In this document: in pieces, positions 1-64,000 of the stretch
How positions within the stretch are numbered: position 1 is the first letter of the stretch
Layout: the number at the start of each line of letters is the position of its first letter
Virus record (IMG/VR): IMGVR_UViG_3300017747_004610
Length of the DNA: 64,000 bases
Direction: 5' to 3' (one strand)
Source of the DNA: an uncultured virus (IMG/VR IMGVR_UViG_3300017747_004610)
Taxonomy: Duplodnaviria > Heunggongvirae > Uroviricota > Caudoviricetes
Program-made: the position numbers and the translations under genes
The notes under the pieces: model-generated
The model's database searches: none
What the model was told of the DNA's origin: nothing
Seen by the model: only the letters and a program-made list of their open reading frames with translations

Positions 1-120
1 ATTAGTTGGAGTTTGAGTCTGTGTTGAAGTATTAGTTGGAGTTTGAGTCTGTGTTGAAGTATTAGTTGGAGTTTGAGTCTGTGTTGAAGTATTAGTTGGA
101 GTTTGAGTCTGTGTTGAAGT
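1..120. repeat. Perfect 30-bp tandem repeat x4 (coding, [10 protein letters not shown])
   Basis: attagttggagtttgagtctgtgttgaagt repeated four times head to tail, with degenerate copies continuing to ~180. Confidence 0.95.
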
Positions 121-1122
121 ATTGGTAGGAGTATTCGTTGGAGTTTGAGTCTGTGTTGAAGTATTGGTAGGAGTATTCGTTGGAGTCTCGGTAGGAGTCA
201 CAGTAGGCGTGTTTGTGGGTGTTTCAGATGGAGTTTGTGTTGGAGTTTGTGTTGGTGTTTCAGTATTAGTCGCCGTCTGAGTTGGTGTCTCAGTCGGAGT
301 ATTAGTTGGAGTCTCACTCGGAGTGTTTGTCGGTGTCTCTGTTGGAGTTGGTGTCTGAGTTTCTGTCGCAGTAGGCGTTAATCCAACCGTAGCTGTGGGG
401 GTCGAAGTTTCAGTTGGAGTCGGAGTTTGAGTTGGCGTCTCTGTAGGGGTTTCTGTTTGTGTTGCGGTTGGGGTTGGGGTCAATCCTTCAAAACATCCAC
501 CGCAGAAACTTTCATCAACTTGAATAATAGTCAATCCAACCGATGCCGTAACACTCCCTAAAATTGCACAGAAATATCCTGTACCACCAGGATATGGAAC
601 GTTAGTTATAGATTGAGAAACGTGATTACAATTCAAATAAGTTATTGTATTAACACCAGAAGGATCTCCATCATTCGTATATTGATAACAAACACATCCA
701 TCCGCAGAAGGTGTTATTGTGGGAGTTGCGGTAATTGTGGGAGTAGGACTTGGAGTTTCACTTGGTGTTACTGGCGGAGTTTCAGTTGGAGTTGGTGTAG
801 TTCCGACTGTTGCCGTTGGAGTTGGGGTCACGGACAAACAACACTCAGTTAAAGTTTGACTGACTGTAGAAACAGGCCCAACTATTTGAGTATTATTTTT
901 ATAGTAATAAATGTTAGGTGAAGGAGAACCTGTAGTATCAATACAAAGGTCATTCAAAAATGTACCCGAAAGTGTATAAAGTTCTTGTTGTGAGTTTCCA
1001 CTACAATCAATATAATCGACGTATACTGTGCCATCAAACTTACCAGGGTCGGTATTCCCCGTTGAGTCATCCAAATCTAATTGGTCGATAATTACATCAT
1101 AATAGAAACACGTACACGCCAT
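1..1122 (-). CDS. Thr/Pro-rich mucin-like putative virion protein with small Cys-rich domains (3' end runs off window)
   Basis: Not in ORF track because no stop falls inside the window. ATG at 1122; open frame to base 1: [19 protein letters not shown]...[18 protein letters not shown]...[11 protein letters not shown]...([10 protein letters not shown])n. TATTTATA motif upstream. Confidence 0.85.
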
Positions 1123-1140
1123 AAATTTTTTAGCTTACAA

Positions 1141-1148
1141 TATAAATA
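1141..1148 (-). promoter_or_regulatory. TATTTATA motif, candidate late promoter
   Basis: Sense-strand TATTTATA 18 nt upstream of ATG 1122; same octamer precedes genes at 1234, 56780 and 63199. Confidence 0.45.
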
Positions 1149-1220
1149 ACCAGACATCAGGTTTTTATACATCCAATAATATAGTTTTGTTGAAAACTAA
1201 ATAAAGTAGTATCTCGATAA

Positions 1221-1228
1221 TATTTATA
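1221..1228 (+). promoter_or_regulatory. TATTTATA motif, candidate late promoter
   Basis: 5 nt upstream of ATG 1234. Confidence 0.45.
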
Positions 1229-1233
1229 GTTGT

Positions 1234-1404
1234 ATGAAACTTCTAAACACAATTCAAAATATTATTAAAGAGGCTGAAGAACAATATAACAATGCCTGTG
1301 ATTCATGTGTCCCTGTTGAAGAATTGGACAGACTTGAAAAACGCTACAAAGATTCCCTCAAACTACTGAAGTTATACCAGTCTGAAGAAAAAAAGAAACA
1401 ATAA
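1234..1404 (+). CDS. Small hypothetical protein (56 aa)
   Basis: Below ORF-track cut-off; MKLLNTIQNIIKEAEEQYNNACDSCVPVEELDRLEKRYKDSLKLLKLYQSEEKKKQ*, fills the intergenic gap, TATTTATA upstream. Confidence 0.7.
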   Translation: MKLLNTIQNIIKEAEEQYNNACDSCVPVEELDRLEKRYKDSLKLLKLYQSEEKKKQ

Positions 1405-1457
1405 TTTCAACCCAAGTCAATAGATTTTTTTGAAAACCTTTCATATATTCTAACAAT

Positions 1458-2399
1458 ATGAAAGACCCACTTTTGGATTTACACCTTTGTAGAGGACTTG
1501 GAGATACTATTTGTTCAACCCCAACTTTACGTAAATTATTTTTTGCATACGGAAAAAAAATATCCGTATTAACTGAACACCCCTATATTTTTAAGAACAA
1601 TAAATACGTTAACAAGATTTTTAATTCTTCAGAAACTACTCGAGAAAGTTTAGAAGAACAATATGAATTGTTAGTCAGTTTTGCACCAAATTTAGAAAAT
1701 GCATATAAATTAGGGCTACGTCATAATGTAATGGACATTCGGCAGTTTCACTCATCAGGATTGGGGTTTCAATTATTACCTGAAGAATGTACCGTAGAAT
1801 ATACTCCCGATGAATGGGAACCAATTGAAAATCTTCCTGATAAATTTGTTTTAATACATCCAGTACAAAGTTGGGCGGCAAGAACATGGGACGCGGATAA
1901 ATGGAAACTATTGTCCAATATGTTGAACGACAATGACATTGCCGTTGTATCCGTTGGAAAGTCCTCGAGTGAAATAGGATTTCATATGGTTCAAAAACCT
2001 GTTTTCGATTTTCCTATAAAGTTGGGATTAAACCTAATGAACCATACCACCATTTCACAAACATGGTGGTTAATACAAAAAAGTTTGGCATTTATAACGA
2101 TGGATTCAGGCCTTCTACATTTAGCGGGATCTACAGATGCAAACATTATTCAACTTGGTAGTTCAATAAATTGGAAACTTAGAGCTCCATTCAGGAATGG
2201 ACGACAAGATTATAAGTACCATTATGTTGATGGTGATTGTAAAATTGCTTGTGCCTCAGACATGAGATATGGTGTCAGAGAATGGAACTCCATACGTGGA
2301 ATTCCACCATTGGTTAATTGTTTAGAAAATAAAAAAGAATTTGTTTGCCATCCGAATGTGTCACAGGTATTCAATAAAGTTAATGAAATAATAAAGTAA
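1458..2399 (+). CDS. GT9-like (heptosyltransferase-type) glycosyltransferase
   Basis: GLGDTIC, IHP...WAARTW...KW, FITMDSGLLHLA motifs; C-terminal Cys cluster. Confidence 0.85.
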   Translation: MKDPLLDLHLCRGLGDTICSTPTLRKLFFAYGKKISVLTEHPYIFKNNKYVNKIFNSSETTRESLEEQYELLVSFAPNLENAYKLGLRHNVMDIRQFHSSGLGFQLLPEECTVEYTPDEWEPIENLPDKFVLIHPVQSWAARTWDADKWKLLSNMLNDNDIAVVSVGKSSSEIGFHMVQKPVFDFPIKLGLNLMNHTTISQTWWLIQKSLAFITMDSGLLHLAGSTDANIIQLGSSINWKLRAPFRNGRQDYKYHYVDGDCKIACASDMRYGVREWNSIRGIPPLVNCLENKKEFVCHPNVSQVFNKVNEIIK

Positions 2400-2403
2400 A
2401 AAA

Positions 2404-5400
2404 ATGCCAGAAAGTTATAAATTTTTCAAAGAAGAAGTAAAAAATTACTTAATCAATAATGTCTCCCTTTCATCAAAAATATTAGATGTTGGACCAGGTG
2501 TTGGTACTTATTCTGAACTCATACGAAATTTTGGTTATAAAATTGATTGTGTCGAAATATGGGAACCATACGTAGAAACCTATAACTTGAAAGAAAAATA
2601 CGACAACGTATTTGTCGGAGATATCATGGATTTTGACATATCTAACTACGATTTCATTATCTTGGGGGATGTTTTAGAACATCTCCCAAAAGAACAAGGT
2701 ATGTCTTTGATTCAAAGAATTCATAAATTAGGTAAACAATGTTTAGTAGCAGTACCTTATCAAATGGAACAAGGTGAACATAATGGAAACATCTATGAAA
2801 CTCATCATCAGTCCGATTTGACTATACAGTTAATGACAGAAAGATACCCTGAACTAACTATGATTTATTCTAATCATTACTATGGATATTATGTCTCTAC
2901 AGAAAAAATAACTATTGGAACTAAATTTGAAAAATCATTTGTTTTATACTCAACTGAAAATTATTTTGATATCCTCACAGAATGTGTGAAATCAATTAGA
3001 GAGTTCAGTGAACTTCCAATCATTGTTTACCTTATTAATTCAGATAGACAAATTGAAGTCCCCAAGACCAAAACAATAAGATGGGATTTACAGATTGATG
3101 ATTTATCTGATGACTTATACCTAAATCATAATAATAATTTTTATATTGATAGAAAAAATCCAACAATCTATAAGATTCTAATTCAAAGACCATTAATCGT
3201 AAAAGATGCTCTATCAAAATATTCCGATACTATTTGTTATGTTGATAGTGATTCAATTGCAACTCCATTAGTAGATACAATATTTTCATATTTCAACCAA
3301 ACGTCTAATTACCCTTATTTTGTGGAAGGGATTTATGAATTTTTAATACTCAATGGGATAGGAGTCGGAGGCGAGTTAAATGAAACTTTAGAACATAATG
3401 CATGTGAACTTTTTGGAGTAGACCAATCAGTTAGAAAAAATTATAGACAAACTGGCTATTTTATTGCAGGTCAAAACACTTATGACTTTTTAGATGAATG
3501 GTATTGGATGTGTAATCACCCAAAAATTCTGAATAATATCGGTCATTACACACCATTTAATGAAGAAACAATCGCAAACGTTTTGCTTTGGAAGTATAAT
3601 ATCCAAGAAGGCCTTCCATATATATATGTCAACGGAACTTTTGACACAATAAATAAAATGTATAATGAAGTAGAGTACAAAGGAGATGGAATTCGTAATT
3701 TTCAAGGAGACTGGCTGAGAGTCCCATATCATAAAGAACACCTTTTGTTTTTTCATGGAGAAAAAAAACCTGAAACTATGAGACAAATGGTAGAAGAAAT
3801 AAAAAAACACAATAACGTATCTGAAGAAATTCAAGTACACTCTCCCGAATCAAATTCAGAAAAACTACGAATTTTATTTTTAGCCCCTCACTTATCTACG
3901 GGCGGGATGCCAGCATATTTACTCAAAAGAATTGAATCCCTGTCATTACATTATCCATTTATAGAATTTTTCTTGGCTGAGTTTTGTCAATATTCCACAC
4001 TATATACGGTTCAACGAGATAGAATAAAAGAAATAGTACCCGAAGAAAGATTTTGGACTATTAATACCTTGAATGACCATAATGTTGAGAACTCTATGAA
4101 AGTAATTGACCTCATCAAAACTCATTTTATTGATATTGTTCACATAGATGAAATGATTGAAGGTTTTGATTCATTCAACAAAGTCCCTGACGAACTCAAA
4201 CATGCTCTATATGACAATAATAGAACTTGGAGAGTTGTTGAAACCTGTCATAATATTTGGTTCGATCCAGAATCTTCCAAACTATTTCATCCTGACGCTT
4301 ACGCATTATGTACTCCTTACCACTTGGAAAAAACATTCAAGAAAATGCCTTCACATATGGAAGTTTTTGAATTCCCAATCGAAAATAGATTTCGATCTAG
4401 AGTTGAACAAGTAAGGGCACAAGAGGAATTAGGATTGGACATTTCAAAAGTACACATAATTAATGTTGGACTTTGGACTTCGGGTAAAAATCAAAGAGAA
4501 GGAATTGAAATTGCCAAACATTTTGAAGGAGGAAATGTTGAGTTTCATTTCGTAGGTAATCAAGCATCAAACTTTGAAAGTTACTGGAAACCCTTGATGT
4601 CCGATCTACCATCAAACGTCAGAATTTGGGGAGAAAGAAGTGATGTAGATACATTCATGAAAGCTTCAGATATTTTGATGTTCAACTCAACTTGGGAATG
4701 TAATCCTCTTGTGATACGCGAAGCAGCATCATTAGGTTTGAAAATTATTGCAAGAGACCTTCCACAATATGTCGGCATGTTTAATGGATTGATTACCCCT
4801 CTTACTGATGACATTCCCACAAATGTCAACAATTTACGTAGATTGATTTCCTCAAGTCGTGACTATCAAATTTTAGATGGTATGACTGAAGAATTTGCAG
4901 TAAAACATTATAATCTATATAAATTCTTACTAACTCAAGAACCAAGAAAAAAAACAAAAAGTAATACCAAAGTGCAGATTAAACAATTTTTTATAAACGA
5001 ACCTTTCTTGGAAATTGTTGGTCAAAGTGATAGTGAATATGATGTTAAGTTTTTTGACGAGTTCGGTGTCTGTAATTATCATAATACGATAAAATCAAAC
5101 CATTGGATTAAATTAAATCGGAAATACTTTACTAAATGGAATACAAAAATCCTTGAGGATAAAGTTTTAATCTATGACGAAACCCTAAATTATGAAAGCA
5201 AACGGGTTTTCATAAATTTTGATAGTAGTTCTTTAGGAGATACTGTATCATGGATACCTTATGTCTTAGAATTCAAAAATACCCATAAATGTGAGGTGAT
5301 TGTTTCGACATATTGGAACCATTTATTCCGCGAAGCTTATCCTGAATTGGAATTTGTTGAACCAGGAAGTGTTGTACATAATATTCACGGGCAATATAAT

Positions 5401-6036
5401 CTTGGGTGGTTTTATGATAACAATAGAGAACCTACCTTACCAAATACAATTCCGTTACAACAAGCTGCAACAAATATATTGGGGCTACCTTATAAAGAGA
5501 TTAAACCAAGAATCTCTTATAAAATTCTCGAAAGACCTTATGAAGAAAAATATGTTACAATTGCCACCAACTCAACCGCAGGATGTAAGTTTTGGACAAA
5601 AGAGGGATGGCAAGGCCTTATCAATTATCTTCATTCTCTCGGATATAAAGTTATCAATGTATCTAAAGAAAACAATCGATTTGACAACTGTGAAAAAATA
5701 AAAGATACTGCAATGGATTATACAATGAATGTCATCCATCACAGTGAATTCTTCATTGGGTTATCCAGCGGATTATCTTGGTTATCTTGGGCAATGGGTA
5801 AACACGTTGTGATGATTAGTAATTTCACAGAACCTGACCACGAATTTACTTCTAACTGTACAAGAATAACAAATCCAAATGTTTGTAACGGATGTTGGAA
5901 TAGTCCTATATATAAATTTGATAAAGGAGATTGGAATTGGTGTCCAGTTCACAAAGGAACAAACCGACAATTTGAATGTCATACATCAATAACACCAGAA
6001 ATGGTAATAAATAAAATACAACACTTATTAATATGA
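2404..6036 (+). CDS. Multidomain SAM methyltransferase / GT-A / GT-B (GT4-like) / Aah-TibC-like protein O-glycosyltransferase fusion
   Basis: ILDVGPGVG and GDVLEHL (MTase); YVDSD (DxD); PHLSTGGMP, GLWTSGKNQ, NSTWECNPLVIREA (GT-B); SSSLGDTVSWIPY, FIGLSSGLSWLSW, CNGCWN...WNWCPVHK...FECHTSIT (Aah/TibC-type). Confidence 0.85.
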   Translation: MPESYKFFKEEVKNYLINNVSLSSKILDVGPGVGTYSELIRNFGYKIDCVEIWEPYVETYNLKEKYDNVFVGDIMDFDISNYDFIILGDVLEHLPKEQGMSLIQRIHKLGKQCLVAVPYQMEQGEHNGNIYETHHQSDLTIQLMTERYPELTMIYSNHYYGYYVSTEKITIGTKFEKSFVLYSTENYFDILTECVKSIREFSELPIIVYLINSDRQIEVPKTKTIRWDLQIDDLSDDLYLNHNNNFYIDRKNPTIYKILIQRPLIVKDALSKYSDTICYVDSDSIATPLVDTIFSYFNQTSNYPYFVEGIYEFLILNGIGVGGELNETLEHNACELFGVDQSVRKNYRQTGYFIAGQNTYDFLDEWYWMCNHPKILNNIGHYTPFNEETIANVLLWKYNIQEGLPYIYVNGTFDTINKMYNEVEYKGDGIRNFQGDWLRVPYHKEHLLFFHGEKKPETMRQMVEEIKKHNNVSEEIQVHSPESNSEKLRILFLAPHLSTGGMPAYLLKRIESLSLHYPFIEFFLAEFCQYSTLYTVQRDRIKEIVPEERFWTINTLNDHNVENSMKVIDLIKTHFIDIVHIDEMIEGFDSFNKVPDELKHALYDNNRTWRVVETCHNIWFDPESSKLFHPDAYALCTPYHLEKTFKKMPSHMEVFEFPIENRFRSRVEQVRAQEELGLDISKVHIINVGLWTSGKNQREGIEIAKHFEGGNVEFHFVGNQASNFESYWKPLMSDLPSNVRIWGERSDVDTFMKASDILMFNSTWECNPLVIREAASLGLKIIARDLPQYVGMFNGLITPLTDDIPTNVNNLRRLISSSRDYQILDGMTEEFAVKHYNLYKFLLTQEPRKKTKSNTKVQIKQFFINEPFLEIVGQSDSEYDVKFFDEFGVCNYHNTIKSNHWIKLNRKYFTKWNTKILEDKVLIYDETLNYESKRVFINFDSSSLGDTVSWIPYVLEFKNTHKCEVIVSTYWNHLFREAYPELEFVEPGSVVHNIHGQYNLGWFYDNNREPTLPNTIPLQQAATNILGLPYKEIKPRISYKILERPYEEKYVTIATNSTAGCKFWTKEGWQGLINYLHSLGYKVINVSKENNRFDNCEKIKDTAMDYTMNVIHHSEFFIGLSSGLSWLSWAMGKHVVMISNFTEPDHEFTSNCTRITNPNVCNGCWNSPIYKFDKGDWNWCPVHKGTNRQFECHTSITPEMVINKIQHLLI

Positions 6037-6707
6037 ATTTAGAAAACTTTGTTTGGGAACCTAAATGTTATGAAGGATTCCGAGAAACCGTTGAAAAAGA
6101 AATTTTCGTGGATAAAATTTACGAAAGATTTTTTGAAGTTGAAGAGGGAGATGTGGTATTTGATATTGGTGCGAGTCTTGGTCCATTCACCTATTCTATT
6201 TTACACAAAAATCCTTCACAGGTGTTTGCCTTTGAACCAAGTTTTGAAGAATTCAAGACATTAGTTTTGAACACCAGACATGGAAATGTTACTCACATAA
6301 ACAAAGGTATTTCCAACACCATTGGAGAATTCGAATTTTCAGAAGTATTTGATGTTTCAGGTAATCATAAACTTTATTCAACCACATTTAATAAAGTAAT
6401 CCAAGATTACAATATTAAAAAAATTGATTTCTTAAAAACTGACTGTGAAACTGGAGAATACGACATTTTCACTTTGGAAAATTTGTTTTGGATTAAAAAT
6501 AATGTGAGAAAAATTTCAGGTGAATGGCATTTAAGAGAAGAATGGATGAAGGAAAAGTTCAGAATATTTAGAGATGTTTATTTAAGATTTTTCCCTAACT
6601 TCAAAGTATATTCATTTGATGGTATTGACATTACTTGGTCAATTTGGAATGAAAATTTTATTCCTTATTACAACGAAATTATGATTTATATCGATAATAG
6701 AAATTAA
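6033..6707 (+). CDS. FkbM-family methyltransferase
   Basis: VVFDIGASLG, FAFEP, IDFLKTDCETGEY, GEWH. Confidence 0.85.
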   Translation: MNLENFVWEPKCYEGFRETVEKEIFVDKIYERFFEVEEGDVVFDIGASLGPFTYSILHKNPSQVFAFEPSFEEFKTLVLNTRHGNVTHINKGISNTIGEFEFSEVFDVSGNHKLYSTTFNKVIQDYNIKKIDFLKTDCETGEYDIFTLENLFWIKNNVRKISGEWHLREEWMKEKFRIFRDVYLRFFPNFKVYSFDGIDITWSIWNENFIPYYNEIMIYIDNRN

Positions 6708-7513
6708 ATCAAACTACTTGGTACGTAATTTCTGAAGTTTGAATAAATGTGATTCAATAATGATTTTGAATAATTTTGATTGTGTTTCGGTCCCGGATGA
6801 ATATTATCAACCGCATCATCTATGAATGACCCATATGTCCCATCAAACCTATTGAACTCATTATGTGTTGTAGGAATACCCATCCATCCATTCCACAACC
6901 AATTACATTTTTTGGATTCTAAAAAATATTTTATTAAGAGGTGATTTTTATACCAATTCATAAAATCTTGATAATCATTCTGAATCGTTGTTAAACTATG
7001 TTGGATTTCTCTTCCCTCTTCAGTTTCCTCTGTGTAACCCCACTGTGAAGTTATCATAAATGGTTCTAATCCTCCATCTTTGGTGTATAGTTCTCTTCTT
7101 TGTGGAGAAGTATACATAATCAAAACTAAATCAGGTTTGATAAAATCATAATAAGTTATCAAACATCTTGATATGTAATCATTACTTCTCCCTCCCATAC
7201 CAAAATTATGGTTTACTCCATTCGAAATTAATTTAGAAAATTGAGCCGGCCACGTTTCATCATTATTAACACCAACCCCTTCTGTATTTGAGTCCCCAAT
7301 ACTCATTATCTTAAATCCGTCTTTATGAATAGAGTCTCCTCTGAACCCCAATTCATTATATGTATAGGTACATAAACGAGTTTTGTCAGATCCAGATGTT
7401 TGATACGACTTGTTGACCTTCTCAGATAAATTCCATTTATAGCTCGAAATTTCAAATCCTTCAGGTGTCCAATATTTCAAATTATCTACACAGGGGTAAT
7501 AGGTTTGATTCAT
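6704..7513 (-). CDS. SGNH/GDSL-fold hydrolase or acyltransferase
   Basis: NELGFRG, IGDSNTEG, GGRSND, DNIHPG. Confidence 0.75.
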   Translation of the reverse strand: MNQTYYPCVDNLKYWTPEGFEISSYKWNLSEKVNKSYQTSGSDKTRLCTYTYNELGFRGDSIHKDGFKIMSIGDSNTEGVGVNNDETWPAQFSKLISNGVNHNFGMGGRSNDYISRCLITYYDFIKPDLVLIMYTSPQRRELYTKDGGLEPFMITSQWGYTEETEEGREIQHSLTTIQNDYQDFMNWYKNHLLIKYFLESKKCNWLWNGWMGIPTTHNEFNRFDGTYGSFIDDAVDNIHPGPKHNQNYSKSLLNHIYSNFRNYVPSSLI

Positions 7514-8589
7514 TATATTAAAGTTTTAACAGGCGTAATAAATTCTTGTAGGTTACTCCAACTATAATTGTTTGGTAAGAAAGAATTAACTTCTTTTATA
7601 AATTCATTATACTCCGAATGAGATTCATTCCAAATTTGTTCTAATAAAAAATCCTCTTCACTAAATGTACCCCAATTAGTTATCTTACCAAAAAACACAT
7701 TTACCTTTTCACCAAAAATAGAATACATCAAATCGTAGAATAACTTCATTTCTTTATAATTTTTTTGTTGAACTACAAATGAAGTTTTTATGGTCCTTAA
7801 AGTTGGTATTGTTGAAATAAACTTTAAGTTATCTAATAATATATCCCAATTGCCATTTATTCTTGTTTTTGTTTCATAGGTTTCTTTAGTTCCTGCATCA
7901 ACACTAATTTCACAACTTGTAACATATTGATGTATGTTCGGCATCGATTCCCACATTTCTTTAGTCCAACGTGTAGCATTAGTGTGTAAGTGAATTGATT
8001 TCAGTTTTGGCCATTTGGATTTATCAAAATTTCTTAAAAAATCTCTAAAACCAACTGACACAAATGGATCTCCACTACCCGTTATATATAATGTATTCAC
8101 CTCGTTTCCATATGCATCTTCAATATCTTGTATGTCTTGTTTTACTTTTTTTATTTTATTACTGTCCGCAATAATCATATTTAATCGACATGAAGGACAT
8201 TCAAGATTACAGCTCCTGTCCATTGAAAATTGTACTAACTGTGGCGAAGTTAATTTTCCTTCCTTATATTTTTTTATTTTTATATCTAAATTAGAGCTTA
8301 ATTTATCTTTGTGGTAAAGAGGATAGACTCTACCAACATCTCCAAAGGTTTTCAATTGATGTATAAACGGGCAATGATTATGATCACAATATCTATATGA
8401 CCCATCTAATATACTATCTCGAATATCATTTGCTTCTTCTGAATTCCATGCGTCGTATGGTTTAGTATTTTCAGGTAAAAATTTAGTTAACCATGACGCA
8501 CAACATAAAAATCTTTGATGGTCATGAATTTCTATAGAAGTGAAGGGAACCGCACAAATATAATTTTTTAATAAATTTTTTTTCACCAT
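7513..8589 (-). CDS. Radical SAM protein with N-terminal SPASM/twitch-like Cys cluster
   Basis: CAVPF...LCCASW...YRYCDHNHCP, CNLECPSC, GSGDPF, LHTNA, ISVDAGTKETY. Confidence 0.9.
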   Translation of the reverse strand: MVKKNLLKNYICAVPFTSIEIHDHQRFLCCASWLTKFLPENTKPYDAWNSEEANDIRDSILDGSYRYCDHNHCPFIHQLKTFGDVGRVYPLYHKDKLSSNLDIKIKKYKEGKLTSPQLVQFSMDRSCNLECPSCRLNMIIADSNKIKKVKQDIQDIEDAYGNEVNTLYITGSGDPFVSVGFRDFLRNFDKSKWPKLKSIHLHTNATRWTKEMWESMPNIHQYVTSCEISVDAGTKETYETKTRINGNWDILLDNLKFISTIPTLRTIKTSFVVQQKNYKEMKLFYDLMYSIFGEKVNVFFGKITNWGTFSEEDFLLEQIWNESHSEYNEFIKEVNSFLPNNYSWSNLQEFITPVKTLI

Positions 8590-8646
8590 AAAATTATCTC
8601 AATTTATTTTTCGTATCTAATAGACACACAGAAATTTTCTATCATT

Positions 8647-9096
8647 TTATAAAAAATTTCTTTGGCTTTCTACATCAAGAGGATTATTCATCATAAACCC
8701 AATCAAAGTATACCTTTTTCCAACACAATTATTTACTCGATGGTATTCTTCTCCGCTAAAATATACCATATCTCCAACCTTTGGAGTGAATTCATTGTTG
8801 TCAAAAATAAGCTCACCTCCCGTAAAATCTTCATTAAGAAAAACAATGAAAGACCATGGATTATGATGCAAGTGTGGAATTTCAACCTGATTAATACTGT
8901 CATCCACCATTTGAACTCTGAACTTTTTGAAAGAAAAATTTGAGAACTTTTTTACTTCTAATTCTCTTCCCATTAAATCAACAAAATAAAATTTATAATA
9001 TTCATCCCCATAATATTTTTTATCTTCATTGTGGAAAATATCCATGAAATAATTAATTTCATCAGAAGTTAAAAAAGATGGAATATATTTTATCAT
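8647..9096 (-). CDS. 2OG-Fe(II) oxygenase (P4H-like)
   Basis: PHLH, FIVFLNEDFTGGEL, YHRV, GKRYTL. Confidence 0.8.
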   Translation of the reverse strand: MIKYIPSFLTSDEINYFMDIFHNEDKKYYGDEYYKFYFVDLMGRELEVKKFSNFSFKKFRVQMVDDSINQVEIPHLHHNPWSFIVFLNEDFTGGELIFDNNEFTPKVGDMVYFSGEEYHRVNNCVGKRYTLIGFMMNNPLDVESQRNFL

Positions 9097-9098
9097 TG

Positions 9099-9626
9099 TT
9101 AAAATAGTTTTGTTTCAGTTCCTAATTCTTTATAAGTTATAAAATAAACAAAAGAATATCGTGTACCTTTGGTGATTTCGGTAACTTCATGAAGAACTTC
9201 AGAATCCATTTTATATAATAATCCCTTTTCTGTCGCCAACTTTCCATCAGGATTATAGGTGATAAGTTCACCTCCCTCAAAATCATCATTTAATTTGGCT
9301 CCAATGATTAAGGCCCAATCATTTTGTCTTTCTCTATCAACGTGTTTGGTAAATTTACCACCCGTAAAAAATTCATGAGCATAAAAATAGTTGCCTTCTT
9401 TTATTTTATTGTTTGGATACTCGTCTTTCAAAAAATCAGAAATCAAATCGAAAAACCATTGTGTCGACTCTTCTCGTTTGACTTCACAAATATTATAATC
9501 TAATCTAGATTTATGTAATCCCGCAGGTGAACAAACATCAGGGCAATATCTAACATTAGATTTACCAAAATAGGAAATCCATGATATTACTTCGTCACAC
9601 TGCTCATTTGTCAATTTCATAATCAT
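9099..9626 (-). CDS. 2OG-Fe(II) oxygenase (P4H-like)
   Basis: KHVD, LNDDFEGGEL, LHEVTEITKGTRYS. Confidence 0.85.
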   Translation of the reverse strand: MIMKLTNEQCDEVISWISYFGKSNVRYCPDVCSPAGLHKSRLDYNICEVKREESTQWFFDLISDFLKDEYPNNKIKEGNYFYAHEFFTGGKFTKHVDRERQNDWALIIGAKLNDDFEGGELITYNPDGKLATEKGLLYKMDSEVLHEVTEITKGTRYSFVYFITYKELGTETKLF

Positions 9627-10168
9627 TATATAATTTGTTGAGGTATCATTAAATCACTTTTTTTCACCCAAAATACCATAGAGTATCTTACACCTTCAGT
9701 AACTTCACTAACCCAATGTGGTATTTTTGAGTCAAAACTGATACAATTTCCTCTTGAGGAGTTAGCAATATAATCTTCAAACATCAAGTCACCCCCTACA
9801 TAAGATCCATGTTCAGACAATTGGATAATATACGACCTATATCTTTCCCCTCTTTCCTTGTCACCAGAATCATAATTAAGAACATTATTATCCCTATGAA
9901 CAGGGAAAGAATCTCCAACGACATATTTCCTTACCAATAAGTTATGAACCTGTTCTTCATTTGAGAATGTAAATGGTTTTAGATTCAACTCAGGAAAGAT
10001 AGAAAAAAACTCTTCGGGTATATCTTCGTGTGATACTAGCCCTTCTTGCCCACATTTACCATATCTCCTCCCCCTTTCAATAACATCCAAAACTCCACTT
10101 TCAAAGTATTGAATGAAATAATCACACAAACTATGACTCAATAAAATTTTTTCTTCAATTGATTTCAT
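9626..10168 (-). CDS. 2OG-Fe(II) oxygenase (P4H-like)
   Basis: VHRD, YVGGDL, PHWVSEVTEGVRYSMVFW; start moved to ATG 10168 (ATGA overlap with upstream stop) from the track's 10213. Confidence 0.85.
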   Translation of the reverse strand: MKSIEEKILLSHSLCDYFIQYFESGVLDVIERGRRYGKCGQEGLVSHEDIPEEFFSIFPELNLKPFTFSNEEQVHNLLVRKYVVGDSFPVHRDNNVLNYDSGDKERGERYRSYIIQLSEHGSYVGGDLMFEDYIANSSRGNCISFDSKIPHWVSEVTEGVRYSMVFWVKKSDLMIPQQII

Positions 10169-10746
10169 ATGATTTGTTTCTCTATTTGTTTTTGATTGAG
10201 TATATCGATACAAAAACTTCCAGCATAAACTATCCTCTTTTTTTCCGAGTTTGGAGTCGGTATTGCAGTATGTCGTATGTCTGCTGGAAATATAAATATA
10301 TCCCCAACTTCAGGTAAAAATTTATATCTTTGTTTATTTTCGTCTTCAAATACTATACATCCTTCATCCCCACTTATTTCATCTGTTGTCTGTAAATAAA
10401 ACGTGAAAGTATAATCTGTTAAAATATTTGACCTACCAGAAGGATGAACTTGAATGTGTTGATGCATCCATTCTAAATTGAACCCTTTTTTTTGAGTATA
10501 CACCCAATAATGTTGAGCATAATTGGTGAATTTTTTATTAGATATATTCTCTATTTGATTTTTAATATATGAATTTATCGATTGAAAACACTCCGTTTCT
10601 ATTTCTATCCAAACAGAATTATCATTGGTATGTGTTGCCATTCCATCATTTAACTCAACATATTTCAAAAATTCATCAATAGAATACTCATTATTGTACT
10701 TCCCTTTATATATTGTGAACTTTTCAGATAACTTTATTGGCGTCAT
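10165..10746 (-). CDS. Putative 2OG-Fe(II) oxygenase (TIGR02466-like)
   Basis: WMHQH, FTFYL, GDIFIFPADIRHTA, RIVYAG. Confidence 0.75.
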   Translation of the reverse strand: MTPIKLSEKFTIYKGKYNNEYSIDEFLKYVELNDGMATHTNDNSVWIEIETECFQSINSYIKNQIENISNKKFTNYAQHYWVYTQKKGFNLEWMHQHIQVHPSGRSNILTDYTFTFYLQTTDEISGDEGCIVFEDENKQRYKFLPEVGDIFIFPADIRHTAIPTPNSEKKRIVYAGSFCIDILNQKQIEKQII

Positions 10747-11345
10747 ATGATAGATGTTGGTGACTTGAATTTTATAATACCATCTCCCTTTACGAAAATT
10801 CCATTCTTAAAATAAGTCCAGTTAATCGTATGAATTGGAGTAACTATTTTTGTAAATTTATGTGGGTCAATCTTATATTCATAATAATTCAACTCACTTT
10901 GTTTTCTAAATGTAAAATAATTAAAAATCGATAAAATACAATTATCATTAGCAATAGTTTTACAATAATCTTCAAATTTTTCGTAATTGATATCGTCATG
11001 TGTATCCATGAATATTCCATCAAATTTTTGATTAAGTTTTGGGATAACCTCCACCCAATCTCCAAATATAATGGTTACATTTGATTTGTTTTTAGCCCAA
11101 TTTTGAGCTTTTTCATAAATCTGAGGATTAATTTCAATACAGGTATAATGATTAGCTAAACTACTCATTTTGTTTGCAGAAAATCCCATACCAAAACCAA
11201 CATCTAAAACGTTACCCCCATTTTGACAAACTATATATGAGTACATTTCCATCAAAGATTTTGATGCAGAATCCATAACAATAGATCTCGGGTTATTCTT
11301 AAAATGAATATTTTTATCCGTAAAAACGACTACTTCATCTTTCAT
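10743..11345 (-). CDS. Class I SAM methyltransferase, GAMT/RMT2-like
   Basis: GGNVLDVGFGMG, CIEINPQI, GDWVEVIP, FDGIFMDT. Confidence 0.8.
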   Translation of the reverse strand: MKDEVVVFTDKNIHFKNNPRSIVMDSASKSLMEMYSYIVCQNGGNVLDVGFGMGFSANKMSSLANHYTCIEINPQIYEKAQNWAKNKSNVTIIFGDWVEVIPKLNQKFDGIFMDTHDDINYEKFEDYCKTIANDNCILSIFNYFTFRKQSELNYYEYKIDPHKFTKIVTPIHTINWTYFKNGIFVKGDGIIKFKSPTSII

Positions 11346-11357
11346 GTGTATTATACA

Positions 11358-11789
11358 TTATAGTAAATCTTTTTTATTAAAACGCTCGTATCTCCCATAA
11401 TTACTCAATAATTCTTCGCCCTTATATATTATTCGGTTAGTAAGGAATGTGTCCTTATCTATGTTGGACTTATCGAATCCACTATTAATAAAGTAGTATG
11501 GTGTAGTATAAATCCAATGGCATCCTTTTGTCAACTTTACATAGGTACGGTTATCTGACGGAAAATCAGGTCCATATAAAAATATGTCTTTGATATGAGT
11601 ATAAAGTTCGTTAGGTAATAGAAGTAATTCAGATTCTAATATTGGATACAAACCTGTTTCTCCATTCCAAACTTCAAATGGATTAATTTGAGATGGAATG
11701 TCTTTGATTGCAAATACACCAATTCCTTGGACTCTACTTGGTTTTAACCTTACAAAAATTTTGGTAGATATATACTCGAAGGGAGTCAT
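11358..11789 (-). CDS. SET-domain protein (putative lysine methyltransferase)
   Basis: RLKPSRVQGIGVFAIKDIP, YFINS, RIIYKGEELLSNY. Confidence 0.8.
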   Translation of the reverse strand: MTPFEYISTKIFVRLKPSRVQGIGVFAIKDIPSQINPFEVWNGETGLYPILESELLLLPNELYTHIKDIFLYGPDFPSDNRTYVKLTKGCHWIYTTPYYFINSGFDKSNIDKDTFLTNRIIYKGEELLSNYGRYERFNKKDLL

Positions 11790-11932
11790 TACATATGCTT
11801 TGCAATAAACAATTCAAAAAACTTGGCAACTGTTTGATTGACTTGTGTTTTTTCAGTTTGACTTAAAGCACTTGTTTTTCTTGTCTCAACTTGAGACATA
11901 GTTACTTTCTTATATAATGATGGATTTGTCAT
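11789..11932 (-). CDS. Small 47-aa protein or candidate substrate peptide
   Basis: Not in track; MTNPSLYKKVTMSQVETRKTSALSQTEKTQVNQTVAKFFELFIAKHM*; starts 7 nt after the Hint gene stop and its TAA overlaps the SET ATG (TAATG). Confidence 0.75.
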   Translation of the reverse strand: MTNPSLYKKVTMSQVETRKTSALSQTEKTQVNQTVAKFFELFIAKHM

Positions 11933-11939
11933 GTTTTTA

Positions 11940-14195
11940 TTATTTATTGTGAACTAAAATTTTATTTGCAAAAAAGTTATGATTTTCCGAAACACTTAAT
12001 AGATTGTAAACAGTATGTGAGCTTACATCTTCTTTAACACTAATAATGGTTATATCAGTTTTATCATCTTTAATACATACATCACCTTCTTGAAGATTTT
12101 TCGCTTCAACCCAACCTTTTTCTTTTACGAAGAATGGATGTTCAGGAGTTGTAGTTAATAATGTCGTATCATCAAATACCAAATCAATAACATCTTCAAC
12201 ATTATGTATTTTCAAATCACCAACAATACCTAATTCAGTTTCTCCAGTCAATTCATTATAAGTAAGAACTTTTTCCCCAACAACAACATCTTCAATATTT
12301 TTGTATTCTCCATCAAGTAAAGTTATTTTGGTACCCGCAACAAAACAACGATTGTGTACTAATCGATTGTTTGCAAAAAAGTTATGGTTGTTTTCCACTA
12401 CTTTTACATTATAAACAATTACTGCCTCTGAAATAATATCAATTGATTTAATAAGGGACTCTGTACCATCTTCCTTAAGGATTTTAATTCCGACTTCAGC
12501 TTGTCTAGTGGTCAACCCATAAACGTTAAGTGTATACTTAGGGTCTTGTGATATCCAACCGATTTGACGTGAATAAATTGGGTGGTCCAACGTTGACTCC
12601 AAAATTGTATCATCCTCGAATGTATACTTTACTGTTTTGTCAACTTTTCTAGAACCAACACCTCTAACTTTTTGTTTTTCAACCATAGAGGTATTAAAAT
12701 TATAAGATAAAACTACATCACCAATTTGAATATTTTCAACATTTTTTTGTGTTTTATCTTCCAAAGTTATTTTTGTACCAGCAACAAAACAAGGTGCGTT
12801 ATGTGAAATTACTCCGTTGAATGGTGTTGACCCACTAATAATATAGGTATCAGTATCTTCAGCGTCAAGTTCTACTAATTTCAAACTAGTATCCGTAGTG
12901 ACATAAAAATTGACCTCATCGATCCCAATCAAATCGCCATCGATGTCATACAAATAATCAACTTCAGGTCTCAAATAAACGGAAAGTTTATATTTGGAAA
13001 TGTTTGTGGAAGAATCATAAACTAAAAAGTGTTTATTTGCCCCGATAAATTTAGATTCTGAATCAACCACGATTTCAACTAACCCCCCATACTTCAATTG
13101 TTTCTCATCCTTAAAAACAACTTCAGATGTAGTCATATAAGACCCTTCGGGAAAATATTGTCCTTCAAATGTCCAATTCATAATTTCTGAATTTATTTCA
13201 ACTTGAGGAGACCCTGAAATGAAAAACGATTTAATAAATTCTCCGACACCAACATCTGCAATCGGCTTATACTCCTCATCCTCCATTAAAATTTGATGAG
13301 TTGACAATAGTCCACCACAATCCAATTTTATGAAATTTGTGGTGTATTCATAATAATGATGGTCAGATATTTTATTAACATATTGAGTATCATCAACTTC
13401 AGATTGAATACTGGTTGGCAATTCGAATATTGAGCTAATCTTATAATTGTGTAATGTAATTATATCTAAATTACCTCCATACACAATATGAAAACTTCTA
13501 ACCGAGATGATATGATCATCCTCATCTAAACTAGAAGGCCCATAATGATATTGTTGAATAATTTTATTTTCGGTATTTATTGAACTTAAAAAAGATGCCC
13601 ATCTGTCCTCGTCACTTTCACCTTCAACAGTAGAACCTATTTTATAAAAATCTATTGGATTGAATTGTTCAATCATGTCCTTAACCGCAACATCAGGGAC
13701 ATTTGGTGAATTAATTATTGAATCTAAACTATTGTTAGATTCTGTTGAGGACGAATAAAAGTACGAAACTACTTTGGATGATTCATTATTTGACGTAAAT
13801 AAATTAAGAAGTTCTACAGTACCTTTACAATAGGTACTATCAAAAAGTGCAGACTCGTCATAAGCCAATCTCAGTATAAATTTATCACTTGAGTCAGGAA
13901 TCGTCGCAGGATAAATTGTATTAATATCTTCATCATGTAAATTTATAACCGTAACAAATGGTGCGTCAGCAGTTATAGTATTTGAAATATGAGTTACAAT
14001 TTTATCATGAATGAAAGGCTTATATACAATATCAAGTTGAGTAATGTTATTTGTCTGAAGTACACTTATAAATTCGGTAAAATCGAAATTATATAATTCA
14101 TTACCAACGATACTTGTATCGGTGTTAAACTCCAATAATCTTAAATTATCATTCGTGTCTTTAACAAAGTCAGCCGAAAATAAAGTTCCTTTCAT
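11940..14195 (-). CDS. Circularly permuted ATP-grasp-like domain fused to three tandem Hint (intein-like) domains
   Basis: N-terminal SADFVKDTNDNLRLLEFNTD. Hint1 ~G295-N466 (degenerate start, ends ISHN); Hint2 C469-N615 (CFVAGT...STLDHP...VYN...LVHN); Hint3 C617-N750 (CFVAGT...TTPEHPF...VYN...LVHN-K). Confidence 0.85.
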   Translation of the reverse strand: MKGTLFSADFVKDTNDNLRLLEFNTDTSIVGNELYNFDFTEFISVLQTNNITQLDIVYKPFIHDKIVTHISNTITADAPFVTVINLHDEDINTIYPATIPDSSDKFILRLAYDESALFDSTYCKGTVELLNLFTSNNESSKVVSYFYSSSTESNNSLDSIINSPNVPDVAVKDMIEQFNPIDFYKIGSTVEGESDEDRWASFLSSINTENKIIQQYHYGPSSLDEDDHIISVRSFHIVYGGNLDIITLHNYKISSIFELPTSIQSEVDDTQYVNKISDHHYYEYTTNFIKLDCGGLLSTHQILMEDEEYKPIADVGVGEFIKSFFISGSPQVEINSEIMNWTFEGQYFPEGSYMTTSEVVFKDEKQLKYGGLVEIVVDSESKFIGANKHFLVYDSSTNISKYKLSVYLRPEVDYLYDIDGDLIGIDEVNFYVTTDTSLKLVELDAEDTDTYIISGSTPFNGVISHNAPCFVAGTKITLEDKTQKNVENIQIGDVVLSYNFNTSMVEKQKVRGVGSRKVDKTVKYTFEDDTILESTLDHPIYSRQIGWISQDPKYTLNVYGLTTRQAEVGIKILKEDGTESLIKSIDIISEAVIVYNVKVVENNHNFFANNRLVHNRCFVAGTKITLLDGEYKNIEDVVVGEKVLTYNELTGETELGIVGDLKIHNVEDVIDLVFDDTTLLTTTPEHPFFVKEKGWVEAKNLQEGDVCIKDDKTDITIISVKEDVSSHTVYNLLSVSENHNFFANKILVHNK

Positions 14196-14251
14196 AATCT
14201 TTTTGGTTATATATTAAATATCTTGCAAGGATTTAATCTGTTTATGTTATT

Positions 14252-14794
14252 CTACAAAAGGGTCTTGCCCTTAGAAGTTGTAGTTCTCGAAATACAAATG
14301 TGAGTTAGTTCCAAACTTTGCGGTAATTTTAACTGAAAATCGATAACATCGTATATTTCAGAAAAATTAACCTTATTAAAACCAACTCTTTTATTGTGTT
14401 CCAAAGTATTCGGATATAAATTAACAATTCTCACTTTTTTATCGAGATTTGAATTAATCATCTTCAAAGAGGATTGTTGTAACTTTAACTTACTTTCCCG
14501 ATAATCGTCAAAACTTCCATTATTAAAAATGGCCGATGTCAGAATGTTGAAAATTGTCTTATCCTTGTATTTCCACTGGTCGAAAAGTTCTTCGAATATT
14601 TTCTGTTGGTAACTCGGATGATAAGTATTATTTATGAAAACATCTAAATCAACAACATCATTCAATATTTTTTCGTAATTTTTCAAGTCATATCCATTAC
14701 TTCTTGAAAATCCGATAACTTCATGATTTTTTCCCAACAAATCAAACAACCCTTTTCCTAAGAAATCACTGTGTCCTGTTATTCCTATCCTCAT
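14252..14794 (-). CDS. Short atypical SDR / Rossmann-fold oxidoreductase
   Basis: MRIGITGH...LG, GFSRSNGYD, VFINN, YRESK (YxxxK). Confidence 0.75.
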   Translation of the reverse strand: MRIGITGHSDFLGKGLFDLLGKNHEVIGFSRSNGYDLKNYEKILNDVVDLDVFINNTYHPSYQQKIFEELFDQWKYKDKTIFNILTSAIFNNGSFDDYRESKLKLQQSSLKMINSNLDKKVRIVNLYPNTLEHNKRVGFNKVNFSEIYDVIDFQLKLPQSLELTHICISRTTTSKGKTLL

Positions 14795-15303
14795 ATCAAA
14801 CTAACTGGTTCTTTGATATTTTCCTTGAATAAAAATATTATTAGTGAATATCTAATCCCATTTTCAATTTTGGTCACCTCGTGTTCTCTAGTATTTCTGA
14901 AAGAATATATCGTCCCCGCTTTTTTCGGAATAATCTCTTTCGGTCCATACAAAATAAAATCACCTCCATCATAGTCATCATTCAAACAAACTCCGACATT
15001 TAATTTTTGATTAGGATAGTATATATCACTATGTCTTTCAAATTGATTTCCGGACTCGTATTTGTGTAAATGTATTACTTCAAACGGTTTGACTATTTCA
15101 ACATTCTCATCTAAAAGCAAAAATTCAGTTATTTTATCAAAAATCCAAGAGACATTTTCATTTCTAAAAATGTTGTAATACGTATATGTTATTTTTTCTC
15201 TTGGTCTTTCAACATGTATACTATTTGCATCTCGATGAGTACCTTCAATTTCTTGAGTTAATTTTATTATCTTATCACACTCTTCTTTTGAAAACGATAC
15301 CAT
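14791..15303 (-). CDS. 2OG-Fe(II) oxygenase (P4H-like)
   Basis: RHSD, LNDDYDGGDF, EHEVTKIENGIRYSL. Confidence 0.85.
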   Translation of the reverse strand: MVSFSKEECDKIIKLTQEIEGTHRDANSIHVERPREKITYTYYNIFRNENVSWIFDKITEFLLLDENVEIVKPFEVIHLHKYESGNQFERHSDIYYPNQKLNVGVCLNDDYDGGDFILYGPKEIIPKKAGTIYSFRNTREHEVTKIENGIRYSLIIFLFKENIKEPVSLI

Positions 15304-15339
15304 GTTTTAATAATAAAATAATTTGATTAAAAATCAAAT

Positions 15340-15456
15340 TTAATGGTTGTAAATAAAAGGGTCTCTCTTTTTCAACTCTTCAATTTTCTTTTTTAATTCT
15401 TTTTTCCTTTTGCGGTCTTTAATTTTTTTCAAAAACCAGTCAATAATTTTCTTCAT
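15340..15456 (-). CDS. Small basic protein ending DPFIY (carbamoyltransferase-associated, SxtK/DUF5989-like tail)
   Basis: Not in track; MKKIIDWFLKKIKDRKRKKELKKKIEELKKRDPFIYNH*; ATGA overlap with the carbamoyltransferase stop. Confidence 0.7.
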   Translation of the reverse strand: MKKIIDWFLKKIKDRKRKKELKKKIEELKKRDPFIYNH

Positions 15457-17120
15457 AGTATTTTGTGTATTATATAATTATCTAAAACTAACAAGTCCAA
15501 GTCAGTATCCTTGAAAGTTTCTATTGCATTAAACGGATTCAGTACCATTGTTTTATCTTTAACGTTGAATGATGTATTCAATATAATTGGATACCCACTT
15601 AGTTTTTCAAACTCAATTAATAAGTCGTGAATAACAGTATTTTCATATACAGTTTGAATTCTTGACGTTCCGTCCACGTGAACAACTGCCGATAATTTAT
15701 CTGCGTATTCTTCTCTAACTTTAACAATTTGATTCATGTATGGTACATCATCAATTGTGTAGAAAAACTCATTCTGTTTCTCTTTAATAACCATAGGGGC
15801 AAAAGGACGAAACCCCTCTCTTTTCTTAATCAATTTATTAATTCTGGATTTCATATCGGGTACAGTAGGGTCGGCTAAAATAGACCTGTGTCCTAATGCT
15901 CTTGCTCCGAATTCGATTCTATCTCTATACCACCCAACTACTTTACCTTCATGGATTTTTTTGGCTACGTATTTTATTAATATATTGTAATCGTGAATTT
16001 CAAAAAAGTTCAAATTTTTAATGTGACCCATATAAAATTCAACATCATACTTTGGTCCCAAAAAAGGATTCTTGGTAACTCTTTTTGTTAATTTTTTATT
16101 TTGTACAAGGTAATGAATACAAGCTCCAACACAGGATCCAGCATCAGATGGTGCGACTGGTATCCAAATTTTTTCAAACTCAGAATTGGATACTATCTTC
16201 CCATTCGCAGTACCATTGTACGCCGAACCACCTCCTAAGCAAAGATTATTACTACCAAGATTTTTCAAACTTTTGATAATATCAAATAAAACTTCTTCGT
16301 ATCTTAGTTGAACTGCCGCTGCTAAATTTTGATGAATTGTAGTAATTTCTTCTTCAGTTAATCTTGGTGAAATACCTAAATGTTCTATTAGTTTTTCGTT
16401 GAACATCAATTTTTCTGACTTATCCCAACAAAAAACATCCATATCACAGATTAATTCTCCATCTTTGAATTCTATTAAACTTCTAATTTTTTCAATATAC
16501 TCTTTAGGGTCTCCGTATGACGCTAATCCCATTAATTTATATTCTCCTTCATTTGGTTTGAATCCCAAATACGAAGTCATTGTAGAATAATAAAGTCCTA
16601 ATGAATGTGGATATTTACCCAAATCATGATATTCAATTCCATCATTATCCGCCAAACCAAAAGATAATGTGTCAATTTCACCAACACCATCAATAGATAA
16701 ACAGATTGCCCTTTCAAAATCGGAAGTGAAAAAAGAATAATACTGATGTGCCAAATGGTGTTCGGAGTAAAATACTCTTCCCTTAAATGGCTTCAAATGT
16801 TTATTTACATCTGATATATTTTTTAAGATTTTAACTAAAGATTTCAAAGAATATTTCGGTGACGTAAAAAAGTTTTTCTTGATGTTACTCAATACTCTTT
16901 TTAGTTTCAGATTGAGGTCTTCATAATAACAAACCATTTCAATATCATCATAGGTTATGTTATAATATCCGAAAATATGTTGAATCGTATTAATTGGAAA
17001 AGAACTGTCGTGTTTGATTCCCGTAAATTTTTCCTCTTCACAAGCAAACACCAACTCCCCGTTTTTGAATAGACAGGCGGATGAATCGTGATAAAAGGAT
17101 GAAATGCCAAGTACGTACAT
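15453..17120 (-). CDS. Carbamoyltransferase, NodU/CmcH/TobZ family
   Basis: LGISSFYHDSSA, EHHLAH, IDGVGE, GEYKLMGLASYG, EFGARALGHRSILADP, REGFRPFAP, HVDGTSRIQTV, LNTSFN. Confidence 0.95.
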   Translation of the reverse strand: MYVLGISSFYHDSSACLFKNGELVFACEEEKFTGIKHDSSFPINTIQHIFGYYNITYDDIEMVCYYEDLNLKLKRVLSNIKKNFFTSPKYSLKSLVKILKNISDVNKHLKPFKGRVFYSEHHLAHQYYSFFTSDFERAICLSIDGVGEIDTLSFGLADNDGIEYHDLGKYPHSLGLYYSTMTSYLGFKPNEGEYKLMGLASYGDPKEYIEKIRSLIEFKDGELICDMDVFCWDKSEKLMFNEKLIEHLGISPRLTEEEITTIHQNLAAAVQLRYEEVLFDIIKSLKNLGSNNLCLGGGSAYNGTANGKIVSNSEFEKIWIPVAPSDAGSCVGACIHYLVQNKKLTKRVTKNPFLGPKYDVEFYMGHIKNLNFFEIHDYNILIKYVAKKIHEGKVVGWYRDRIEFGARALGHRSILADPTVPDMKSRINKLIKKREGFRPFAPMVIKEKQNEFFYTIDDVPYMNQIVKVREEYADKLSAVVHVDGTSRIQTVYENTVIHDLLIEFEKLSGYPIILNTSFNVKDKTMVLNPFNAIETFKDTDLDLLVLDNYIIHKIL

Positions 17121-17647
17121 TATGAATTATATTTTTCAGGATATTCGTTAATTAAGGTTATCCCTCCCTCATTTATTGCATGGTCATAAGCGTTTTTAAC
17201 ATCATCCGCAGTCAAACAATCAAAAAATTTTATTGTTTGAGTTATTGACTGAAACTCTTTGAAATAATTATTTCTGTGTTGAGGGCCTGGATTCAAAGGT
17301 ATTTCCGATCCTTTACCAACTCTAATAATCATATTTGGTTTCCACTGACCATTGCTCATTAATTCCATCTTATCAACATGGTTTATTAATTGATTAGCCG
17401 CACAAATCAAAAAGTCCCATCTCGGATAAAATGTAATCACAAATTTTCCTGTCATTGCAATACCCAAAGACATTCCCATTTGAGAATCTTCCATCACCGG
17501 TAATTCAACCATTTTTTCTTTTGGAACATCGACCAAAGTTGAACTCATCGGGTTTCCCGGAAATAATATCTGTTGTCCAAGAAAAATAGTATCATCCATT
17601 TTTCCTAACTTGGTCATTGCGATTGTTAATGAATCTTTGTATTCCAT
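17120..17647 (-). CDS. TPP-dependent E1 beta-like subunit (pyrimidine-binding domain only)
   Basis: FLGQ, ELPVMEDSQMGMSLGIA, NQLINH, PGPQH. Confidence 0.85.
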   Translation of the reverse strand: MEYKDSLTIAMTKLGKMDDTIFLGQQILFPGNPMSSTLVDVPKEKMVELPVMEDSQMGMSLGIAMTGKFVITFYPRWDFLICAANQLINHVDKMELMSNGQWKPNMIIRVGKGSEIPLNPGPQHRNNYFKEFQSITQTIKFFDCLTADDVKNAYDHAINEGGITLINEYPEKYNS

Positions 17648-18843
17648 TATATTAAACTTTTGAAAAACTTATAATCAGTTTCATCTTGTAATATACTCGT
17701 AACTTTTTTCTTATTAAGTTCAAATCTTTCCTGATTATTTTTATAAAAATTAATTATTTCGTCTTTGATAGAATTTAATCTTTTCACTTCATCAACAAAC
17801 ATAAAAAGCCGTTTTCTCGGGTCTTTTTCATTGTCATAAGAATAATCAATAATATCATCAAACAAATCAAAATCATATCTTTCTTTCAAGAACTTATTAT
17901 GTTCAAAATTAGCCAATATCAAAGGAATTTGAGAATAATAAATTGGCATCAATGATTTTTCTGTAATATGGATTACATCTGTGGATATGTAACCAGTTTC
18001 GGTAACAATATTAACATATGAATTTCTATAAGGATTCATTTCATATGTTTTATAAAAGTCAATGAAGTAAGGTGGCTGGTCAACTCTATAATCTTCTTCA
18101 AACCTACTTTTTTTAATCCCTGATTTTTGAAGAAACAATATTTCATTATAATATTCTTTGAAATCGTCCCTATCAAAAACTTCAAAAAATAAGTTGTATG
18201 ATGGTGTTCCATCTGGATCAGAGAATCGTTCGTTTAATTCATTACCTCGTAACATCGTCCAATCAACTTCATCTAATATCCCTTCTCGTTTCAGTAAAGC
18301 TAACAGAGACACTCTATGTGGTTTTAACATTCTGTTATAACACATAAAAAATGATTCTTTATCTTTTTGAAATTCGTACTTGAATGAGGTCATTCCTTCG
18401 ACCGCCACATAAGGTAATCTATTTGAAGTATGTCCAACAACTTTACTATTCAACTCATTGATTAATTTTTTTATTTTCTGATTTCCATTGATTGCAATTA
18501 TCTGATTCGAATTAATCGATTCTTCATTACAATATTTTTCGATAAGTTTTATTACGTTTCCATTGTCGGACTCATGTTCCGCTAAAATAACAAGAAAACA
18601 ATTGGAGTATAATTTCATTAACTCTTTTACTTTTGAGGATGCAGGAAGTGATTGGAAATTTTCCATATAAGTTCCTGTTATTGTAAATGAATAATATTTT
18701 TGTTCGGAGTCAACCTCAAAATTATTTATATCAATCATTTTAATCCCGTCAACTTTGTTAGCGGTCAAAGTGTTAAAAATATGTTCCTTTTCGTTTTCGA
18801 TATTACTATCAAACAATAAATTAAAATACTTCATAATCTTCAA
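17647..18843 (-). CDS. Putative glycosyltransferase (GT10-like TEK motif family), paralog 1
   Basis: YNRMLKPHR, NIVTET, HITEKSLMPI, DYSYD. Confidence 0.55.
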   Translation of the reverse strand: MKIMKYFNLLFDSNIENEKEHIFNTLTANKVDGIKMIDINNFEVDSEQKYYSFTITGTYMENFQSLPASSKVKELMKLYSNCFLVILAEHESDNGNVIKLIEKYCNEESINSNQIIAINGNQKIKKLINELNSKVVGHTSNRLPYVAVEGMTSFKYEFQKDKESFFMCYNRMLKPHRVSLLALLKREGILDEVDWTMLRGNELNERFSDPDGTPSYNLFFEVFDRDDFKEYYNEILFLQKSGIKKSRFEEDYRVDQPPYFIDFYKTYEMNPYRNSYVNIVTETGYISTDVIHITEKSLMPIYYSQIPLILANFEHNKFLKERYDFDLFDDIIDYSYDNEKDPRKRLFMFVDEVKRLNSIKDEIINFYKNNQERFELNKKKVTSILQDETDYKFFKSLI

Positions 18844-19473
18844 TTAAAATACAACCCACTTACCTGTTCCATAATGAGGCCAATGTTTTTCATACTCGTA
18901 GTAAACTACTTCATTAGGTATTTCCTCTTTTTTGCCCCATGTTTCGATTGTTGGAGTATTTGTAGAAACTCCATTATCTTCAACAACAAATCTAACAGGT
19001 AATTCAAAGTTTTTTATATATTTGTAGTTTTCCATAAAAGTACCTGTCTCAAAAGTCATGTCCCCAATAAAACACCAAACAATTTCATTCTTATTATCTC
19101 GTTTATTAGACATTGCAACGCCAGTAGCAATTGGAATTATTCCACCGACAATCGCCGAACTATAGAATTTTTTTTCTTTATTGATGATACTAATCGATCT
19201 CCCATCCAAAATTTCTGATTCTAACCAATCAGGTGATACTCCTTTAAGTAAAGCATGATAATGAGACCTCCATGTAGAAAATACCCAATCATTCTCTGAA
19301 ATTCTTTTGAAGATTTCAATAAGATGTTTTTCATTACCTCCACTCAAATGAACAGGGCCTCGTATTTTACCAGTTTCCCAACTTTCAACTATTTTATTTT
19401 CAAAATGAATAAGTTCTTCTTCATTCCAGTTGTGTTCTCTAACTATTGGATACTGTTCTAAATTTTTTATCAT
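18844..19473 (-). CDS. TPP-dependent E1 alpha-like subunit
   Basis: GPVHLSGGNE, STWRSHYH, SAIVGG, GD...(N) TPP motif FIGDMTFETG...VEDN. Confidence 0.9.
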   Translation of the reverse strand: MIKNLEQYPIVREHNWNEEELIHFENKIVESWETGKIRGPVHLSGGNEKHLIEIFKRISENDWVFSTWRSHYHALLKGVSPDWLESEILDGRSISIINKEKKFYSSAIVGGIIPIATGVAMSNKRDNKNEIVWCFIGDMTFETGTFMENYKYIKNFELPVRFVVEDNGVSTNTPTIETWGKKEEIPNEVVYYEYEKHWPHYGTGKWVVF

Positions 19474-19487
19474 ATATTTTAATAAAA

Positions 19488-20099
19488 TTACTTGTTAAAG
19501 GATACTATACTAAACCTTGGCGTTTTCGCATAACTTTCAACTGAACTTACAAAATGAGGTTGTCTGAAAACTTTATTATTCAATAATACTACTCTATTGA
19601 ATTTAGGAAAAATTTGTTGGTTAAACTCTTCATCTGCTTCAGAACAAATGTTAAGAATACCACCCCAATCCCAAATCCACTCTTTATTTACGTAATAGAT
19701 TAAATTAATTTTTCCTGCATAGTCATCCATGTGCATTCTGTAATGGTCTCCACTATCAAGTTTATAACATCTTATGTCAAACTGATTCAAGATAAATGGT
19801 GATACTTTTTCAAGGGCATCAATAAAGTAATCTTCGAATATTTTCGATATGTAATCATCTTTCTCCAAATCAGATGACCTACTGAAACTAGAAGTATAAA
19901 CCTCGGTTTCTTTTGGTAATGTTGATGACTCAGTTTTGAATACATGCGAATAATGATTTTCTCTTTCCTGTAAAGTTTTTTCCCACGTGTTCGCATTAAC
20001 AAATAACTCATGTAAATTATTTGCATAATCATTGGGTAAAAAATTATCGATTACAGAATATCCCTGTTCGTTCAGTTCCTGTTTAACTCTATCTAACAT
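19488..20099 (-). CDS. 2OG-Fe(II) oxygenase
   Basis: [33 protein letters not shown]. Confidence 0.85.
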
Positions 20100-20109
20100 A
20101 TTAACTTAG

Positions 20110-20517
20110 TTACTCCCAACTAATACCCCAATCCTTAAACTCCGCAGCCAAACAATCAGTTTTATAGTCTTTTCTACCACCTACAATTTCTTGTATTCTA
20201 TTTTTTGCAGTATTACGAACTCCATTTAATCCATGTGTCAACTCCAAATTATTACCTTCTTTGATTCCCTTACGATAGTTGGACTCATTATGCCAAATGT
20301 GTAAGTTTGTTTGAGCTAAAACAACAATAGACCTTACGGTCTTTGCATCAATAACACCTTTCTGTTCTTTAAGAATCAAATCAATGTCGTGTTCGATGTC
20401 TCTAATTTCTTGAGCATATTCCTCTTTGTGTTCGGGAATAAAAACTTCTTTTAATTGTGAAATACTGAGTCTATCAATTAACTCGGCAAGTGTTGGTAAG
20501 TATTTTCTCTTCTCCAT
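20110..20517 (-). CDS. Conserved helical protein (DUF4254/DUF6165-like)
   Basis: TLAELIDRLSISQLK, TNLHIWHNE, LNGVRN. Confidence 0.55.
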   Translation of the reverse strand: MEKRKYLPTLAELIDRLSISQLKEVFIPEHKEEYAQEIRDIEHDIDLILKEQKGVIDAKTVRSIVVLAQTNLHIWHNESNYRKGIKEGNNLELTHGLNGVRNTAKNRIQEIVGGRKDYKTDCLAAEFKDWGISWE

Positions 20518-20518
20518 A

Positions 20519-21526
20519 TTATCTGTTCAAAAATTTTCTTCCTTTATTTATTCTTTCTCTCCAATATTCTAATAGGTCATCCATTGTTTGATTGAAGGTT
20601 ATTTTGGGTTCCCATCCAGTCATTTCTCTGAATTTAGTTGTGTCAGGTATTTGTAAATCCGCATCTATGGGCCGTAATCTATTTTGGTCAACTACTACTT
20701 CTATATTCTTAACCGTAGATTTTGATAATAGATAATTCAACGTATCACCAACTTTACAAGTATAAGACCCCCCAATATTATAATATGCACCTGCAGATGG
20801 ATTAATATTTAATAACATCCAGTATGCTCTGACAGCATCCCTAACATCGGCGTATGTCCTAAGTGAGTCCAAATTACCCACAAATATTTTTGGTTCTTGT
20901 AATCCATATTCTATCATTGCGATTTGTTTTGCAAATGTTGATTCATGAAATACATCTCCTCTTCTCGGTCCTGTATGTGTAAACATTCTGGTAGTCATCA
21001 CCTTCATGTTATAAGCTTCCCCATAATACCGACCAATCAAATCTGTACCCACTTTAGATATCGCATACGGAGATGCAGGATGTAACGAGCACTCCTCATT
21101 GATGGGTAATTTATCTTTACTAACCCTACCAAAAATTTCGCTTGATGCACACACATGTATAAGAGCATCTTTATACTGAGATTTTCTAAGCGCTTCTAAT
21201 AAATTTGCGGTACCAATTATATTTGTTTGTAATGTTTCAATCGGAGAATCAAAACTAGTTTGTGGATAGGATTGTGCTCCAAGGTGGAAAACATAGTCAG
21301 GTTTAGAAATATCTATCGCGTTTACAATTGAACTATAGTCATTCAAATCTCCATATATCAACTTAATTCTATCTGTGGTATTAATGATATCAGTTAAATG
21401 TTCGATGTTATCCATAGATTCATTCCACCTACAAAACCCATAGATTTTTATAGTTGTTTTTTCTAAAAGAAAATCAACCATGTGAGATCCGACCATCCCT
21501 AAAACACCTGTGATTAATACATTCAT
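20519..21526 (-). CDS. GDP-mannose 4,6-dehydratase / Rmd-family extended SDR
   Basis: ITGVLGMVGSH, HLGAQSY, SSEIFG, PASPYAISK, GNLDSLR, RPID. Confidence 0.85.
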   Translation of the reverse strand: MNVLITGVLGMVGSHMVDFLLEKTTIKIYGFCRWNESMDNIEHLTDIINTTDRIKLIYGDLNDYSSIVNAIDISKPDYVFHLGAQSYPQTSFDSPIETLQTNIIGTANLLEALRKSQYKDALIHVCASSEIFGRVSKDKLPINEECSLHPASPYAISKVGTDLIGRYYGEAYNMKVMTTRMFTHTGPRRGDVFHESTFAKQIAMIEYGLQEPKIFVGNLDSLRTYADVRDAVRAYWMLLNINPSAGAYYNIGGSYTCKVGDTLNYLLSKSTVKNIEVVVDQNRLRPIDADLQIPDTTKFREMTGWEPKITFNQTMDDLLEYWRERINKGRKFLNR

Positions 21527-22698
21527 TGATATATTTCTTTGAAGATTTTTTCAGTTATCCTCCAGTTATCCTGCAATTCAAAAGATCCGGCATAATTACT
21601 ATCAAAGTCCCTAAGTAGAATGTTATATTCATCTTTGTTTTCTTCGATTATCGTTTTTAATTGATTTGGAATATACTCATCATTATAAACAATTGCCGTC
21701 GCCGTGTCAATATTTGACTGTGATAAACCCATCACGCTATCTCGGACTTCCCCAAAATTTTTGTTTTTTATCGAGTACAGATTATCAATTATCCCAAAAC
21801 ATCTTGAAGAGATTAAACTAGCCTTATCAAATTCATAATCAAAAATATCCCCATATAATCCAAAATTATACTTATATAAATTGGTATTTTGACCTTTAGC
21901 ACCTAATACTAAAAAAGGTTTACCGAATAAAATACTCTTAAATGTTTTTTCAGTATGGAACATAAACTCTTTAGTCAATTCAGGAAATTCATGATTGTAC
22001 GCAAGGTATGGGTAGGTTTCCGCTACAACATCAATTAAATTAGGTGCATTTAGTATTTTTTCCGAAAATATACGTTGGGGAACGTCGTCAGATTTATCAT
22101 AAAAATCATCGAATGATAACTTCCTCGGTGTGAAATACTTGAAATCCCATCGAGAGAATTCAGAATGTTGCCATGTATTTATTCCATAATCAAATAGTTC
22201 AAATTTATATAAATAATCCAATAATATCGCCCTATGGTTCCTTTCATGGTTATTTAGATTTAGATAAAGTTTATCGATTGGTCTATATTGATTGAATAAT
22301 TCAGAAGGTTTTTTACCATAAAAATTAACCATCCCATAAAAAGTGTAATGGAGTAATGCGGTAGGCCAAAACAAAACTTCAAAGTTTTTGATTGGATTTG
22401 TTTTAATATTCGAATATGCATCACTGTAATCACAACCAACAAGTAGATAAAACTTAATATTATTTTTTAATAAAGTATCTTCTAAATTTTGATAATCTTC
22501 AGAATGATTTGGATTATTTACGTAATCGTGTGTGAGATAACTCAAAAATCTTTCATCAAACGCTTCCCAAGGTTGCCAAATTATAGCATGACTTTCAGGT
22601 TTTATTTTATCTATCAATTCACTAATCTCTCTCACATTAATAGAACTATTAGACGGATTGATTAACAAAACACTTTTATGGAACCTATAATCGATCAT
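21523..22698 (-). CDS. Putative glycosyltransferase (GT10-like TEK motif family), paralog 2
   Basis: NNHERNHR, DVVAET, FHTEKTFKSILFGKPFLVLG, FDYEFD. Confidence 0.55.
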   Translation of the reverse strand: MIDYRFHKSVLLINPSNSSINVREISELIDKIKPESHAIIWQPWEAFDERFLSYLTHDYVNNPNHSEDYQNLEDTLLKNNIKFYLLVGCDYSDAYSNIKTNPIKNFEVLFWPTALLHYTFYGMVNFYGKKPSELFNQYRPIDKLYLNLNNHERNHRAILLDYLYKFELFDYGINTWQHSEFSRWDFKYFTPRKLSFDDFYDKSDDVPQRIFSEKILNAPNLIDVVAETYPYLAYNHEFPELTKEFMFHTEKTFKSILFGKPFLVLGAKGQNTNLYKYNFGLYGDIFDYEFDKASLISSRCFGIIDNLYSIKNKNFGEVRDSVMGLSQSNIDTATAIVYNDEYIPNQLKTIIEENKDEYNILLRDFDSNYAGSFELQDNWRITEKIFKEIYQ

Positions 22699-23644
22699 GG
22701 CCCTTAAACCAATTAATTGTTTCAGTTATCCCTTGTTTGAAAGTATAAGTTGGCACAAATCCGATCTCAGTATTTATTCTCTCCGTACTCACCGCTCTGA
22801 AAGGAATTGTCGTTGGCTTAGAATCGTCCCAAATTACATCAGGTTTTAATTCACTTACTTCTATAATTGTATCAACAATTTCACCAATAGTAATACCTCC
22901 ACCATATCCCAAATTATAAGGTCTCATGGATTCTCCCTTCTCAATAATCAAAAGGCCACCTTTAACTACGTCTTTAACATATAGAAAATCTCTAACAATA
23001 TCAGGTGACCCCCACACTACAAATGGATTTTCACCACTTAATAATCTTTTAATTAATGCAGGCACAACATGACAGGTTTTCAAATCGAAGTTATCATAAG
23101 GTCCAAATATCGCAGTACCTCTTGCAATACAAATTTCCATTTCACCTAATCGTGAAACGTGTTCCATCAACTTCTCTCGATATCTCCTCATCCATCCATA
23201 CCCATAGTAAGATTTATAAGGTTCATCCACCCAAAACTCATCTTCGGTTAGTGGTCTTCTGATGTCAGGATATCCTGTAGAACTATTAAGATCTAAAAAT
23301 CTTTTTACTTTTGATTTGTACGATGCTTCCAATACATTTCCAATTATTTGGATTTGTTTCAATGAAATTTGTACATCAGTTGGTACTGTGGAAGGATGAG
23401 CAATTTGTCCCGCACAATGAATTACATAATCACAACCTTCAACAAGCTTGAAACAATCTTCTAACTTTGTTAGGTCTAAATTTTCATGAACAATGATACT
23501 ATCATGCGTATATTGTAATGGAGATTTGTGAGTATGAGTAATAACTTTCGCACCTTGTTTGACAAGTTCAATTAAATAATGAGTACCTATGAATCCGGAT
23601 CCGCCAGTTACTACAACCTTTTTACCTTTGAAAAATTCACTCAT
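22685..23644 (-). CDS. GDP-fucose synthase-like NAD(P)-dependent epimerase/reductase
   Basis: VTGGSGFIG, HVVPALIKR, VWGSPDIVRDFLYV; YxxxK replaced by YGWMR. Confidence 0.8.
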   Translation of the reverse strand: MSEFFKGKKVVVTGGSGFIGTHYLIELVKQGAKVITHTHKSPLQYTHDSIIVHENLDLTKLEDCFKLVEGCDYVIHCAGQIAHPSTVPTDVQISLKQIQIIGNVLEASYKSKVKRFLDLNSSTGYPDIRRPLTEDEFWVDEPYKSYYGYGWMRRYREKLMEHVSRLGEMEICIARGTAIFGPYDNFDLKTCHVVPALIKRLLSGENPFVVWGSPDIVRDFLYVKDVVKGGLLIIEKGESMRPYNLGYGGGITIGEIVDTIIEVSELKPDVIWDDSKPTTIPFRAVSTERINTEIGFVPTYTFKQGITETINWFKGHDRL

Positions 23645-23645
23645 A

Positions 23646-24620
23646 TCAATGGTTCACAAATGGATTATATCGTTTATCTAAAATGTCTTTGTTGTTCAAA
23701 AACCACTCTGTAGTTTTTTTAACACCCTCTTCCAATGAAGTATAACTTTTGAACCCATATTTATTCATCTTATTCATACTCATCAATCTTTGTTTATCAC
23801 CACTCGGTACATCGGTATACCACTTAACATCAATGTCTTTTCCTGAATGTTTGATGACTAATTCAACAAGTTCTTTAATTGAATTACCTTCTCCCGAACC
23901 CAAGTTAACAGGTTCAGTAATTTTATTTTCAACAGTAAAAATCATACCTTCAGCAACATCTTCAGCATAAATAAAATCACGAATTGGAGACCCATCTCCA
24001 AAAACATCTAAAACATCGTTCTCCTGAGCTTTACGTATCAATGAAGGTACAACCATTGCATTAGCAGGATTAAAGTTGTCATACGGTCCATAAACGTTTG
24101 CAGGTCTAACTATTGATATCCTATCCCACCCGTATTGTTTTTTATAGGTTTCAGTTTGTAATTCTCCAATTCTTTTCGCCCACCCCGCGTACATGTCGTT
24201 CGGAGAAGGAAATGTCCCCCAAACACTTTCTTCATAAAAAATTTCAGACGGAGCATAAACTCCAACTGAACTTGTGAACAAATACCATTTGACATCAGAT
24301 TCAAATGCCGCTTGAGTCATGTTAGTATTGAACTGTAACATTGGGACCATAAAATCAACTGGTTGATTCATACACATATGTGGAGACCCTTTGACACCCG
24401 CTAAATGGAAAACATAATCTTGTCCCTTACATACTTCCAAACAACTATTAAAATTTCTCAAGTCAGTCTTGACAAAATTAACATTGAAGGGTAAATGTTC
24501 TGGCTCTGTCAAATCCGCGATAGTGACTTTGGCCCCTTTTAATACTAACTTTTTAACAAGTTGCCTCCCAATCATTCCGGCTCCACCTGTTACTAATACT
24601 TTTTGGTTATTAAACATCAT
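23646..24620 (-). CDS. GDP-fucose synthase-like NAD(P)-dependent epimerase/reductase
   Basis: VTGGAGMIG, RPANVYGPYDNF, VVPSLIRK, GDGSPIRDFIY. Confidence 0.8.
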   Translation of the reverse strand: MMFNNQKVLVTGGAGMIGRQLVKKLVLKGAKVTIADLTEPEHLPFNVNFVKTDLRNFNSCLEVCKGQDYVFHLAGVKGSPHMCMNQPVDFMVPMLQFNTNMTQAAFESDVKWYLFTSSVGVYAPSEIFYEESVWGTFPSPNDMYAGWAKRIGELQTETYKKQYGWDRISIVRPANVYGPYDNFNPANAMVVPSLIRKAQENDVLDVFGDGSPIRDFIYAEDVAEGMIFTVENKITEPVNLGSGEGNSIKELVELVIKHSGKDIDVKWYTDVPSGDKQRLMSMNKMNKYGFKSYTSLEEGVKKTTEWFLNNKDILDKRYNPFVNH

Positions 24621-25797
24621 TCAATCTTTTTACTAAATTTATAATTTGCTCATCAGTCAAATCTGTGTGATTTCCAATATACAATGAATTACTGTGTATA
24701 TAATTAACAACATCTAAATCACCTGATATCTTGAATGGGAAATTGTCTAAATATGGCTGATTAGCCTGGTTCCCTCCACCGGCAGTTCCCAATCTATATT
24801 CAACCCCACATATATCTAAAACGTCACAAACACTACTATAGTCATCATTAATATGAAATCTATCTTTATAATCAGGTTTCATTATTAGTGGTAACGCGAA
24901 ACTACTATTCCCATCAATATCAAAATCAGTATAAAATTTGTGTTTATCCAAATTTTGAAACCATACTGATAAATTATGTCTTCGTCTTTCGATATTATAA
25001 TCAATTCGTTTCATTTGTTCTATCCCTAAAACAGCATTGATTTCAGTACTTCTCATATTAAATCCCGCAACCGCAAACGTGAACATAGGGTTTAATTCAG
25101 GATAATTATTTCTGTAGTTGCTCTGAGTTTCCTCGGAAACTTCTCTTGTCATACCATGTGACCTAAATAACTTGGAGGATTCATAAATTTGTTCATTATT
25201 GGTACAAATCATTCCTCCTTCTATTGTTGTAATATGGTGCCCAAAATAGAATGAAAAAATAGAAATGTCTCCGAACGTGCCCACTTTTTGATTATTAAAC
25301 GTTGCCCCATGAGCTTCACAACAATCTTCGATTAATAGAATATCATTTTCTTTGGCGATTTTGATAATCTCTTCGTTAATCCCATTGAACCCAAGGCAAT
25401 GTACCAAAACAATCGCTTTAGTTTTCTTGGTTATCGCCCTTTTAATATTTTCTGCGGTTATCGCCAAGTTATCCAAAGATACATCAACAAATACCGGAGT
25501 CATACCTAATTGTACTACCGATGAAATATCCGATACCCACCCTAATGGGGGTACAATAACTTCACCAATACCTTTAAGTTCTTTAACAATTGCAATCGAA
25601 ACAAAATTTCCTGAATTACCGGAGTTCAACATAGTACTATGTTTGACACCCAACCAATTACTCCATATCTTTTCGAATTCTTTAACCTTTTCCCCGTTTG
25701 TTAATCTTTGGTTTGATAATATAAAATCAGATAAAGCCTCCCTATCTTCACGACTGACATTGTCGTTTATAAGTGGCCAATTATATGTCTTTCCCAT
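24610..25797 (-). CDS. ColD-like PLP-dependent NDP-4-keto-6-deoxyhexose 3-dehydratase (DegT superfamily)
   Basis: NSGNSGN, EDCCEAHG, SFYFGHHITTIEGG (His in place of the Schiff-base Lys), RSHGMTR; lacks the RfbH Fe-S Cys insert. Confidence 0.85.
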   Translation of the reverse strand: MGKTYNWPLINDNVSREDREALSDFILSNQRLTNGEKVKEFEKIWSNWLGVKHSTMLNSGNSGNFVSIAIVKELKGIGEVIVPPLGWVSDISSVVQLGMTPVFVDVSLDNLAITAENIKRAITKKTKAIVLVHCLGFNGINEEIIKIAKENDILLIEDCCEAHGATFNNQKVGTFGDISIFSFYFGHHITTIEGGMICTNNEQIYESSKLFRSHGMTREVSEETQSNYRNNYPELNPMFTFAVAGFNMRSTEINAVLGIEQMKRIDYNIERRRHNLSVWFQNLDKHKFYTDFDIDGNSSFALPLIMKPDYKDRFHINDDYSSVCDVLDICGVEYRLGTAGGGNQANQPYLDNFPFKISGDLDVVNYIHSNSLYIGNHTDLTDEQIINLVKRLNDV

Positions 25798-25814
25798 AAT
25801 ATTAAAAATAAAGT

Positions 25815-26546
25815 TTAATCCATTGAAGTCAAAGACTTGTCCAATATTAATTTTAGTAAAGGAATTGGTATTTTGACTGGTCTGTGTATTCCTACAGGAT
25901 GTGGGTAAAAAATATCTTCAACACTAAATTTCATTGCAGTTAATATATCAGGTAACTGATGGTCGTCTAAATGTTTTACAAAAAAAATATCTTCCCAAAC
26001 ACCCTTTTCGTTTTCATACTTTTTTAAGTACTCAATAGTTTTTGATTTGTTTCTGATTGATAATCCTCCATTACCAACAAACTTCCCTTCTTTTGGTTTA
26101 GACCAAGGAGCTCCAATAAAATCATAATCTAAAAACTCTTCTATGTTGTCTCTTAATAACAAGGAGTCTATTTGAAAATTCAATATTATTTCTCCCTCAA
26201 CTAGTTCCCAAAATTCAATACTTTTTAATAATTCTGTGTGAGTTTCTTTATCAATGTCTTCGATGTCCAGTTTAGTTAGTAAAACATTGTCCCAATCTTT
26301 GACAATATTCTTAATATAACTTTCGTTTCCCTCACTATGGAAAATTTGTAACCCCCATCTAACATCTTTGTTGTTTTTATTTAAGAAATAAATGTGGTTC
26401 TTCAATATCTGTTCAAAATTAATGACAACCCTATTCTCAACTATAATCGAATTATATATTGAATCTTTTTTTACTTGTGGGAGATAACCTTTAGTTTTTT
26501 CGGTAAACTTGGTCAAGTATTCACACAATAAGTCGTAATGTTCCAT
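25815..26546 (-). CDS. DUF5672-like putative glycosyltransferase
   Basis: IVENR, FQIDS, YDFIGAPW, VGNGGLSIR, EDIFF, FSVE. Confidence 0.8.
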   Translation of the reverse strand: MEHYDLLCEYLTKFTEKTKGYLPQVKKDSIYNSIIVENRVVINFEQILKNHIYFLNKNNKDVRWGLQIFHSEGNESYIKNIVKDWDNVLLTKLDIEDIDKETHTELLKSIEFWELVEGEIILNFQIDSLLLRDNIEEFLDYDFIGAPWSKPKEGKFVGNGGLSIRNKSKTIEYLKKYENEKGVWEDIFFVKHLDDHQLPDILTAMKFSVEDIFYPHPVGIHRPVKIPIPLLKLILDKSLTSMD

Positions 26547-27166
26547 TATAAAAAATCGTAAATCTTGTCGTATATATATTCTCCGATAATACGATATCCC
26601 AACTCATTGGGATGATAGTCACCTTTGAACATATTTTCTTTGTCATTCCAAACTTTTCTACTTTCATATTCCCACACAGAAACATTATTAACTAATTCGT
26701 ATAAGTTCAAAAGGTCAGATAAACAATCGTTTGGGTTAATAAAATAATTTGGTAAAGATTTTGAATCAAAATCTTCATTGTGAAACATAGGATAAAAAGA
26801 GTTGAAATAGAAATGTTTATGACTAGTTAGAGCATTTTCTATTTTATGGTATATCTCGATAACATTGTAAGTGTCCGCAGTATATCGATACGGATAGGAA
26901 AACATAACTATAATGATATCATCAGAGTTTATAAACCCCATATCAAGTGATTGTTCAATTTCCTTGAGTATGTATTCATTTCCATATCCACAAACTCCAC
27001 AATTCACGTATAAACAGTCTAGTTTTTGAGCAACCCATCTCGGCCAAGAATTTTGATTTCTTAAATTTGTGATGAACTTTTCGGGGTGAGCAACTTCTTT
27101 ATACTTTATATCAGTTTCAATTCCATGACCCGCAGTCCAACTATCTCCGAAACAAATTAATCTCAT
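26546..27166 (-). CDS. SGNH/GDSL-fold protein
   Basis: FGDSWTAG, GYGN, DYHPNELG. Confidence 0.8.
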   Translation of the reverse strand: MRLICFGDSWTAGHGIETDIKYKEVAHPEKFITNLRNQNSWPRWVAQKLDCLYVNCGVCGYGNEYILKEIEQSLDMGFINSDDIIIVMFSYPYRYTADTYNVIEIYHKIENALTSHKHFYFNSFYPMFHNEDFDSKSLPNYFINPNDCLSDLLNLYELVNNVSVWEYESRKVWNDKENMFKGDYHPNELGYRIIGEYIYDKIYDFL

Positions 27167-27900
27167 ATTATCCCATCTCTTGTTTTTATAAATTCATAAA
27201 AATACTTTGCTTGAGATAAATGTCCAAGTTCACCACTATGTAAATCCTTTACATCTCCTGAAGTTTCATGTTCCATAGTGTGTTTTCCATCAGAATATAA
27301 TCTTCGTGAAAATTCAAATACATCTAAACTACCGTTAGGAGTTCTGATGAATGTTCCAATCTCATCTTTATCATTAAACTTTTCATTAAAAAATAAATCA
27401 TCCGAATTCCAATGTAATATATTGACCCCACTCAGACGACAAAAAGAATTTATTAAAGAAATCCATTTCCAAAGTTCCGTGTTCCATTCAGCATGAGATC
27501 TATTGTTGAATACCTCTACTAATGTTTGGTCAGAAAAAATATGTGTTCCATTTGTATTGATAAAAGATGGTAATATATTGTTCATATGACCATCTCTCTC
27601 ATTATACGCAACAAATCTCAAGAGTGATGTCCACCCAATAATAATCAAATCCCCTTTTCGAAATTTCTTATGTTCATCAATAAACTTCCAAAAAATAGTT
27701 TGATTAGCGGCACCACCTTCTCCACAGTTATTTACATCATAATCCATCATTTCAGATAATACAGTTGGCCAAACTTTTGGTAAATTACCACCTCTCCAAT
27801 CTTTATAATCATCATAATTACTTCTTTGTTGGGGGTGACCAACAGGATGATATTCGGCAGTGAAACTACATCCGAATGTCCACAAAGTTTTTCTACTCAT
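27163..27900 (-). CDS. SGNH/GDSL-fold protein
   Basis: FGCSFT, GGAAN, DLHSGELGH. Confidence 0.75.
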   Translation of the reverse strand: MSRKTLWTFGCSFTAEYHPVGHPQQRSNYDDYKDWRGGNLPKVWPTVLSEMMDYDVNNCGEGGAANQTIFWKFIDEHKKFRKGDLIIIGWTSLLRFVAYNERDGHMNNILPSFINTNGTHIFSDQTLVEVFNNRSHAEWNTELWKWISLINSFCRLSGVNILHWNSDDLFFNEKFNDKDEIGTFIRTPNGSLDVFEFSRRLYSDGKHTMEHETSGDVKDLHSGELGHLSQAKYFYEFIKTRDGII

Positions 27901-28673
27901 ATTAGGTTATTTTTTGTAATATATTTATAAAATAGTTCATATTGAATGAAGTGACCCTTTTCTCCTAAATGACCGTCGCCAACAGCTCCATTGGTTTCAT
28001 CAAATATTGTAGTTCCTCCATGTCCAAAAAATACATCAAACATAGTCCGTTTAGGGCCCATACGTACAAAACTATGGTTGTTTGCTTCTGGTGGAATTTG
28101 TAGAGGTAATTTTTCAATTTCCTCATGACATATATAATACTTATTGTTCAATTTTTCTGATGACAAATTGTTTATTATATCGATATCAGCAGACCAAAAA
28201 AACAACTGAAACCCTTTCGATTTAGAAAATTCAACAAGTAATTTTTCTTGCTCATATACTTCATCAATATATGGAGGTAAAGTTTTATTCACCGCAATAT
28301 CCATTCTAGTCGATTCTGAAATATACTCACCGTTTTCAGGATTAGCACTTAATCGTTTCCATTGAAATAAATTTTGTTTGTCGTAAAGATAAGCCCATCT
28401 AAATCTTTGCGGATAAGTCCAATTTATGATAACCATATCTCCTTTTTCAAACTCATTCGAACGCTGGCATACTGTTTGAAAAATCTCAACATTAGACATT
28501 CCCGCAACCGCATGATTATTCATTTTCATTCCCAATTTGTTCGAGAGTAAATCCCCCCAACAAAGAGGTAAATTACCGCCTCTGAATTCTTTCCACTCTG
28601 GATAACGAGGGAAACTATCATCTAACAAATGACCTTGAGTGAAACTATCTCCAAATAAATGTAATGTTCTCAT
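27897..28673 (-). CDS. SGNH/GDSL-fold protein
   Basis: FGDSFTQG, GMSN, DGHLGEKGH; start taken at ATG 28673 (ATGA overlap); shares WK/WR-x-RGGNLP with the neighbouring paralog. Confidence 0.75.
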   Translation of the reverse strand: MRTLHLFGDSFTQGHLLDDSFPRYPEWKEFRGGNLPLCWGDLLSNKLGMKMNNHAVAGMSNVEIFQTVCQRSNEFEKGDMVIINWTYPQRFRWAYLYDKQNLFQWKRLSANPENGEYISESTRMDIAVNKTLPPYIDEVYEQEKLLVEFSKSKGFQLFFWSADIDIINNLSSEKLNNKYYICHEEIEKLPLQIPPEANNHSFVRMGPKRTMFDVFFGHGGTTIFDETNGAVGDGHLGEKGHFIQYELFYKYITKNNLI

Positions 28674-29965
28674 ATTAAATCCCAAAATAAATCGAAGTCC
28701 TGAGTTTTGTCTAACGCAATTTCGAGTAGTTTTCTTCTATTCGATTCAAATCTCTCTTTATTTTTTTTATAAAATTCTTTTATTTGTTCTTTATTATTGT
28801 TGATTCTTTTAATTTCATCGATGAACATCAAAAATCTTTTTTTATCATTTAATTCACTGTCGTAGGAATGGTCTATAACATCATCAAAAAAATCAAAATC
28901 GTACTTCTTTTTTAACTGTTTGATATGATTAGGTGTTGCTAAAATCAATGGAATTTGATAATAGAAAAAAGGTCTGAAAGATTTTTCAGTAGTATGTATA
29001 ACACCTGGATAGAAAGTTTGTGACTCATAAGCACTCTCTGAAATTATATTAACATAAGAGTTCTCGTAACTTTCTTTGAGTTCTGGATAGTGAAGTGTCG
29101 ATTGACCTTCTTGATGAAAACCTCTGAATCCATAATTATTGTAATCATAATACCCTTTACCACTTTCATAATCGTCTTCTTTAATAGTTGTGTTGAATGA
29201 TTTAATCAAATCGGCCTTTTGCCATATCTCAGCCTCATCAAATGACAAATAATATGGCATAACATCATCTCCGGGATAGGTGAATAACTTTGAATAGTTA
29301 ATATCTTGAAGAAGATTATTAATCATCAAATGAAATAACAAATTTAATCTATGTGGTTTAGCGGTCTTGTTCCTTGACATGAAGAATTTACCTGTTTTAT
29401 TTTCCACAAAGTTTACATCTTTAACTTCAGTAAGAGCAAATGTTGAGGAATAGTCAATAAAATTGATTTTTTTCGCATTAACCCCGTATTTTTGACCCAA
29501 AAAATCACTCAAGGAATTATTGGTAACATAGTAAAACTGATTTGTTGATATCCCATTTTCTCTCAAAAGTTCTTTGGTACATTTTATCTCTGTGTCACAT
29601 GCCGGCTCATGCTCCATAGTTATTATCAGAATCAAATTTTTATTTTGTCTAATAACTTCTAAAGTAGAATCCAACAAGAAAAAATTCCACTTGTTTTCCA
29701 TAATCAATTTTGATGATAAAAATGCACTTCCCACAATACAAAAAAATTTTTCGTGTGGATTTTTTTTAACATCATCTAAATTACAAACTTTAATGGATAA
29801 CTTACGTTCTGTATAATCTTTTCGATTTGTTGGCTCCATTATATGAGTTTCGAAAAAATTTCTTGAATCAAAAAAAAGAAACTGATTGAAACTACTCATC
29901 CCATTGGCAATGGGTTCGTCACCGTTCCAAGATTCATAAACTAAATTTAATGTTTTCTCTATCAT
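28670..29965 (-). CDS. Putative glycosyltransferase (GT10-like TEK motif family), paralog 3
   Basis: RNKTAKPHR, NIISES, HTTEKSFRPF, DHSYD. Confidence 0.55.
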   Translation of the reverse strand: MIEKTLNLVYESWNGDEPIANGMSSFNQFLFFDSRNFFETHIMEPTNRKDYTERKLSIKVCNLDDVKKNPHEKFFCIVGSAFLSSKLIMENKWNFFLLDSTLEVIRQNKNLILIITMEHEPACDTEIKCTKELLRENGISTNQFYYVTNNSLSDFLGQKYGVNAKKINFIDYSSTFALTEVKDVNFVENKTGKFFMSRNKTAKPHRLNLLFHLMINNLLQDINYSKLFTYPGDDVMPYYLSFDEAEIWQKADLIKSFNTTIKEDDYESGKGYYDYNNYGFRGFHQEGQSTLHYPELKESYENSYVNIISESAYESQTFYPGVIHTTEKSFRPFFYYQIPLILATPNHIKQLKKKYDFDFFDDVIDHSYDSELNDKKRFLMFIDEIKRINNNKEQIKEFYKKNKERFESNRRKLLEIALDKTQDFDLFWDLI

Positions 29966-29981
29966 TTTTTTATTCTATAAC

Positions 29982-31145
29982 TCAATTTAATCGAGTATTA
30001 CCATAATGTATCACTAAGTTTTCTTCAGAGTAATATTTTCTCCATGGGTCAACCACTATCGAACCTTTTGGGAAAGGGTATTCATGAAATTTATTAAAAT
30101 GAGCAAGCAAGTATATAGCGGTTTTGGGATTTTCAATATCAAAATCAACTTGAATTCCTAATTCGTTAATATAGTGAGATACTAAAATTGATGATGATCC
30201 GTCTAAATAATCCACATCAGGTTTGTATGATTTACCTAAAATAATAATTGGTAAATTATATTCTTTGGATAACTCAACCAATCTCATCGCCATATTTTTA
30301 GCCTGAACTTCTCGGGCTTCCATTATTGAATCAAACAAATCGTACCCTAATCCTAATTTTTCAGACATAAATCTCAACGCAATATTGTCTCGTGGATGGC
30401 ATCCTCCACCATCTCCCATACCTGCCTTCATATATGCAGGCCCTAATATCCTTTGTGTACTTCTTTCAAGAGCCCCTGTTACAATATCAACATTCATGTT
30501 ACCATTTTTTTCGGCAACATCTTGGATCATATTCACTAAAGCGACTTTTGTTGATATGAATGTGTTATAAAAAATCTTTATCGCTTCGGCCTCGTCCCAA
30601 GTTCCGACTTCACATCGTGTCGTCTTTGTTACTAATGTATCATAAAAATCAATCAGTAACTTTGCATCTCCTGTTAATGAACCATCTTCAGTTCCAATTA
30701 TAATCATTTCAGGGTTAACCATATCAAACTTAACAGTACCCATCGCAATTAGATATGGGTTATAAATGAATCTGAAATTCTCACAAAGAGGAATAAATTC
30801 ACGTCGAATTGTTCCAGGTAATACTGTGGAGATTAGTACCACAAGTTGGTCTTTGGTAGTGTATTTATTGACCTCCGAAAGTACTTCTTTGACTATTGAA
30901 TAATCAAAATCTTTATTGGGTAAATGAGACGTAGGAAAACGACCATCGTAGTCGGGATGGTGTGGTGTCGGAACCGCAACAAAAATTATATTTCTATTGT
31001 CACATACATTTTGAATACTATCCACCATTGTGAAATTAGATGGTTTGACCTCAATAACATCATAACCTATTACATCATGATGATTTGCCATAACTTCTGC
31101 GGCATCTTTTCCCAGTTTACCTACACCTATAAATCCTATTTTCAT
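29982..31145 (-). CDS. UDP-glucose/GDP-mannose 6-dehydrogenase family
   Basis: GFIGVGKLG, VAVPTP, STVLPG, KIFYN, GGGCHPRD, YKPD. Confidence 0.9.
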   Translation of the reverse strand: MKIGFIGVGKLGKDAAEVMANHHDVIGYDVIEVKPSNFTMVDSIQNVCDNRNIIFVAVPTPHHPDYDGRFPTSHLPNKDFDYSIVKEVLSEVNKYTTKDQLVVLISTVLPGTIRREFIPLCENFRFIYNPYLIAMGTVKFDMVNPEMIIIGTEDGSLTGDAKLLIDFYDTLVTKTTRCEVGTWDEAEAIKIFYNTFISTKVALVNMIQDVAEKNGNMNVDIVTGALERSTQRILGPAYMKAGMGDGGGCHPRDNIALRFMSEKLGLGYDLFDSIMEAREVQAKNMAMRLVELSKEYNLPIIILGKSYKPDVDYLDGSSSILVSHYINELGIQVDFDIENPKTAIYLLAHFNKFHEYPFPKGSIVVDPWRKYYSEENLVIHYGNTRLN

Positions 31146-31969
31146 AAATAACTTTGTTCTCGATTTGTACCAATAAATTGTTGGTACGTTAGAGGTAAAT
31201 TTAGAAAAAAATTGTCGACAAATCCACCAAAAAAACCATCAGCACCACAACGATATGATAATTCTTTTTCATCATTAGTTTTATTTTTTCCTTTCGGAAC
31301 TACATTATTGAGATTTATTCCATCAACTAAAAATTTCGAAGTTTCTTGGTTAATTATATATGTGTGAGCAGTCGCAGTTTGTCCTCTAAACAACTTAAAC
31401 TCTTCCTGATAGTTTTCCTTAAGATGAAATCCTAAATTCAAAAAACTAATTTCATTATTCAAATCATTATTATATAATTCAACTATGTTATCCAATGTTT
31501 TATCTTCAACATATTTATAAAACTTCGCATCATTTTCAAATATCAACGCTCTTTCATAATTGTTTTTTACAATATCCATTGATATCATCACATGAGAAAT
31601 ATGACATCCAAAAATGTAAAATTCATACATATGGGACTCAAATGGTGGACCTCCAAACTGTTCAATAATCCAATTGATAATATTTTGGCAATCGGTAGAA
31701 TGTGTTTCCAAAAGGTCATTAATCATTTTTGGATACAAATAATTTACCAAAGGTAAAAACCCTTGGGAATCGGCTTCTTTGTCAAAAAAATTCATTTGAT
31801 TTTCGGAACCAATAACATAGATTGCCGGCACCAAATTCAACCATTTTTTCTGTCTTCCATTTATAGTTTCGAGTTGGTACTCAGCTTTTTTCAAGACAGA
31901 ATTTTTTATCAAAAAGTCTACAATCGTATTATATGAATCTTTTGTTTCTTCGTTCATATTCAATGACAT
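31142..31969 (-). CDS. GT25 (LgtB/Lic2A-like) glycosyltransferase
   Basis: GCHISH, ALIFENDA, TAHTYII, GAD. Confidence 0.7.
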   Translation of the reverse strand: MSLNMNEETKDSYNTIVDFLIKNSVLKKAEYQLETINGRQKKWLNLVPAIYVIGSENQMNFFDKEADSQGFLPLVNYLYPKMINDLLETHSTDCQNIINWIIEQFGGPPFESHMYEFYIFGCHISHVMISMDIVKNNYERALIFENDAKFYKYVEDKTLDNIVELYNNDLNNEISFLNLGFHLKENYQEEFKLFRGQTATAHTYIINQETSKFLVDGINLNNVVPKGKNKTNDEKELSYRCGADGFFGGFVDNFFLNLPLTYQQFIGTNREQSYL

Positions 31970-33245
31970 CTTTCATAAAAATTTCCCGCACAACATCGAA
32001 AGCGTACGGAGGTTTTTTCGATGCGTTATGTTCAAGAATGTTATAATTGTGTATCAAAACATCCTTCATATCTTTATATATATTAATTTTATTTTTTTCT
32101 TTGTCGAATTGTTTGATACTCTCTATTATACCATCCATCCTTTTCGAGTCAGGTAAAGTATCATATCCCTCATCAATCCACTTGGAAAAAGTTTCATATC
32201 CAAGTTTTTTCATTTCATATAAACTATTTCGGTTTCCCAAAACAATAAATGGATGATGACATGATATCGGTTTGAACATTTTTTCACTTAGGAAAACGGT
32301 TCCTTGGGAATCCTCATATTGAGCTTCACTTACCACTGACAACCAACTATCCAAATGAGGTTGTTCATAGATTCGTCTAATGTAGTATCCAGTGTCTAAC
32401 AATTCATTGGATTTCCCGTACAAGTCACAGGGTAGTAAATCTTGGACTTCAGAAAACACGTTTTGGTCAATTTCAATATCACAAAAATTTCTATAATGTG
32501 GAGAAAACTTGTTCATACTTATTAATCCCTTCTCCAACAAATTGTTTTGATACAACTTAACAAAAAACCAAATTCTATGTTCTCGAGTTTTTTTATTCAA
32601 ATTATTGAATAACTTAATGTTTTCAAGGTTGGACAATTTATATTCCAAATGTTCCTCAAATGTCTTCAATTGTTTATTCTCCCACCCCAAATGTCTAATT
32701 TCCCCAAACACATCACTTTCGAAATGAGAATATGGTATCGGATGCATTTTAATGCTTTGTGGATTAATTTCCAACCAAAGTTTATAACGTTCTTTAACTA
32801 TAGAATTTCCTGTAACGAAAAAAATTTGATTAGGTGATATTCTATAATCAACGCACTCGTTATGAAAAAAATCAAAAATCCAATCATCATGGTAACCTTC
32901 GAAACTTGAATCAATTAACAAATACGCGTTTCCATCACGTAAATCCTTCAAGTATGTTTCATTCAAAAATTCAAAAAGACTTTGAGTTGTCTTATCTGCC
33001 GAGTACTTTCCTCCAGCCCACATTTCAGGATCGTTGTTTACCCCAACAGGAATTATGTATTTATCAGGTTTATTCTTTAATGTGAATTCTTGAAATGTAA
33101 ATTTATGTTCTTCATTTAATCCACGAAGACATACCATACGATTATATAATGGAGCAACTGTAAATCTATCAAATCCAGTTTTATTGGGTACCCAATTCTG
33201 AACAAAGTTTCGACTATTTTCCAAGTCTTCAAACACGAAATTCAT
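31929..33245 (-). CDS. Putative glycosyltransferase (GT10-like TEK motif family), paralog 4
   Basis: LNKKTREHR, SVVSEA, FLSEKMFKPI...HPFIVLG, IDEGYD. Confidence 0.55.
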   Translation of the reverse strand: MNFVFEDLENSRNFVQNWVPNKTGFDRFTVAPLYNRMVCLRGLNEEHKFTFQEFTLKNKPDKYIIPVGVNNDPEMWAGGKYSADKTTQSLFEFLNETYLKDLRDGNAYLLIDSSFEGYHDDWIFDFFHNECVDYRISPNQIFFVTGNSIVKERYKLWLEINPQSIKMHPIPYSHFESDVFGEIRHLGWENKQLKTFEEHLEYKLSNLENIKLFNNLNKKTREHRIWFFVKLYQNNLLEKGLISMNKFSPHYRNFCDIEIDQNVFSEVQDLLPCDLYGKSNELLDTGYYIRRIYEQPHLDSWLSVVSEAQYEDSQGTVFLSEKMFKPISCHHPFIVLGNRNSLYEMKKLGYETFSKWIDEGYDTLPDSKRMDGIIESIKQFDKEKNKINIYKDMKDVLIHNYNILEHNASKKPPYAFDVVREIFMKDVIEYERRNKRFI

Positions 33246-33252
33246 ACATTAA

Positions 33253-35376
33253 TCAATTTTTTTTCCAAATACTTTTTAGAATTTCTTCGATTGGTTTTTT
33301 ATTATTTGACCAACCATGTCCATCATAATCATATTTATTTTTTATTATTTCCACAAATTTTTCTCTATTGAATAAACAAACTTCATACATCTCTTTTCGG
33401 ATTTCTTTCAGTTCATTAATACTTTTCGTTTTGAACTTGTTCAATTCTTTTATAACCATATCAATTTTTTTATGATGGTCAGGTTCAAAATCATAACTTT
33501 CATCTATCCATTTATCGAAAGTTTTATATCCTTGGTCTTTCAAATACGACAAAGTGTTAACATTACCTAAAACTATAAAAGGATGACCCGCCACAATTGG
33601 TTTCCAAATTTTTTCTGACATAAATAGAATCGATGTATCAATTAATGTTTCAGTTACTAATGATATGAAAGTAGACTCGTGGTCAGGTAACTCAATATTT
33701 GCAGCCCAATTTATATCCAAAGTTCTATCGATTTCTATCGGTGTCATTTTAGATAATTCTTCGTATTCATCGTGTGGTTCGAATCTTCCTAAACTAATTT
33801 TACCTATATCAAATAAACCATTTTTTATTAATTCGTTCACTAAATGAATCCTGTGAGGTCTTGGATTTCTATTGTATGATAACAAGAAATACTTTTCATC
33901 TTTGGGATTAAAATCAACAATTTCATTTTTTAACAATCTGTAATCCACCCACGAATCAAATATAGAAACGGGATGGCACTCAAACTTTAATCCCCTTTGT
34001 TTTCTAACCTCGTCAACTAACAAGTTCCCATGTATATAATGAACCCCACTATCAGGTAAATTTGATTCTTTAATCCATCCATCGATAATTTCCAAATCAT
34101 TATTGTAAATGTTCATTCCACTATAACCTTCGAACTGATGAATCATTACAATTTTGGATTTATGATTTCTTACATCATTCAAATATTTTTCTGAAATACA
34201 CTTAAATCCAATATCTTTGTTTTTACGAAAAAAGTTATTGTCATAAACATTTATAAGATATAAATGTTTTTTATTTTCTATATTTATTTTGTCTATATAG
34301 TTTACGTTATCTCCGTAATTCACTAATATATTTTCCCTCAGAACATTGTTATCCCATACTTTATTACCATTTTCAATGTCGAACAAATTCCATACTCCCC
34401 ATGTTTTAGGATAATCAAACCTACCTGTTTCTCGTAAGTACCAAGATTTAGATGACCCATTTGGCCGGTAGTAATCGAAGATACTATCCCAATCTTCCAA
34501 AGAACAACTAATTTTATTGTCCTCCATCAACTCTCTAATCCCATCTTCGAAAGTGATATGATTGAATTGTATATGGGCATGTAAATTCGAAAAATCTACT
34601 CTATAAGAACGACTATCTTCACTATTAATTAATTCGTATTCTAAGTCGGGTTTAACTGTTCTTTTAATTTTTTCAATTAAATCAATTTTATTAATATTCA
34701 ATTCATTCTTACCAATGTTAATGATTGTATCATTATAGTCTCCCTCGATAATACTTTTCAATATCTTAACACAATCCTTAATATGTAAATGTGGGCGTTC
34801 TGCCAAAGGGTCGAATATCTCTATTGGTTTTTCCTCTTTGATGTCTTGAATCAAATTGTTTATTAAAACATCATTTCTATTCAATTTACTTACACCATAT
34901 AATGTAGACAACCTTACAATTTTGAATTTTGGATTGTTTTTTGACAATAAAATGTTTTCACAAGAAATTTTCAATTCAGAATATAAAGATGAAATCTGAG
35001 TATCGGATTTTTCATTAACAATATCAGTCCGTTTCCCATATACACTACAACTACTCGAAAATATTAATCTAACTTTTTCATTTGTTATCAAATCAACCGT
35101 TTTTTTGAACTGAGAAATTGGTTCAATTAATTGTGATCCATCTGTCAATTCCAATAATCTCGGTGATGCTAAATAAACTATTACATCTTGTGAATTTAAT
35201 AACTCTCTATACTTTTCAATATTAGAAACATCATCATGAATGATTGTTACATTTTTATTCAAAAATGTAATATTACTATATAAAAACTTATCATATACTG
35301 TAACATCACAATCGTTCATGCTATTTGATAATGGGATACCTAAATAACCCGCACCCCCTATGATTAAAATTTTCAT
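33253..35376 (-). CDS. NAD-dependent epimerase/dehydratase fused to GT10-like domain (paralog 5)
   Basis: IGGAGYLG, SSSCSVYG, YSELK, RPHLHIKD; C-terminal YNRNPRPHR, SLVTET, FMSEKIWKPI, IDESYD. Confidence 0.75.
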   Translation of the reverse strand: MKILIIGGAGYLGIPLSNSMNDCDVTVYDKFLYSNITFLNKNVTIIHDDVSNIEKYRELLNSQDVIVYLASPRLLELTDGSQLIEPISQFKKTVDLITNEKVRLIFSSSCSVYGKRTDIVNEKSDTQISSLYSELKISCENILLSKNNPKFKIVRLSTLYGVSKLNRNDVLINNLIQDIKEEKPIEIFDPLAERPHLHIKDCVKILKSIIEGDYNDTIINIGKNELNINKIDLIEKIKRTVKPDLEYELINSEDSRSYRVDFSNLHAHIQFNHITFEDGIRELMEDNKISCSLEDWDSIFDYYRPNGSSKSWYLRETGRFDYPKTWGVWNLFDIENGNKVWDNNVLRENILVNYGDNVNYIDKINIENKKHLYLINVYDNNFFRKNKDIGFKCISEKYLNDVRNHKSKIVMIHQFEGYSGMNIYNNDLEIIDGWIKESNLPDSGVHYIHGNLLVDEVRKQRGLKFECHPVSIFDSWVDYRLLKNEIVDFNPKDEKYFLLSYNRNPRPHRIHLVNELIKNGLFDIGKISLGRFEPHDEYEELSKMTPIEIDRTLDINWAANIELPDHESTFISLVTETLIDTSILFMSEKIWKPIVAGHPFIVLGNVNTLSYLKDQGYKTFDKWIDESYDFEPDHHKKIDMVIKELNKFKTKSINELKEIRKEMYEVCLFNREKFVEIIKNKYDYDGHGWSNNKKPIEEILKSIWKKN

Positions 35377-35377
35377 A

Positions 35378-36388
35378 TTAGTCCCTTAATGTTTCAGTCG
35401 TTACACAATGAAAAGATCCACCCAAAGTTCTTGAGTGTCTGATCTTACAATCTAATGTATCTATATTATATTTTTTTAATTCTTTAATTAGTTCTGTTTG
35501 TCTATTGTCTAATATAACCGTGTTTTCGTCAATAGAAAGTAAATTAATACCAACCCAAACAGAAGCTCGTTCGACTTTGTGGTAACCAATATCCACCATT
35601 TCAGGTGACCATATTTTATCCCAAGATTTCAACATCTCAGGCATGTTTTTCTCATTTATCCTTGCAGGATTTAGAAGACATAGACCCTCTCTTAACAAAG
35701 CTATAGTAGAATCCAAATGAGAGTACGAATACATGTTTTCTAACACGTGTACTTTGTATTCTGACCCCAATAAATTTTGAAGCCATTTCGCTCCCAACTT
35801 ATTCCCTGTATTACTCACCAGATACAGGATATCATTATTCGACCGTAAAATATTTGCAGCGTCGAATACAGGCTCTTTTTCAGTTAATGTTAACTTAGAT
35901 AAATCTTTTCTTTGGTATGAATCATCCTTTAACATTGGTTTAGGTGCAGCAACCCATCTCGCCCCTTGTTCCATATACTGTATGAAATCTTCCCTAAAAC
36001 AATATGTTTCGAATTGACGAGACCTCAAAGTCATTGGCGCCTCTATGATTGTATCACCAATTACAGTTACAGTGTCTCTTGGACAAAAGGTATAGTATTG
36101 GTCTGTTTCCCAAAATCCATTACTTATTGTTGAAGTTGTGTCGATTGATTTTGGTCTTTTAACATTTACCCCACATTCGTTTAGGATTTGAGATAAAGAC
36201 TCTAAATCTTCTCGAGTTTCTTCATAAACTTTTTCATCAAAAAAACCTAACTCTTTTGAAGGTATTATATCTTTGTCAGCATAGTTAATAGCATGAAGAT
36301 CAACTCCATGTTTTGGCATATTTGCATTATCTATCGTACCAACGAAAACTTCTCTTAATTTACCCCATTCATTTTTAACTGATACCAT
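35378..36388 (-). CDS. Amidinotransferase (AGAT/StrB1-like)
   Basis: NEWGKLREVFVG, CPRD, FDAAN, TGNKLGAKWL, HLDST, LGGSFHCVT (Asp-His-Cys triad motifs). Confidence 0.92.
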   Translation of the reverse strand: MVSVKNEWGKLREVFVGTIDNANMPKHGVDLHAINYADKDIIPSKELGFFDEKVYEETREDLESLSQILNECGVNVKRPKSIDTTSTISNGFWETDQYYTFCPRDTVTVIGDTIIEAPMTLRSRQFETYCFREDFIQYMEQGARWVAAPKPMLKDDSYQRKDLSKLTLTEKEPVFDAANILRSNNDILYLVSNTGNKLGAKWLQNLLGSEYKVHVLENMYSYSHLDSTIALLREGLCLLNPARINEKNMPEMLKSWDKIWSPEMVDIGYHKVERASVWVGINLLSIDENTVILDNRQTELIKELKKYNIDTLDCKIRHSRTLGGSFHCVTTETLRD

Positions 36389-37205
36389 TTTTAATTTTTT
36401 TTAATATTTTGTCAACCACAATATCTTGAGATAGGTGTCCATTATGTGCACAGTCCCTTCCTTTTTCCTCAAAATCATCTTGAATTTGGTCAATTTTTAT
36501 CTCATTGTGGAATAACTCAGATTTTTTCAAATTAAAATCATCTCCCCATGTCCAATGATAAACAGGAATATTCAATGTATTCCATAAATTATCACAAGTT
36601 AATGTAAATAAATTACTTTGTTTTATCAACTCACCTTCATTCTCAACAAACCCATAATGATACCAATCGAAATATTTTTCGTGATTTTTAGGGTACACTT
36701 CTTTTGGATATGAAATTGAGAACGTTTCTATTTGAACTGTATGAGGATTTCTGTAAAACATATAAGATGTCCTATTATCAAATGTCCATTGATAAATCAC
36801 ATACTTTGGCAACTTTTTCTTTTTCAACACAAAGTTATGAAACAAAATTGTATTGTAGAATGCGACATCGGGTCCTGACCCTCCAACTCCCAAGTTGAAT
36901 ACGTCCAAATTTAATTTTTTTGATAATTTAGTTGGCCAAATGTCATCATAATGTAATCCAATACCTTCAGTGAAAGAACACCCAAAAACTACCATGTATT
37001 CATCACTAAGATCCGAAAATTCTTTTGCACGGTAACCCCAAGAGTTATACTTATACTCTAACTCTTTTTCATAATAATACCACTCCTTTCCAAGTTTTTT
37101 TCTATTTTCATAGAATTTTTCCTCACTGTCCGTTTGAGCAAATTTAGTAACCTGATTAGATTTAGAAGGTATAAATATTATGGGGACTTCTTTACTAAAC
37201 TCCAT
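36375..37205 (-). CDS. SGNH/GDSL-fold protein
   Basis: YNSWGYR, FGCSFTEG, NLGVGG, DCAHNG. Confidence 0.75.
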   Translation of the reverse strand: MEFSKEVPIIFIPSKSNQVTKFAQTDSEEKFYENRKKLGKEWYYYEKELEYKYNSWGYRAKEFSDLSDEYMVVFGCSFTEGIGLHYDDIWPTKLSKKLNLDVFNLGVGGSGPDVAFYNTILFHNFVLKKKKLPKYVIYQWTFDNRTSYMFYRNPHTVQIETFSISYPKEVYPKNHEKYFDWYHYGFVENEGELIKQSNLFTLTCDNLWNTLNIPVYHWTWGDDFNLKKSELFHNEIKIDQIQDDFEEKGRDCAHNGHLSQDIVVDKILKKIKNGIS

Positions 37206-37881
37206 TGAAAATTTTATTTAATCTCAAATCTTTATAAGACATGTGGCTGTGGGAGTCATCATTTACTTCGGATATATTATCCATAAGAATTATTCCTCTT
37301 GCGGCATCTTCGGGAGTCATGTACATATGCCATCCTAACATTTCTATATCATCTTCCATATAGTTTTTTTCTAAATTACGTCCGTCATAACACGCTCTTT
37401 TGAACCATGTGTAAGCATCATAATCATCACATAAAATCATCCCTCCCCTTCCAATAGGCAATCGTTTTTTGATTTGGAATGATAACGCCGCAAATCCTCC
37501 TTCATACATTCCTTTTGTCCACCTACCAGCAAAATCCCATACATCTAATGGTTCTAATTTATAGGTTCCTGACCACTTTTTATCAACAAACTCAAACTCA
37601 TATCCAGCATGTAATATTTGCATCGGCACAGATGCATATGTAAAATATGGTATTTTAACTTTTTGTGGATTGTTAATATACTTTAGTATTAAGAAAATCG
37701 CATTACTACAACAATCAACCGCAACTGCAAACTTAGACCCGCAAAAATCAGAGACTTTTTTTTCAAAAATATCAACAACTTCCGTCGGGTTACCAAAAGA
37801 ATAACCTCTATCCTTGAGTTGATTCAATTCAGGTCTCTGTAATTCGGAAGGTAGTTGACCTAACGGCCATTGTTTATACAT
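37195..37881 (-). CDS. Short DegT/DnrJ/EryC1/StrS-family aminotransferase
   Basis: FEKKV...AVAVDCCSNA, TYASVP, SFQIKKRLPIGRGGMIL, GWHMYMTPEDAARG. Confidence 0.85.
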   Translation of the reverse strand: MYKQWPLGQLPSELQRPELNQLKDRGYSFGNPTEVVDIFEKKVSDFCGSKFAVAVDCCSNAIFLILKYINNPQKVKIPYFTYASVPMQILHAGYEFEFVDKKWSGTYKLEPLDVWDFAGRWTKGMYEGGFAALSFQIKKRLPIGRGGMILCDDYDAYTWFKRACYDGRNLEKNYMEDDIEMLGWHMYMTPEDAARGIILMDNISEVNDDSHSHMSYKDLRLNKIFNGV

Positions 37882-38914
37882 CTTTGAATGCTTTGGTATA
37901 TTTTTTCTTGATTATGTTCCAATCTTCAGTGACGAATGCACTTTCTTTTCTTACGTAATTTTCAGCAAAATTGGACCAAGTGGATGTTGGAACTTTTATC
38001 AAAAACTTACAAAAAGATAAACTGAATAAATCCACTAAATTTGGTACAACATTTCCATATTCGAGTTCACTTTTTTGAATACCTGATGTAACAATATAAT
38101 CGTAAACAATATTCAATATGTTTTTCTTATCAATTAAATTATCTCCATATTTTTCATAAAAATACCCCATGATTTCATCGGGTAAATCAGAACTGATATA
38201 GAATTTTTGATTTGGGTTTAATTTCAAAATGTTGTCCATTATATTGAAATATAATTCGTCTTGATGGAATGAATAGAAATTATCTGTTTGGTATCGAGGA
38301 ATTCTTTTAATCAATTCAAAATTACCTCTTATCTCTTCAGGTAAACTATTCAAGTCATCGTGATTAAATGGAATACCATTACCTCTTCTTATATGAATAC
38401 CTACAGCGTTCCTTACTTCATATTTTATTGATTCCTCAACACTTTTATATCTTAATTTAATTTCCTTAAGTGGCCTATCAATCATTTCTACAGTCTCAAT
38501 TGGATAAAGGTCTTTTAATGCTTTGTACCCAAAATTACTGTAATAATGTCCTCCATTTTTAAGTTTACACCCATCATACCCAAACATTTGCCAAATCATT
38601 TCGAAAGAAATTGGATTCGCAGTGTTTATTTCTTGGTTCACAGTGTCGTATACCGCAATAAACTTTAATTTCTCGACATCATAAGTGTCTCCTTCAATAT
38701 TTCTGAAAAATTTAGTTTTGGGTAAATCAATCAACTTAAATTCAGGCCAATACTTTTCCTCCAATATGATATGATAATCAAAATTGTTGTTCTTATTTAT
38801 TTCATATGCGACTTCCCAATGAAATATTCTATTACAAAGTCCTGTATCTTCGGTATCCTTGTCCCATCCTCCAAAGGGCTCTACCCATCTTAATGTATTT
38901 TTATAGTCTGGCAT
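37874..38914 (-). CDS. Fucosyltransferase-like protein (GT11/GT23 NodZ-like)
   Basis: GLCNR, VGIHIRRG, YISSD, DLFSLSFC, STWS. Confidence 0.75.
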   Translation of the reverse strand: MPDYKNTLRWVEPFGGWDKDTEDTGLCNRIFHWEVAYEINKNNNFDYHIILEEKYWPEFKLIDLPKTKFFRNIEGDTYDVEKLKFIAVYDTVNQEINTANPISFEMIWQMFGYDGCKLKNGGHYYSNFGYKALKDLYPIETVEMIDRPLKEIKLRYKSVEESIKYEVRNAVGIHIRRGNGIPFNHDDLNSLPEEIRGNFELIKRIPRYQTDNFYSFHQDELYFNIMDNILKLNPNQKFYISSDLPDEIMGYFYEKYGDNLIDKKNILNIVYDYIVTSGIQKSELEYGNVVPNLVDLFSLSFCKFLIKVPTSTWSNFAENYVRKESAFVTEDWNIIKKKYTKAFKDV

Positions 38915-38923
38915 ATTACAATT

Positions 38924-40030
38924 TTATTTAATGAATATCTTAATATATTTTTCAATAATTTTATCAATACTATTAGTAGCGTCTAATGCTGGTTGATGTC
39001 TATAATCTTCCGCAAACTCACTCCAAGTCGATTTATTTGATTTGATTAAAAAACTACAATAACTTAAAGAAAACAAATCCACAATATTTTCAACTACATT
39101 ACCATATGTTTTTAACTTATATACATCATGATGATTGTCAACTAAAAATTCATTTATTTGTTTAATGATTTCAGTGTTATTTATCAAGTTATTTGGATAT
39201 CGATTATAATATTGTGACAATAAATTTTTTGGTAAATCACTGCTTATGTATATCTTTTGAGAAGGGTCTATCTCTAATATTCCATCAATTATTTTGAAAT
39301 ATACATCATCCCTAATAAACTTATAAGCGTTATGGTGTGAATTTGTTTTTTTAATAAATTGACTATAATCTTCCCTATTTTCATCAGGTAATGAATTTAT
39401 GTCATCTTCGGTCACATAAACTCCATTATGCCTTCGTATATGAATTCCAACACACCCTTTTGTAAAATTTTCTAAAAGATTCTGAATAAAATTATATTTT
39501 ATTTTTATGTTTTGAAGCGGTCTTTCAACTAAATGGATTATAGGATATTGAATCGCAAGATCTGGATTGTATCTAAAGTTTATCAACCTTTTAATATCGT
39601 AATAACCAAAATCTGAATGAGCCTCTTTAGGAAACCTGTAATCTTCATTAAAAAATGCATTTTCAATACAATCCCTTGTTATTGGTGTTGTCATTGATAC
39701 CGACATATTTTTTATATCATAAACCGTTAGAAACTTGAGACGATTAAACTCCATTGGATAGTATAATCCATATGCAAACTTTTCCATTTTTACTGGATGG
39801 GTATGTGGTAAATCTAAAATTTCAAGTTCCGGCCAAAACATATCTTGGAGTAAAATATCATATCCAAAATTATTTTTTTCATTAATGAACTCCGCAACTT
39901 CCCAATGAAATATTCTATTACAAAGACCGGTATCTGTACCGTATTCAAGTTTTACATAGTCAAAGAAATTACTATGATGGCCCCATCCTCCGAATGGTTC
40001 CAACCATCTTAACGTACCATCATAATACAT
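38924..40030 (-). CDS. Fucosyltransferase-like protein (GT11/GT23 NodZ-like), tandem paralog
   Basis: GLCNR, VGIHIRR, YISSD, DLFSLSYC, STWS. Confidence 0.75.
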   Translation of the reverse strand: MYYDGTLRWLEPFGGWGHHSNFFDYVKLEYGTDTGLCNRIFHWEVAEFINEKNNFGYDILLQDMFWPELEILDLPHTHPVKMEKFAYGLYYPMEFNRLKFLTVYDIKNMSVSMTTPITRDCIENAFFNEDYRFPKEAHSDFGYYDIKRLINFRYNPDLAIQYPIIHLVERPLQNIKIKYNFIQNLLENFTKGCVGIHIRRHNGVYVTEDDINSLPDENREDYSQFIKKTNSHHNAYKFIRDDVYFKIIDGILEIDPSQKIYISSDLPKNLLSQYYNRYPNNLINNTEIIKQINEFLVDNHHDVYKLKTYGNVVENIVDLFSLSYCSFLIKSNKSTWSEFAEDYRHQPALDATNSIDKIIEKYIKIFIK

Positions 40031-40032
40031 TC

Positions 40033-41481
40033 TTATTTGTTATAATTATCCTTATCTGAAATGTATTCACCTGGTTCATAATGTGTGATTCGTCCATCTG
40101 TAACTCTCACATCAGGTATGGTTTCATCAATTTCAATCGAATTATACCAATCCTCTAATTCAGGAAAAGTTTCAACAAAACTTTTATTTCTTCTTTTATC
40201 ATATTGTGTATAAAAACTTTTGAAATCGTGAAATTGCATTTGCATGTCAGTTTCAGTTGTATTGTGTCCACGGTTAACTACCTCGATGTAATCAACTAAT
40301 CTTTGAATTTGAGCACCTTCATACATGTTAATCAATGGGTTCTTTTTATTTTTTCTCCACCACATTGATAATTTACCGTGTAAATCATGTTTAACATCAT
40401 CAGGTAACGTCAAAGGTGACATAAATGCCGGCCATCTAAGAATGTTGAAGTCCACAATAGGTTTGTTCCATCCATACTTAGCCTTTAGTGTTAACATATC
40501 ATCCAAGAATTCAGTGATACTAAACAGACATAAACTATTAATTGTCATCATAATCACAACTTGTCTCACGTTACCTTTCTCAATGACTTGAACCAAATTG
40601 TTTCTCCACACTTCGTAGTTCAAACCATCTCTGATGTATTCTGCGTGTGCTCCATATGATTCATTACTAGTATAAATGTCAAATTCTTTAACATCAATTT
40701 CATTTGTTACGTTTATCAACTTATCAATAAATTCTTGACTGACACCTAAATTAGAATTAATAGCAACTCTTAGGTTTGGTGATGGATATTTTTTTACTTC
40801 TTCCATAAACTGCCAGAAATTATGACTCATGGTAGGTTCTCCTCCAGTAACTCTAATCTCTTGTAATGTTTTTGTTAGTTCTGGCCACCACTCTAAGAAT
40901 GCCGACACATATGGATTATTTTCATTGTGTTTACCATAGATTTCAGACCAAGATCCATCAGCATAATATGCCCCTGCACTTGTGGTCTTGAACTTTTGAT
41001 AAGCTCCATTCTTTTTGATGTCTTTACCCCAAGTTGTTGAATAACCTGAATTACAGTATGAACACGCAAAGTTACAGGTACGATCGAAACTAACTTCAAT
41101 AGTTTTTGGGGTAATGTCTGCATCCCAAGGAAAGTCTTTCAATGCCGCAATTTCTTCTTCAGTGTAAATTTGACTTTTATATACACGGTCAGAAATGTTA
41201 TTTCGACCAATATCTTCAATCTTCCAACAATATGAACATTCTGCAGGTTTAGTACCTTCCAACATCATTTTTCTAATTTCTTTTTTGAAATCAGTATTAT
41301 GTAATGCGGATGGATTTGTTTTGATTTTTTCTAAATCAATAGGATGGGGTAATGGAAGATGACATGAATTTGTAAACCCATGACCTAAATGTAAACTGAC
41401 GTTATACCATTTTGCGGCACAAAAGCTACAACTTACGGAATTTAGGTTTTTATCTCTCCAATTTGCTAATTGCTCTGACAT
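40033..41481 (-). CDS. Radical SAM protein with N-terminal twitch-like domain
   Basis: FCAAKW...NSCH...ECSYCW, CNFACSYC, TGGEPT, INSNL. Confidence 0.9.
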   Translation of the reverse strand: MSEQLANWRDKNLNSVSCSFCAAKWYNVSLHLGHGFTNSCHLPLPHPIDLEKIKTNPSALHNTDFKKEIRKMMLEGTKPAECSYCWKIEDIGRNNISDRVYKSQIYTEEEIAALKDFPWDADITPKTIEVSFDRTCNFACSYCNSGYSTTWGKDIKKNGAYQKFKTTSAGAYYADGSWSEIYGKHNENNPYVSAFLEWWPELTKTLQEIRVTGGEPTMSHNFWQFMEEVKKYPSPNLRVAINSNLGVSQEFIDKLINVTNEIDVKEFDIYTSNESYGAHAEYIRDGLNYEVWRNNLVQVIEKGNVRQVVIMMTINSLCLFSITEFLDDMLTLKAKYGWNKPIVDFNILRWPAFMSPLTLPDDVKHDLHGKLSMWWRKNKKNPLINMYEGAQIQRLVDYIEVVNRGHNTTETDMQMQFHDFKSFYTQYDKRRNKSFVETFPELEDWYNSIEIDETIPDVRVTDGRITHYEPGEYISDKDNYNK

Positions 41482-41488
41482 TCTTGTT

Positions 41489-42202
41489 TTATTTGATTAA
41501 TTCTAAAAAATTCTTATTACTGGATTCATCGTAAATTATACCCAAATTATTTGATATATTAAAGTCATAGTAACATAACAAATTTGTATAGGTATTATAA
41601 GATGGAAACTTGAAAGTCTCTGTATTAACATATTCCTTAACACTATGAATATCCGAAATGTTTTCCAAAATAAAAAACAACCTGATATCCATTTCTCCGT
41701 GCCATTTGTTTTCTGGAGAATTATCAGATGAGTTACTTGAACATCCTAAATATAATGCAGTGTCTCGGTACTTTTCGCATAAATTTCCTTCGAAACCTTG
41801 GGAACCAACTTCTTCTAAATTTTTGTAAATTATGAATTTGTTTTTATTTCGTATAATAGTCACTGATATACCCTTTTCTAACTCATCTCTCAGAAGAGGT
41901 ATAGTTATACTTTGATTATTTTGGCCTTTAATCCTATAAATAAAAAACAAATGATTGTTAATCTTATTATAAACTAAACCAATATTTTTACTCGGTTTCC
42001 CGAATAACATAAAGTGTTCGTCTAAAACAAAATCTTCTTCGATTCTGAAATCAATATGGATTGTAAATTCATCATTGTAAAAAAACTCATCAAAAGTATC
42101 GTTAAGTTTTTTATTGTATTGTGTAACATATTGGTCATCTGGGTGTTCTTCGATTTCCCATTTGAATTTCATCCAATACGGTTGTTTATAATTTATTTTC
42201 AT
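41489..42202 (-). CDS. LamG/concanavalin-like domain protein
   Basis: Paralogous to the N-terminus of 42186-44306 (MKIxYxxPW/YW, FGxPxKNxG, LYLGC, LLCYYDF). Confidence 0.55.
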   Translation of the reverse strand: MKINYKQPYWMKFKWEIEEHPDDQYVTQYNKKLNDTFDEFFYNDEFTIHIDFRIEEDFVLDEHFMLFGKPSKNIGLVYNKINNHLFFIYRIKGQNNQSITIPLLRDELEKGISVTIIRNKNKFIIYKNLEEVGSQGFEGNLCEKYRDTALYLGCSSNSSDNSPENKWHGEMDIRLFFILENISDIHSVKEYVNTETFKFPSYNTYTNLLCYYDFNISNNLGIIYDESSNKNFLELIK

Positions 42203-44306
42203 TACTAATTTCTTCGAAAAATGATTTTAGTTCAGGGTAATATTCTTCAACTTTCAAACCTCTACGTGATTCGTATTGTTTAACAAAGTTATAAAGATCG
42301 AGTTTATGTTGATACAAATCATTATCATGTAATTTCTTGTCTGAAATGAATATGTCTCTTAGTCTCGACACTTTTTCTATTTCTTGAGTTGAAAATCCAA
42401 CATCCTCAACGTTCTGCATTTGATGGAAATTCAAACTTCGATATGTTGAATTGAACTTCATGTACTTTATCCATCTATCAAAATAATCTTGCGTTATATA
42501 ATCTTTCAAGATTCTAAAACTCATAAACGATGGTTGTCTTAAATAAGATGTATCTAATATAATTGCAGAACTCCAATATCTCAGAGGATTAAAGTGTTTA
42601 ACTTTGAACTCATGAACTTTTCTAATTAATGATTCGTATGAAAAAACACTAAAAATATTAAAAGTAGACATGATTACTACCGTAACTTTGGGTAATGCAG
42701 TTAATACTTTATCTATATTGTTAAATAATTTTTCAAAATTCATCCCATATCTTGTATACTCAGATTGAATTCCATACCCATCACAAGATGTGAAAATAAC
42801 AATTTCTTTTACTAAATCATTCTCGATAATTTTATTCAATTTATCTATTAATTTATCTATCAAATTATCGGGAACTCCAAGATTACTATTTATGGAAAGT
42901 TTAAGATTTTGGTTTGGTTGTTCTGTTTCCAAAATGAAATCCAATACTTTCCAAGTATCTTTAGATAATAGTGGTTCTCCACCAGTAATTCTAAATGTAT
43001 CCATACTTTTATAAAGTTCGGGAAACCATTCCCAAAAACTATTAACGTATGGGTTATCCTCAGAATGTTTGTATGGCTTAGTATTACGTTCTTCCATACG
43101 TCTTGTACCATTGTATTCAAATGAAAGTTGGTAAGGGCCGTGGTCATTAATTTCTTCCATCCATTTTGAAGAATATTCAGGTCCACAATACGCACATTTG
43201 AAATTACAGGTGTTAGAAAAACTAACTTCTACGTATTTTGGATTGTAATTATCCCTCCAATCTGACTTAGAAACTTCTTCGAAAAAAGGTTCTGACCAAG
43301 GTTCGGAAGATTTGAAAACTCTATCTGAAAATGAGTTTGAATTATCTTCAACATTCCAACAATAGGAACATTCTGAAGGTCTCTCATTTTCCAACATTTG
43401 TTTACGAGCAAGTTTTTTAACTTTACTATTGTGTAAAGCAGTAGGATTACGAGACAACTCTTCTAAAGTTACCTTATGAGGTTCAGGATGGTGACAAGAG
43501 TGAGTTGTTCCATTATGTAAGTGCATTGTGACTTGTGTCCATTTCGCAAGACAAAATCCACAACCTACGGAGTCCAACTTTTTCTTGTTTGCTTCGAATT
43601 GATTAGTTGATATTTTATCTTTTTCTTTATCTTTTGAAAGTTTCAAATTAAACAAATAGAACTTATCCTTGAATTCATCTTTTATGGTACATTCTTCCCC
43701 CAAATTGTCTCTCAAGTCAAAAGCACACAATAAATTATTTGTAATCAACTCTTGGTCAATACTCATTCTTGTTACAAATTTTTTAATCTGTTGCATAGTT
43801 AATACAGTATCGAATATGGAAAAATGATAAACATCCATTTCAGTCATACTTCTATGCATCATAACATCTGAGTCCATGTTATGGCAACCAATAAAAAAGT
43901 TTTTATCTGCGTAATCATTAATCAAGTCATACTTTGTATCAATAGTATCAACTAGTTTGTAATTGAAATACAAATTAAATTGGTTGTTGGCATACGTTAG
44001 GGTTATGTTTGCTTCATTGTCATACATACCGTCCTTTACAGTATTGTAGGTATAACAGTTGTGAATTGAATTACCGTCCTCACCTTTGGTCCAAAATTCA
44101 AAAACGAATAAATCTACTTCGTAGTCATAACTTACACCAAAATTTTTTCCAGGGACACCGAAAAATCCAATTTTTTCATCTCGAGCAAAATATCTACCAA
44201 CCCTGAAAGATAAACTTATTGTATATTCTTTTTTTAGAATTAAATTAGTTTGTTCCTCACCAGAATTAACCTTTAGGTACCAAGGTTTTTCATATTCTAT
44301 TTTCAT
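42186..44306 (-). CDS. LamG-like domain fused to twitch-type radical SAM enzyme
   Basis: N-terminal beta-sandwich (FNLYFN, FFIGC); FCLAKW...HSCHHP...ECSYCW, CNFKCAYC, TGGEPL. Confidence 0.85.
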   Translation of the reverse strand: MKIEYEKPWYLKVNSGEEQTNLILKKEYTISLSFRVGRYFARDEKIGFFGVPGKNFGVSYDYEVDLFVFEFWTKGEDGNSIHNCYTYNTVKDGMYDNEANITLTYANNQFNLYFNYKLVDTIDTKYDLINDYADKNFFIGCHNMDSDVMMHRSMTEMDVYHFSIFDTVLTMQQIKKFVTRMSIDQELITNNLLCAFDLRDNLGEECTIKDEFKDKFYLFNLKLSKDKEKDKISTNQFEANKKKLDSVGCGFCLAKWTQVTMHLHNGTTHSCHHPEPHKVTLEELSRNPTALHNSKVKKLARKQMLENERPSECSYCWNVEDNSNSFSDRVFKSSEPWSEPFFEEVSKSDWRDNYNPKYVEVSFSNTCNFKCAYCGPEYSSKWMEEINDHGPYQLSFEYNGTRRMEERNTKPYKHSEDNPYVNSFWEWFPELYKSMDTFRITGGEPLLSKDTWKVLDFILETEQPNQNLKLSINSNLGVPDNLIDKLIDKLNKIIENDLVKEIVIFTSCDGYGIQSEYTRYGMNFEKLFNNIDKVLTALPKVTVVIMSTFNIFSVFSYESLIRKVHEFKVKHFNPLRYWSSAIILDTSYLRQPSFMSFRILKDYITQDYFDRWIKYMKFNSTYRSLNFHQMQNVEDVGFSTQEIEKVSRLRDIFISDKKLHDNDLYQHKLDLYNFVKQYESRRGLKVEEYYPELKSFFEEISNENKL

Positions 44307-45730
44307 TACTTCATTATTACATTTATAAACCTTGTATTCGGATATAATGATTCGTCAATATTAACCAACTCAGTCACATCTAATATTTTATTATAACCTT
44401 CTTCTTTATAATTAATTTTATTCTGTTGCATTTCAGTTACAAATCTTTTTTCATTTCTTGCGGTGGTATCACCTTTTGCCCATTTTCCATTTACAAATCC
44501 TTCATCTTCATGATAGATACAATCAAAAGAACCCTCTCTTCTATATGGTAAAATTAAATCTTTTACTTCAATATCTTCATTTACAAAGATAGTATTATTA
44601 TTATAAAATTCATAATTATTGACAATGTCTTTATCTGAAGCATCAAAATTATAGTGAAGTACTAAACCACTTTTATCTTCGAAAATAGTGTTTATGTCAT
44701 CAACAAATTTATCATAAACCTTAACTTCAGCAATTTTACCCTTCAAAAAAACACCAGTATGAGAACACACTCCCATAAGGATAGGTTTGATTGAATCATG
44801 AGCCTTCAACTTTTTTTCGATGTGTAATGGTATATGTTCTTTAACTCCATTCATATTGTAGTTCAATTCATCATTGACATATAGATAATAATTCCCGTTT
44901 TCAGAGTCATATGTTACTGTGACCCACGTCCATTCATTCTCAAATCTTTTTGCATAATTGTAATGATGATTACTGTCCCTATCATATACTATTGAAGAAA
45001 TAGCTCTTGAATTATTGAAGGAAAGTCCCCAATTGTAACTTCCATCTTTTCTTATTAATGGATACTCAATGAATTTTCGTTCTTCGTCTCCAACCAACCA
45101 AATTGGGACTTTATCAGGTTGTTGGTCAGCACTGAATAATATTGATATAGTATGGTCTTGATGTAAACAAGAACTTATTTCTCTATTAACGTTGAATGCC
45201 AAATATGAATCATTTCCATTAAATTGTGCAACCTTCCTATTTTGATGTTTTTCGAAAACTTTGTAAGTTGTCAATCCTTCAAAATACGCCCTCCAAAATA
45301 AATCGTCATCTTCTTGGCCCCAATCCCAATAGTCATTTGAATACCCATTTGTTTTCAAAACTTGGTCTTTGGTGAAAAGAATTATCCCACCAAAATATTG
45401 TTCATAACCTAACTTATATCCATATTTGGATAGTTTGGTTGCAATATGGACAGGGAACTCATCGGGGTAAGAATAGTCACAAGTGTCATCATGAGGAACC
45501 ATGTCAACATCATGCCAAGCAATGTAATCACAACCGTCTTCGAAGGCATGATATGCTGCAATATTTTTCATTGCACCTCTATTAAACAACTTATCATCCA
45601 CTTGATGTCCTACATAAAATTTATGAGGGATTCCCTTGTTCTTTAAGTGTTCAGTTAGACGAGGTATTAATTCCTCTATATGTTCTTTTCTATTTCTGTA
45701 TGGTATACAGATTCCTAATTTTGGTTTCAT
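44306..45730 (-). CDS. GT7 (beta-1,4-galactosyltransferase-like) with inserted LamG domain
   Basis: IPYRNR, FNRGAMKN, HDVD, YFGG, NGYSNDYWDWGQEDDD; AQFNGNDSY...WTWVTVTYD...LYVN...KGKIAEVKVYD. Confidence 0.88.
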   Translation of the reverse strand: MKPKLGICIPYRNRKEHIEELIPRLTEHLKNKGIPHKFYVGHQVDDKLFNRGAMKNIAAYHAFEDGCDYIAWHDVDMVPHDDTCDYSYPDEFPVHIATKLSKYGYKLGYEQYFGGIILFTKDQVLKTNGYSNDYWDWGQEDDDLFWRAYFEGLTTYKVFEKHQNRKVAQFNGNDSYLAFNVNREISSCLHQDHTISILFSADQQPDKVPIWLVGDEERKFIEYPLIRKDGSYNWGLSFNNSRAISSIVYDRDSNHHYNYAKRFENEWTWVTVTYDSENGNYYLYVNDELNYNMNGVKEHIPLHIEKKLKAHDSIKPILMGVCSHTGVFLKGKIAEVKVYDKFVDDINTIFEDKSGLVLHYNFDASDKDIVNNYEFYNNNTIFVNEDIEVKDLILPYRREGSFDCIYHEDEGFVNGKWAKGDTTARNEKRFVTEMQQNKINYKEEGYNKILDVTELVNIDESLYPNTRFINVIMK

Positions 45731-47172
45731 ATTCCTACTGTTACGTGTATAACATTATCAACGGTTTCTTTACCATATTCTTTGAATTTACATGTAGAAA
45801 GCCCGTCACTTTCAAATTTAGCTCCGTTAGTTAAAACTTCGTTATGATATCTTAATTGATTAAATCTAGTTGTTTGATTTTTCCACCCTCCGTCTTCATA
45901 TCCATTTTCTTCGTGTGGTAGTAATTTGAAAGTGGATTCTCTACGATAAGGCACTTTTATTTCTTTATGTTCATCGAAGGTATATCCAACAATTTCACAA
46001 TTGTAAATCCATCCATTATTCCCCTTTTCACTTAAATCTATTAATTGATACCCCTTAATAAATTTAGCATCATAATATAACACTAATTTATAATCTGATT
46101 TGTAATCACCAAAATTCTGGGTTAATCCAAAAAATTGGTTTTTGGAAATCTCCTCAATTTCACCTTCTCCTAAGATATCGTTATAAACTGCAAAAGAACT
46201 AATTGACCCTTTGAAATAGTTATTATCCTTTTCTCTGTGCGGATTTCCGCACCCTAAATAAAAATGTGGCTCTTGTGAGTAATCATAAAAAGTACCCACT
46301 CTCTTGGTATCAACCAATTTTCCATTTTGATATAATGAAAAAAACTTTTCTTCTCTATCTATAGTAACGGTAATGTTTGTCTTGAAATTTGGCAAGATAT
46401 CACTGTGAATAAACACAACTTTTTTATTTTCTGTAAACATTTGAAATGTATACCTTCTATATGAGTTATATGTTATTGTACAGTCATATCCCGGTATTGA
46501 AAATACCGACATAATATCTTCACCTTTGTCCTTATCCAACTCTAAATCATCAGGGTTGAATGAAACGAATATCGTGATTTTTCCATTTGGATTGTAACTT
46601 GTCTGATTGATGAAATCGAATATATTAGCGGACTTAACATAGGCATTTTTACCATTGAACTTCAATGCTGCAGTGTTACCTCCATCTAATTTTAATAGTT
46701 TAGTGTTTAATGGAATATCAAAATATTCACACCTATGTAATAAATCATCATCTTCGTACCCCCACCCCCAATAGTTATTTGAATACCCATTTACCTTTTC
46801 AAATAAGTGTATTGGAAATAGTGTAACTCCTCCGAAATATTGGTCAAACACAATTCTATTGAAATCTTCTGTACCTATCAGATTGGTTGCCAAATGAAGT
46901 GGAACATCACTGTAGGAATAATCTACTTCTTCAGGTAACATGTCCAAGTCATGAAAAACGACATAGTCACATCCAAGTTTCTTCGCATAAATCGTACCGA
47001 TATTTAATAATTTACCACGATTGAAACTTTTTTCATCATCTTGTTCCACAATAATTAGATAATAATTAATACCAGAATCGGAAAGATGTTTTGTAATATG
47101 GCTTTTGAATTCAACCAAATCAAAATATCTATCCCGATAGGGCACAATTATTCCTAACTTGTGATTATTCAT
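45727..47172 (-). CDS. GT7 (beta-1,4-galactosyltransferase-like) with inserted LamG domain
   Basis: VPYRDR, FNRGKLLN, HDLD, YFGG, NGYSNNYWGWGYEDDD; ALKFNGKNAYV...LYQNG...FKGSISSFAVYN. Confidence 0.88.
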   Translation of the reverse strand: MNNHKLGIIVPYRDRYFDLVEFKSHITKHLSDSGINYYLIIVEQDDEKSFNRGKLLNIGTIYAKKLGCDYVVFHDLDMLPEEVDYSYSDVPLHLATNLIGTEDFNRIVFDQYFGGVTLFPIHLFEKVNGYSNNYWGWGYEDDDLLHRCEYFDIPLNTKLLKLDGGNTAALKFNGKNAYVKSANIFDFINQTSYNPNGKITIFVSFNPDDLELDKDKGEDIMSVFSIPGYDCTITYNSYRRYTFQMFTENKKVVFIHSDILPNFKTNITVTIDREEKFFSLYQNGKLVDTKRVGTFYDYSQEPHFYLGCGNPHREKDNNYFKGSISSFAVYNDILGEGEIEEISKNQFFGLTQNFGDYKSDYKLVLYYDAKFIKGYQLIDLSEKGNNGWIYNCEIVGYTFDEHKEIKVPYRRESTFKLLPHEENGYEDGGWKNQTTRFNQLRYHNEVLTNGAKFESDGLSTCKFKEYGKETVDNVIHVTVGI

Positions 47173-47368
47173 CTATGGTAGGATCTTTAGGTTGAACTGT
47201 TTTATGCCATTCCGCTAAGTAAAATTGAATACGGTCGCTCCACTCTTGTTTTTCAATTTCTTCAACCCAAACAGTTAACGCGTCCAATGTGTTTGCTATT
47301 TTCTCTAAGGCTTTGACTTTTCGTTGCTCAAGCAACATTTTTTCTTTTTCTTTATCTAATTCTGTCAT
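47165..47368 (-). CDS. Small hypothetical protein
   Basis: 67-aa ORF coupled to both neighbours. Confidence 0.7.
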   Translation of the reverse strand: MTELDKEKEKMLLEQRKVKALEKIANTLDALTVWVEEIEKQEWSDRIQFYLAEWHKTVQPKDPTIDE

Positions 47369-48231
47369 ATCAAAACTATTTTTTTAATTAAATTATTCCA
47401 TTTCCTATATCTTTTGAATTCATCAATCCCTGAGGATTCTTCAATCATAAATTCTTCATTATTCAAATCTATCAAAAAATTTGATTTTTCCAACTCTTGA
47501 TACATTTTCATGTACTCTTCTGAATATGAATATTCTTTATTAGTGTCAGCAACTCTTTTAATTCTTTCAATTGAAGTAATATCCCATTTGAAGTGGTGGA
47601 CTTGTACTGAATGAGTATCAATCGGTGCTATCAAAGGATTCCCCCAACCTTGCCATTTCCAAGTGGTATATCCATCCACTTTCGCATAGTGTTGACCATT
47701 GGTTAATGTAACCCATCCTCTCGTAATACAAACTTTATTTGGACAAGCTTGACTCATTGGATACCTAAAAAATCCCATGACAGGAAATTGTTTCCAAATA
47801 CGTTCATCTTCTTTAATCTCAGGAAATGTACCTCCACTACCTATTCTATCTATGAATCCTCCTCTAACAATATCCCATCCATTTACTTCACAATCCAAAA
47901 TTAACTTTTGAATGTTGTCATGAGGATATAAGTGAAACTCATCTATGTCTGCAACAACCCACCAACCATTTTTGTCTTTCGATTTTACTTCATTGTATAA
48001 GTTAGTTACCATCTCCCAATCAAAATTGTGATGACGAACTTCTTTAACAACATGGACATTATTGTATCCTGAAATAATACTTTTTACCTCTTCACTAATG
48101 TTCGGATGTAAATCTGAGTTATAACACGCGATATGAATCTCGCTTACATATTTTTGGTAATGTTTTATAAAGTGGGGTAATAAATTAACCCCGTGACCAA
48201 TAACTGTTACTAATTTTATCATTTTTTCCAA
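47365..48231 (-). CDS. GT-A fold glycosyltransferase (GT2/GT92-like)
   Basis: LLPHFIKHY, WVVADIDEF, GGFIDR, GQH, HHFKW. Confidence 0.75.
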   Translation of the reverse strand: MEKMIKLVTVIGHGVNLLPHFIKHYQKYVSEIHIACYNSDLHPNISEEVKSIISGYNNVHVVKEVRHHNFDWEMVTNLYNEVKSKDKNGWWVVADIDEFHLYPHDNIQKLILDCEVNGWDIVRGGFIDRIGSGGTFPEIKEDERIWKQFPVMGFFRYPMSQACPNKVCITRGWVTLTNGQHYAKVDGYTTWKWQGWGNPLIAPIDTHSVQVHHFKWDITSIERIKRVADTNKEYSYSEEYMKMYQELEKSNFLIDLNNEEFMIEESSGIDEFKRYRKWNNLIKKIVLI

Positions 48232-49208
48232 AAACTATAAATCCCTTTATTCAATTCATAATCACTCCACACAAATCTTTCTCGTTTCGGTTGTTTTTTA
48301 GCCCATTCCCACATCTGACTTAACCCATCATATAATGAAGTTTTATCAGAAAATCCCAAAAGGTCGATAGATTTTTGATATGTTGGATGAGCGTTTTTTA
48401 CCTCATGTCTTTTTTCTTTATAGACCACTTCACCATCTTGGATAACTTCTCTTAAAACTTTGTTAGCGTCATTAATTGTATAATATTTTGTACCTCCTAA
48501 ATTGATAATCTCTTTGGAACAATTCTCTTGTTGGGATGATTTCCACAAGCCCTCCAAACAATCATCAATGTAACTGAACGCCCTTTTTTGTTCGCCATCT
48601 CCAAATATAGTCATCGGTTCACCATTCAGATGTTGATACATCCATATACCTAATACGTTTCTGTATTTATCCCAAATGTTTTGTTTGATACCATAAAAAT
48701 TGTGAGGTCGAATGATACACCAATCTAAACCATGTTGTTCACCGGCAACCTTAATATCCATTTCACAGGCATATTTTGCAATACCATATGGATCTATAGG
48801 ATTTTGTTGGTCGTCTTCGTGGAAAGGTGGAGTCCCATGGCCATATACCGCCATAGTAGATGAAAAAATGAGTCGTTTTACATTATGTTTAATACACTCA
48901 TTTACTATGTTTGCAGTTGAAATGAGGTTATTTTCATAATTATATTTCCTAATAAATGGAGATAGTCCTTCAGCAGCATAAGCCGCAAAATGGTATACAT
49001 AATCAGGTTTGGTTTCTTCAAAAATATCTGATAGTTTATCAGATTTACAATCAACATTAAAAAATTTAACGTCAGGGTTAACATTTTCAATGTATCCCCC
49101 ACTTAAATTATCAACACCTATTAGTTCAACATTAGGTTTGTTTTCAACAATCCAATCAGCGAGTCTTGAACCTAAAAGTCCTGCAACTCCTGTTATTAAT
49201 ATTTTCAT
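48219..49208 (-). CDS. NAD-dependent sugar epimerase/dehydratase
   Basis: ITGVAGLLGS, VDNLSGG, SSTMAVYG, PYGIAK, FGDGEQKRAF. Confidence 0.9.
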   Translation of the reverse strand: MKILITGVAGLLGSRLADWIVENKPNVELIGVDNLSGGYIENVNPDVKFFNVDCKSDKLSDIFEETKPDYVYHFAAYAAEGLSPFIRKYNYENNLISTANIVNECIKHNVKRLIFSSTMAVYGHGTPPFHEDDQQNPIDPYGIAKYACEMDIKVAGEQHGLDWCIIRPHNFYGIKQNIWDKYRNVLGIWMYQHLNGEPMTIFGDGEQKRAFSYIDDCLEGLWKSSQQENCSKEIINLGGTKYYTINDANKVLREVIQDGEVVYKEKRHEVKNAHPTYQKSIDLLGFSDKTSLYDGLSQMWEWAKKQPKRERFVWSDYELNKGIYSFWKK

Positions 49209-49214
49209 ATATTA

Positions 49215-49940
49215 TTATTTCCTATTTATTATGGTAATACCACTTGATGATGGTTTATCCATTAATATACGGAAATTATGTAACTTTATCAAGTTCCACT
49301 CGGGACTTTGTTCCAACTCTTTAACTAACCTTGAAGGTCCGTCAAACGGATGATAATCTTTTTTTGCCTCTTCAGAAACAATCAGAGTTTTCTCATAATT
49401 CTCATCTGTATCATGTAAAACTATAACACCTTTTTCACTCAAAAGTTTCGAGTACAAATCGAAATCTTTCTTAACCCCTTCATACGAGTGGTCTCCATCA
49501 ATAAATAAAAAATCAATTTTAATATCTTGTCGAACAAAAAAATTATAATATGCATCTTCAGAAGTTGATTTAATTAATCTAGGATGAAAATTTTTTCTAA
49601 AAAAAGAATCTTCATCATCAACATCGGTTGGGCCACCAACACCGTTACAAGCGTCAACCAAATAGGTAACGCCAATATTCCCCCAATTATAATCAGGGTT
49701 ACCTTCAAATATTTTTTGATTGTGTAAATCAACTCTTGCTTGAGTCATTATTCTTGGTATGAATCCTCCACCCGAACCAATACAAACACACACTTTAGCC
49801 CTAATCTGTTGTATTAAAGAATATACTACCATCCCATCTCCCATGTGTAAATCAGTCGCACCGTGAGTCCACAGATATGGCACCAACTCCCCATCATTAG
49901 TAGTTATAAATTTTTCTATAAAGTCTCGATTGGTAATCAT
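49215..49940 (-). CDS. Class I SAM methyltransferase (Methyltransf_24-like)
   Basis: CIGSGGG, IDFLFIDGDHSYEGVKKD, GVIVLHD. Confidence 0.85.
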   Translation of the reverse strand: MITNRDFIEKFITTNDGELVPYLWTHGATDLHMGDGMVVYSLIQQIRAKVCVCIGSGGGFIPRIMTQARVDLHNQKIFEGNPDYNWGNIGVTYLVDACNGVGGPTDVDDEDSFFRKNFHPRLIKSTSEDAYYNFFVRQDIKIDFLFIDGDHSYEGVKKDFDLYSKLLSEKGVIVLHDTDENYEKTLIVSEEAKKDYHPFDGPSRLVKELEQSPEWNLIKLHNFRILMDKPSSSGITIINRK

Positions 49941-49948
49941 TTAGTTGA

Positions 49949-50638
49949 TTAAGTTTTTTTCTTGTTTTTATACGTTTTTTTCTTTTCAACATTTTCAGGT
50001 AAATTTTTACCATATGCAAATGTTCCAATGTGATACACCTCATTACTTAGGTTCATATCAATTTTTACTTGATATCCTATTTTATTCAATTTTTTGAACA
50101 ATGTGAAATCCTCTCCACCCCAATCTTTAGTTTTTGGTTGATATGTATACTCGAAATATGGTCTACTCAAGTGTTTGAAAATTGATGTTTTCATTAAAAC
50201 ACATCCCATACCAATCGCTTCAACCGAAACTAGTTCATCATCAGGTTGAATAGGTATCCAACTTTCCCAATCATTAGTATCTAAGAACGCTACTGATTTG
50301 AAAGGGAATGACCGTTTCATATAATTACAAGCAACAATATCTTGATTATGGGCTAACAATCTTAATAATGTAGTTGGAGGAAACATCATATCACTGTCCA
50401 ACCAAAGTACCCATTCAGATTTTACGGCAATTGCCTGACTAATAAGGGTTTCTCTCTGATTAATTAGTATGGTTGATGCATCAAAAAAAAGGTGTACATC
50501 AATTCCCATCTGAGTGGTAGTTTTTACTAAATTTCCAAGTGAAAGTGAAAAATGAGAATACACAGTGTCTCTTGTTGGAACCAATATAGAAACCGATGTA
50601 GGTTTTCCTTCCCATATTGTATTTGTGTAAACACTCAT
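49949..50638 (-). CDS. GT-A fold glycosyltransferase (GT2-like)
   Basis: VPTRD, WVLWLDSDMMFP, GMGCVLM, GEDFTLF, HIG. Confidence 0.8.
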   Translation of the reverse strand: MSVYTNTIWEGKPTSVSILVPTRDTVYSHFSLSLGNLVKTTTQMGIDVHLFFDASTILINQRETLISQAIAVKSEWVLWLDSDMMFPPTTLLRLLAHNQDIVACNYMKRSFPFKSVAFLDTNDWESWIPIQPDDELVSVEAIGMGCVLMKTSIFKHLSRPYFEYTYQPKTKDWGGEDFTLFKKLNKIGYQVKIDMNLSNEVYHIGTFAYGKNLPENVEKKKTYKNKKKT

Positions 50639-51081
50639 TTCACACCAGAAATTTTAGAAGTATCCATTTCAGATTCGGTTACTGTCTCATTAATAGTTTT
50701 AATGAGTTCTTTTGTCCGTTTCATAACTAACTTAAAATCTACCACTGGTAAATTACTAATAATTGAAAAAGTTTCTTTGGAATATTTACCTTCTAAAAGT
50801 ATTTCAACTGCGGCTCTTCTTGAAAATTTTTCAACAGTTGCCCATCTACTATAGTCAGAATCATTATTCAGTAACTTTTGTAAATTTTCATTGTTTTGTT
50901 TTTTCAAGATATTTTCCATAATACTAATTTCTTCAATTGAATCATTAGTTTTTGGTGTGTGTTTTAATTGATTATATCTATCAATAAAGTTTATCAATTT
51001 TTCCTTATCATATTCAATCCCTGACCACACAATATGTTTTAATTCATACTCAGATAAAAAATTTTTGTAATCAAACTTCAT
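50635..51081 (-). CDS. Hypothetical protein
   Basis: 148-aa ORF coupled (ATGA) to the downstream GT. Confidence 0.7.
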   Translation of the reverse strand: MKFDYKNFLSEYELKHIVWSGIEYDKEKLINFIDRYNQLKHTPKTNDSIEEISIMENILKKQNNENLQKLLNNDSDYSRWATVEKFSRRAAVEILLEGKYSKETFSIISNLPVVDFKLVMKRTKELIKTINETVTESEMDTSKISGVK

Positions 51082-51163
51082 AATTATATTTTTATAAAAA
51101 TATACAAAATATAATTACTTTTCTGAAGATTAGTGGAGTTAATATAATAAAAATTTCAGATGA

Positions 51164-51592
51164 TTAAGGGCATCCACTCTGACCTGATACTATTACTATT
51201 GAACCACTAACAGTTTGTTGTGGAAGAGATGTGCCAGCAGCATTGTCCCAAGTCCAGTAACCTGAAGTTACTGGGTCGAAATATCTTTGATTAGTTAATA
51301 TTGGAGTAATAGTAGTATCATATAAAGGTTGTCCACCAGTACAACCATTTAGAGTATAATATAGAGTACCACTACAAGTATAATCTTCAGGAACAGTTAA
51401 ACCACCCATGTCAGCAGATAAACTTGTTTGAGCTCCGGCCGGAATTGCAGAAACCCCAAGAGCTTGAGGGGGTTGTCTAAGGGCTCCGAGTGTACCATTC
51501 AATGAAATATTCACAGTTGGGAGTGGGAAACCAAATGCGTCATAAACGCACGACATTGCAATTTCAGTTCCTGTGGCCGGAGTTAATCCCAT
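51164..51592 (-). CDS. Hypothetical putative virion protein
   Basis: Gly/Thr/Ser-rich composition; follows the fibre gene. Confidence 0.65.
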   Translation of the reverse strand: MGLTPATGTEIAMSCVYDAFGFPLPTVNISLNGTLGALRQPPQALGVSAIPAGAQTSLSADMGGLTVPEDYTCSGTLYYTLNGCTGGQPLYDTTITPILTNQRYFDPVTSGYWTWDNAAGTSLPQQTVSGSIVIVSGQSGCP

Positions 51593-51615
51593 TTTTTATA
51601 ACTATTTTTAATAGT

Positions 51616-51651
51616 AGTCCTTATCTGAAAATTATAACTCAGATAAGGACT
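51616..51651. terminator. 13-bp perfect inverted repeat after the fibre gene (terminator or RNA-stabilising hairpin)
   Basis: AGTCCTTATCTGA-N10-TCAGATAAGGACT; no clear U-tract on the - strand. Confidence 0.5.
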
Positions 51652-51659
51652 TAATTGTA

Positions 51660-54600
51660 TTATTTTTTTATTATATTTTTTAGTTCATCGATTTGAACTT
51701 GTTGTTCTTTAACACATTCTATTAAAAGTGCTACAATTCTATCATATTTAACCGCTAAATAACCGTTTTCTCTTCTTTTAACAATTTCAGGTAGTACTTT
51801 TTCAACTTCTTGTGCAATTACCCCAATATCGTGACCTTCATTTTCGTGTATTCCTTCCATAGGAATCCAATCATATTCATATCCACCAATTTGAGATATT
51901 TTTGTAATTGGATTAACAATTGGTGTAACATTTTCTTTTAATCTACTATCGGAACTGTAAAATGCAATAACATCGTTTGTCGCTCTAATTAAACCAGTAG
52001 TAGTTGGTGTTGCAGTTCCTACACCAAGTGCTCCGTTGATATATGCCGTTGTACCGTCAAATGTAAAGTTAACCTCTCCATTAATAGTCCCAGCAGTTCC
52101 TGTTGCGGTTAGAACATAATTGTTTGTATTATTGTTAATTGTTCCTAAACCTGAACTACCACTTGATCCTGATGTTCCACTAGATCCTGAGGTACCATTT
52201 GTCCCTGATGAACCACTAGATCCTGAAGTACCTGATGAACCACTTGACCCTGAAGTACCTGATGATCCACTAGATCCAGATGTACCACTAGATCCTGAGG
52301 TACCATTTGTCCCTGATGAACCACTAGATCCTGAAGTACCTGAAGAACCACTAGAACCTGAGGTACCTGATGAACCACTAGATCCTGATGTTCCACTAGA
52401 CCCTGAAGTTCCGTTTGTTCCTGAAGTTCCATTTGTACCTGATGAACCAGACGTTCCTGATGAACCAGACGTTCCACTAGACCCAGATGTTCCTGATGAA
52501 CCACTAGATCCTGATGTTCCACTAGACCCTGAAGTACCTGAAGTTCCGTCTGTTCCTGATGAACCACTTGTTCCAGATGAACCAGATGTTCCTGATGAAC
52601 CAGACGTTCCACTAGACCCAGATGTTCCTGATGAACCACTAGAACCTGATGTTCCACTAGACCCTGAAGTACCTGAAGTTCCATCTGTTCCAGATGAACC
52701 ACTTGTTCCAGATGAACCGCTTGACCCTGAAGTACCTGAAGAACCACTAGAACCTGAGGTACCTGATGAACCACTAGACCCAGAAGTACCACTAGATCCT
52801 GATGTACCATCTGTACCTGAGGAACCACTAGAACCAGATGTTCCACTAGAACCAGATGTTCCACTAGAACCAGATGTTCCACTAGAACCAGATGTTCCAC
52901 TAGAACCAGATGTTCCACTAGATCCGGAAGTTCCAGAAGTTCCATCTGTTCCTGAAGAACCTGACGTTCCTGATGAACCTGACGTTCCTGATGAACCTGA
53001 CGTTCCACTAGATCCTGAAGTTCCTGAAGTTCCACTTGTACCTGATGTTCCTGAAGTTCCACTTGTACCACTTGTACCTGAAGTTCCACTTGTACCACTA
53101 GTCCCTGAAGTACCACTAGTCCCTGAAGTACCACTTGTTCCGGAAGTTCCACTTGTACCACTTGTACCATCTGTACCACTTGTACCATCTGTACCACTTG
53201 TGCCATCTGTACCACTTGTTCCTGATGTACCACTTGTTCCTGATGTACCACTTGTTCCTGAAGTTCCACTTGTTCCTGAAGTTCCGCTTGTTCCACTAGT
53301 TCCAGATGTTCCACTAGTTCCAGATGTTCCATCAGTTCCACTTGTTCCTGAAGTTCCAGATGTTCCACTAGTTCCAGATGTTCCACTAGTTCCTGAGGTT
53401 CCACTAGTTCCTGAGGTTCCTGAGGTACCTGATGTTCCACTAGTTCCTGATGTTCCATCAGTTCCTGAAGTTCCACTTGTTCCTGATGTACCACTAGTCC
53501 CTGAGGTTCCTGATGTACCAGAAGTACCACTTGTCCCTGACGTACCGTCAGTTCCTGATGAACCTGAAGATCCAGACGTACCATTTACAATACCCAACGT
53601 GGTCTGTGCGTAGGAGTAATGTATTGAACCTTCAGTTGCTAAGGTAACTGTTCCTGTGACACTTCCTGTGTTTGTTGCTCGTACCTTAACAAGTATTTGG
53701 TCTGAAACTGTAATCGTATATCCAGTTTGGAATGCATCGGAAATTTCCATTATAAACGTCGGTGAATCCGATAGTATTGGTGTCGGGTCTGATGCGAATA
53801 AAAACGTTTCGGTACCTCCACTTGTTCTTTTATACACCTCACAGAATATGTCAAAAGATGTACTAACACTTGATTTATAACTATGTAAGAAGAATTGCCA
53901 TATTCCAGCAGGAATTGCAGTAACACCCGGAAAACCTGTATCTGTTAAAAATGACTGTATTGTATCTGTTCCACCAGATGCAATTGATGGCGACGTTATA
54001 GTTTGTTCACCTGTATCCGTTGGAATAATCGAAAACTCTTTATATGGCCCTGACGTAATTGACTCATTGAAATAGTATATTGCTCCTCCCGAGACTCCAT
54101 TTACTCCTGATGTTCCACTCGTACCTGATGTACCAGACGTTCCACTAGTCCCTGAAGTACCACTTGTTCCATCAGTTCCACTAGTCCCTGAAGTACCACT
54201 AGTTCCGGAAGTTCCGCTAGTACCCGATGTACCACTAGTCCCACTAGTTCCTGATGTTCCACTAGTCCCTGAAGTACCGCTTGTTCCATCAGTTCCTGAG
54301 GTTCCACTTGTTCCTGATGTACCACTAGTTCCTGAGGTTCCTGAGGTACCTGATGTTCCACTAGTTCCTGATGTTCCACTAGTCCCTGAAGTACCGCTTG
54401 TTCCATCAGTTCCTGATGTTCCACTAGTTCCTGATGTTCCACTAGTTCCTGATGTTCCACTAGTTCCTGATGTTCCACTAGTTCCTGATGTTCCACTAGT
54501 CCCTGAAGTGCCACTTGTTCCATCAGTACCACTAGTTCCTGATGTACCACTAGTTCCTGATGTTCCACTAGTTCCCGATGTACCGCTAGTACCACTAGTC

Positions 54601-56780
54601 CCAGATGTTCCATCAGTACCACTAGTTCCTGATGTACCACTAGTTCCTGATGTTCCACTAGTTCCCGATGTTCCACTAGTTCCAGATGTTCCACTAGTTC
54701 CAGATGTACCGCTTGTTCCATCAGTTCCACTTGTTCCTGATGTTCCGCTAGTACCTGAAGTTCCTGATGTACCATCAGTTCCACTAGTTCCTGATGTTCC
54801 GCTAGTACCTGAAGTACCACTAGTACCCGATGTTCCACTAGTACCTGAAGTACCACTTGTTCCTGAAGTGCCACTAGTTCCTGAAGTACCATCTGTCCCA
54901 CTTGTTCCTGAAGTTCCACTTGTACCTGATGTTCCTGAAGTTCCACTCGTACCTGATGTTCCAGACGTACCACTTGTGCCACTTGTTCCTGAAGTACCAC
55001 TTGTACCACTTGTTCCTGAAGTTCCACTTGTTCCTGATGTTCCACTTGTTCCTGAAGTTCCACTTGTACCACTTGTACCATCTGTACCACTTGTACCATC
55101 TGTACCACTTGTACCATCTGTACCACTTGTACCATCTGTACCACTTGTTCCTGAAGTCCCACTTGTTCCTGAAGTCCCACTTGTTCCTGAAGTCCCACTT
55201 GTTCCAGATGTACCACTTGTTCCAGATGTACCATCTGTACCACTAGTCCCTGAAGTACCACTTGTTCCTGATGTACCACTTGTTCCTGATGTACCACTTG
55301 TTCCTGAAGTTCCACTTGTTCCTGAAGTTCCGCTTGTTCCAGATGTACCATCTGTACCACTAGTTCCTGAAGTACCACTAGTCCCTGAAGTACCACTAGT
55401 CCCTGAAGTACCACTTGTTCCTGAAGTTCCACTTGTTCCTGAAGTTCCACTTGTTCCTGAAGTTCCACTTGTTCCAGATGTACCATCAGTTCCACTTGTC
55501 CCAGATGTACCCGAAGTACCACTTGTACCTGATGTTCCACTTGTACCTGACGTACCACTTGTCCCTGATGTACCACTCGTACCTGATGTTCCGCTTGTCC
55601 CATCCGTACCTGATGTGCCACTAGTACCTGATGTGCCACTAGTTCCTGATGTGCCACTTGTTCCAGAAGTACCTGATGTACCACTAGTGCCTGATGTTCC
55701 ACTAGTGCCTGATGTACCATCAGTTCCTGAAGTACCATTTGTTCCTGAGGTTCCATTCGTACCCGATGTTCCATCTGTACCACTAGACCCTGAAGTACCA
55801 CTAGATCCTGAGGTACCACTTGTTCCAGATGTTCCTGAAGTACCGCTAGTCCCTGATGTACCACTAGTACCATTTGTTCCTGAGGTTCCATCCGTACCCG
55901 ATGTTCCATCTGTGCCACTAGACCCTGAAGTACCACTAGATCCTGAAGTTCCGCTAGTACCTGAAGTTCCTGATGTCCCACTTGTTCCCGATGTTCCATC
56001 AGTTCCAGATGTTCCGTTAGTACCTGAGGTACCATTTGTTCCTGAAGTACCATTTGTTCCACTAGACCCTGAAGTACCACTAGATCCTGAAGTTCCGCTA
56101 GTACCTGAAGTTCCTGATGTCCCACTTGTTCCTGATGTTCCATCAGTTCCAGAAGTACCATTTGTACCAGCAGACCCTGAAGTACCAGATTGGCCTATAA
56201 TGTTAAAAATAAATTGTGTATTCGCAGGAATTGAACCCGCACCACCAGCAGCAACTTGAAATACTTCGTAATCTTCATAATTAGGATAAGTTGGTGAAAC
56301 TGCCGTAATTCTTAATAATTTGAAAAATGATGGATTGTCTACTCTAACTAATTTGATTGTAGTACCAACAGTTAATGTATTTAATAAACTCGAAAAATCT
56401 TGCGCAGGACTAAACGCAGTATCACTTATTGTAATTCCTGTTGTAGTCAATGAAAAATCGTCACCAGTATTTAGTGCAAAGTATCCTGTACCAGGATTTG
56501 ACATAACAGTAGACCCTGTAAACCTCCAAACGGCAATATTACCTTCTAATCCGGATGTTCCTGATGACCCACTTGAACCTGATGACCCACTTGACCCCGA
56601 AGACCCACTTGAACCTGACGTACCACTTGTACCCCCTGAAATGCTTGCAGTTAAGGATGAAAAAGCTATTTGACCTGAGGTTCCTGAGGTTCCTCCCGTA
56701 AAATTTGTAACAATATATAGTCTATCATTCGAGGTCGCGGCGGAGACTATAGGTAAATCAGTTATTCTAGTGTTTGACAT
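51660..56780 (-). CDS. Collagen-like (Gly-Thr-Ser)n fibre protein with C-terminal Peptidase_S74-like intramolecular chaperone
   Basis: MSNTRITDLP; two long G-X-Y tracts (GTS/GSS/GTD/GTN); C-terminal SSDSRLKEN...YEYDW...DIGVIAQEVEKVLPEIV...LAVKYDRIVALLIECVKEQ. Confidence 0.9.
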   Translation of the reverse strand: MSNTRITDLPIVSAATSNDRLYIVTNFTGGTSGTSGQIAFSSLTASISGGTSGTSGSSGSSGSSGSSGSSGSSGTSGLEGNIAVWRFTGSTVMSNPGTGYFALNTGDDFSLTTTGITISDTAFSPAQDFSSLLNTLTVGTTIKLVRVDNPSFFKLLRITAVSPTYPNYEDYEVFQVAAGGAGSIPANTQFIFNIIGQSGTSGSAGTNGTSGTDGTSGTSGTSGTSGTSGTSGSSGTSGSSGTNGTSGTNGTSGTNGTSGTDGTSGTSGTSGTSGTSGTSGSSGTSGSSGTDGTSGTDGTSGTNGTSGTSGTSGTSGTSGTSGTSGSSGTSGSSGTDGTSGTNGTSGTNGTSGTDGTSGTSGTSGTSGTSGTSGTSGTSGTSGTSGTSGTSGTDGTSGTSGTSGTSGTSGTSGTSGTSGTSGTSGTSGTSGTDGTSGTSGTSGTSGTSGTSGTSGTSGTSGTSGTSGTSGTSGTSGTDGTSGTSGTSGTSGTSGTSGTSGTSGTSGTSGTSGTSGTDGTSGTSGTSGTSGTSGTSGTSGTSGTSGTSGTDGTSGTDGTSGTDGTSGTDGTSGTSGTSGTSGTSGTSGTSGTSGTSGTSGTSGTSGTSGTSGTSGTSGTSGTSGTSGTSGTDGTSGTSGTSGTSGTSGTSGTSGTSGTSGTSGTSGTSGTDGTSGTSGTSGTSGTSGTDGTSGTSGTSGTSGTSGTSGTSGTSGTSGTSGTSGTDGTSGTSGTSGTSGTSGTSGTSGTSGTSGTDGTSGTSGTSGTSGTSGTSGTSGTSGTSGTSGTSGTSGTDGTSGTSGTSGTSGTSGTSGTSGTSGTSGTSGTSGTSGTDGTSGTSGTSGTSGTSGTSGTSGTSGTSGTSGTSGTSGTDGTSGTSGTSGTSGTSGTSGTSGVNGVSGGAIYYFNESITSGPYKEFSIIPTDTGEQTITSPSIASGGTDTIQSFLTDTGFPGVTAIPAGIWQFFLHSYKSSVSTSFDIFCEVYKRTSGGTETFLFASDPTPILSDSPTFIMEISDAFQTGYTITVSDQILVKVRATNTGSVTGTVTLATEGSIHYSYAQTTLGIVNGTSGSSGSSGTDGTSGTSGTSGTSGTSGTSGTSGTSGTSGTDGTSGTSGTSGTSGTSGTSGTSGTSGTSGTSGTSGTSGTSGTDGTSGTSGTSGTSGTSGTSGTSGTSGTSGTSGTSGTSGTSGTDGTSGTDGTSGTDGTSGTSGTSGTSGTSGTSGTSGTSGTSGTSGTSGTSGTSGTSGTSGTSGTSGSSGTSGSSGTSGSSGTSGSSGTDGTSGTSGSSGTSGSSGTSGSSGTSGSSGTSGSSGTSGSSGSSGTDGTSGSSGTSGSSGSSGTSGSSGSSGTSGSSGSSGTSGSSGTDGTSGTSGSSGTSGSSGSSGTSGSSGTSGSSGTSGSSGTSGSSGTDGTSGTSGSSGTSGSSGSSGTSGSSGTSGSSGTSGSSGTNGTSGTNGTSGSSGTSGSSGSSGTSGSSGSSGTSGSSGSSGTNGTSGSSGTSGSSGSSGTSGSSGSSGTSGSSGSSGTNGTSGSSGTSGSSGSSGLGTINNNTNNYVLTATGTAGTINGEVNFTFDGTTAYINGALGVGTATPTTTGLIRATNDVIAFYSSDSRLKENVTPIVNPITKISQIGGYEYDWIPMEGIHENEGHDIGVIAQEVEKVLPEIVKRRENGYLAVKYDRIVALLIECVKEQQVQIDELKNIIKK
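52150..53585 (-). repeat. 9-bp-period coding repeat, G-X-Y tract 2 (GTS shifting to GSS)
   Basis: Roughly 160 consecutive Gly-X-Y triplets; boundaries approximate. Confidence 0.9.
54095..56190 (-). repeat. 9-bp-period coding repeat, G-X-Y tract 1 (GTS punctuated by GTD/GTN)
   Basis: Roughly 230 consecutive Gly-X-Y triplets; boundaries approximate. Confidence 0.9.
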
Positions 56781-56784
56781 AACT

Positions 56785-56792
56785 TATAAATA
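56785..56792 (-). promoter_or_regulatory. TATTTATA motif, candidate late promoter
   Basis: 4 nt upstream of the fibre ATG at 56780. Confidence 0.45.
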
Positions 56793-56839
56793 TTTTTCTA
56801 TATTATTTTTTTCTCTATATATCATTTTATTTTTTCGGT

Positions 56840-57181
56840 CTATAGAGGAACGCCTCCCGATGACTGTACAACCAAATTGTTACCACTTTGAGTCATTATG
56901 ATAATTCCATTTTGAGTTATAATGAAATCTCCAAATACACAAGTCAATACCTTAAACACCTGACAATTGTTGGCATCGACCATTTTCAACAAAATTTCAG
57001 GTGCAGTTTGAAATATTGGTGGAATTACTGTGTTATATTCTATATTTGGAGGTACCGGACCAGAGTTTATTGTCCCCAAAAAAGTCTCATAGTTTCCGTA
57101 AACATCCGATATGAATACATTAATTGGGTATGTCCCTCCCGATATTTCCGTAACTACTACCTGATTACTCATGTTAAACAA
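56840..57181 (-). CDS. Hypothetical putative virion protein
   Basis: ISGGTYP...VDANNC resembles one SprB-like repeat; IITQNG-IIMTQSG tail. Confidence 0.65.
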   Translation of the reverse strand: MFNMSNQVVVTEISGGTYPINVFISDVYGNYETFLGTINSGPVPPNIEYNTVIPPIFQTAPEILLKMVDANNCQVFKVLTCVFGDFIITQNGIIIMTQSGNNLVVQSSGGVPL

Positions 57182-59304
57182 ATTATATTATAGTCTATAA
57201 CTAGATCGATAACGATTTCTTCTCCTTCCAAAGAAGTATTATTTCTACTTGTTTCGATAGTTATTTGATTATTTAGTTGGTCTATTATAACATTACCCAC
57301 ACCAGGTATACCCAATAATAAAGTACGAATTGTATCATACCATTGATTATCAGTAGGTACTTGGACTAATGATGTTGATGTAAAGAAATTTTGAGTTGCA
57401 ACTATCCCCGATGGATTTACCGAAACTTTTGCAGTAAATGTTGCACTTATTAAATCACAACTTGTATTTCCTGAGGTTAAATCAAAAAATCCTTCATTCA
57501 ACATTTGTAATAATCCAAATTTAGTTGGAGATTGAATGTTAAATACTTCAGCTCCCATGACATAAGTTTGATAGGAGGTAGAATTCGTATTACAAGTTAT
57601 GGTCGTATTTCTTGTTAATGAACATCCATTTGCATCCACCACAGTCAAAGAATAAGTACCTGCCGTCAAACCACTAACTTGAATTTGTTGTGGTTCGTTT
57701 GGTACATTATCAGACCAATTGAAACTAAATGGTGGTTCGCCTGAAGTAATGAATGCCGTGATTTTCCCACTTGACCCACTACCACAAGAAGTACTATATA
57801 ATGAATAATTTAATGATTGGCTACTTGGTACTAATATGTTTGTAGTTTGAATACATCCATCCGCATCGGTTACGGTAATAACATGAGTACCTGACGATAA
57901 ATTATTGAATGTTACCGCAGTTAAGTTTGTATCAATTACATTTTGGATTCCATCTACAGAGTAATCCAAAGGTAAAGTTGCACCTGTTGTTGTTAAAATT
58001 GTTACAGAACCGTTATTTTGATTACAACTAGTTCCTACAACCTGTGTTGAAATTGTAAATTTGTTTTGAGCAACTAAAGTTACCTCCTCTAAAAAAGAAC
58101 ATCCTGTATTGTCAGATACACCCACAGTGTAAGTACCCCCACTTAAATTTCCAAATATTTGAGTAGTTTGAGAATTACTAATATTCAGTTGATTCCCTGT
58201 CGGATAAATTAATGTATAAGTATATGGTGAAGTTCCTCCAACCAAATTAACAGTAATTGAACCGTTAGTACTAGAACAAGTTGAATTTTGTCCTTGAACA
58301 CTAACACTTGTTATCCCACCCGGAGTTTCAAGTGTTGTACCTGCGAACATTTGACATAGTCCTGCGTCTGTAACTTGGAAGTTATATTGACCAGCAGATA
58401 ATGATGAAATTGTAAACGTTCTTGAATAGGAAACTAAAACGTCTCCTGTAGAGGCTGAATAGTAAAAGGGTGCTGTTCCACCTGTGATGGTCATATTGAT
58501 GACCCCATTTGATTGGAGACAAGTTGGTGCAGTCGATGTAAATATTCCAAGACCGACCGGACTTACGTTGGTTATTGTCGCCGATTTAGATAAAATACAT
58601 CCGTAAGCATCGGTAACTTCAACAGAGTATGTACCCGAAGTTAATCCTGTAATCGTACTACCTGTCTGTGCATTACTCCATAGATAACTGTATGGTGCTT
58701 GTCCAGTTTGACCTGTTACAAAAATTTTACCTATTGGACTTCCACCACAACTTGAATTTGGCACAACATATAAACCAAAATCCAAAGGCTCCGATTCTTC
58801 AACTATAAATGTCTGAGTAAAAGCAGTGCATCCACCTAAATCTGTAACTCCCAAATAATAAGTTCCCGCACTCAATTGACCAAAAACCGCTTCATTTGTG
58901 TTTGTAGATGCTGAGGTAAGATAATTGTTATTTATATCATACAATGAAAAGTTTGTTGATGAATATAACGAAGTTGATGAACCTGTAACCGATCCATTAT
59001 TAACTCCACAAGTTGTATTTTGTACTGCGACAATCGAACCACAAACTCCACTTGACACTGGAATGTTTAGTAGAAACTCATTGTTAGTTGGTAAACTACT
59101 ATCATTTACCCTAACTTGATAAACATTACTTGCCAACCCAACTAAAGATGCTGGCTGAATTGTTATAGTTTGAGGGGCGTAAGATGGATTAAGGAACTGT
59201 ACTGTGTATGGAGGTGTCCCCGCACTAACGAATAAATTGAAAGCTCCTGAATTATTATTGGAACAATCACCAGTTACCGTTATGTTATAATTTAATGCTG
59301 CCAT
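57169..59304 (-). CDS. SprB-repeat-containing putative virion/adhesin protein
   Basis: Repeated C...G.I....GGT.PY.Y.W....L..GTY.V.V.DA.GC units. Confidence 0.8.
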   Translation of the reverse strand: MAALNYNITVTGDCSNNNSGAFNLFVSAGTPPYTVQFLNPSYAPQTITIQPASLVGLASNVYQVRVNDSSLPTNNEFLLNIPVSSGVCGSIVAVQNTTCGVNNGSVTGSSTSLYSSTNFSLYDINNNYLTSASTNTNEAVFGQLSAGTYYLGVTDLGGCTAFTQTFIVEESEPLDFGLYVVPNSSCGGSPIGKIFVTGQTGQAPYSYLWSNAQTGSTITGLTSGTYSVEVTDAYGCILSKSATITNVSPVGLGIFTSTAPTCLQSNGVINMTITGGTAPFYYSASTGDVLVSYSRTFTISSLSAGQYNFQVTDAGLCQMFAGTTLETPGGITSVSVQGQNSTCSSTNGSITVNLVGGTSPYTYTLIYPTGNQLNISNSQTTQIFGNLSGGTYTVGVSDNTGCSFLEEVTLVAQNKFTISTQVVGTSCNQNNGSVTILTTTGATLPLDYSVDGIQNVIDTNLTAVTFNNLSSGTHVITVTDADGCIQTTNILVPSSQSLNYSLYSTSCGSGSSGKITAFITSGEPPFSFNWSDNVPNEPQQIQVSGLTAGTYSLTVVDANGCSLTRNTTITCNTNSTSYQTYVMGAEVFNIQSPTKFGLLQMLNEGFFDLTSGNTSCDLISATFTAKVSVNPSGIVATQNFFTSTSLVQVPTDNQWYDTIRTLLLGIPGVGNVIIDQLNNQITIETSRNNTSLEGEEIVIDLVIDYNIICLT

Positions 59305-60665
59305 TAGTTATTAGTACAGTTTATACTTATATTTATCCCTGAATTCAAGGAAAGTGTCTCATTAATATTTCTTTCGGTACAAGTTAGACTTGTAATTGTT
59401 AACAAATTACCATTTAAGAAAAATGTAAATCCATAATCATATAGTTGTGGAAGATATTGTATTAAAGCATTTCTCCACATTGTATTAGTTGGTACATCAG
59501 TCAAACCATATCCAACATAGAATAATTCTTTAATTATTAAATCCCCACCAATCCTTAAATCAACATACCAATTACTTTCAACTGAATTCTGAATACAGTC
59601 ATTTAATGTTAACCCACTCTGTGCTAACATATTATTGACTCTATTTGATAAGATACTACTGAAATTACTAACATCAACATCTCCATTCAACCAAGGATAT
59701 ATGTTGAAGTCCGTATATTCAGTTGTACAGGTGTAATCAAAAATATTAGATATGATGAAACAAGGATCGACAGGTACAGGAATAAACTGACATCCTCTTT
59801 GTCTTCGATAAACAAACTTTTGTCTTTGGAATATTGAATTTTCCATTCTAACCCCCGTGTTCCATATTGTTGTTGCAGGAATCATTTGTTCCACCAACTT
59901 CATCCAATAAGGACCAATACCATTTACATAATCAATTAATTTTTGATAAGTATATTTGTTATTAGGTAACCCAACCGCACTTTCGGATTCAATGTACTTC
60001 CAAAAGATTGATTGTAATGTTGGATAACCTCCAGTTTTTCCATCAGTAATGTATTGACGGTTTCTAACATTAATCATGTTCTCCCAAAAAGTTTGAGAGA
60101 ATTCAAAAAACGTTTTCTTTTTTGGCTGTGGATTTACGAATGTAGAATCAACACCACCAGGTACAGGATATCCAACGGTTAGTCCTGATTCAGGAATTGG
60201 ATAGTCATATCTTCTTGATTGGTCCCAAACATCGTAAACTAAACCTTGTGCAGGATTTAAGAAAAGGTCTACGTTTTTAACATTCAAAACTAACTTTTCA
60301 TTGTCAACGAAATAATATGCATTATAATCCGCACTTGTTGAAACTCTGATTTTATCATCTTCTTCCAACCAAGATTTATTATTATCAACTACTTTTCTAA
60401 GTTTGAATCCTTCAGTCATAAACGGAAAGTCTCTAAACCTATTCAAGTAAGGTTGTCCATAAGTAAATGGTGCTAACTGTGTTTGAATATTAAAATTTTG
60501 GCCTGTGAATACTTGGCCAGTTACTGTAACTTCGTCAGGACTTCTATGTGATGGTGTTGATTCGTACCATCCAGCCCCTATTTGAAAGAAATAACTCTCT
60601 GTATTGACAGGAGCTTTCGGATATCCCTCCAAATCGACAGGATAATCATCTAGTCTTGTCGTCAC
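59304..60665 (-). CDS. Putative structural protein, C-terminal part of a gene interrupted by in-frame TAG at 60798-60800
   Basis: The frame stays open upstream of the track's GTG start back to 60797 (FGVQWASISGGTYVQNTPG...). Confidence 0.7.
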   Translation of the reverse strand: MTTRLDDYPVDLEGYPKAPVNTESYFFQIGAGWYESTPSHRSPDEVTVTGQVFTGQNFNIQTQLAPFTYGQPYLNRFRDFPFMTEGFKLRKVVDNNKSWLEEDDKIRVSTSADYNAYYFVDNEKLVLNVKNVDLFLNPAQGLVYDVWDQSRRYDYPIPESGLTVGYPVPGGVDSTFVNPQPKKKTFFEFSQTFWENMINVRNRQYITDGKTGGYPTLQSIFWKYIESESAVGLPNNKYTYQKLIDYVNGIGPYWMKLVEQMIPATTIWNTGVRMENSIFQRQKFVYRRQRGCQFIPVPVDPCFIISNIFDYTCTTEYTDFNIYPWLNGDVDVSNFSSILSNRVNNMLAQSGLTLNDCIQNSVESNWYVDLRIGGDLIIKELFYVGYGLTDVPTNTMWRNALIQYLPQLYDYGFTFFLNGNLLTITSLTCTERNINETLSLNSGINISINCTNN

Positions 60666-60797
60666 ATCTTGATACGTATTCGTGGAGGTAAACGCACTGA
60701 ATGTTTGTCCTTTTATCTTATACGTTGATCCAGGTATAAACCCTGGTGTATTTTGAACATATGTACCTCCTGAAATTGATGCCCACTGAACCCCAAA

Positions 60798-62291
60798 CTA
60801 GTCCATATTTATTTTTTGGTCTGCTAAATAAATGTGTTCATTAAACTCTATCAATGAATCAGGTGCACCTATTAATCTTAACATAAATTCAACAGACCTT
60901 CTCGTTCCTTTTGATTTGAACAAATAAGACGCGTTCAAAATTAGATTACGATAGAAAGCGTAATTCAATTCTGTTGGTGTTAGGGCTCTTGCATATCCTG
61001 GATATGTTGGAGTTGAAGTATTTCCGAATACCGAACTTAGAAAATCCTCGTTTGTTATTGGCGAAAAATTTGAACTCCATCCTAAAGTTTGTGCCAAGTT
61101 GACCAAAAGTTGTGATGGAATATCATTTGAAGGATTGTAACTAACAGAGTTCATATACGCCAACGCATCTATGAATTGTTTGATTTGGTCAAAACTTCTA
61201 CCGTAAATTTGAAATATCTTTTCAACTTTTTGTCCTAATGTATCAAATTCTTTTAAGGAATCAGTCACCAAAAATCTTGATATTAAATTTGTTTTGAATG
61301 AGTCCAAATTAATGGCTATCGCCTCAAGTTGACTTAAATAGTCTTCAAATAAAAATGATTTAATATCCAAGTTCCACGGTCCTTCTTTTGGCCATGTTAC
61401 TTGCTGATAATCCGTGAAAAATTGACCAGCCTCATTCTGTTGTGGAACTTGGAATACCGCAGTATATTCAGGTCTAATAAGTCGGTTGAGTAAGAACTTT
61501 TGAACCTCATCGAAATCTTCAGCGAAGATTCGGTCAACCACAAAATCATTTGGTCTGACTTGGAACTCTTCATTCGAAGTAGTTGCCGTAGTACCAAATG
61601 GTGAACCCGACACAATCAATTCAATAAATCCTGAAGATAATGTTTGTGAAGGTCTGAATGCAACAAGATTATAAATATTGTCATTAATCGCAACACAGTA
61701 ATCCAAATAGGTGTTATATAGATTCCTATAAGGAGAAACCGTAATCTCCCTTACTGATAAGTTTGTTGTTGCACTTAATGAATAATCAATATCAAATGGG
61801 TTATTGATTCTACTAGTATCTATTCTGAATGTAGTTTCATTTAATGTTGAATCGTAAGATATATTAGTTGCTGTCGCGCCAGTAACGAAATCCTCATTAT
61901 TGAACTGTATATCCAAAGATGCTGGAAATCTATGGATAATTTCAGTAATTGAAACTTGAAATCTCTTACTTAATGACCCATACATTGAAAAGTTTAGGAC
62001 CTGTGACACATCATAGTTCGGATATACTCTGAACTGTGTCGCCATTATTCTTCTACTCTCAGTTAAATCAGTAATATTTAGCCCCTCCAAACTTATAGGT
62101 TCAGAGAATGCTCCTACATTAAAGTCTCTAGTTACTCTTTCTGTAACCGAAGTTGTGAACTCAAAGTTACCTTGCGTAAGTCCTCCTCCTTCAACTGTTT
62201 GTAATCCTACAATATTGTCAGAGAAGGTTGCGGCTCCACTACCCGGCCGTGGTGGGTAAAAAAATTTAGTAGTACTTTGAGTCGTAGCCAT
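60798..62291 (-). CDS. Putative structural (baseplate wedge/tail-type) protein, N-terminal part
   Basis: IPSQLL..LAQTLGW, YLFKSKGTRRSVEFMLRLIG resemble baseplate-wedge/Tail_P2_I-like motifs; in frame with 59304-60797. Confidence 0.7.
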   Translation of the reverse strand: MATTQSTTKFFYPPRPGSGAATFSDNIVGLQTVEGGGLTQGNFEFTTSVTERVTRDFNVGAFSEPISLEGLNITDLTESRRIMATQFRVYPNYDVSQVLNFSMYGSLSKRFQVSITEIIHRFPASLDIQFNNEDFVTGATATNISYDSTLNETTFRIDTSRINNPFDIDYSLSATTNLSVREITVSPYRNLYNTYLDYCVAINDNIYNLVAFRPSQTLSSGFIELIVSGSPFGTTATTSNEEFQVRPNDFVVDRIFAEDFDEVQKFLLNRLIRPEYTAVFQVPQQNEAGQFFTDYQQVTWPKEGPWNLDIKSFLFEDYLSQLEAIAINLDSFKTNLISRFLVTDSLKEFDTLGQKVEKIFQIYGRSFDQIKQFIDALAYMNSVSYNPSNDIPSQLLVNLAQTLGWSSNFSPITNEDFLSSVFGNTSTPTYPGYARALTPTELNYAFYRNLILNASYLFKSKGTRRSVEFMLRLIGAPDSLIEFNEHIYLADQKINMD

Positions 62292-63199
62292 TAACTAGTT
62301 ATATTTGTAAAGTTTTTGCTGAAATCGATATTATTACCTCTACTTTGTCTAACCTCATAAAGAAGAGCATTAAATTGGTCTCTAATTTCGTATAGGTTGT
62401 ACTGTCTATAGATATTATCATTAGAGTCGTAGATAGTGTAGATACCATCATCAATAGACTTAGTTTGATTACCATATAGCGCAATAGCAAGAGAAGAAAT
62501 ATCGTACTCAACCATTTCAATCTCAATAGATACTGGATTGAAGAAGGTATTAGAAATAATAATATCTTGGTCATGCTGTCCGATGTACGGAGTTGCGTTT
62601 GGTTTGTTCGTTGGTGATGAAGATGGTGAAAGAGTTAGGAATATCAAATTTGAGTTTCCTTCAACATATCTATATCTAATCGCTTTTTGTGTTGTATTAA
62701 CTTCATTTGTCACAACAGGTTCACAGAAGAAACTTGATGTTACAACTCTGAAGAAATTAGGAATTTTCGACCCATCAGCGTTTAGATATTCAACTCTGAA
62801 TCCAACCAATCCTTGTGGAACAAATTTGTTTTGATATTGTGTTGGTACATCAGAAACGTCAATTATAATACCCTTAACGTTCGGTAATGCACTTAATACA
62901 CCACAATCACTAATTACCGTTCTAATCTCAGCAGGTCTAATATATAAAGTGTAAATCCCCAACGCGTTAAACTGATTTGCAGGTAGTGTTAAATTATAAA
63001 GGCCTCCCAAAACTTCAACACCTGCATTCCCCCCTGTTTCGGAGTTTGCGAAGTAAGGTCTTAATATTGTTTGTGCATCCAACTTTGTTAGGACAAACTG
63101 GTCTGTCACATCCCTTGTAGGTGTGTAATTCATAATGATATCAACATCCGCTGGTGAAACATCTGAAGGTCTTATTGTACCGTATGAGCCGATTGCCAT
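62291..63199 (-). CDS. Hypothetical putative structural protein
   Basis: 302-aa ORF, TAATG-coupled to the next gene, TATTTATA upstream. Confidence 0.75.
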   Translation of the reverse strand: MAIGSYGTIRPSDVSPADVDIIMNYTPTRDVTDQFVLTKLDAQTILRPYFANSETGGNAGVEVLGGLYNLTLPANQFNALGIYTLYIRPAEIRTVISDCGVLSALPNVKGIIIDVSDVPTQYQNKFVPQGLVGFRVEYLNADGSKIPNFFRVVTSSFFCEPVVTNEVNTTQKAIRYRYVEGNSNLIFLTLSPSSSPTNKPNATPYIGQHDQDIIISNTFFNPVSIEIEMVEYDISSLAIALYGNQTKSIDDGIYTIYDSNDNIYRQYNLYEIRDQFNALLYEVRQSRGNNIDFSKNFTNITS

Positions 63200-63215
63200 A
63201 TTCTCTTATTTAATT

Positions 63216-63223
63216 TATAAATA
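63216..63223 (-). promoter_or_regulatory. TATTTATA motif, candidate late promoter
   Basis: 16 nt upstream of ATG 63199. Confidence 0.45.
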
Positions 63224-63238
63224 CTTTATTTCCTTTTT

Positions 63239-64000
63239 TCAATTAATTCTTTCTTTATTAACTACGTTGAAAAATCCATATCCATAGTTAATCATATCTC
63301 CCAAGTTATCTACTTCACCTAACCTCATCACTCTTTCGTAAGCACTATTCTTTCCTCTTTCAACGAATATATTAGTTTGTATTTGTGCTTGGTCAATTAC
63401 TTTGAGTAAAACCTCATCTTTAGTGATAGGTTGTGCGGTCAAATTATTCGATGTTAACCCCGATGATTCTTGGAAGAATATTGTGGTCCCATCATTGTAA
63501 TCATAGTAATGAACTCCAGTAATTGTATAGGCAGTAAATACAGGATTTATATCTGAGATTGCCCCCCATATTTGTCCATAACTAATAACAGGTACACCAA
63601 CTTGAAATTTAGGACTACCATACAACGCCAATTCATTTACCCTAGATTTTGTATTGCCTGAAACCATGAATGGAATTGTAACATAGTTATTAGATGTCTG
63701 AGCCGAAACTACGTTCACCGCATCTCCCGAAAAAATGTAATCGTAAGATACAGGTGTCCCAATCCAATTTCCTGTGGATGGCGCAAAAAACGCTTCCCCC
63801 TGTGGATTATAAATTACAACATCAGTAAATGGAACATTGATTGTTTTCGATACCTTTGTTATACCCCAAGGATTAGTTTGTTCTAAAGTTATAGTATATT
63901 GTTTGGTCGCGGTTGGATAAGTATGACTTATTGAATTGGGGGCATAAGTTGTTATGGTTTGTTTCGGACTTCCGTCCCCCCAATCCACTCTATACACCGA
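63239..64000 (-). CDS. Putative structural protein with PKD-like domain (5' end outside window)
   Basis: VDWGDG...SHTY...YTITL...NPWG; frame open to the window edge. Confidence 0.7.
   Translation of the reverse strand, partial: SVYRVDWGDGSPKQTITTYAPNSISHTYPTATKQYTITLEQTNPWGITKVSKTINVPFTDVVIYNPQGEAFFAPSTGNWIGTPVSYDYIFSGDAVNVVSAQTSNNYVTIPFMVSGNTKSRVNELALYGSPKFQVGVPVISYGQIWGAISDINPVFTAYTITGVHYYDYNDGTTIFFQESSGLTSNNLTAQPITKDEVLLKVIDQAQIQTNIFVERGKNSAYERVMRLGEVDNLGDMINYGYGFFNVVNKERIN

Follow-up and report, generated by a model that had tools for sequence, protein, structure and literature searches.

RiPP pathways include enzyme-precursor fusions (borosins/omphalotin) as well as Cys-rich peptides modified by radical SAM enzymes, and the graspetides are microviridin-type ATP-grasp RiPPs. 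To our knowledge, Hint domains and GspS-type ATP-grasps are not employed by any RiPP class, and the ATP-grasp of graspetide ligases is not of the permuted GspS/GS type; likewise, we know of no YgiC/YjfC, GspS or glutathione synthetase that is fused to Hint domains or accompanied by a 47-aa subunit. The literature search found no paper combining 'bacterial intein-like' with 'ATP-grasp' and none on the ligase-Hint family described below, and on the RiPP side 'Hint domain' occurred in none of the papers listed. The gene set around the ligase-Hint protein is undescribed so far.

This set was found in the window, i.e., the whole 64,000-nt stretch of uncultured virus DNA that was analysed (IMG/VR IMGVR_UViG_3300017747_004610, Caudoviricetes), which belongs to a large uncultured T4-like phage. 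A preliminary description of this DNA had pointed to a co-oriented gene run between 6704 and 15303 around a 751-aa protein, and the location and shared strand were correct, with all 12 ORFs on the minus strand. The run is bounded, as described, by a convergent overlap at the low end (6704-6707) and by a 149-nt gap at the high end, and profile searches agreed that it holds no detectable glycosyltransferase or nucleotide-sugar enzyme, these being present in both flanks. The claim that the run is self-contained did not hold: a 555-aa carbamoyltransferase beyond the bounds first drawn (15453..17120, minus strand; PF16861/PF02543; ending ...HKIL) accompanies the set in relatives, and the C-terminal ending of the run enzymes also occurs on 9 ORFs outside it. 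The carbamoyltransferase and other flank ORFs are part of the same tagged or co-occurring set; among them, a 398-aa ORF of no known family in the profile search (17647..18843, minus strand) ends in ...KSLI, which equals the tag consensus, and 15/30 members of its cluster carry the ending. We read the run as the densely packed core of a tailoring system confined to viruses, with one ligase-Hint hub at its centre; we put the probability of this reading at roughly 55%.

The ten enzymes of the run are five 2OG oxygenases, an SDR, a SET-domain protein, a GAMT-like methyltransferase, a radical SAM protein and an SGNH-like protein. The outermost 2OG-Fe(II) oxygenase (14791..15303, 170 aa, ending ...VSLI) matches PF13640 (E 1.3e-9), which we take to be a P4H-related family, and phrog_2297/phrog_61. 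Beyond the methyltransferase lie four further 2OG ORFs, not the three first counted, i.e., an oxygenase-like protein of 193 aa (10165..10746, ...KQII; phrog_81 E 9e-16, PF13640 E 1.8e-4 below the cut-off) and oxygenases of 180 aa (9626..10168, ...QQII; PF13640 E 7.5e-10), 175 aa (9099..9626, ...TKLF; PF13640 E 2.2e-6) and 149 aa (8647..9096, ...RNFL; PF13640 E 2.9e-7), the last with H-x-H replacing H-x-D by column counts. The ORF listed at 9626-10213 probably starts at the ATG at 10168 instead of the TTG at 10213, judging by relatives of 180 aa. The short SDR (14252..14794, 180 aa, ...KTLL) had no match in the Pfam search and is confirmed as a classical SDR by its AF2 fold (pLDDT 92.4), by best Foldseek PDB matches to short-chain dehydrogenases (E ~1e-8, TMq 0.64-0.75) and by G7, G13, N55, Y98 and K102, which are invariant in 15 sequences. 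The window copy of the SET-domain protein (11358..11789, 143 aa, ...KDLL) taken alone has no Pfam match, yet PF00856 is found in 28/33 members of its family, which bears out the assignment. The class I SAM methyltransferase (10743..11345, 200 aa, ...TSII; PF13649 E 3.5e-8) has guanidinoacetate N-methyltransferases as best solved relatives (1p1b, E 6.6e-11) over residues 32-117 only, in agreement with its GAMT-like label. The radical SAM protein (7513..8589, 358 aa, ...KTLI) has an N-terminal 4-Cys region and matches PF04055 (E 6.5e-6, 26.9 bits against a cut-off of 29.5) and NF033640 (E 1.7e-17, also below cut-off); C12, C29, C68, C73, C127, C131 and C134 are invariant, the CxxxCxxC cysteines being so in 24 relatives. 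The SGNH/GDSL-like protein (6704..7513, 269 aa, ...SSLI) has a weak match to PF13472 (E 4e-4, below cut-off). Families of a sugar or small-molecule type are present in the set (SGNH, SDR, carbamoyltransferase and a GT-methyltransferase fusion) and count against our main reading.

The hub (11940-14195, minus strand) consists of an ATP-grasp head and three Hint domains. As modelled, residues 1-292 (13320..14195) adopt the circularly permuted ATP-grasp fold, known from carboxylate-amine ligases that use short peptides via their C-terminal carboxylate. The AF2 model (pLDDT 96.1) and its best Foldseek PDB matches, i.e., YgiC, YjfC, GspS and eukaryotic glutathione synthetase (E 5e-6 to 1e-4, TMq 0.39-0.46), confirm at the level of the fold what had been called ATP-grasp-like. 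In 87 sequences D9, E22, N24, T25 and D119 are invariant, and the strand with E22-x-N24 lies at the chain start; no sequence-level match to this head was found among solved chains or Pfam families. At 50% identity and E <= 0.001 the ligase family comprises 248 clusters, 93 of which reach E <= 1e-30; at 90% identity there are 860, of which the 120 listed are named just 'hypothetical protein' or 'intein/homing endonuclease'. Going by the available records its members are viral or metagenomic throughout, and Viruses make up 100% of the nearest five Atlas clusters listed (score 0.94-0.95).

Pfam searches and hhalign of the first Hint domain against the other two (prob 98.3%, E 1.4e-14) corroborated the three Hint domains of the preliminary description, which follow the head as Hint A-AP-Hint B-R-Hint C-K. 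Hint A (residues 293-466, 12798..13319), delimited by this alignment and by column counts, has Gly295 at the Cys1 position and no N-terminal nucleophile, is also devoid of the block B His and retains the terminal His465-Asn466 (G295 95/113, H465 103/113, N466 106/113). Hints B (residues 469-615, 12351..12791) and C (residues 617-750, 11946..12347) are intact BIL-type domains; the former, running from Cys1 to His-Asn, has Pfam Hint-clan matches and PDB profile matches to 6tmm/6y75 and the BIL 2lwy, and the latter matches PF07591 (E 1.3e-20) and TIGR01445 and is 36% identical to Hint B. Ala467-Pro468 (12792..12797) separates Hint A from Hint B, Arg616 (12348..12350) separates Hint B from Hint C, and Lys751 (11943..11945) is the +1 residue after Hint C. 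The tail in this phage is merely AP, R and K and therefore offers little material for tailoring, which counts against the main reading.

These Pro, Arg and Lys residues had been put forward as targets of the P4H-like, GAMT-like and SET enzymes, in which case modified amino acids or tiny (cyclic) peptides would be the released products. The enzyme classes match the residues (PF13640, guanidino N-methyltransferase relatives and SET), and, with a His-Asn cutter on one side and a Cys1 thioester former on the other, each spacer is placed as in engineered intein cyclisation systems. However, the spacer between Hint A and the next Hint ranges across the family from 0 to >30 residues with inconstant make-up, and later spacers are variable too, so the idea is unsupported; moreover, P at -1 and R at +1 follow the lineage of Hint B (51/56 each), as junction residues would, and some family forms have Hint A only with a one-residue tail (e.g., P0091). 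K takes the +1 position in 56/57, 43/43 and 26/44 modules of three Hint lineages, and a terminal Lys is nearly universal, yet 26/57 groups have SET and very few have the methyltransferase. The yield would also be one product molecule per 751-aa protein. On balance, we regard the spacers as highly improbable substrates.

The sister ligase clade has hypervariable Cys-rich tails directly after the putatively self-cutting His-Asn, with 6 or 8 Cys and at least one Lys in 29/29 of them; in 106 pairs, the tails were 48.7% identical versus 68.6% for the bodies. By their sequences, such tails are compatible with a precursor-like logic. Radical SAM proteins from the loci with Cys-rich tails are 50-55% identical to that of this locus, which has no such tail; the radical SAM substrate is therefore more likely to be a constant part than the tail.

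The 47-aa ORF noted earlier (11789..11932, minus strand), 8 nt downstream of the hub gene, is a real conserved gene, which lies directly downstream of the ligase in 42/57 loci. In 42 aligned sequences Y7 and K8 are invariant and F38 and H46 nearly so. The model of its complex with the ligase scored 0.89 and the best of 3 controls 0.00; the mark for this score is reached by 116/157 solved complexes and 2/215 mismatched pairs, counts that apply only approximately here because custom alignments were used. With at least 98% contact agreement between runs and a partner pLDDT of at least 91, the partner is predicted to wrap around Hint A as well as the ligase domain.

The enzymes of the run are further connected by their C-termini. 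A [LIF][LIF]-COOH ending is present on 10/10 run enzymes versus 9/45 other window ORFs (Fisher p = 3e-6), and on 0/14 ORFs in the rest of the contig; the family consensus is K-x-[L/I]-[I/L]-COOH, and the dipeptide class occurs internally at 4.6%. Across loci, the ending was found on three groups of 2OG proteins (2OGa 126/141, 2OGb 29/38, 2OGc 39/44), radical SAM (76/84), SET (19/23), SDR (14/16), SGNH (34/47) and methyltransferase (8/10) proteins, and on conserved phage genes of the same loci it was found in 0/40 Hsp20, 1/23 APS kinase and none of several others. The 2OG homologues of ligase-less cyanophage isolates, a control of three genomes, lack it (0/9 examined). Pooled tag clusters carry the ending in 628/743 versus 232/1911 cases, a contrast that is circular because the clusters were chosen after the endings were seen. 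An origin as a by-product of gene overlap was rejected (11/28 overlapping versus 6/25 non-overlapping window ORFs). The ending also marks flank ORFs that adjoin sugar genes.

One ending common to at least 20 unrelated enzyme families also favours the idea that the tagged enzymes are substrates or cargo and not tailors of the hub's tail. The ATP-grasp domain could activate the K-x-L-I carboxyl end and join it to an amine, e.g., that of the tail freed by Hint A, of a lysine in the tail or of the partner's Lys8, or the ending could be a loading or degradation signal for another assembly, short C-terminal loading peptides being known from encapsulins. By their PDB titles, the nearest folds of the head are ligases that use the C-terminal carboxylate of peptides, and a Lys lies near the tail end in 17/17 Hint A-only tails examined and in 29/29 Cys-rich tails. 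We nevertheless consider a cargo role distinctly unlikely, as the C-terminal end of the partner (K-H-S/L/M) is unlike the tag and extending many enzymes at the expense of one donor tail per ligase molecule would be costly.

The gene neighbourhood of the 751-aa protein was surveyed over 57 dereplicated ligase loci (groups), and the set genes co-occur in distant loci with differing flanks, as the preliminary description would have it. The companions were the 2OG cluster (48 groups), radical SAM (26), SET (26, counted from locus maps and Pfam results), SGNH (19), carbamoyltransferase (16) and SDR (11); few family members have the methyltransferase, which lies outside the 60 most widespread clusters. 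In some loci the set is flanked by PhoH or Hsp20 and not by sugar genes, and the carbamoyltransferase is co-oriented with the ligase even where sugar genes are inverted (loci L032, L082 and L090). Reciprocally, the ligase was found in 56 of the best 80 radical SAM loci; among those of at least 18 kb it was nearby in 34/37, and the other 3 carry it elsewhere on the contig. Searches with tblastn of radical SAM and SET against 50,697 GenBank phage records gave no match. Inherited gene order among related T4-like phages could explain much of this co-occurrence because many loci share long syntenic blocks.

The same neighbourhoods could belong to a glycan or small-molecule decoration island, in which the 2OG oxygenases, SDR, SGNH, methyltransferase, radical SAM protein and carbamoyltransferase, along with the flanking glycosyltransferases, decorate sugars, the host envelope or virion glycans and the ligase-Hint protein is a neighbour with an unrelated role. 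Nucleotide-sugar enzymes and glycosyltransferases are abundant in both flanks, and relatives repeatedly have a carbamoyltransferase, an APS-kinase-like protein and large GT-methyltransferase proteins close to the ligase. The 2OG oxygenases of cyanophage isolates sit amid fucose/mannose genes and a carbamoyltransferase; sugar-nucleotide reductases are among the weak sequence matches of the SDR, and in the window the ending is also carried by a GT2-like ORF and by the GT-methyltransferase fusion. Such an island is nonetheless unlikely: the set stays with the ligase in sugar-gene-free loci (e.g., L008/L047 and L009), the radical SAM gene is on a ligase-bearing contig in 37/37 long loci, the ending is missing from 9/9 2OG proteins of ligase-less isolates, and SET domains are protein-lysine methyltransferases. 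Sequence comparison thus supports the run genes as a linked set and not chance neighbours, and a linked tailoring system is supported because co-occurrence, partner and shared ending recur across the family. Of the dedicated PTM or modified-peptide pathway proposed earlier, the linkage of the genes stands, through co-occurrence, the shared ending and the sister-clade tails, and self-containment and the spacer substrates find no support.

In the tailoring system that we favour, the ligase-Hint protein, its partner and the ten tagged enzymes probably act jointly on a peptide or protein. Hint A is permanently fused to the ligase head, with the variable tail after it, and would cut solely after its Asn. 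The common ending would recruit the enzymes to the hub, serving as a docking signal or else as the carboxylate used by the ligase domain. Bound to the hub would be the peptide or protein that the enzymes modify, either the tail or the partner, and the product could then be released via Asn cyclisation or joined by the ligase.

Compared with known systems, the islands of the T4-like cyanophages S-SCSM1, Sf-CH11 and S-CAM7 have homologous small 2OG oxygenases (33-38% identity) and a Nol-like carbamoyltransferase, but these isolates have neither the ligase nor a SET or radical SAM homologue, and the ending is on 0/9 of their 2OG proteins. Permuted ATP-grasp ligases, i.e., E. coli YgiC/YjfC, glutathionylspermidine synthetase and eukaryotic glutathione synthetase (7uk8, 7uk6, 2ioa, 2hgs and 1m0w), share the fold of hub residues 1-292, whereas the hub is merely 8-12% identical to them (TMq 0.39-0.46), is fused to Hint domains and is paired with a 47-aa subunit. 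Hints B and C resemble A-type BIL domains (2lwy; 6tmm/6y75) in Cys1, the T-x-x-H block, the terminal His-Asn and no Cys/Ser/Thr at +1, but they stand in tandem at the extreme end of a ligase with one-residue 'exteins', and Hint A is without Cys1 (Gly295) and the block B His. Graspetides likewise have an ATP-grasp enzyme adjoining a small peptide gene, yet the ATP-grasp of the hub is of the permuted GspS/GS type and the window tail (AP, R, K) contains no Asp/Glu or Thr/Ser pair for cross-linking. With RiPP pathways in general, the phage family shares a conserved body, a fast-evolving tail and radical SAM, oxygenase and methyltransferase neighbours; it differs in that its 'leader' is itself an enzyme, 466 residues long and equipped with a cutter of its own, and the recognition tag is on the enzymes, not on the precursor.

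Three lines of evidence indicate that the run of genes at 6704-15303 is a linked set: its co-occurrence in related loci, a reciprocal test that starts at the radical SAM gene, and a C-terminal ending that its enzymes share independently of position. Across 57 dereplicated groups of ligase loci, many of which come from related phages sharing synteny, the gene for the ligase (the 751-aa hub protein at 11940-14195) is accompanied by a 2OG oxygenase cluster in 48 groups, radical SAM in 26, SGNH in 19, carbamoyltransferase in 16 and SDR in 11; SET, counted from locus maps and Pfam, occurs in 26 of the 57. The set is kept in distant loci with other flanks, following PhoH in L008 and L047 and Hsp20 in L009, where a tryptophan halogenase joins it. 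In the reverse direction, the ligase is present in 56 of the 80 best radical SAM loci and in 34 of the 37 that span at least 18 kb, and it lies elsewhere on the contig in the other three. The co-conservation around the hub that the preliminary description expected of a tailoring module is thus borne out by both the 57 groups and the reciprocal test. Neither the radical SAM and SET proteins (tblastn against 50,697 GenBank phage records) nor the 8.6-kb run (megablast against GenBank phages) gave a match. A flavin-dependent tryptophan halogenase lies among 2OG oxygenases both in the ligase-bearing L009 (16271-17497) and in the ligase-less isolate Sf-CH11 (L183, 8199-9755).

The ten enzymes of the run all terminate in two residues of the class [LIF][LIF], namely SLI, TLL, DLL, SII, QII, QII, KLF, NFL, TLI and SLI with the preceding residue, compared with 9 of the 45 other window ORFs (Fisher p = 3e-6 versus the run) and none of the 14 ORFs elsewhere on the contig. 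Its consensus is K at -4, T, K, S or N at -3, L or I at -2 and I or L at -1, and the dipeptide class has a frequency of 4.6% at internal positions. Across loci, the ending is carried by 126/141, 39/44 and 29/38 members of the 2OG clusters and by 76/84 radical SAM, 19/23 SET, 14/16 SDR, 34/47 SGNH and 8/10 methyltransferase proteins, while among conserved phage genes of the same loci it is found in 0/40 Hsp20, 1/23 APS kinase and none of several others. The contrast pooled over clusters uses clusters picked post hoc. Gene overlaps of the ATGA type do not explain the ending as their by-product. Whereas the 2OG enzymes of the window carry the ending, it is seen on 0 of 9 2OG proteins of cyanophage isolates lacking the ligase, a control of three genomes.

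We put the probability that the run constitutes one linked, hub-centred peptide or protein tailoring system at roughly 0.55. In such a system, Hint A would cut after Asn466, the ligase domain would act at the carboxyl end of a peptide, the C-terminal ending would recruit the enzymes to the hub, and the tail or the partner protein would be the modified substrate. Hub residues 1-292 (AF2 pLDDT 96.1) resemble the circularly permuted ATP-grasp ligases YgiC, YjfC, GspS and eukaryotic glutathione synthetase; a fold search against the PDB gave 28 matches at E <= 0.001, those listed being all ATP-grasp ligases. Sequence methods did not detect this relationship for residues 1-292, and it is the predicted model that places the domain in the permuted GspS/GS branch of the ATP-grasp fold. 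In sequence alignments E22 and N24 are invariant or nearly so, and they may correspond to the E-x-N motif that binds Mg/ATP in ATP-grasp enzymes. Hint A (residues 293-466) matches the profile of Hints B and C over 135 columns (hhalign, probability 98.3%, E 1.4e-14). No conserved N-terminal nucleophile was found in it among 113 sequences: the Cys1 position is occupied by Gly295 (G in 95 of the 113), and Cys293 of the window is not conserved. The block B His is not conserved either, while E446, D449, H465 and N466 are nearly invariant. In intein chemistry, loss of the N-terminal nucleophile prevents the N-terminal thioester and leaves the Asn cut possible. Since Cys1 is replaced and His-Asn is kept, Hint A would be unable to form the N-terminal thioester and could still cut after Asn. 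Hint B (469-615; C469...TLDH...HN615) has all catalytic blocks, as has Hint C (617-750; C617...TPEH...HN750).

The 47-aa partner ORF (11789-11932) belongs to a family of 43-53 aa ORFs that follow the ligase gene at a distance of 2-100 nt in 42 of the 57 dereplicated loci, a count that misses some partners hidden by ORF picking in the remaining loci. In this family Y7 and K8 are invariant, F38 and H46 almost invariant, and the counterpart in the sister clade, ligase relatives with Hint A only, ends in K-x-K-H-L. Modelled as a complex, hub residues 1-468 and the partner gave a score of 0.89, compared with 0.00 for the best of three controls; 116 of 157 solved complexes attain the mark, as do 2 of 215 mismatched pairs, both rough counts for which own alignments were used. 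At least 98% of contacts are common to the runs, the partner pLDDT is 91 or higher, and in the model the partner is in contact with the ligase domain as well as with Hint A, its Y7 and K8 lying on residues 429-432. The modelling thus supports binding of the partner to the hub.

The run is filled by twelve ORFs, all on the minus strand. Most of the gene labels first assigned to it hold, with the correction that four 2OG ORFs follow the methyltransferase rather than three. Pfam identifies 2OG oxygenases at 14791-15303, 9626-10213, 9099-9626 and 8647-9096; the 2OG oxygenase-like ORF at 10165-10746 is weaker in Pfam and matches phrog_81 (E 9e-16), so that four of the five pass the PF13640 cut-off. 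The enzymes of this superfamily hold iron by an H-x-D...H triad and bind 2OG by an Arg or Lys. The triad was column-checked in the family of 8647-9096 alone, the window copy having H-L-H (H-x-H). Of 44 distinct members of this family, 21 have His and 21 have Asp as the second iron ligand, and a three-His site would be unusual for a 2OG oxygenase. A weak WelO5 match had raised the idea of a halogenase at 8647-9096, which we reject because the second ligand is His or Asp and not Ala or Gly. Classical SDRs are marked by a Rossmann fold, a Gly-rich motif and Ser-Tyr-Lys. The 180-aa ORF, without a Pfam match, has a model (pLDDT 92.4) resembling classical SDRs, keeps the Gly-rich motif and Tyr98/Lys102, and matches the profile of 2ehd (E 7.6e-4); by fold and motifs it is a classical SDR. 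In the family of the 143-aa ORF, 28 of 33 members match PF00856 SET at E <= 0.001 (best 1.9e-14), the window copy alone giving none; G22 and E126 are invariant and Y131 is nearly invariant. The best solved relatives of the methyltransferase are guanidinoacetate N-methyltransferases (E 6.6e-11, SAM-binding part only). The radical SAM and SGNH labels come from sub-threshold matches together with invariant motifs; for radical SAM, the CxxxCxxC cysteines C127, C131 and C134 are invariant in 24 sequences, with Pfam and NCBIfam scores under the cut-offs. Promoter-like (79 versus a mean of 74.2) and terminator-like (2 versus 4.3) signals at 5500-18000 were not above shuffles.

A search with the N-domain of the ligase yielded 248 clusters at 50% and 860 at 90% identity. 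The 120 clusters listed bear only the names 'hypothetical protein' or 'intein/homing endonuclease', and the five nearest Atlas clusters among those listed (score 0.94-0.95) are 100% viral, these names and Atlas clusters being the sole evidence on cellular occurrence. Against GenBank phages (tblastn), the 751-aa protein was matched in its Hint part only, in 13 Vibrio or Ruminococcus phage records. Full-length matches among those listed start at residue 1 in query and match alike, and family lengths rise stepwise (about 470, 620, 750 and 900 aa) with 0, 1, 2 or 3 extra Hints. The sequences that separate or follow the Hints vary strongly, examples being AP/R/K in the window, AP/RLPPT/K, /FKYGGGS/K and YHFGWRHPGGFT/K elsewhere, and PPAKIEPPK, PAPPPKL or a single K as tails of proteins with Hint A only. 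Four lineages can be told apart among the 200 extra Hints, and the junction residues are particular to each. The Hint B lineage has P at -1 and R at +1 in 51 of 56 members each, so that Pro and Arg of the window look like junction residues of this lineage and not like a designed product. The preliminary description had proposed the Pro, Arg and Lys spacers as enzyme substrates; with spacers this variable and P and R tracking the Hint lineage, we regard that as very improbable. Locus maps gave no convincing correlation of spacer type with the presence of SET or methyltransferase. The ligase-family proteins P0172 and P0170 (76-77% identical; 486 and 523 aa), considered as Hint-less alleles, are contig-end fragments. 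Some members (L027, L031, L034, L036 and L049; P0020, P0024 and P0037) carry a third kind of Hint at the C-terminus, which starts with Cys, lacks the terminal His-Asn and closes with ...SGLGDN-x-LN-x-x-[FY]-[KQ]-R-Q...; several of these proteins end in K-H-L, resembling the partner.

The sister clade, reached via the radical SAM gene, has Hint A followed by a tail of 25-46 residues; in each of the 29 distinct proteins this tail contains 6 or 8 Cys, together with one or more Lys. The tails are 48.7% identical compared with 68.6% for the bodies (106 pairs with body identity of at least 60%). Judged from these sequences, the Cys-rich tail is the best hint that the tail may be a product or functional appendage. 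The radical SAM protein is 50-55% identical between loci with and without such tails, and its target may therefore be a constant part of the system. A recurring order in sister-clade loci L123-L181 is carbamoyltransferase, 38-aa ORF, APS-kinase-like, 124-aa protein, DUF2061 membrane protein and ligase, with unnamed tagged families (clusters 3, 5, 8, 13 and 20) between the ligase and radical SAM genes. Sulfotransferase-like motifs in two neighbour families of relatives had no Pfam support.

No glycosyltransferase or nucleotide-sugar enzyme was detected inside the run, as first described, and many lie in both flanks. The description of the module as self-contained has to be given up: the carbamoyltransferase travels with the set, and the ending extends to further flank ORFs. 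The carbamoyltransferase (15453-17120, ending IL) stays co-oriented with the ligase despite inverted sugar genes (L032, L082 and L090), and in the sister clade it is again present upstream of the ligase. The 398-aa ORF at 17647-18843 ends in K-S-L-I, and the ending is found on eight further flank ORFs, including a convergent 1210-aa methyltransferase-glycosyltransferase fusion, a GDSL protein and a GT2-like ORF. With the ending on flank ORFs near sugar genes, the system may also use sugar-type enzymes, which keeps a glycan explanation alive beside the peptide or protein tailoring that we prefer. The tagged 398-aa ORF stands between the parts of a split TPP-dependent enzyme (E1_dh part 18844-19473, transketolase pyrimidine-binding part 17120-17647), which match phrog_34187 positions 2-198 and 237-402. 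The sugar genes are interspersed with two more radical SAM proteins that lack the ending (482 aa, 40033-41481; 706 aa, 42186-44306). The adjoining 44306-47172 encodes two adjacent proteins, in each of which a glycosyltransferase family 7 (beta-4-galactosyltransferase-like) domain is fused to a LamG/ConA-like domain. Family 7 is mostly eukaryotic and unusual in phage.

The source is a large T4-like aquatic myovirus. Its record comprises 83,364 bases (completeness 27%, CheckV), and an identical copy of the hub gene is present on a 326,291-base viral contig (L004). Outside the window, the record encodes baseplate wedge proteins, ribonucleotide reductase, a DnaB-like helicase, a UvsX-like recombinase and SSB; the window also encodes Hoc-like repeats. 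The PHROG families matched by the 2OG oxygenases and the carbamoyltransferase bear the annotation of auxiliary metabolic genes, and the nearest isolate homologues of these enzymes are in Synechococcus myoviruses. The structural and replication genes, the PHROG matches and these homologues therefore confirm that the module resides in a phage. At 51660-56780, where G+C is 0.45-0.47 versus about 0.30 elsewhere, the window encodes a 1706-aa protein that has collagen repeats and terminates in a Peptidase_S74 chaperone. This fibre is a possible other substrate, for collagen-type Pro or Lys hydroxylation by the five P4H-like oxygenases of the window.

If the tailoring system is real, large aquatic phages hold one without cellular counterpart, uniting a ligase that brings along a self-cutting device for release with a very small obligate subunit and a short carboxyl-end tag by which many unrelated enzymes are gathered on one hub. 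It would represent a new route of enzyme recruitment to a substrate and natural Hint chemistry beyond splicing and toxin release, and would offer an entry point to the numerous orphan 2OG oxygenases of marine phages. As a sequence rule the tag is simple and testable, and system members in any phage genome could be listed by it. More tentatively, we envisage a self-processing peptide factory whose hub would be enzyme, leader and precursor at once. More than 20 tailoring-enzyme families would find the hub by a K-x-L-I carboxyl tag, an inversion of leader-peptide logic, and would modify the variable tail, in the sister clade the 25-46 residue Cys-rich peptide; Asn cyclisation would then free the product, or the ATP-grasp domain would ligate it.

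Full-text literature searches found nothing on an ATP-grasp-Hint protein, on a Hint domain in a RiPP-like pathway, or on 'bacterial intein-like' together with 'ATP-grasp'. Works combining 'ATP-grasp', 'Hint domain' and 'phage' are, judged by their listing, general comparative-genomics works, and 'Hint domain' is absent from the RiPP/radical SAM papers among the matches listed. A RiPP pathway has a gene-encoded precursor whose variable core lies beside its modifying enzymes; in the hub family the tails vary, and that of the window is only AP/R/K. It differs from the graspetides in having no Asp or Glu, so that the core lacks the side-chain carboxylates of that class. From canonical inteins, Hints B and C differ at +1, where Cys, Ser or Thr is absent and Arg616 and Lys751 stand instead (K or R in most of 200 modules). 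They match Pfam and NCBIfam intein models, with BIL domains as their closest solved relatives. By Cys1, the T-x-x-H of block B and the terminal His-Asn they are A-type BIL, or intein-like, Hint domains.

Follow-up and report, generated by a model that had tools for sequence, protein, structure and literature searches.

A viral ligase-like protein with tandem Hint domains as a candidate core of a peptide-tailoring module in T4-like phages

In this work, we analyzed a 64,000-nucleotide stretch of DNA (the window) from an uncultured virus (IMG/VR IMGVR_UViG_3300017747_004610) and propose that one of its genes could stand at the center of a phage module for peptide tailoring, in which the tail of the encoded protein is the substrate and its Hint domains cut that tail free, a reading whose chances we judge to be evenly balanced. 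Translation of the minus-strand open reading frame at 11940..14195 yields a protein of 751 aa, in which an N-terminal domain (N-domain, residues 1-294) is followed by Hint1 (295-466), the dipeptide AP, Hint2, a single R, Hint3, and a final K. Its junctions read ...GVISHN-AP-CFVAGT..., ...RLVHN-R-CFVAGT..., and ...ILVHN-K-stop, identical to those from which the original prediction had described three Hint domains placed back to back and joined by one or two residues. The parts of the gene are as follows.

11940..14195, minus strand: whole gene (751 aa plus stop), with ligase-like N-domain, Hint1, AP, Hint2, R, Hint3, and K
13314..14195, minus strand: N-domain, residues 1-294, ATP-grasp-like, with a putative metal-binding hairpin (D9/E22/N24) at the extreme N terminus
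12798..13313, minus strand: Hint1, residues 295-466, with Gly as its first residue, an acidic block F, a His-Asn end, and no TxxH block
12792..12797, minus strand: spacer Ala467-Pro468 between Hint1 and Hint2, from translation
12351..12791, minus strand: Hint2, residues 469-615, intact by sequence and of BIL/PT-HINT type (Cys1, TLDH, HN)
12348..12350, minus strand: spacer Arg616 between Hint2 and Hint3, from translation
11946..12347, minus strand: Hint3, residues 617-750, intact by sequence and of BIL/PT-HINT type (Cys1, TPEH, HN)
11943..11945, minus strand: terminal Lys751 after the last His-Asn, from translation

An identical 751-aa protein is carried by a T4-like phage record of 326,291 bases, and a search of this complete 326-kb relative for a second copy of the gene found none. 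From 2749 candidates, 820 homologues were obtained at E <= 0.001, the protein matches 250 clusters at 50% identity, which have the same layout, and a sister clade contributes 248 relatives from one virus collection; with the 820 homologues and 250 clusters in view, we set a chance explanation aside. Among the loci retrieved, the family occurs in virus records only, where its members bear the public names "hypothetical protein" or "intein/homing endonuclease." Some of the 150 N-domain representatives listed are 282 to 339 aa long and cover most of the domain, as fragments or whole genes. In 50,697 deposited phage records, a set from which relatives near the window's genome were possibly left out, the whole protein matches inteins only (13 records from Vibrio and Ruminococcus phages, over residues 453-615), and the N-domain alone has no tblastn match; the Cys-tail relative P0260 likewise matches none of the 50,697 records. 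A literature search found no description of a ligase-Hint phage system, in agreement with the original prediction, which knew of no phage system with such an architecture. The word TATAAATA, the late-promoter word of T4, occurs at 13 sites compared to 11.7 expected, none of them ahead of the 751-aa gene.

Judging from its predicted structure, the N-domain probably belongs to the GspS/glutathione-synthetase group of ATP-grasp-type carboxylate-amine ligases. At E <= 0.001, Foldseek finds 12 matches to its AlphaFold model, every one of them a YgiC, a YjfC, a GspS, a glutathione or homoglutathione synthetase, or a putative GspS; the same group occupies ranks 1-6, 8, and 13 of an all-against-all VIA search with the model; and the order of the fold is the ATP-grasp order as in GspS and glutathione synthetase. 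GspS, YgiC/YjfC, and eukaryotic glutathione synthetase are circularly permuted ATP-grasp ligases. The solved members of this group (GspS, YgiC/YjfC, trypanothione synthetase, and glutathione synthetase) join an amine to the carboxylate at the end of a short peptide. Nine residues (D9, E22, N24, R109, D113, D119, Y122, K172, and R233) are invariant in 88/88 N-domains from two clades, among them D9, E22, and N24 of the N-terminal D-F-x8-LLE-x-N motif already highlighted in the original prediction; D9, E22, N24, K172, R109, and R233 lie on strands of the model and, by their motifs, could correspond to the metal- and ATP-binding residues of solved active sites. At the sequence level, in contrast, residues 1-294 have no family in Pfam, NCBIfam, or PHROGs, a Pfam scan of 23 N-domain members at E <= 10 found ATP-grasp families in 0/23, and an N-domain profile searched against PDB sequences found no ATP-grasp protein and one chance match (E 0.099). 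The viral structure library BFVD gave no match at E <= 0.001, and the closest language-model look-alikes are ATP-grasp families, with only 5 of the best 10 in agreement, which is rated as weak. The GspS-like ATP-grasp fold foreseen for this domain is supported by the Foldseek matches of the model and not by sequence.

By profile comparison and by model, Hint1 is a Hint-fold domain, even though Pfam, NCBIfam, and PHROGs have no match to it. An hhalign comparison with Hint3 gives it 89.6% probability (E 1.9e-6); the alignment spans 139 columns and takes in the terminal HN. Its AlphaFold model (pLDDT 84, pTM 0.80) matches 43 solved chains at E <= 0.001, and among the matches listed all have the Hint fold (BIL, Hedgehog, or intein); the best is BIL2 of Tetrahymena BUBL (6y75, E 2e-8, TMq 0.68, TMt 0.77), and the BIL of C. 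thermocellum (2lwy, TMt 0.83) is also among the best. The residue at position 1, Gly295, is invariant in 23/23 sequences, and the same 23-sequence alignment has neither a T-x-x-H block nor any conserved Thr/His block. Given Gly1 and the absence of TxxH, Hint1 should be unable to form an N-terminal thioester. Its acidic block F (D444, E446, and D449) and terminal His-Asn are kept. As far as its sequence allows us to judge, then, Hint1 is half-disabled, and only the C-terminal Asn reaction is plausible; the observation that Gly replaces Cys1 while His-Asn is retained had been made before, and the defect concerns the N-terminal side alone.

Judged by their sequences, Hint2 and Hint3 are Hint domains of the BIL/PT-HINT type and not true inteins. 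Pfam recognizes two Hint domains, at residues 469-615 and 617-750, with a PT-HINT match of 74.5 bits compared to a cut-off of 27.7 and further matches to Intein_splicing, Vint, Hint, and Hint_2. Both have Cys1, a T-x-x-H block (TLDH and TPEH), and a terminal His-Asn, and C469, T535, H538, H614, N615, C617, and H686 are invariant in 20/20 aligned relatives that are 47 to 74% identical to the window protein over its full length; in 8 of these 20, the last domain lacks the terminal His-Asn. The closest solved sequence to Hint2 is BIL2 of the Tetrahymena BUBL1 locus (6y75, E 5.4e-11) and that to Hint3 is the C. thermocellum BIL (2lwy, E 1.5e-10). True inteins were considered for these domains and rejected: A, R, and K occupy the +1 positions in the 751-aa protein, the domains are terminal and interrupt no conserved host protein, and Pfam finds no endonuclease family in the 751 residues. 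The original prediction had argued for BIL-type Hints from the lack of a +1 nucleophile and of an endonuclease, and our data agree. From the intact catalytic residues, and from the behavior of BIL domains, which yield mainly cleaved products according to PMC7664689, we infer that Hint2 and Hint3 would cleave themselves.

Three things in and around these loci had been overlooked: a 47-aa partner, an end-tag on the neighboring enzymes, and a sister clade with a Cys/Trp-rich peptide. The gene also adjoins a glycan island and fibre genes. Its surroundings in the window are as follows.

11789..11932, minus strand: 47-aa partner gene (MTNPSLYKK...AKHM), which begins 8 bases past the stop of the 751-aa gene and overlaps the start of the next gene
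11358..11789, minus strand: SET-like (lysine-methyltransferase-like) gene, 143 aa, ending in ...KDLL, recognized by homology to L030:12893-13327
6704..11345, minus strand: seven tagged neighbors, namely a GDSL-like protein, a radical SAM protein, four 2OG-Fe(II) oxygenases, and a methyltransferase, with the ends SLI, TLI, NFL, KLF, QII, QII, and SII
14252..18843, minus strand: upstream neighbors, of which a 180-aa unknown (TLL), a 2OG oxygenase (SLI), a carbamoyltransferase (KIL), and a 398-aa unknown (SLI) are tagged
17120..17647, minus strand: the sole untagged upstream neighbor

The partner gene follows the Hint-ligase gene in 31/31 and in 76/76 related loci, and its residues Y7, K8, K45, and H46 are invariant. 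A predicted complex of the partner with residues 1-468 scores 0.89, compared to 0.38 for the best control, on a scale whose mark was met by 116/157 solved complexes and 2/215 mismatched pairs, a calibration that is approximate here since our own alignments were used. Three runs share at least 92% of the contacts, with a partner pLDDT of at least 87. In this predicted complex, the partner clamps the N-domain to Hint1, and it would complete or brace the ligase.

The neighboring enzymes end in a K..K[ST]LI tag, which is found on 12 of the 13 neighbors in the window. Across loci, tagged genes become proportionally fewer the farther one moves away from the module, from 452/516 genes in the first 2-kb step to 174/282, 85/242, 35/138, and 15/55 in the following ones. 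Two hydrophobic residues end 223/469 same-strand genes in multi-Hint loci and 538/765 in Cys-tail loci, where 9% is expected, compared to 7/42 and 8/42, respectively, of the opposite-strand genes. The complete 326-kb relative has 42 such tagged genes, 13 of them around the module. A role of the canonical Hints as the tag reader was rejected, as the tag is even commoner where canonical Hints are absent (538/765 compared to 223/469). Basic-hydrophobic C-terminal signals for degradation, such as that of MuA, are similar to this tag as well. Among the tagged neighbors, the 143-aa SET-like protein has 56% identity (E 2e-58) to L030:12893-13327, which itself matches Pfam SET at 9.6e-7, whereas its own Pfam SET match has an E value of only 0.066; a homologue is present in 20 of the 31 multi-Hint loci and stands directly after the partner in 18.

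Members of the sister clade have, after Hint1, a Cys/Trp-rich peptide of ~29 aa in place of Hint2 and Hint3, with Trp halogenases nearby, and two loci (L048 and L049) have a Cys-rich peptide of ~30 residues between Hint1 and a canonical Hint. A Trp halogenase is found in 51/79 loci with a Cys/Trp-rich tail compared to 1/31 multi-Hint loci, and the SET-like gene in 20/31 multi-Hint loci compared to 4/74 Cys-tail loci, although absences in these counts are soft because many loci are short. The enzyme set follows the chemistry of the tail, in a comparison of two clades that may amount to a single evolutionary event; we count this, and the peptide placement in L048 and L049, in favor of the tail as the substrate. 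Across the family, the tails are variable and their carriers conserved, and the arrays of tailoring enzymes are clustered and tagged.

To describe the tails themselves, we surveyed 359 junctions, 297 tails, and, for Hint number, 307 sequences. The spacers are between 0 and 14 residues long and are absent from 22 junctions. Between Hint1 and Hint2, the family has AP in 92 cases, SP in 31, no spacer in 22, and otherwise up to 12 residues, such that the residue after Hint1 in relatives is often Ser (the 31 SP junctions) or the next Cys itself (the 22 without spacer). AP or SP make up 123 of the 359 spacers, all at junction 1 and in the close clade, and P468 is invariant in 20/20 close relatives. 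At later junctions, the spacer is led by R or K, with a lone R in 36, RA/RF/RG/RY/RT/RS in 21, K/KA/KS in 10, and longer forms that reach 14 residues, and a Lys lies within the last four residues in 251/297 family tails. Canonical Hints number 0 in 94 proteins, 1 in 75, 2 in 130, and 3 in 8, and the Hint-less members retain the 47-aa partner. Linkers among homologues thus differ in length, from 0 to 14 residues, yet are not random, with AP/SP at junction 1, R/K first at later junctions, and Lys in the tail. Since spacers measure 0 to 14 residues, the release of Ala-Pro and Arg units is unlikely to be the general purpose of these proteins. The products once proposed, Ala-Pro and Arg thioesters plus free Lys, do not hold generally, 22 of 359 junctions having no spacer at all; what stands of that interpretation is the three BIL/PT-HINT-type Hints with Hint1 disabled N-terminally, without such defined micro-units as general products.

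How might the module work? In the scheme that we propose, the ligase, the clamp, and Hint1 would form a scaffold on which the tagged enzymes dock via their tags. Docked enzymes would modify the tail, that is, the short basic pieces beside each His-Asn plus the terminal Lys, and the ligase, by analogy with its solved relatives, would act on a C-terminal carboxylate of the tail. Asn466, Asn615, and Asn750 would cyclize and break the bond after each, with Hint1 contributing its His-Asn and acidic block F for Asn cyclization, and Cys469 and Cys617 would form thioesters and break the bond before each. As BIL domains mostly cleave, the protein should end up as a ligase-Hint1 unit together with two free Hints and the tiny pieces; minor splicing, if it occurred, would leave ligase-Hint1 with a short APRK tail resembling the tails of Hint-less relatives. 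In this scheme, we infer cleavage, ATP use, and all of the substrates. The following counts against it: with one or two residues per junction here and 22/359 junctions lacking a spacer, there is little tail to serve as a substrate, and consuming a domain of ~150 residues for each tiny product is costly. A more detailed version, which we offer tentatively as a possibility that falls well short of probable, is a reversed RiPP logic in large T4-like phages. A single chain would unite the tail, its own ATP-grasp ligase, and a Hint serving as built-in "leader protease," the 47-aa clamp would complete the scaffold, and the enzymes would find it by their own K..K[ST]LI tag. The sister clade would yield a Cys/Trp-rich peptide of ~29 residues that is halogenated and hydroxylated; in the window, where extra BIL Hints would bracket pieces of one or two residues, the products would be Lys, Arg, or X-Pro units in modified form or a short APRK-type tail.

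Several of these data would also fit a reading that we regard as rather unlikely, in which only the release of the ligase matters. Hint2 and Hint3 would then be self-removing autoprocessing or regulatory appendages, or multiplied BIL-type insertions, the spacers would be meaningless, and the ligase would find its real substrate elsewhere, in a small molecule, a polyamine, or the free C-terminal carboxylates that the tagged enzymes offer. The variable number of canonical Hints (0-3), the spacers of 0 to 14 residues, and the Hint-less members that retain the partner point this way, as does the tag, which requires a free C terminus just as a ligase substrate would, and so does the use of peptide end carboxylates by the solved relatives. 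The predominance of cleavage in BIL domains, as described in PMC7664689, is in line with it as well. What it leaves unexplained is the tail Lys (251/297), the R or K that leads later spacers, and the enzyme sets that track tail chemistry, and the invariant catalytic residues in both Hints would still need a selective reason. The opposite emphasis, that of the original prediction in its strict form, is doubtful: on this view, the purpose of the polyprotein is to cut out Ala-Pro and Arg in thioester form and Lys in free form as activated blocks or products, e.g., an X-Pro diketopiperazine. It would account for the position of each spacer between an Asn able to free an amine and a Cys able to activate a carboxylate, for the invariant P468 (20/20) and the AP/SP spacers confined to junction 1 (123/359), for the same bracket around a ~30-residue peptide in L048 and L049, and for the SET-like gene next door. 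Yet it has to contend with 22 junctions without a spacer and others with up to 14 unrelated residues, with Hint-less members that have no bracket, and with a single-turnover process.

The Cys1 residues also raise the idea of a Hedgehog-like transfer, in which an outside nucleophile attacks the Cys469 or Cys617 thioester and ligase-Hint1 or a Hint becomes attached to a virion protein, a glycan, a lipid, or a host target. Hint1 and the canonical Hints are indeed similar not only to BILs but also to the autoprocessing domain of Hedgehog (1at0 and 6tyy, E ~1e-5), the last domain lacks His-Asn in 8/20 aligned relatives, such that the N-terminal reaction alone is possible there, and the gene lies beside the glycan island and fibre genes. 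We nevertheless find such a transfer improbable, given that no sterol- or acceptor-binding region lies past the Hints (the protein stops one residue after His-Asn) and that Hint-less members, which have no thioester-forming Cys1 domain, still possess the ligase along with the partner and the tagged enzymes. Least of all do we favor the view, suggested by the public names "intein/homing endonuclease" and "hypothetical protein" of the relatives, that the Hints are relics of mobile inteins without a present role, or a chance arrangement. This appears very improbable in the face of a position fixed at the C terminus, catalytic residues invariant among relatives of 47 to 74% identity, and a layout common to 250 clusters, together with the lack of an endonuclease, a +1 nucleophile, and an interrupted conserved host protein.

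Returning to the tailoring module with its tail as the substrate, its interest lies in enzyme arrays that are already on record. The arrays of 2OG-Fe(II) oxygenases and Trp halogenases in T4-like marine phages have been missing a substrate ever since their description. According to Iyer et al. in 2010 (PMC2938197), cyanophage Syn9 has ten dioxygenases and two tryptophan halogenases in arrays that were predicted to produce amino-acid-derived secondary metabolites. Those arrays and the loci described here both belong to T4-like phages and line up unrelated 2OG-Fe(II) oxygenases in tandem, together with Trp halogenases; they differ in that the Syn9 article names no substrate, ligase, end-tag, or partner and contains the words "Hint" and "intein" 0 times. 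A gene-encoded tail on a ligase-Hint scaffold is a concrete candidate substrate for such arrays, and the reversed RiPP reading, if true, would name the long-missing substrate of the cyanophage-type dioxygenase/halogenase arrays. The module, if it holds, would also mean a natural use of Hint chemistry (Asn cyclization and thioester formation) for the release of small products, enzyme recruitment by a short C-terminal tag, and a two-piece ATP-grasp ligase, three things from which peptide engineering could profit. With 250 clusters at 50% identity and 248 sister-clade relatives in one collection, the family is common, yet its public names are the two quoted above. Taken as a whole, the ligase-Hint module looks like an undescribed viral route to modified peptides or amino acids.

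Several known systems come close to its parts. Like E. coli YgiC/YjfC, the synthetase domain of glutathionylspermidine synthetase (GspS), trypanothione synthetase, and eukaryotic glutathione synthetase, the N-domain has a metal-binding D...E-x-N hairpin, putative in our case, ahead of a Rossmann-like part. It differs from these ligases, whose chains have 368 to 603 residues, in being ~100 to 300 residues shorter, in lacking a sequence-level match to them, and in being fused to Hints and always, perhaps necessarily, accompanied by a 47-aa partner. The A-type BIL/PT-HINT domains (2lwy; 6y75 and 6tmm) are the closest solved proteins to Hint2 and Hint3 by sequence and to Hint1 by fold, and Hint2 and Hint3 share with A-type BILs the Cys1, the TxxH, the terminal His-Asn, and the lack of a +1 nucleophile and an endonuclease. 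Known BILs, however, are embedded in variable proteins (secreted ones or toxins) or separate ubiquitin-like units, whereas the phage Hints form the end of an enzyme, arranged head to tail with one or two residues between them and with one copy N-terminally disabled for good, as its sequence suggests.

In ciliate BUBL polyproteins, ubiquitin-like units are separated by BIL domains. As in our module, Hint-type domains are placed there to cut out intervening cargo, but that cargo is folded and ~70 residues long, whereas the phage cargo would be 0 to 14 residues or a Cys/Trp-rich peptide of ~29 residues, with a ligase in front. In RiPP pathways, in borosins (enzyme-core fusions), and in the scaffold-peptide "pearlin" pathways, clustered enzymes tailor a gene-encoded peptide that is then cut from its carrier. 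The phage module would resemble these in its hypervariable core, its conserved carrier, and the fusion of an enzyme to its own substrate. It would differ, as we propose, in that release is by Asn cyclization of a built-in Hint instead of by a protease, and in that recruitment apparently relies on a tag on the enzymes instead of a leader on the substrate.

The 751-residue protein is read from a single open frame (window 11940..14195, minus strand), and its parts follow one another as listed here.

Layout of the 751-residue protein (residue numbers; gene on the minus strand)
Residues 1-294: N-terminal part (N-domain), read directly
Residues 295-466: Hint1, starting with Gly and ending ...ISHN
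Between Hint1 and Hint2: Ala-Pro spacer, read directly
Residues 469-615: Hint2, from CFVAGT to LVHN
Between Hint2 and Hint3: Arg spacer, read directly
Residues 617-750: Hint3, from CFVAGT to LVHN
C-terminal residue after Hint3: Lys, with two stop codons next

Frame, domain order and junctions, together with the Pfam matches, agree in all details checked with the original prediction of three tandem Hint domains behind an N-terminal domain. Pfam matches Hint2 and Hint3 (PT-HINT, 74.5 bits versus a cut-off of 27.7; also Intein_splicing, Vint, Hint and Hint_2) and no endonuclease family in the protein. In profile alignments, Hint3 pairs with Hint2 at 100% probability and with Hint1 at 89.6% probability (E 1.9e-6; 139 columns, including the last His-Asn). 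For the AlphaFold model of Hint1 (pLDDT 84, pTM 0.80), 43 solved chains pass E <= 0.001, headed by BIL2 from the BUBL1 locus of Tetrahymena (6y75; E 2e-8, TMq 0.68) and followed by the BIL of C. thermocellum (2lwy, TMt 0.83), the autoprocessing domain of Hedgehog (1at0, 6tyy) and, after these, inteins; by sequence, the nearest solved chain is BIL2 for Hint2 (E 5.4e-11) and the C. thermocellum BIL for Hint3 (E 1.5e-10).

The catalytic positions C469, T535, D537, H538, H614, N615, C617 and H686 are invariant in 20/20 relatives (47-74% identical over the whole protein). Hint1 has Gly at position 1 in 23/23 relatives, none of which keeps a Thr-x-x-His block in this domain, so that no thioester start is possible at its front; Asn466 is invariant, His465 nearly so, and an acidic block (D444, E446, D449, T450) lies at the place of intein block F. 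Judged from these residues, Hint1 may be able to cut behind itself, via its C-terminal side. We rejected inteins as an identity for Hint2 and Hint3, which have R and K as +1 residues, carry no endonuclease and interrupt no host protein. The titles of Dassa 2004 and Aranko 2013 refer to splicing or ligation that needs no nucleophilic side chain. BIL domains have no +1 nucleophile and yield predominantly cleaved products (PMC7664689), and a review describes Asn-dependent cleavage without ligation for A-type BILs (PMC7765530). The last domain of 8/20 aligned relatives (P0010, P0040, P0059, P0065 and others) is of a different Hint type, starting CFTYDT or CFTADT, lacking the final His-Asn and followed by a short end tail such as ...NKTFKRQAIFQ.

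For the N-domain of the window protein, Pfam, NCBIfam and PHROGs gave no match; 23 family members gave none in Pfam at E <= 10, and its profile found nothing among all PDB sequences. A structural relationship is suggested by its AlphaFold model, based on 23 relatives that are 37-81% identical (pLDDT 82, pTM 0.67): all 12 Foldseek matches in the PDB at E <= 0.001 are E. coli YgiC/YjfC, glutathionylspermidine synthetase, glutathione/homoglutathione synthetase or putative GspS, and the same group takes ranks 1-6, 8 and 13 when the model is aligned, independently of Foldseek, to 48,161 representative chains. The ATP-grasp-like fold proposed for residues 1-290 is supported by a moderate match with modest TM-scores (TMq 0.34-0.43 at E <= 0.001). 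The matched enzymes belong to the ATP-grasp ligases whose chain order is circularly permuted, and each couples an amine to a short peptide at its end carboxylate. Language-model look-alikes (ATPgrasp_YheCD/TTL 0.93, ATP-grasp_3 0.92, GshA and GSP_synth 0.89) point weakly the same way, with 5/10 agreeing. Across 88 N-domains of two clades, M1, D9, E22, N24, T25, R109, D113, A116, D119, Y122, L132, P167, K172, R233 and L243 are invariant, a pattern that fits an enzyme. The model places D9, E22 and N24 on its first hairpin and K172 and R233 on later strands; we take them, from familiar motifs and not from superposition, to be ATP-grasp metal, phosphate and catalytic positions.

Residues 1-300 match 820 proteins at E <= 0.001 among 2749 candidates, and an exhaustive search gave 250 clusters at 50% identity; relatives are publicly labelled 'hypothetical protein' or 'intein/homing endonuclease'. 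The N-domain starts at residue 1 in 139/150 listed cluster representatives, and for the remaining 11 the start of the match is internal to the query, to the matched protein or to both. Canonical Hints after Hint1 number 0 in 94, 1 in 75, 2 in 130 and 3 in 8 of 307 distinct full-length-like sequences, a pool that combines several searches and is biased toward two query proteins. Junction spacers (n=359) measure 0-14 residues, 176 of them 2 residues; junction 1 has AP in 92 cases, SP in 31 and none in 22, and later junctions have R alone in 36 cases and frequently R or K with one further residue. From these tallies the spacers are neither fixed nor random. Lys occurs within the last four residues of 251/297 tails, and Hint-less members end in short tails such as AKSY, AKQLW and KVKIEPPK.

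The gene has a constant companion. A 47-codon frame (11789..11932, minus strand) starts 8 bases after its stop and overlaps the next gene's start; homologous frames of 45-50 codons lie downstream in 31/31 loci of multi-Hint relatives, and in a sister clade the gene is followed, in all 76 loci with enough DNA, by a 42-56-codon frame whose end is [KRT]H and 1-3 further residues. Y7, K8, K45 and H46 of the partner are invariant. The predicted complex of the partner with residues 1-468 supports binding to the N-domain/Hint1 part: it scores 0.89 versus 0.38 for the best control, a mark reached by 116/157 solved complexes and 2/215 mismatched pairs, counts that are only roughly valid because author-made alignments were used. 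At least 92% of contacts are common to the runs, with partner pLDDT of at least 87; the modelled partner pairs through its residues 6-12 with Hint1 strand 428-433, and its C-terminal helix lies on N-domain residues 10, 20, 132-133 and 141.

Many neighbouring genes share a C-terminal tag of two hydrophobic residues (consensus K-x-x-K-[S/T/K]-[L/I]-[I/L] at the extreme C-terminus). Leaving aside the gene and its partner, 12/13 window genes between 6704 and 18843 carry it (SLI, TLI, NFL, KLF, QII, QII, SII, DLL, TLL, SLI, KIL, SLI), as do 20/58 in the whole window. With flank genes called by a simple longest-ORF rule, 223/469 same-strand genes are tagged in multi-Hint loci and 538/765 in the sister clade (9% expected from composition), compared with 7/42 and 8/42 on the opposite strand, and the share declines from 452/516 within 2 kb to 174/282, 85/242, 35/138 and 15/55 farther out. 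We rejected the canonical Hints as reader of the tag, which is commoner in loci without them. Pfam, run on 148 of the 311 non-redundant tagged neighbours within 3 kb, assigns about 45 to 2OG-Fe(II) oxygenases, about 19 to Trp halogenases and 7 to SET domains, others to radical SAM, GDSL/DUF6071, carbamoyltransferase and sulfotransferase, and about half to no family; the 143-residue window gene directly after the partner is SET-like.

Elsewhere in the window, a 1210-residue methyltransferase and glycosyltransferase protein on the opposite strand (2404..6036, +) has a tag-like end, ...HLLI. Two short genes (17120..17647 and 18844..19473, -) match the transketolase pyrimidine-binding part and the E1 dehydrogenase component and together resemble a split thiamine-dependent enzyme; they flank a tagged 398-residue gene (17647..18843, -) that fits no known family. 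In the gene pair 9626..10213 and 10165..10746 (-), the 195-residue oxygenase is listed with a TTG start, which gives a 49-base overlap with the previous gene; its true start looks to be an ATG lying 15 codons inside (MKSIEEK...).

In the sister clade (248 relatives in the virus collection, 26-33% identical in the N-domain; loci L046-L125, e.g., L054:8001-9488), a peptide of about 29 residues follows Hint1 ...MHN; it contains 6.3 Cys and 2.6 Trp on average, has six conserved Cys and ends in K and a single hydrophobic residue (for example sCWCPWNYCGHWCNSxYCPxC...K-L). At L048:1488-3365 and L049:8001-9953 the Cys-rich peptide stands between Hint1 and one canonical Hint ending HNKK or HNKKQY, and is thus bracketed by Asn in front and Cys1 behind. 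Trp-halogenase genes occur in 51/79 sister-clade versus 1/31 multi-Hint loci, and a SET-like gene in 20/31 multi-Hint versus 4/74 sister-clade loci, absences being soft because many loci are short; these distributions suggest that the enzymes follow the chemistry of the part behind Hint1.

The virus record that contains the window has 83,364 bases and an estimated completeness of 27%. The identical protein recurs in a record of 326,291 bases that is rated complete and also carries a capsid gene of the T4 Gp23 type (E 1.2e-62) and a single N-domain copy; there 42/381 called frames end [ILF][ILF] (16 expected), of which 13 surround the module at 304.5-321 kb, and 5/11 frames of the first 10 kb do so. 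The module is surrounded by a nucleotide-sugar/glycosyltransferase island and a collagen-like fibre. The island (19488..50638, -), most of whose genes lack the tag, holds GDP-mannose dehydratase-like genes, epimerases, DegT aminotransferases, UDP-glucose dehydrogenase, GT25, two GT7-type galactosyltransferases fused to Laminin_G_3, an Anp1-like gene and three radical SAM genes. The 1706-residue collagen-repeat protein (51660..56780, -), a tail fibre by PHROGs, ends in a Peptidase_S74 chaperone domain and is encoded by DNA of 45-47% G+C versus about 30% in the rest of the window; a 711-residue protein (57169..59304, -) has SprB repeats, shows a Hoc-like head-decoration match and probably belongs to the virion surface.

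Domain anatomy, intact catalytic residues, an obligatory partner, tag clustering at the module and the enzyme/tail match are well supported. We favour, at even chances, a mechanism in which the tail is tailored on a ligase-Hint1 scaffold and then released by Hint chemistry. Putative ligase, partner and Hint1 would form the scaffold, the tagged enzymes would dock there and modify the tail, the ligase would act on a terminal carboxylate, and Asn cyclisation and Cys thioesters would cut the tail pieces free. The window protein would yield AP, R and K or, with some splicing, a short APRK tail resembling those of Hint-less members. Our main reason for taking the tail as substrate is that enzyme sets match tail chemistry, a match that may be a single evolutionary event, since the comparison spans only two clades. 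Alternatively, the Hints might serve to release the ligase and nothing more, its substrate lying elsewhere, which we consider unlikely. More doubtful still are the strict micro-units of the original prediction, Ala-Pro, Arg and Lys as the products themselves: AP and R do recur at the junctions, in spacers that range from 0 to 14 residues.

Full-text searches covering the main text of openly available papers retrieved no literature on a protein that joins ATP-grasp and Hint parts, on its partner or on the tag, and the phrase 'circularly permuted ATP-grasp' was absent from the papers listed in one of them. For the dioxygenase/halogenase arrays of cyanophage Syn9, Iyer et al. 2010 predicted a secondary metabolite and, in the passages describing them, named no substrate, ligase or Hint (PMC2938197).
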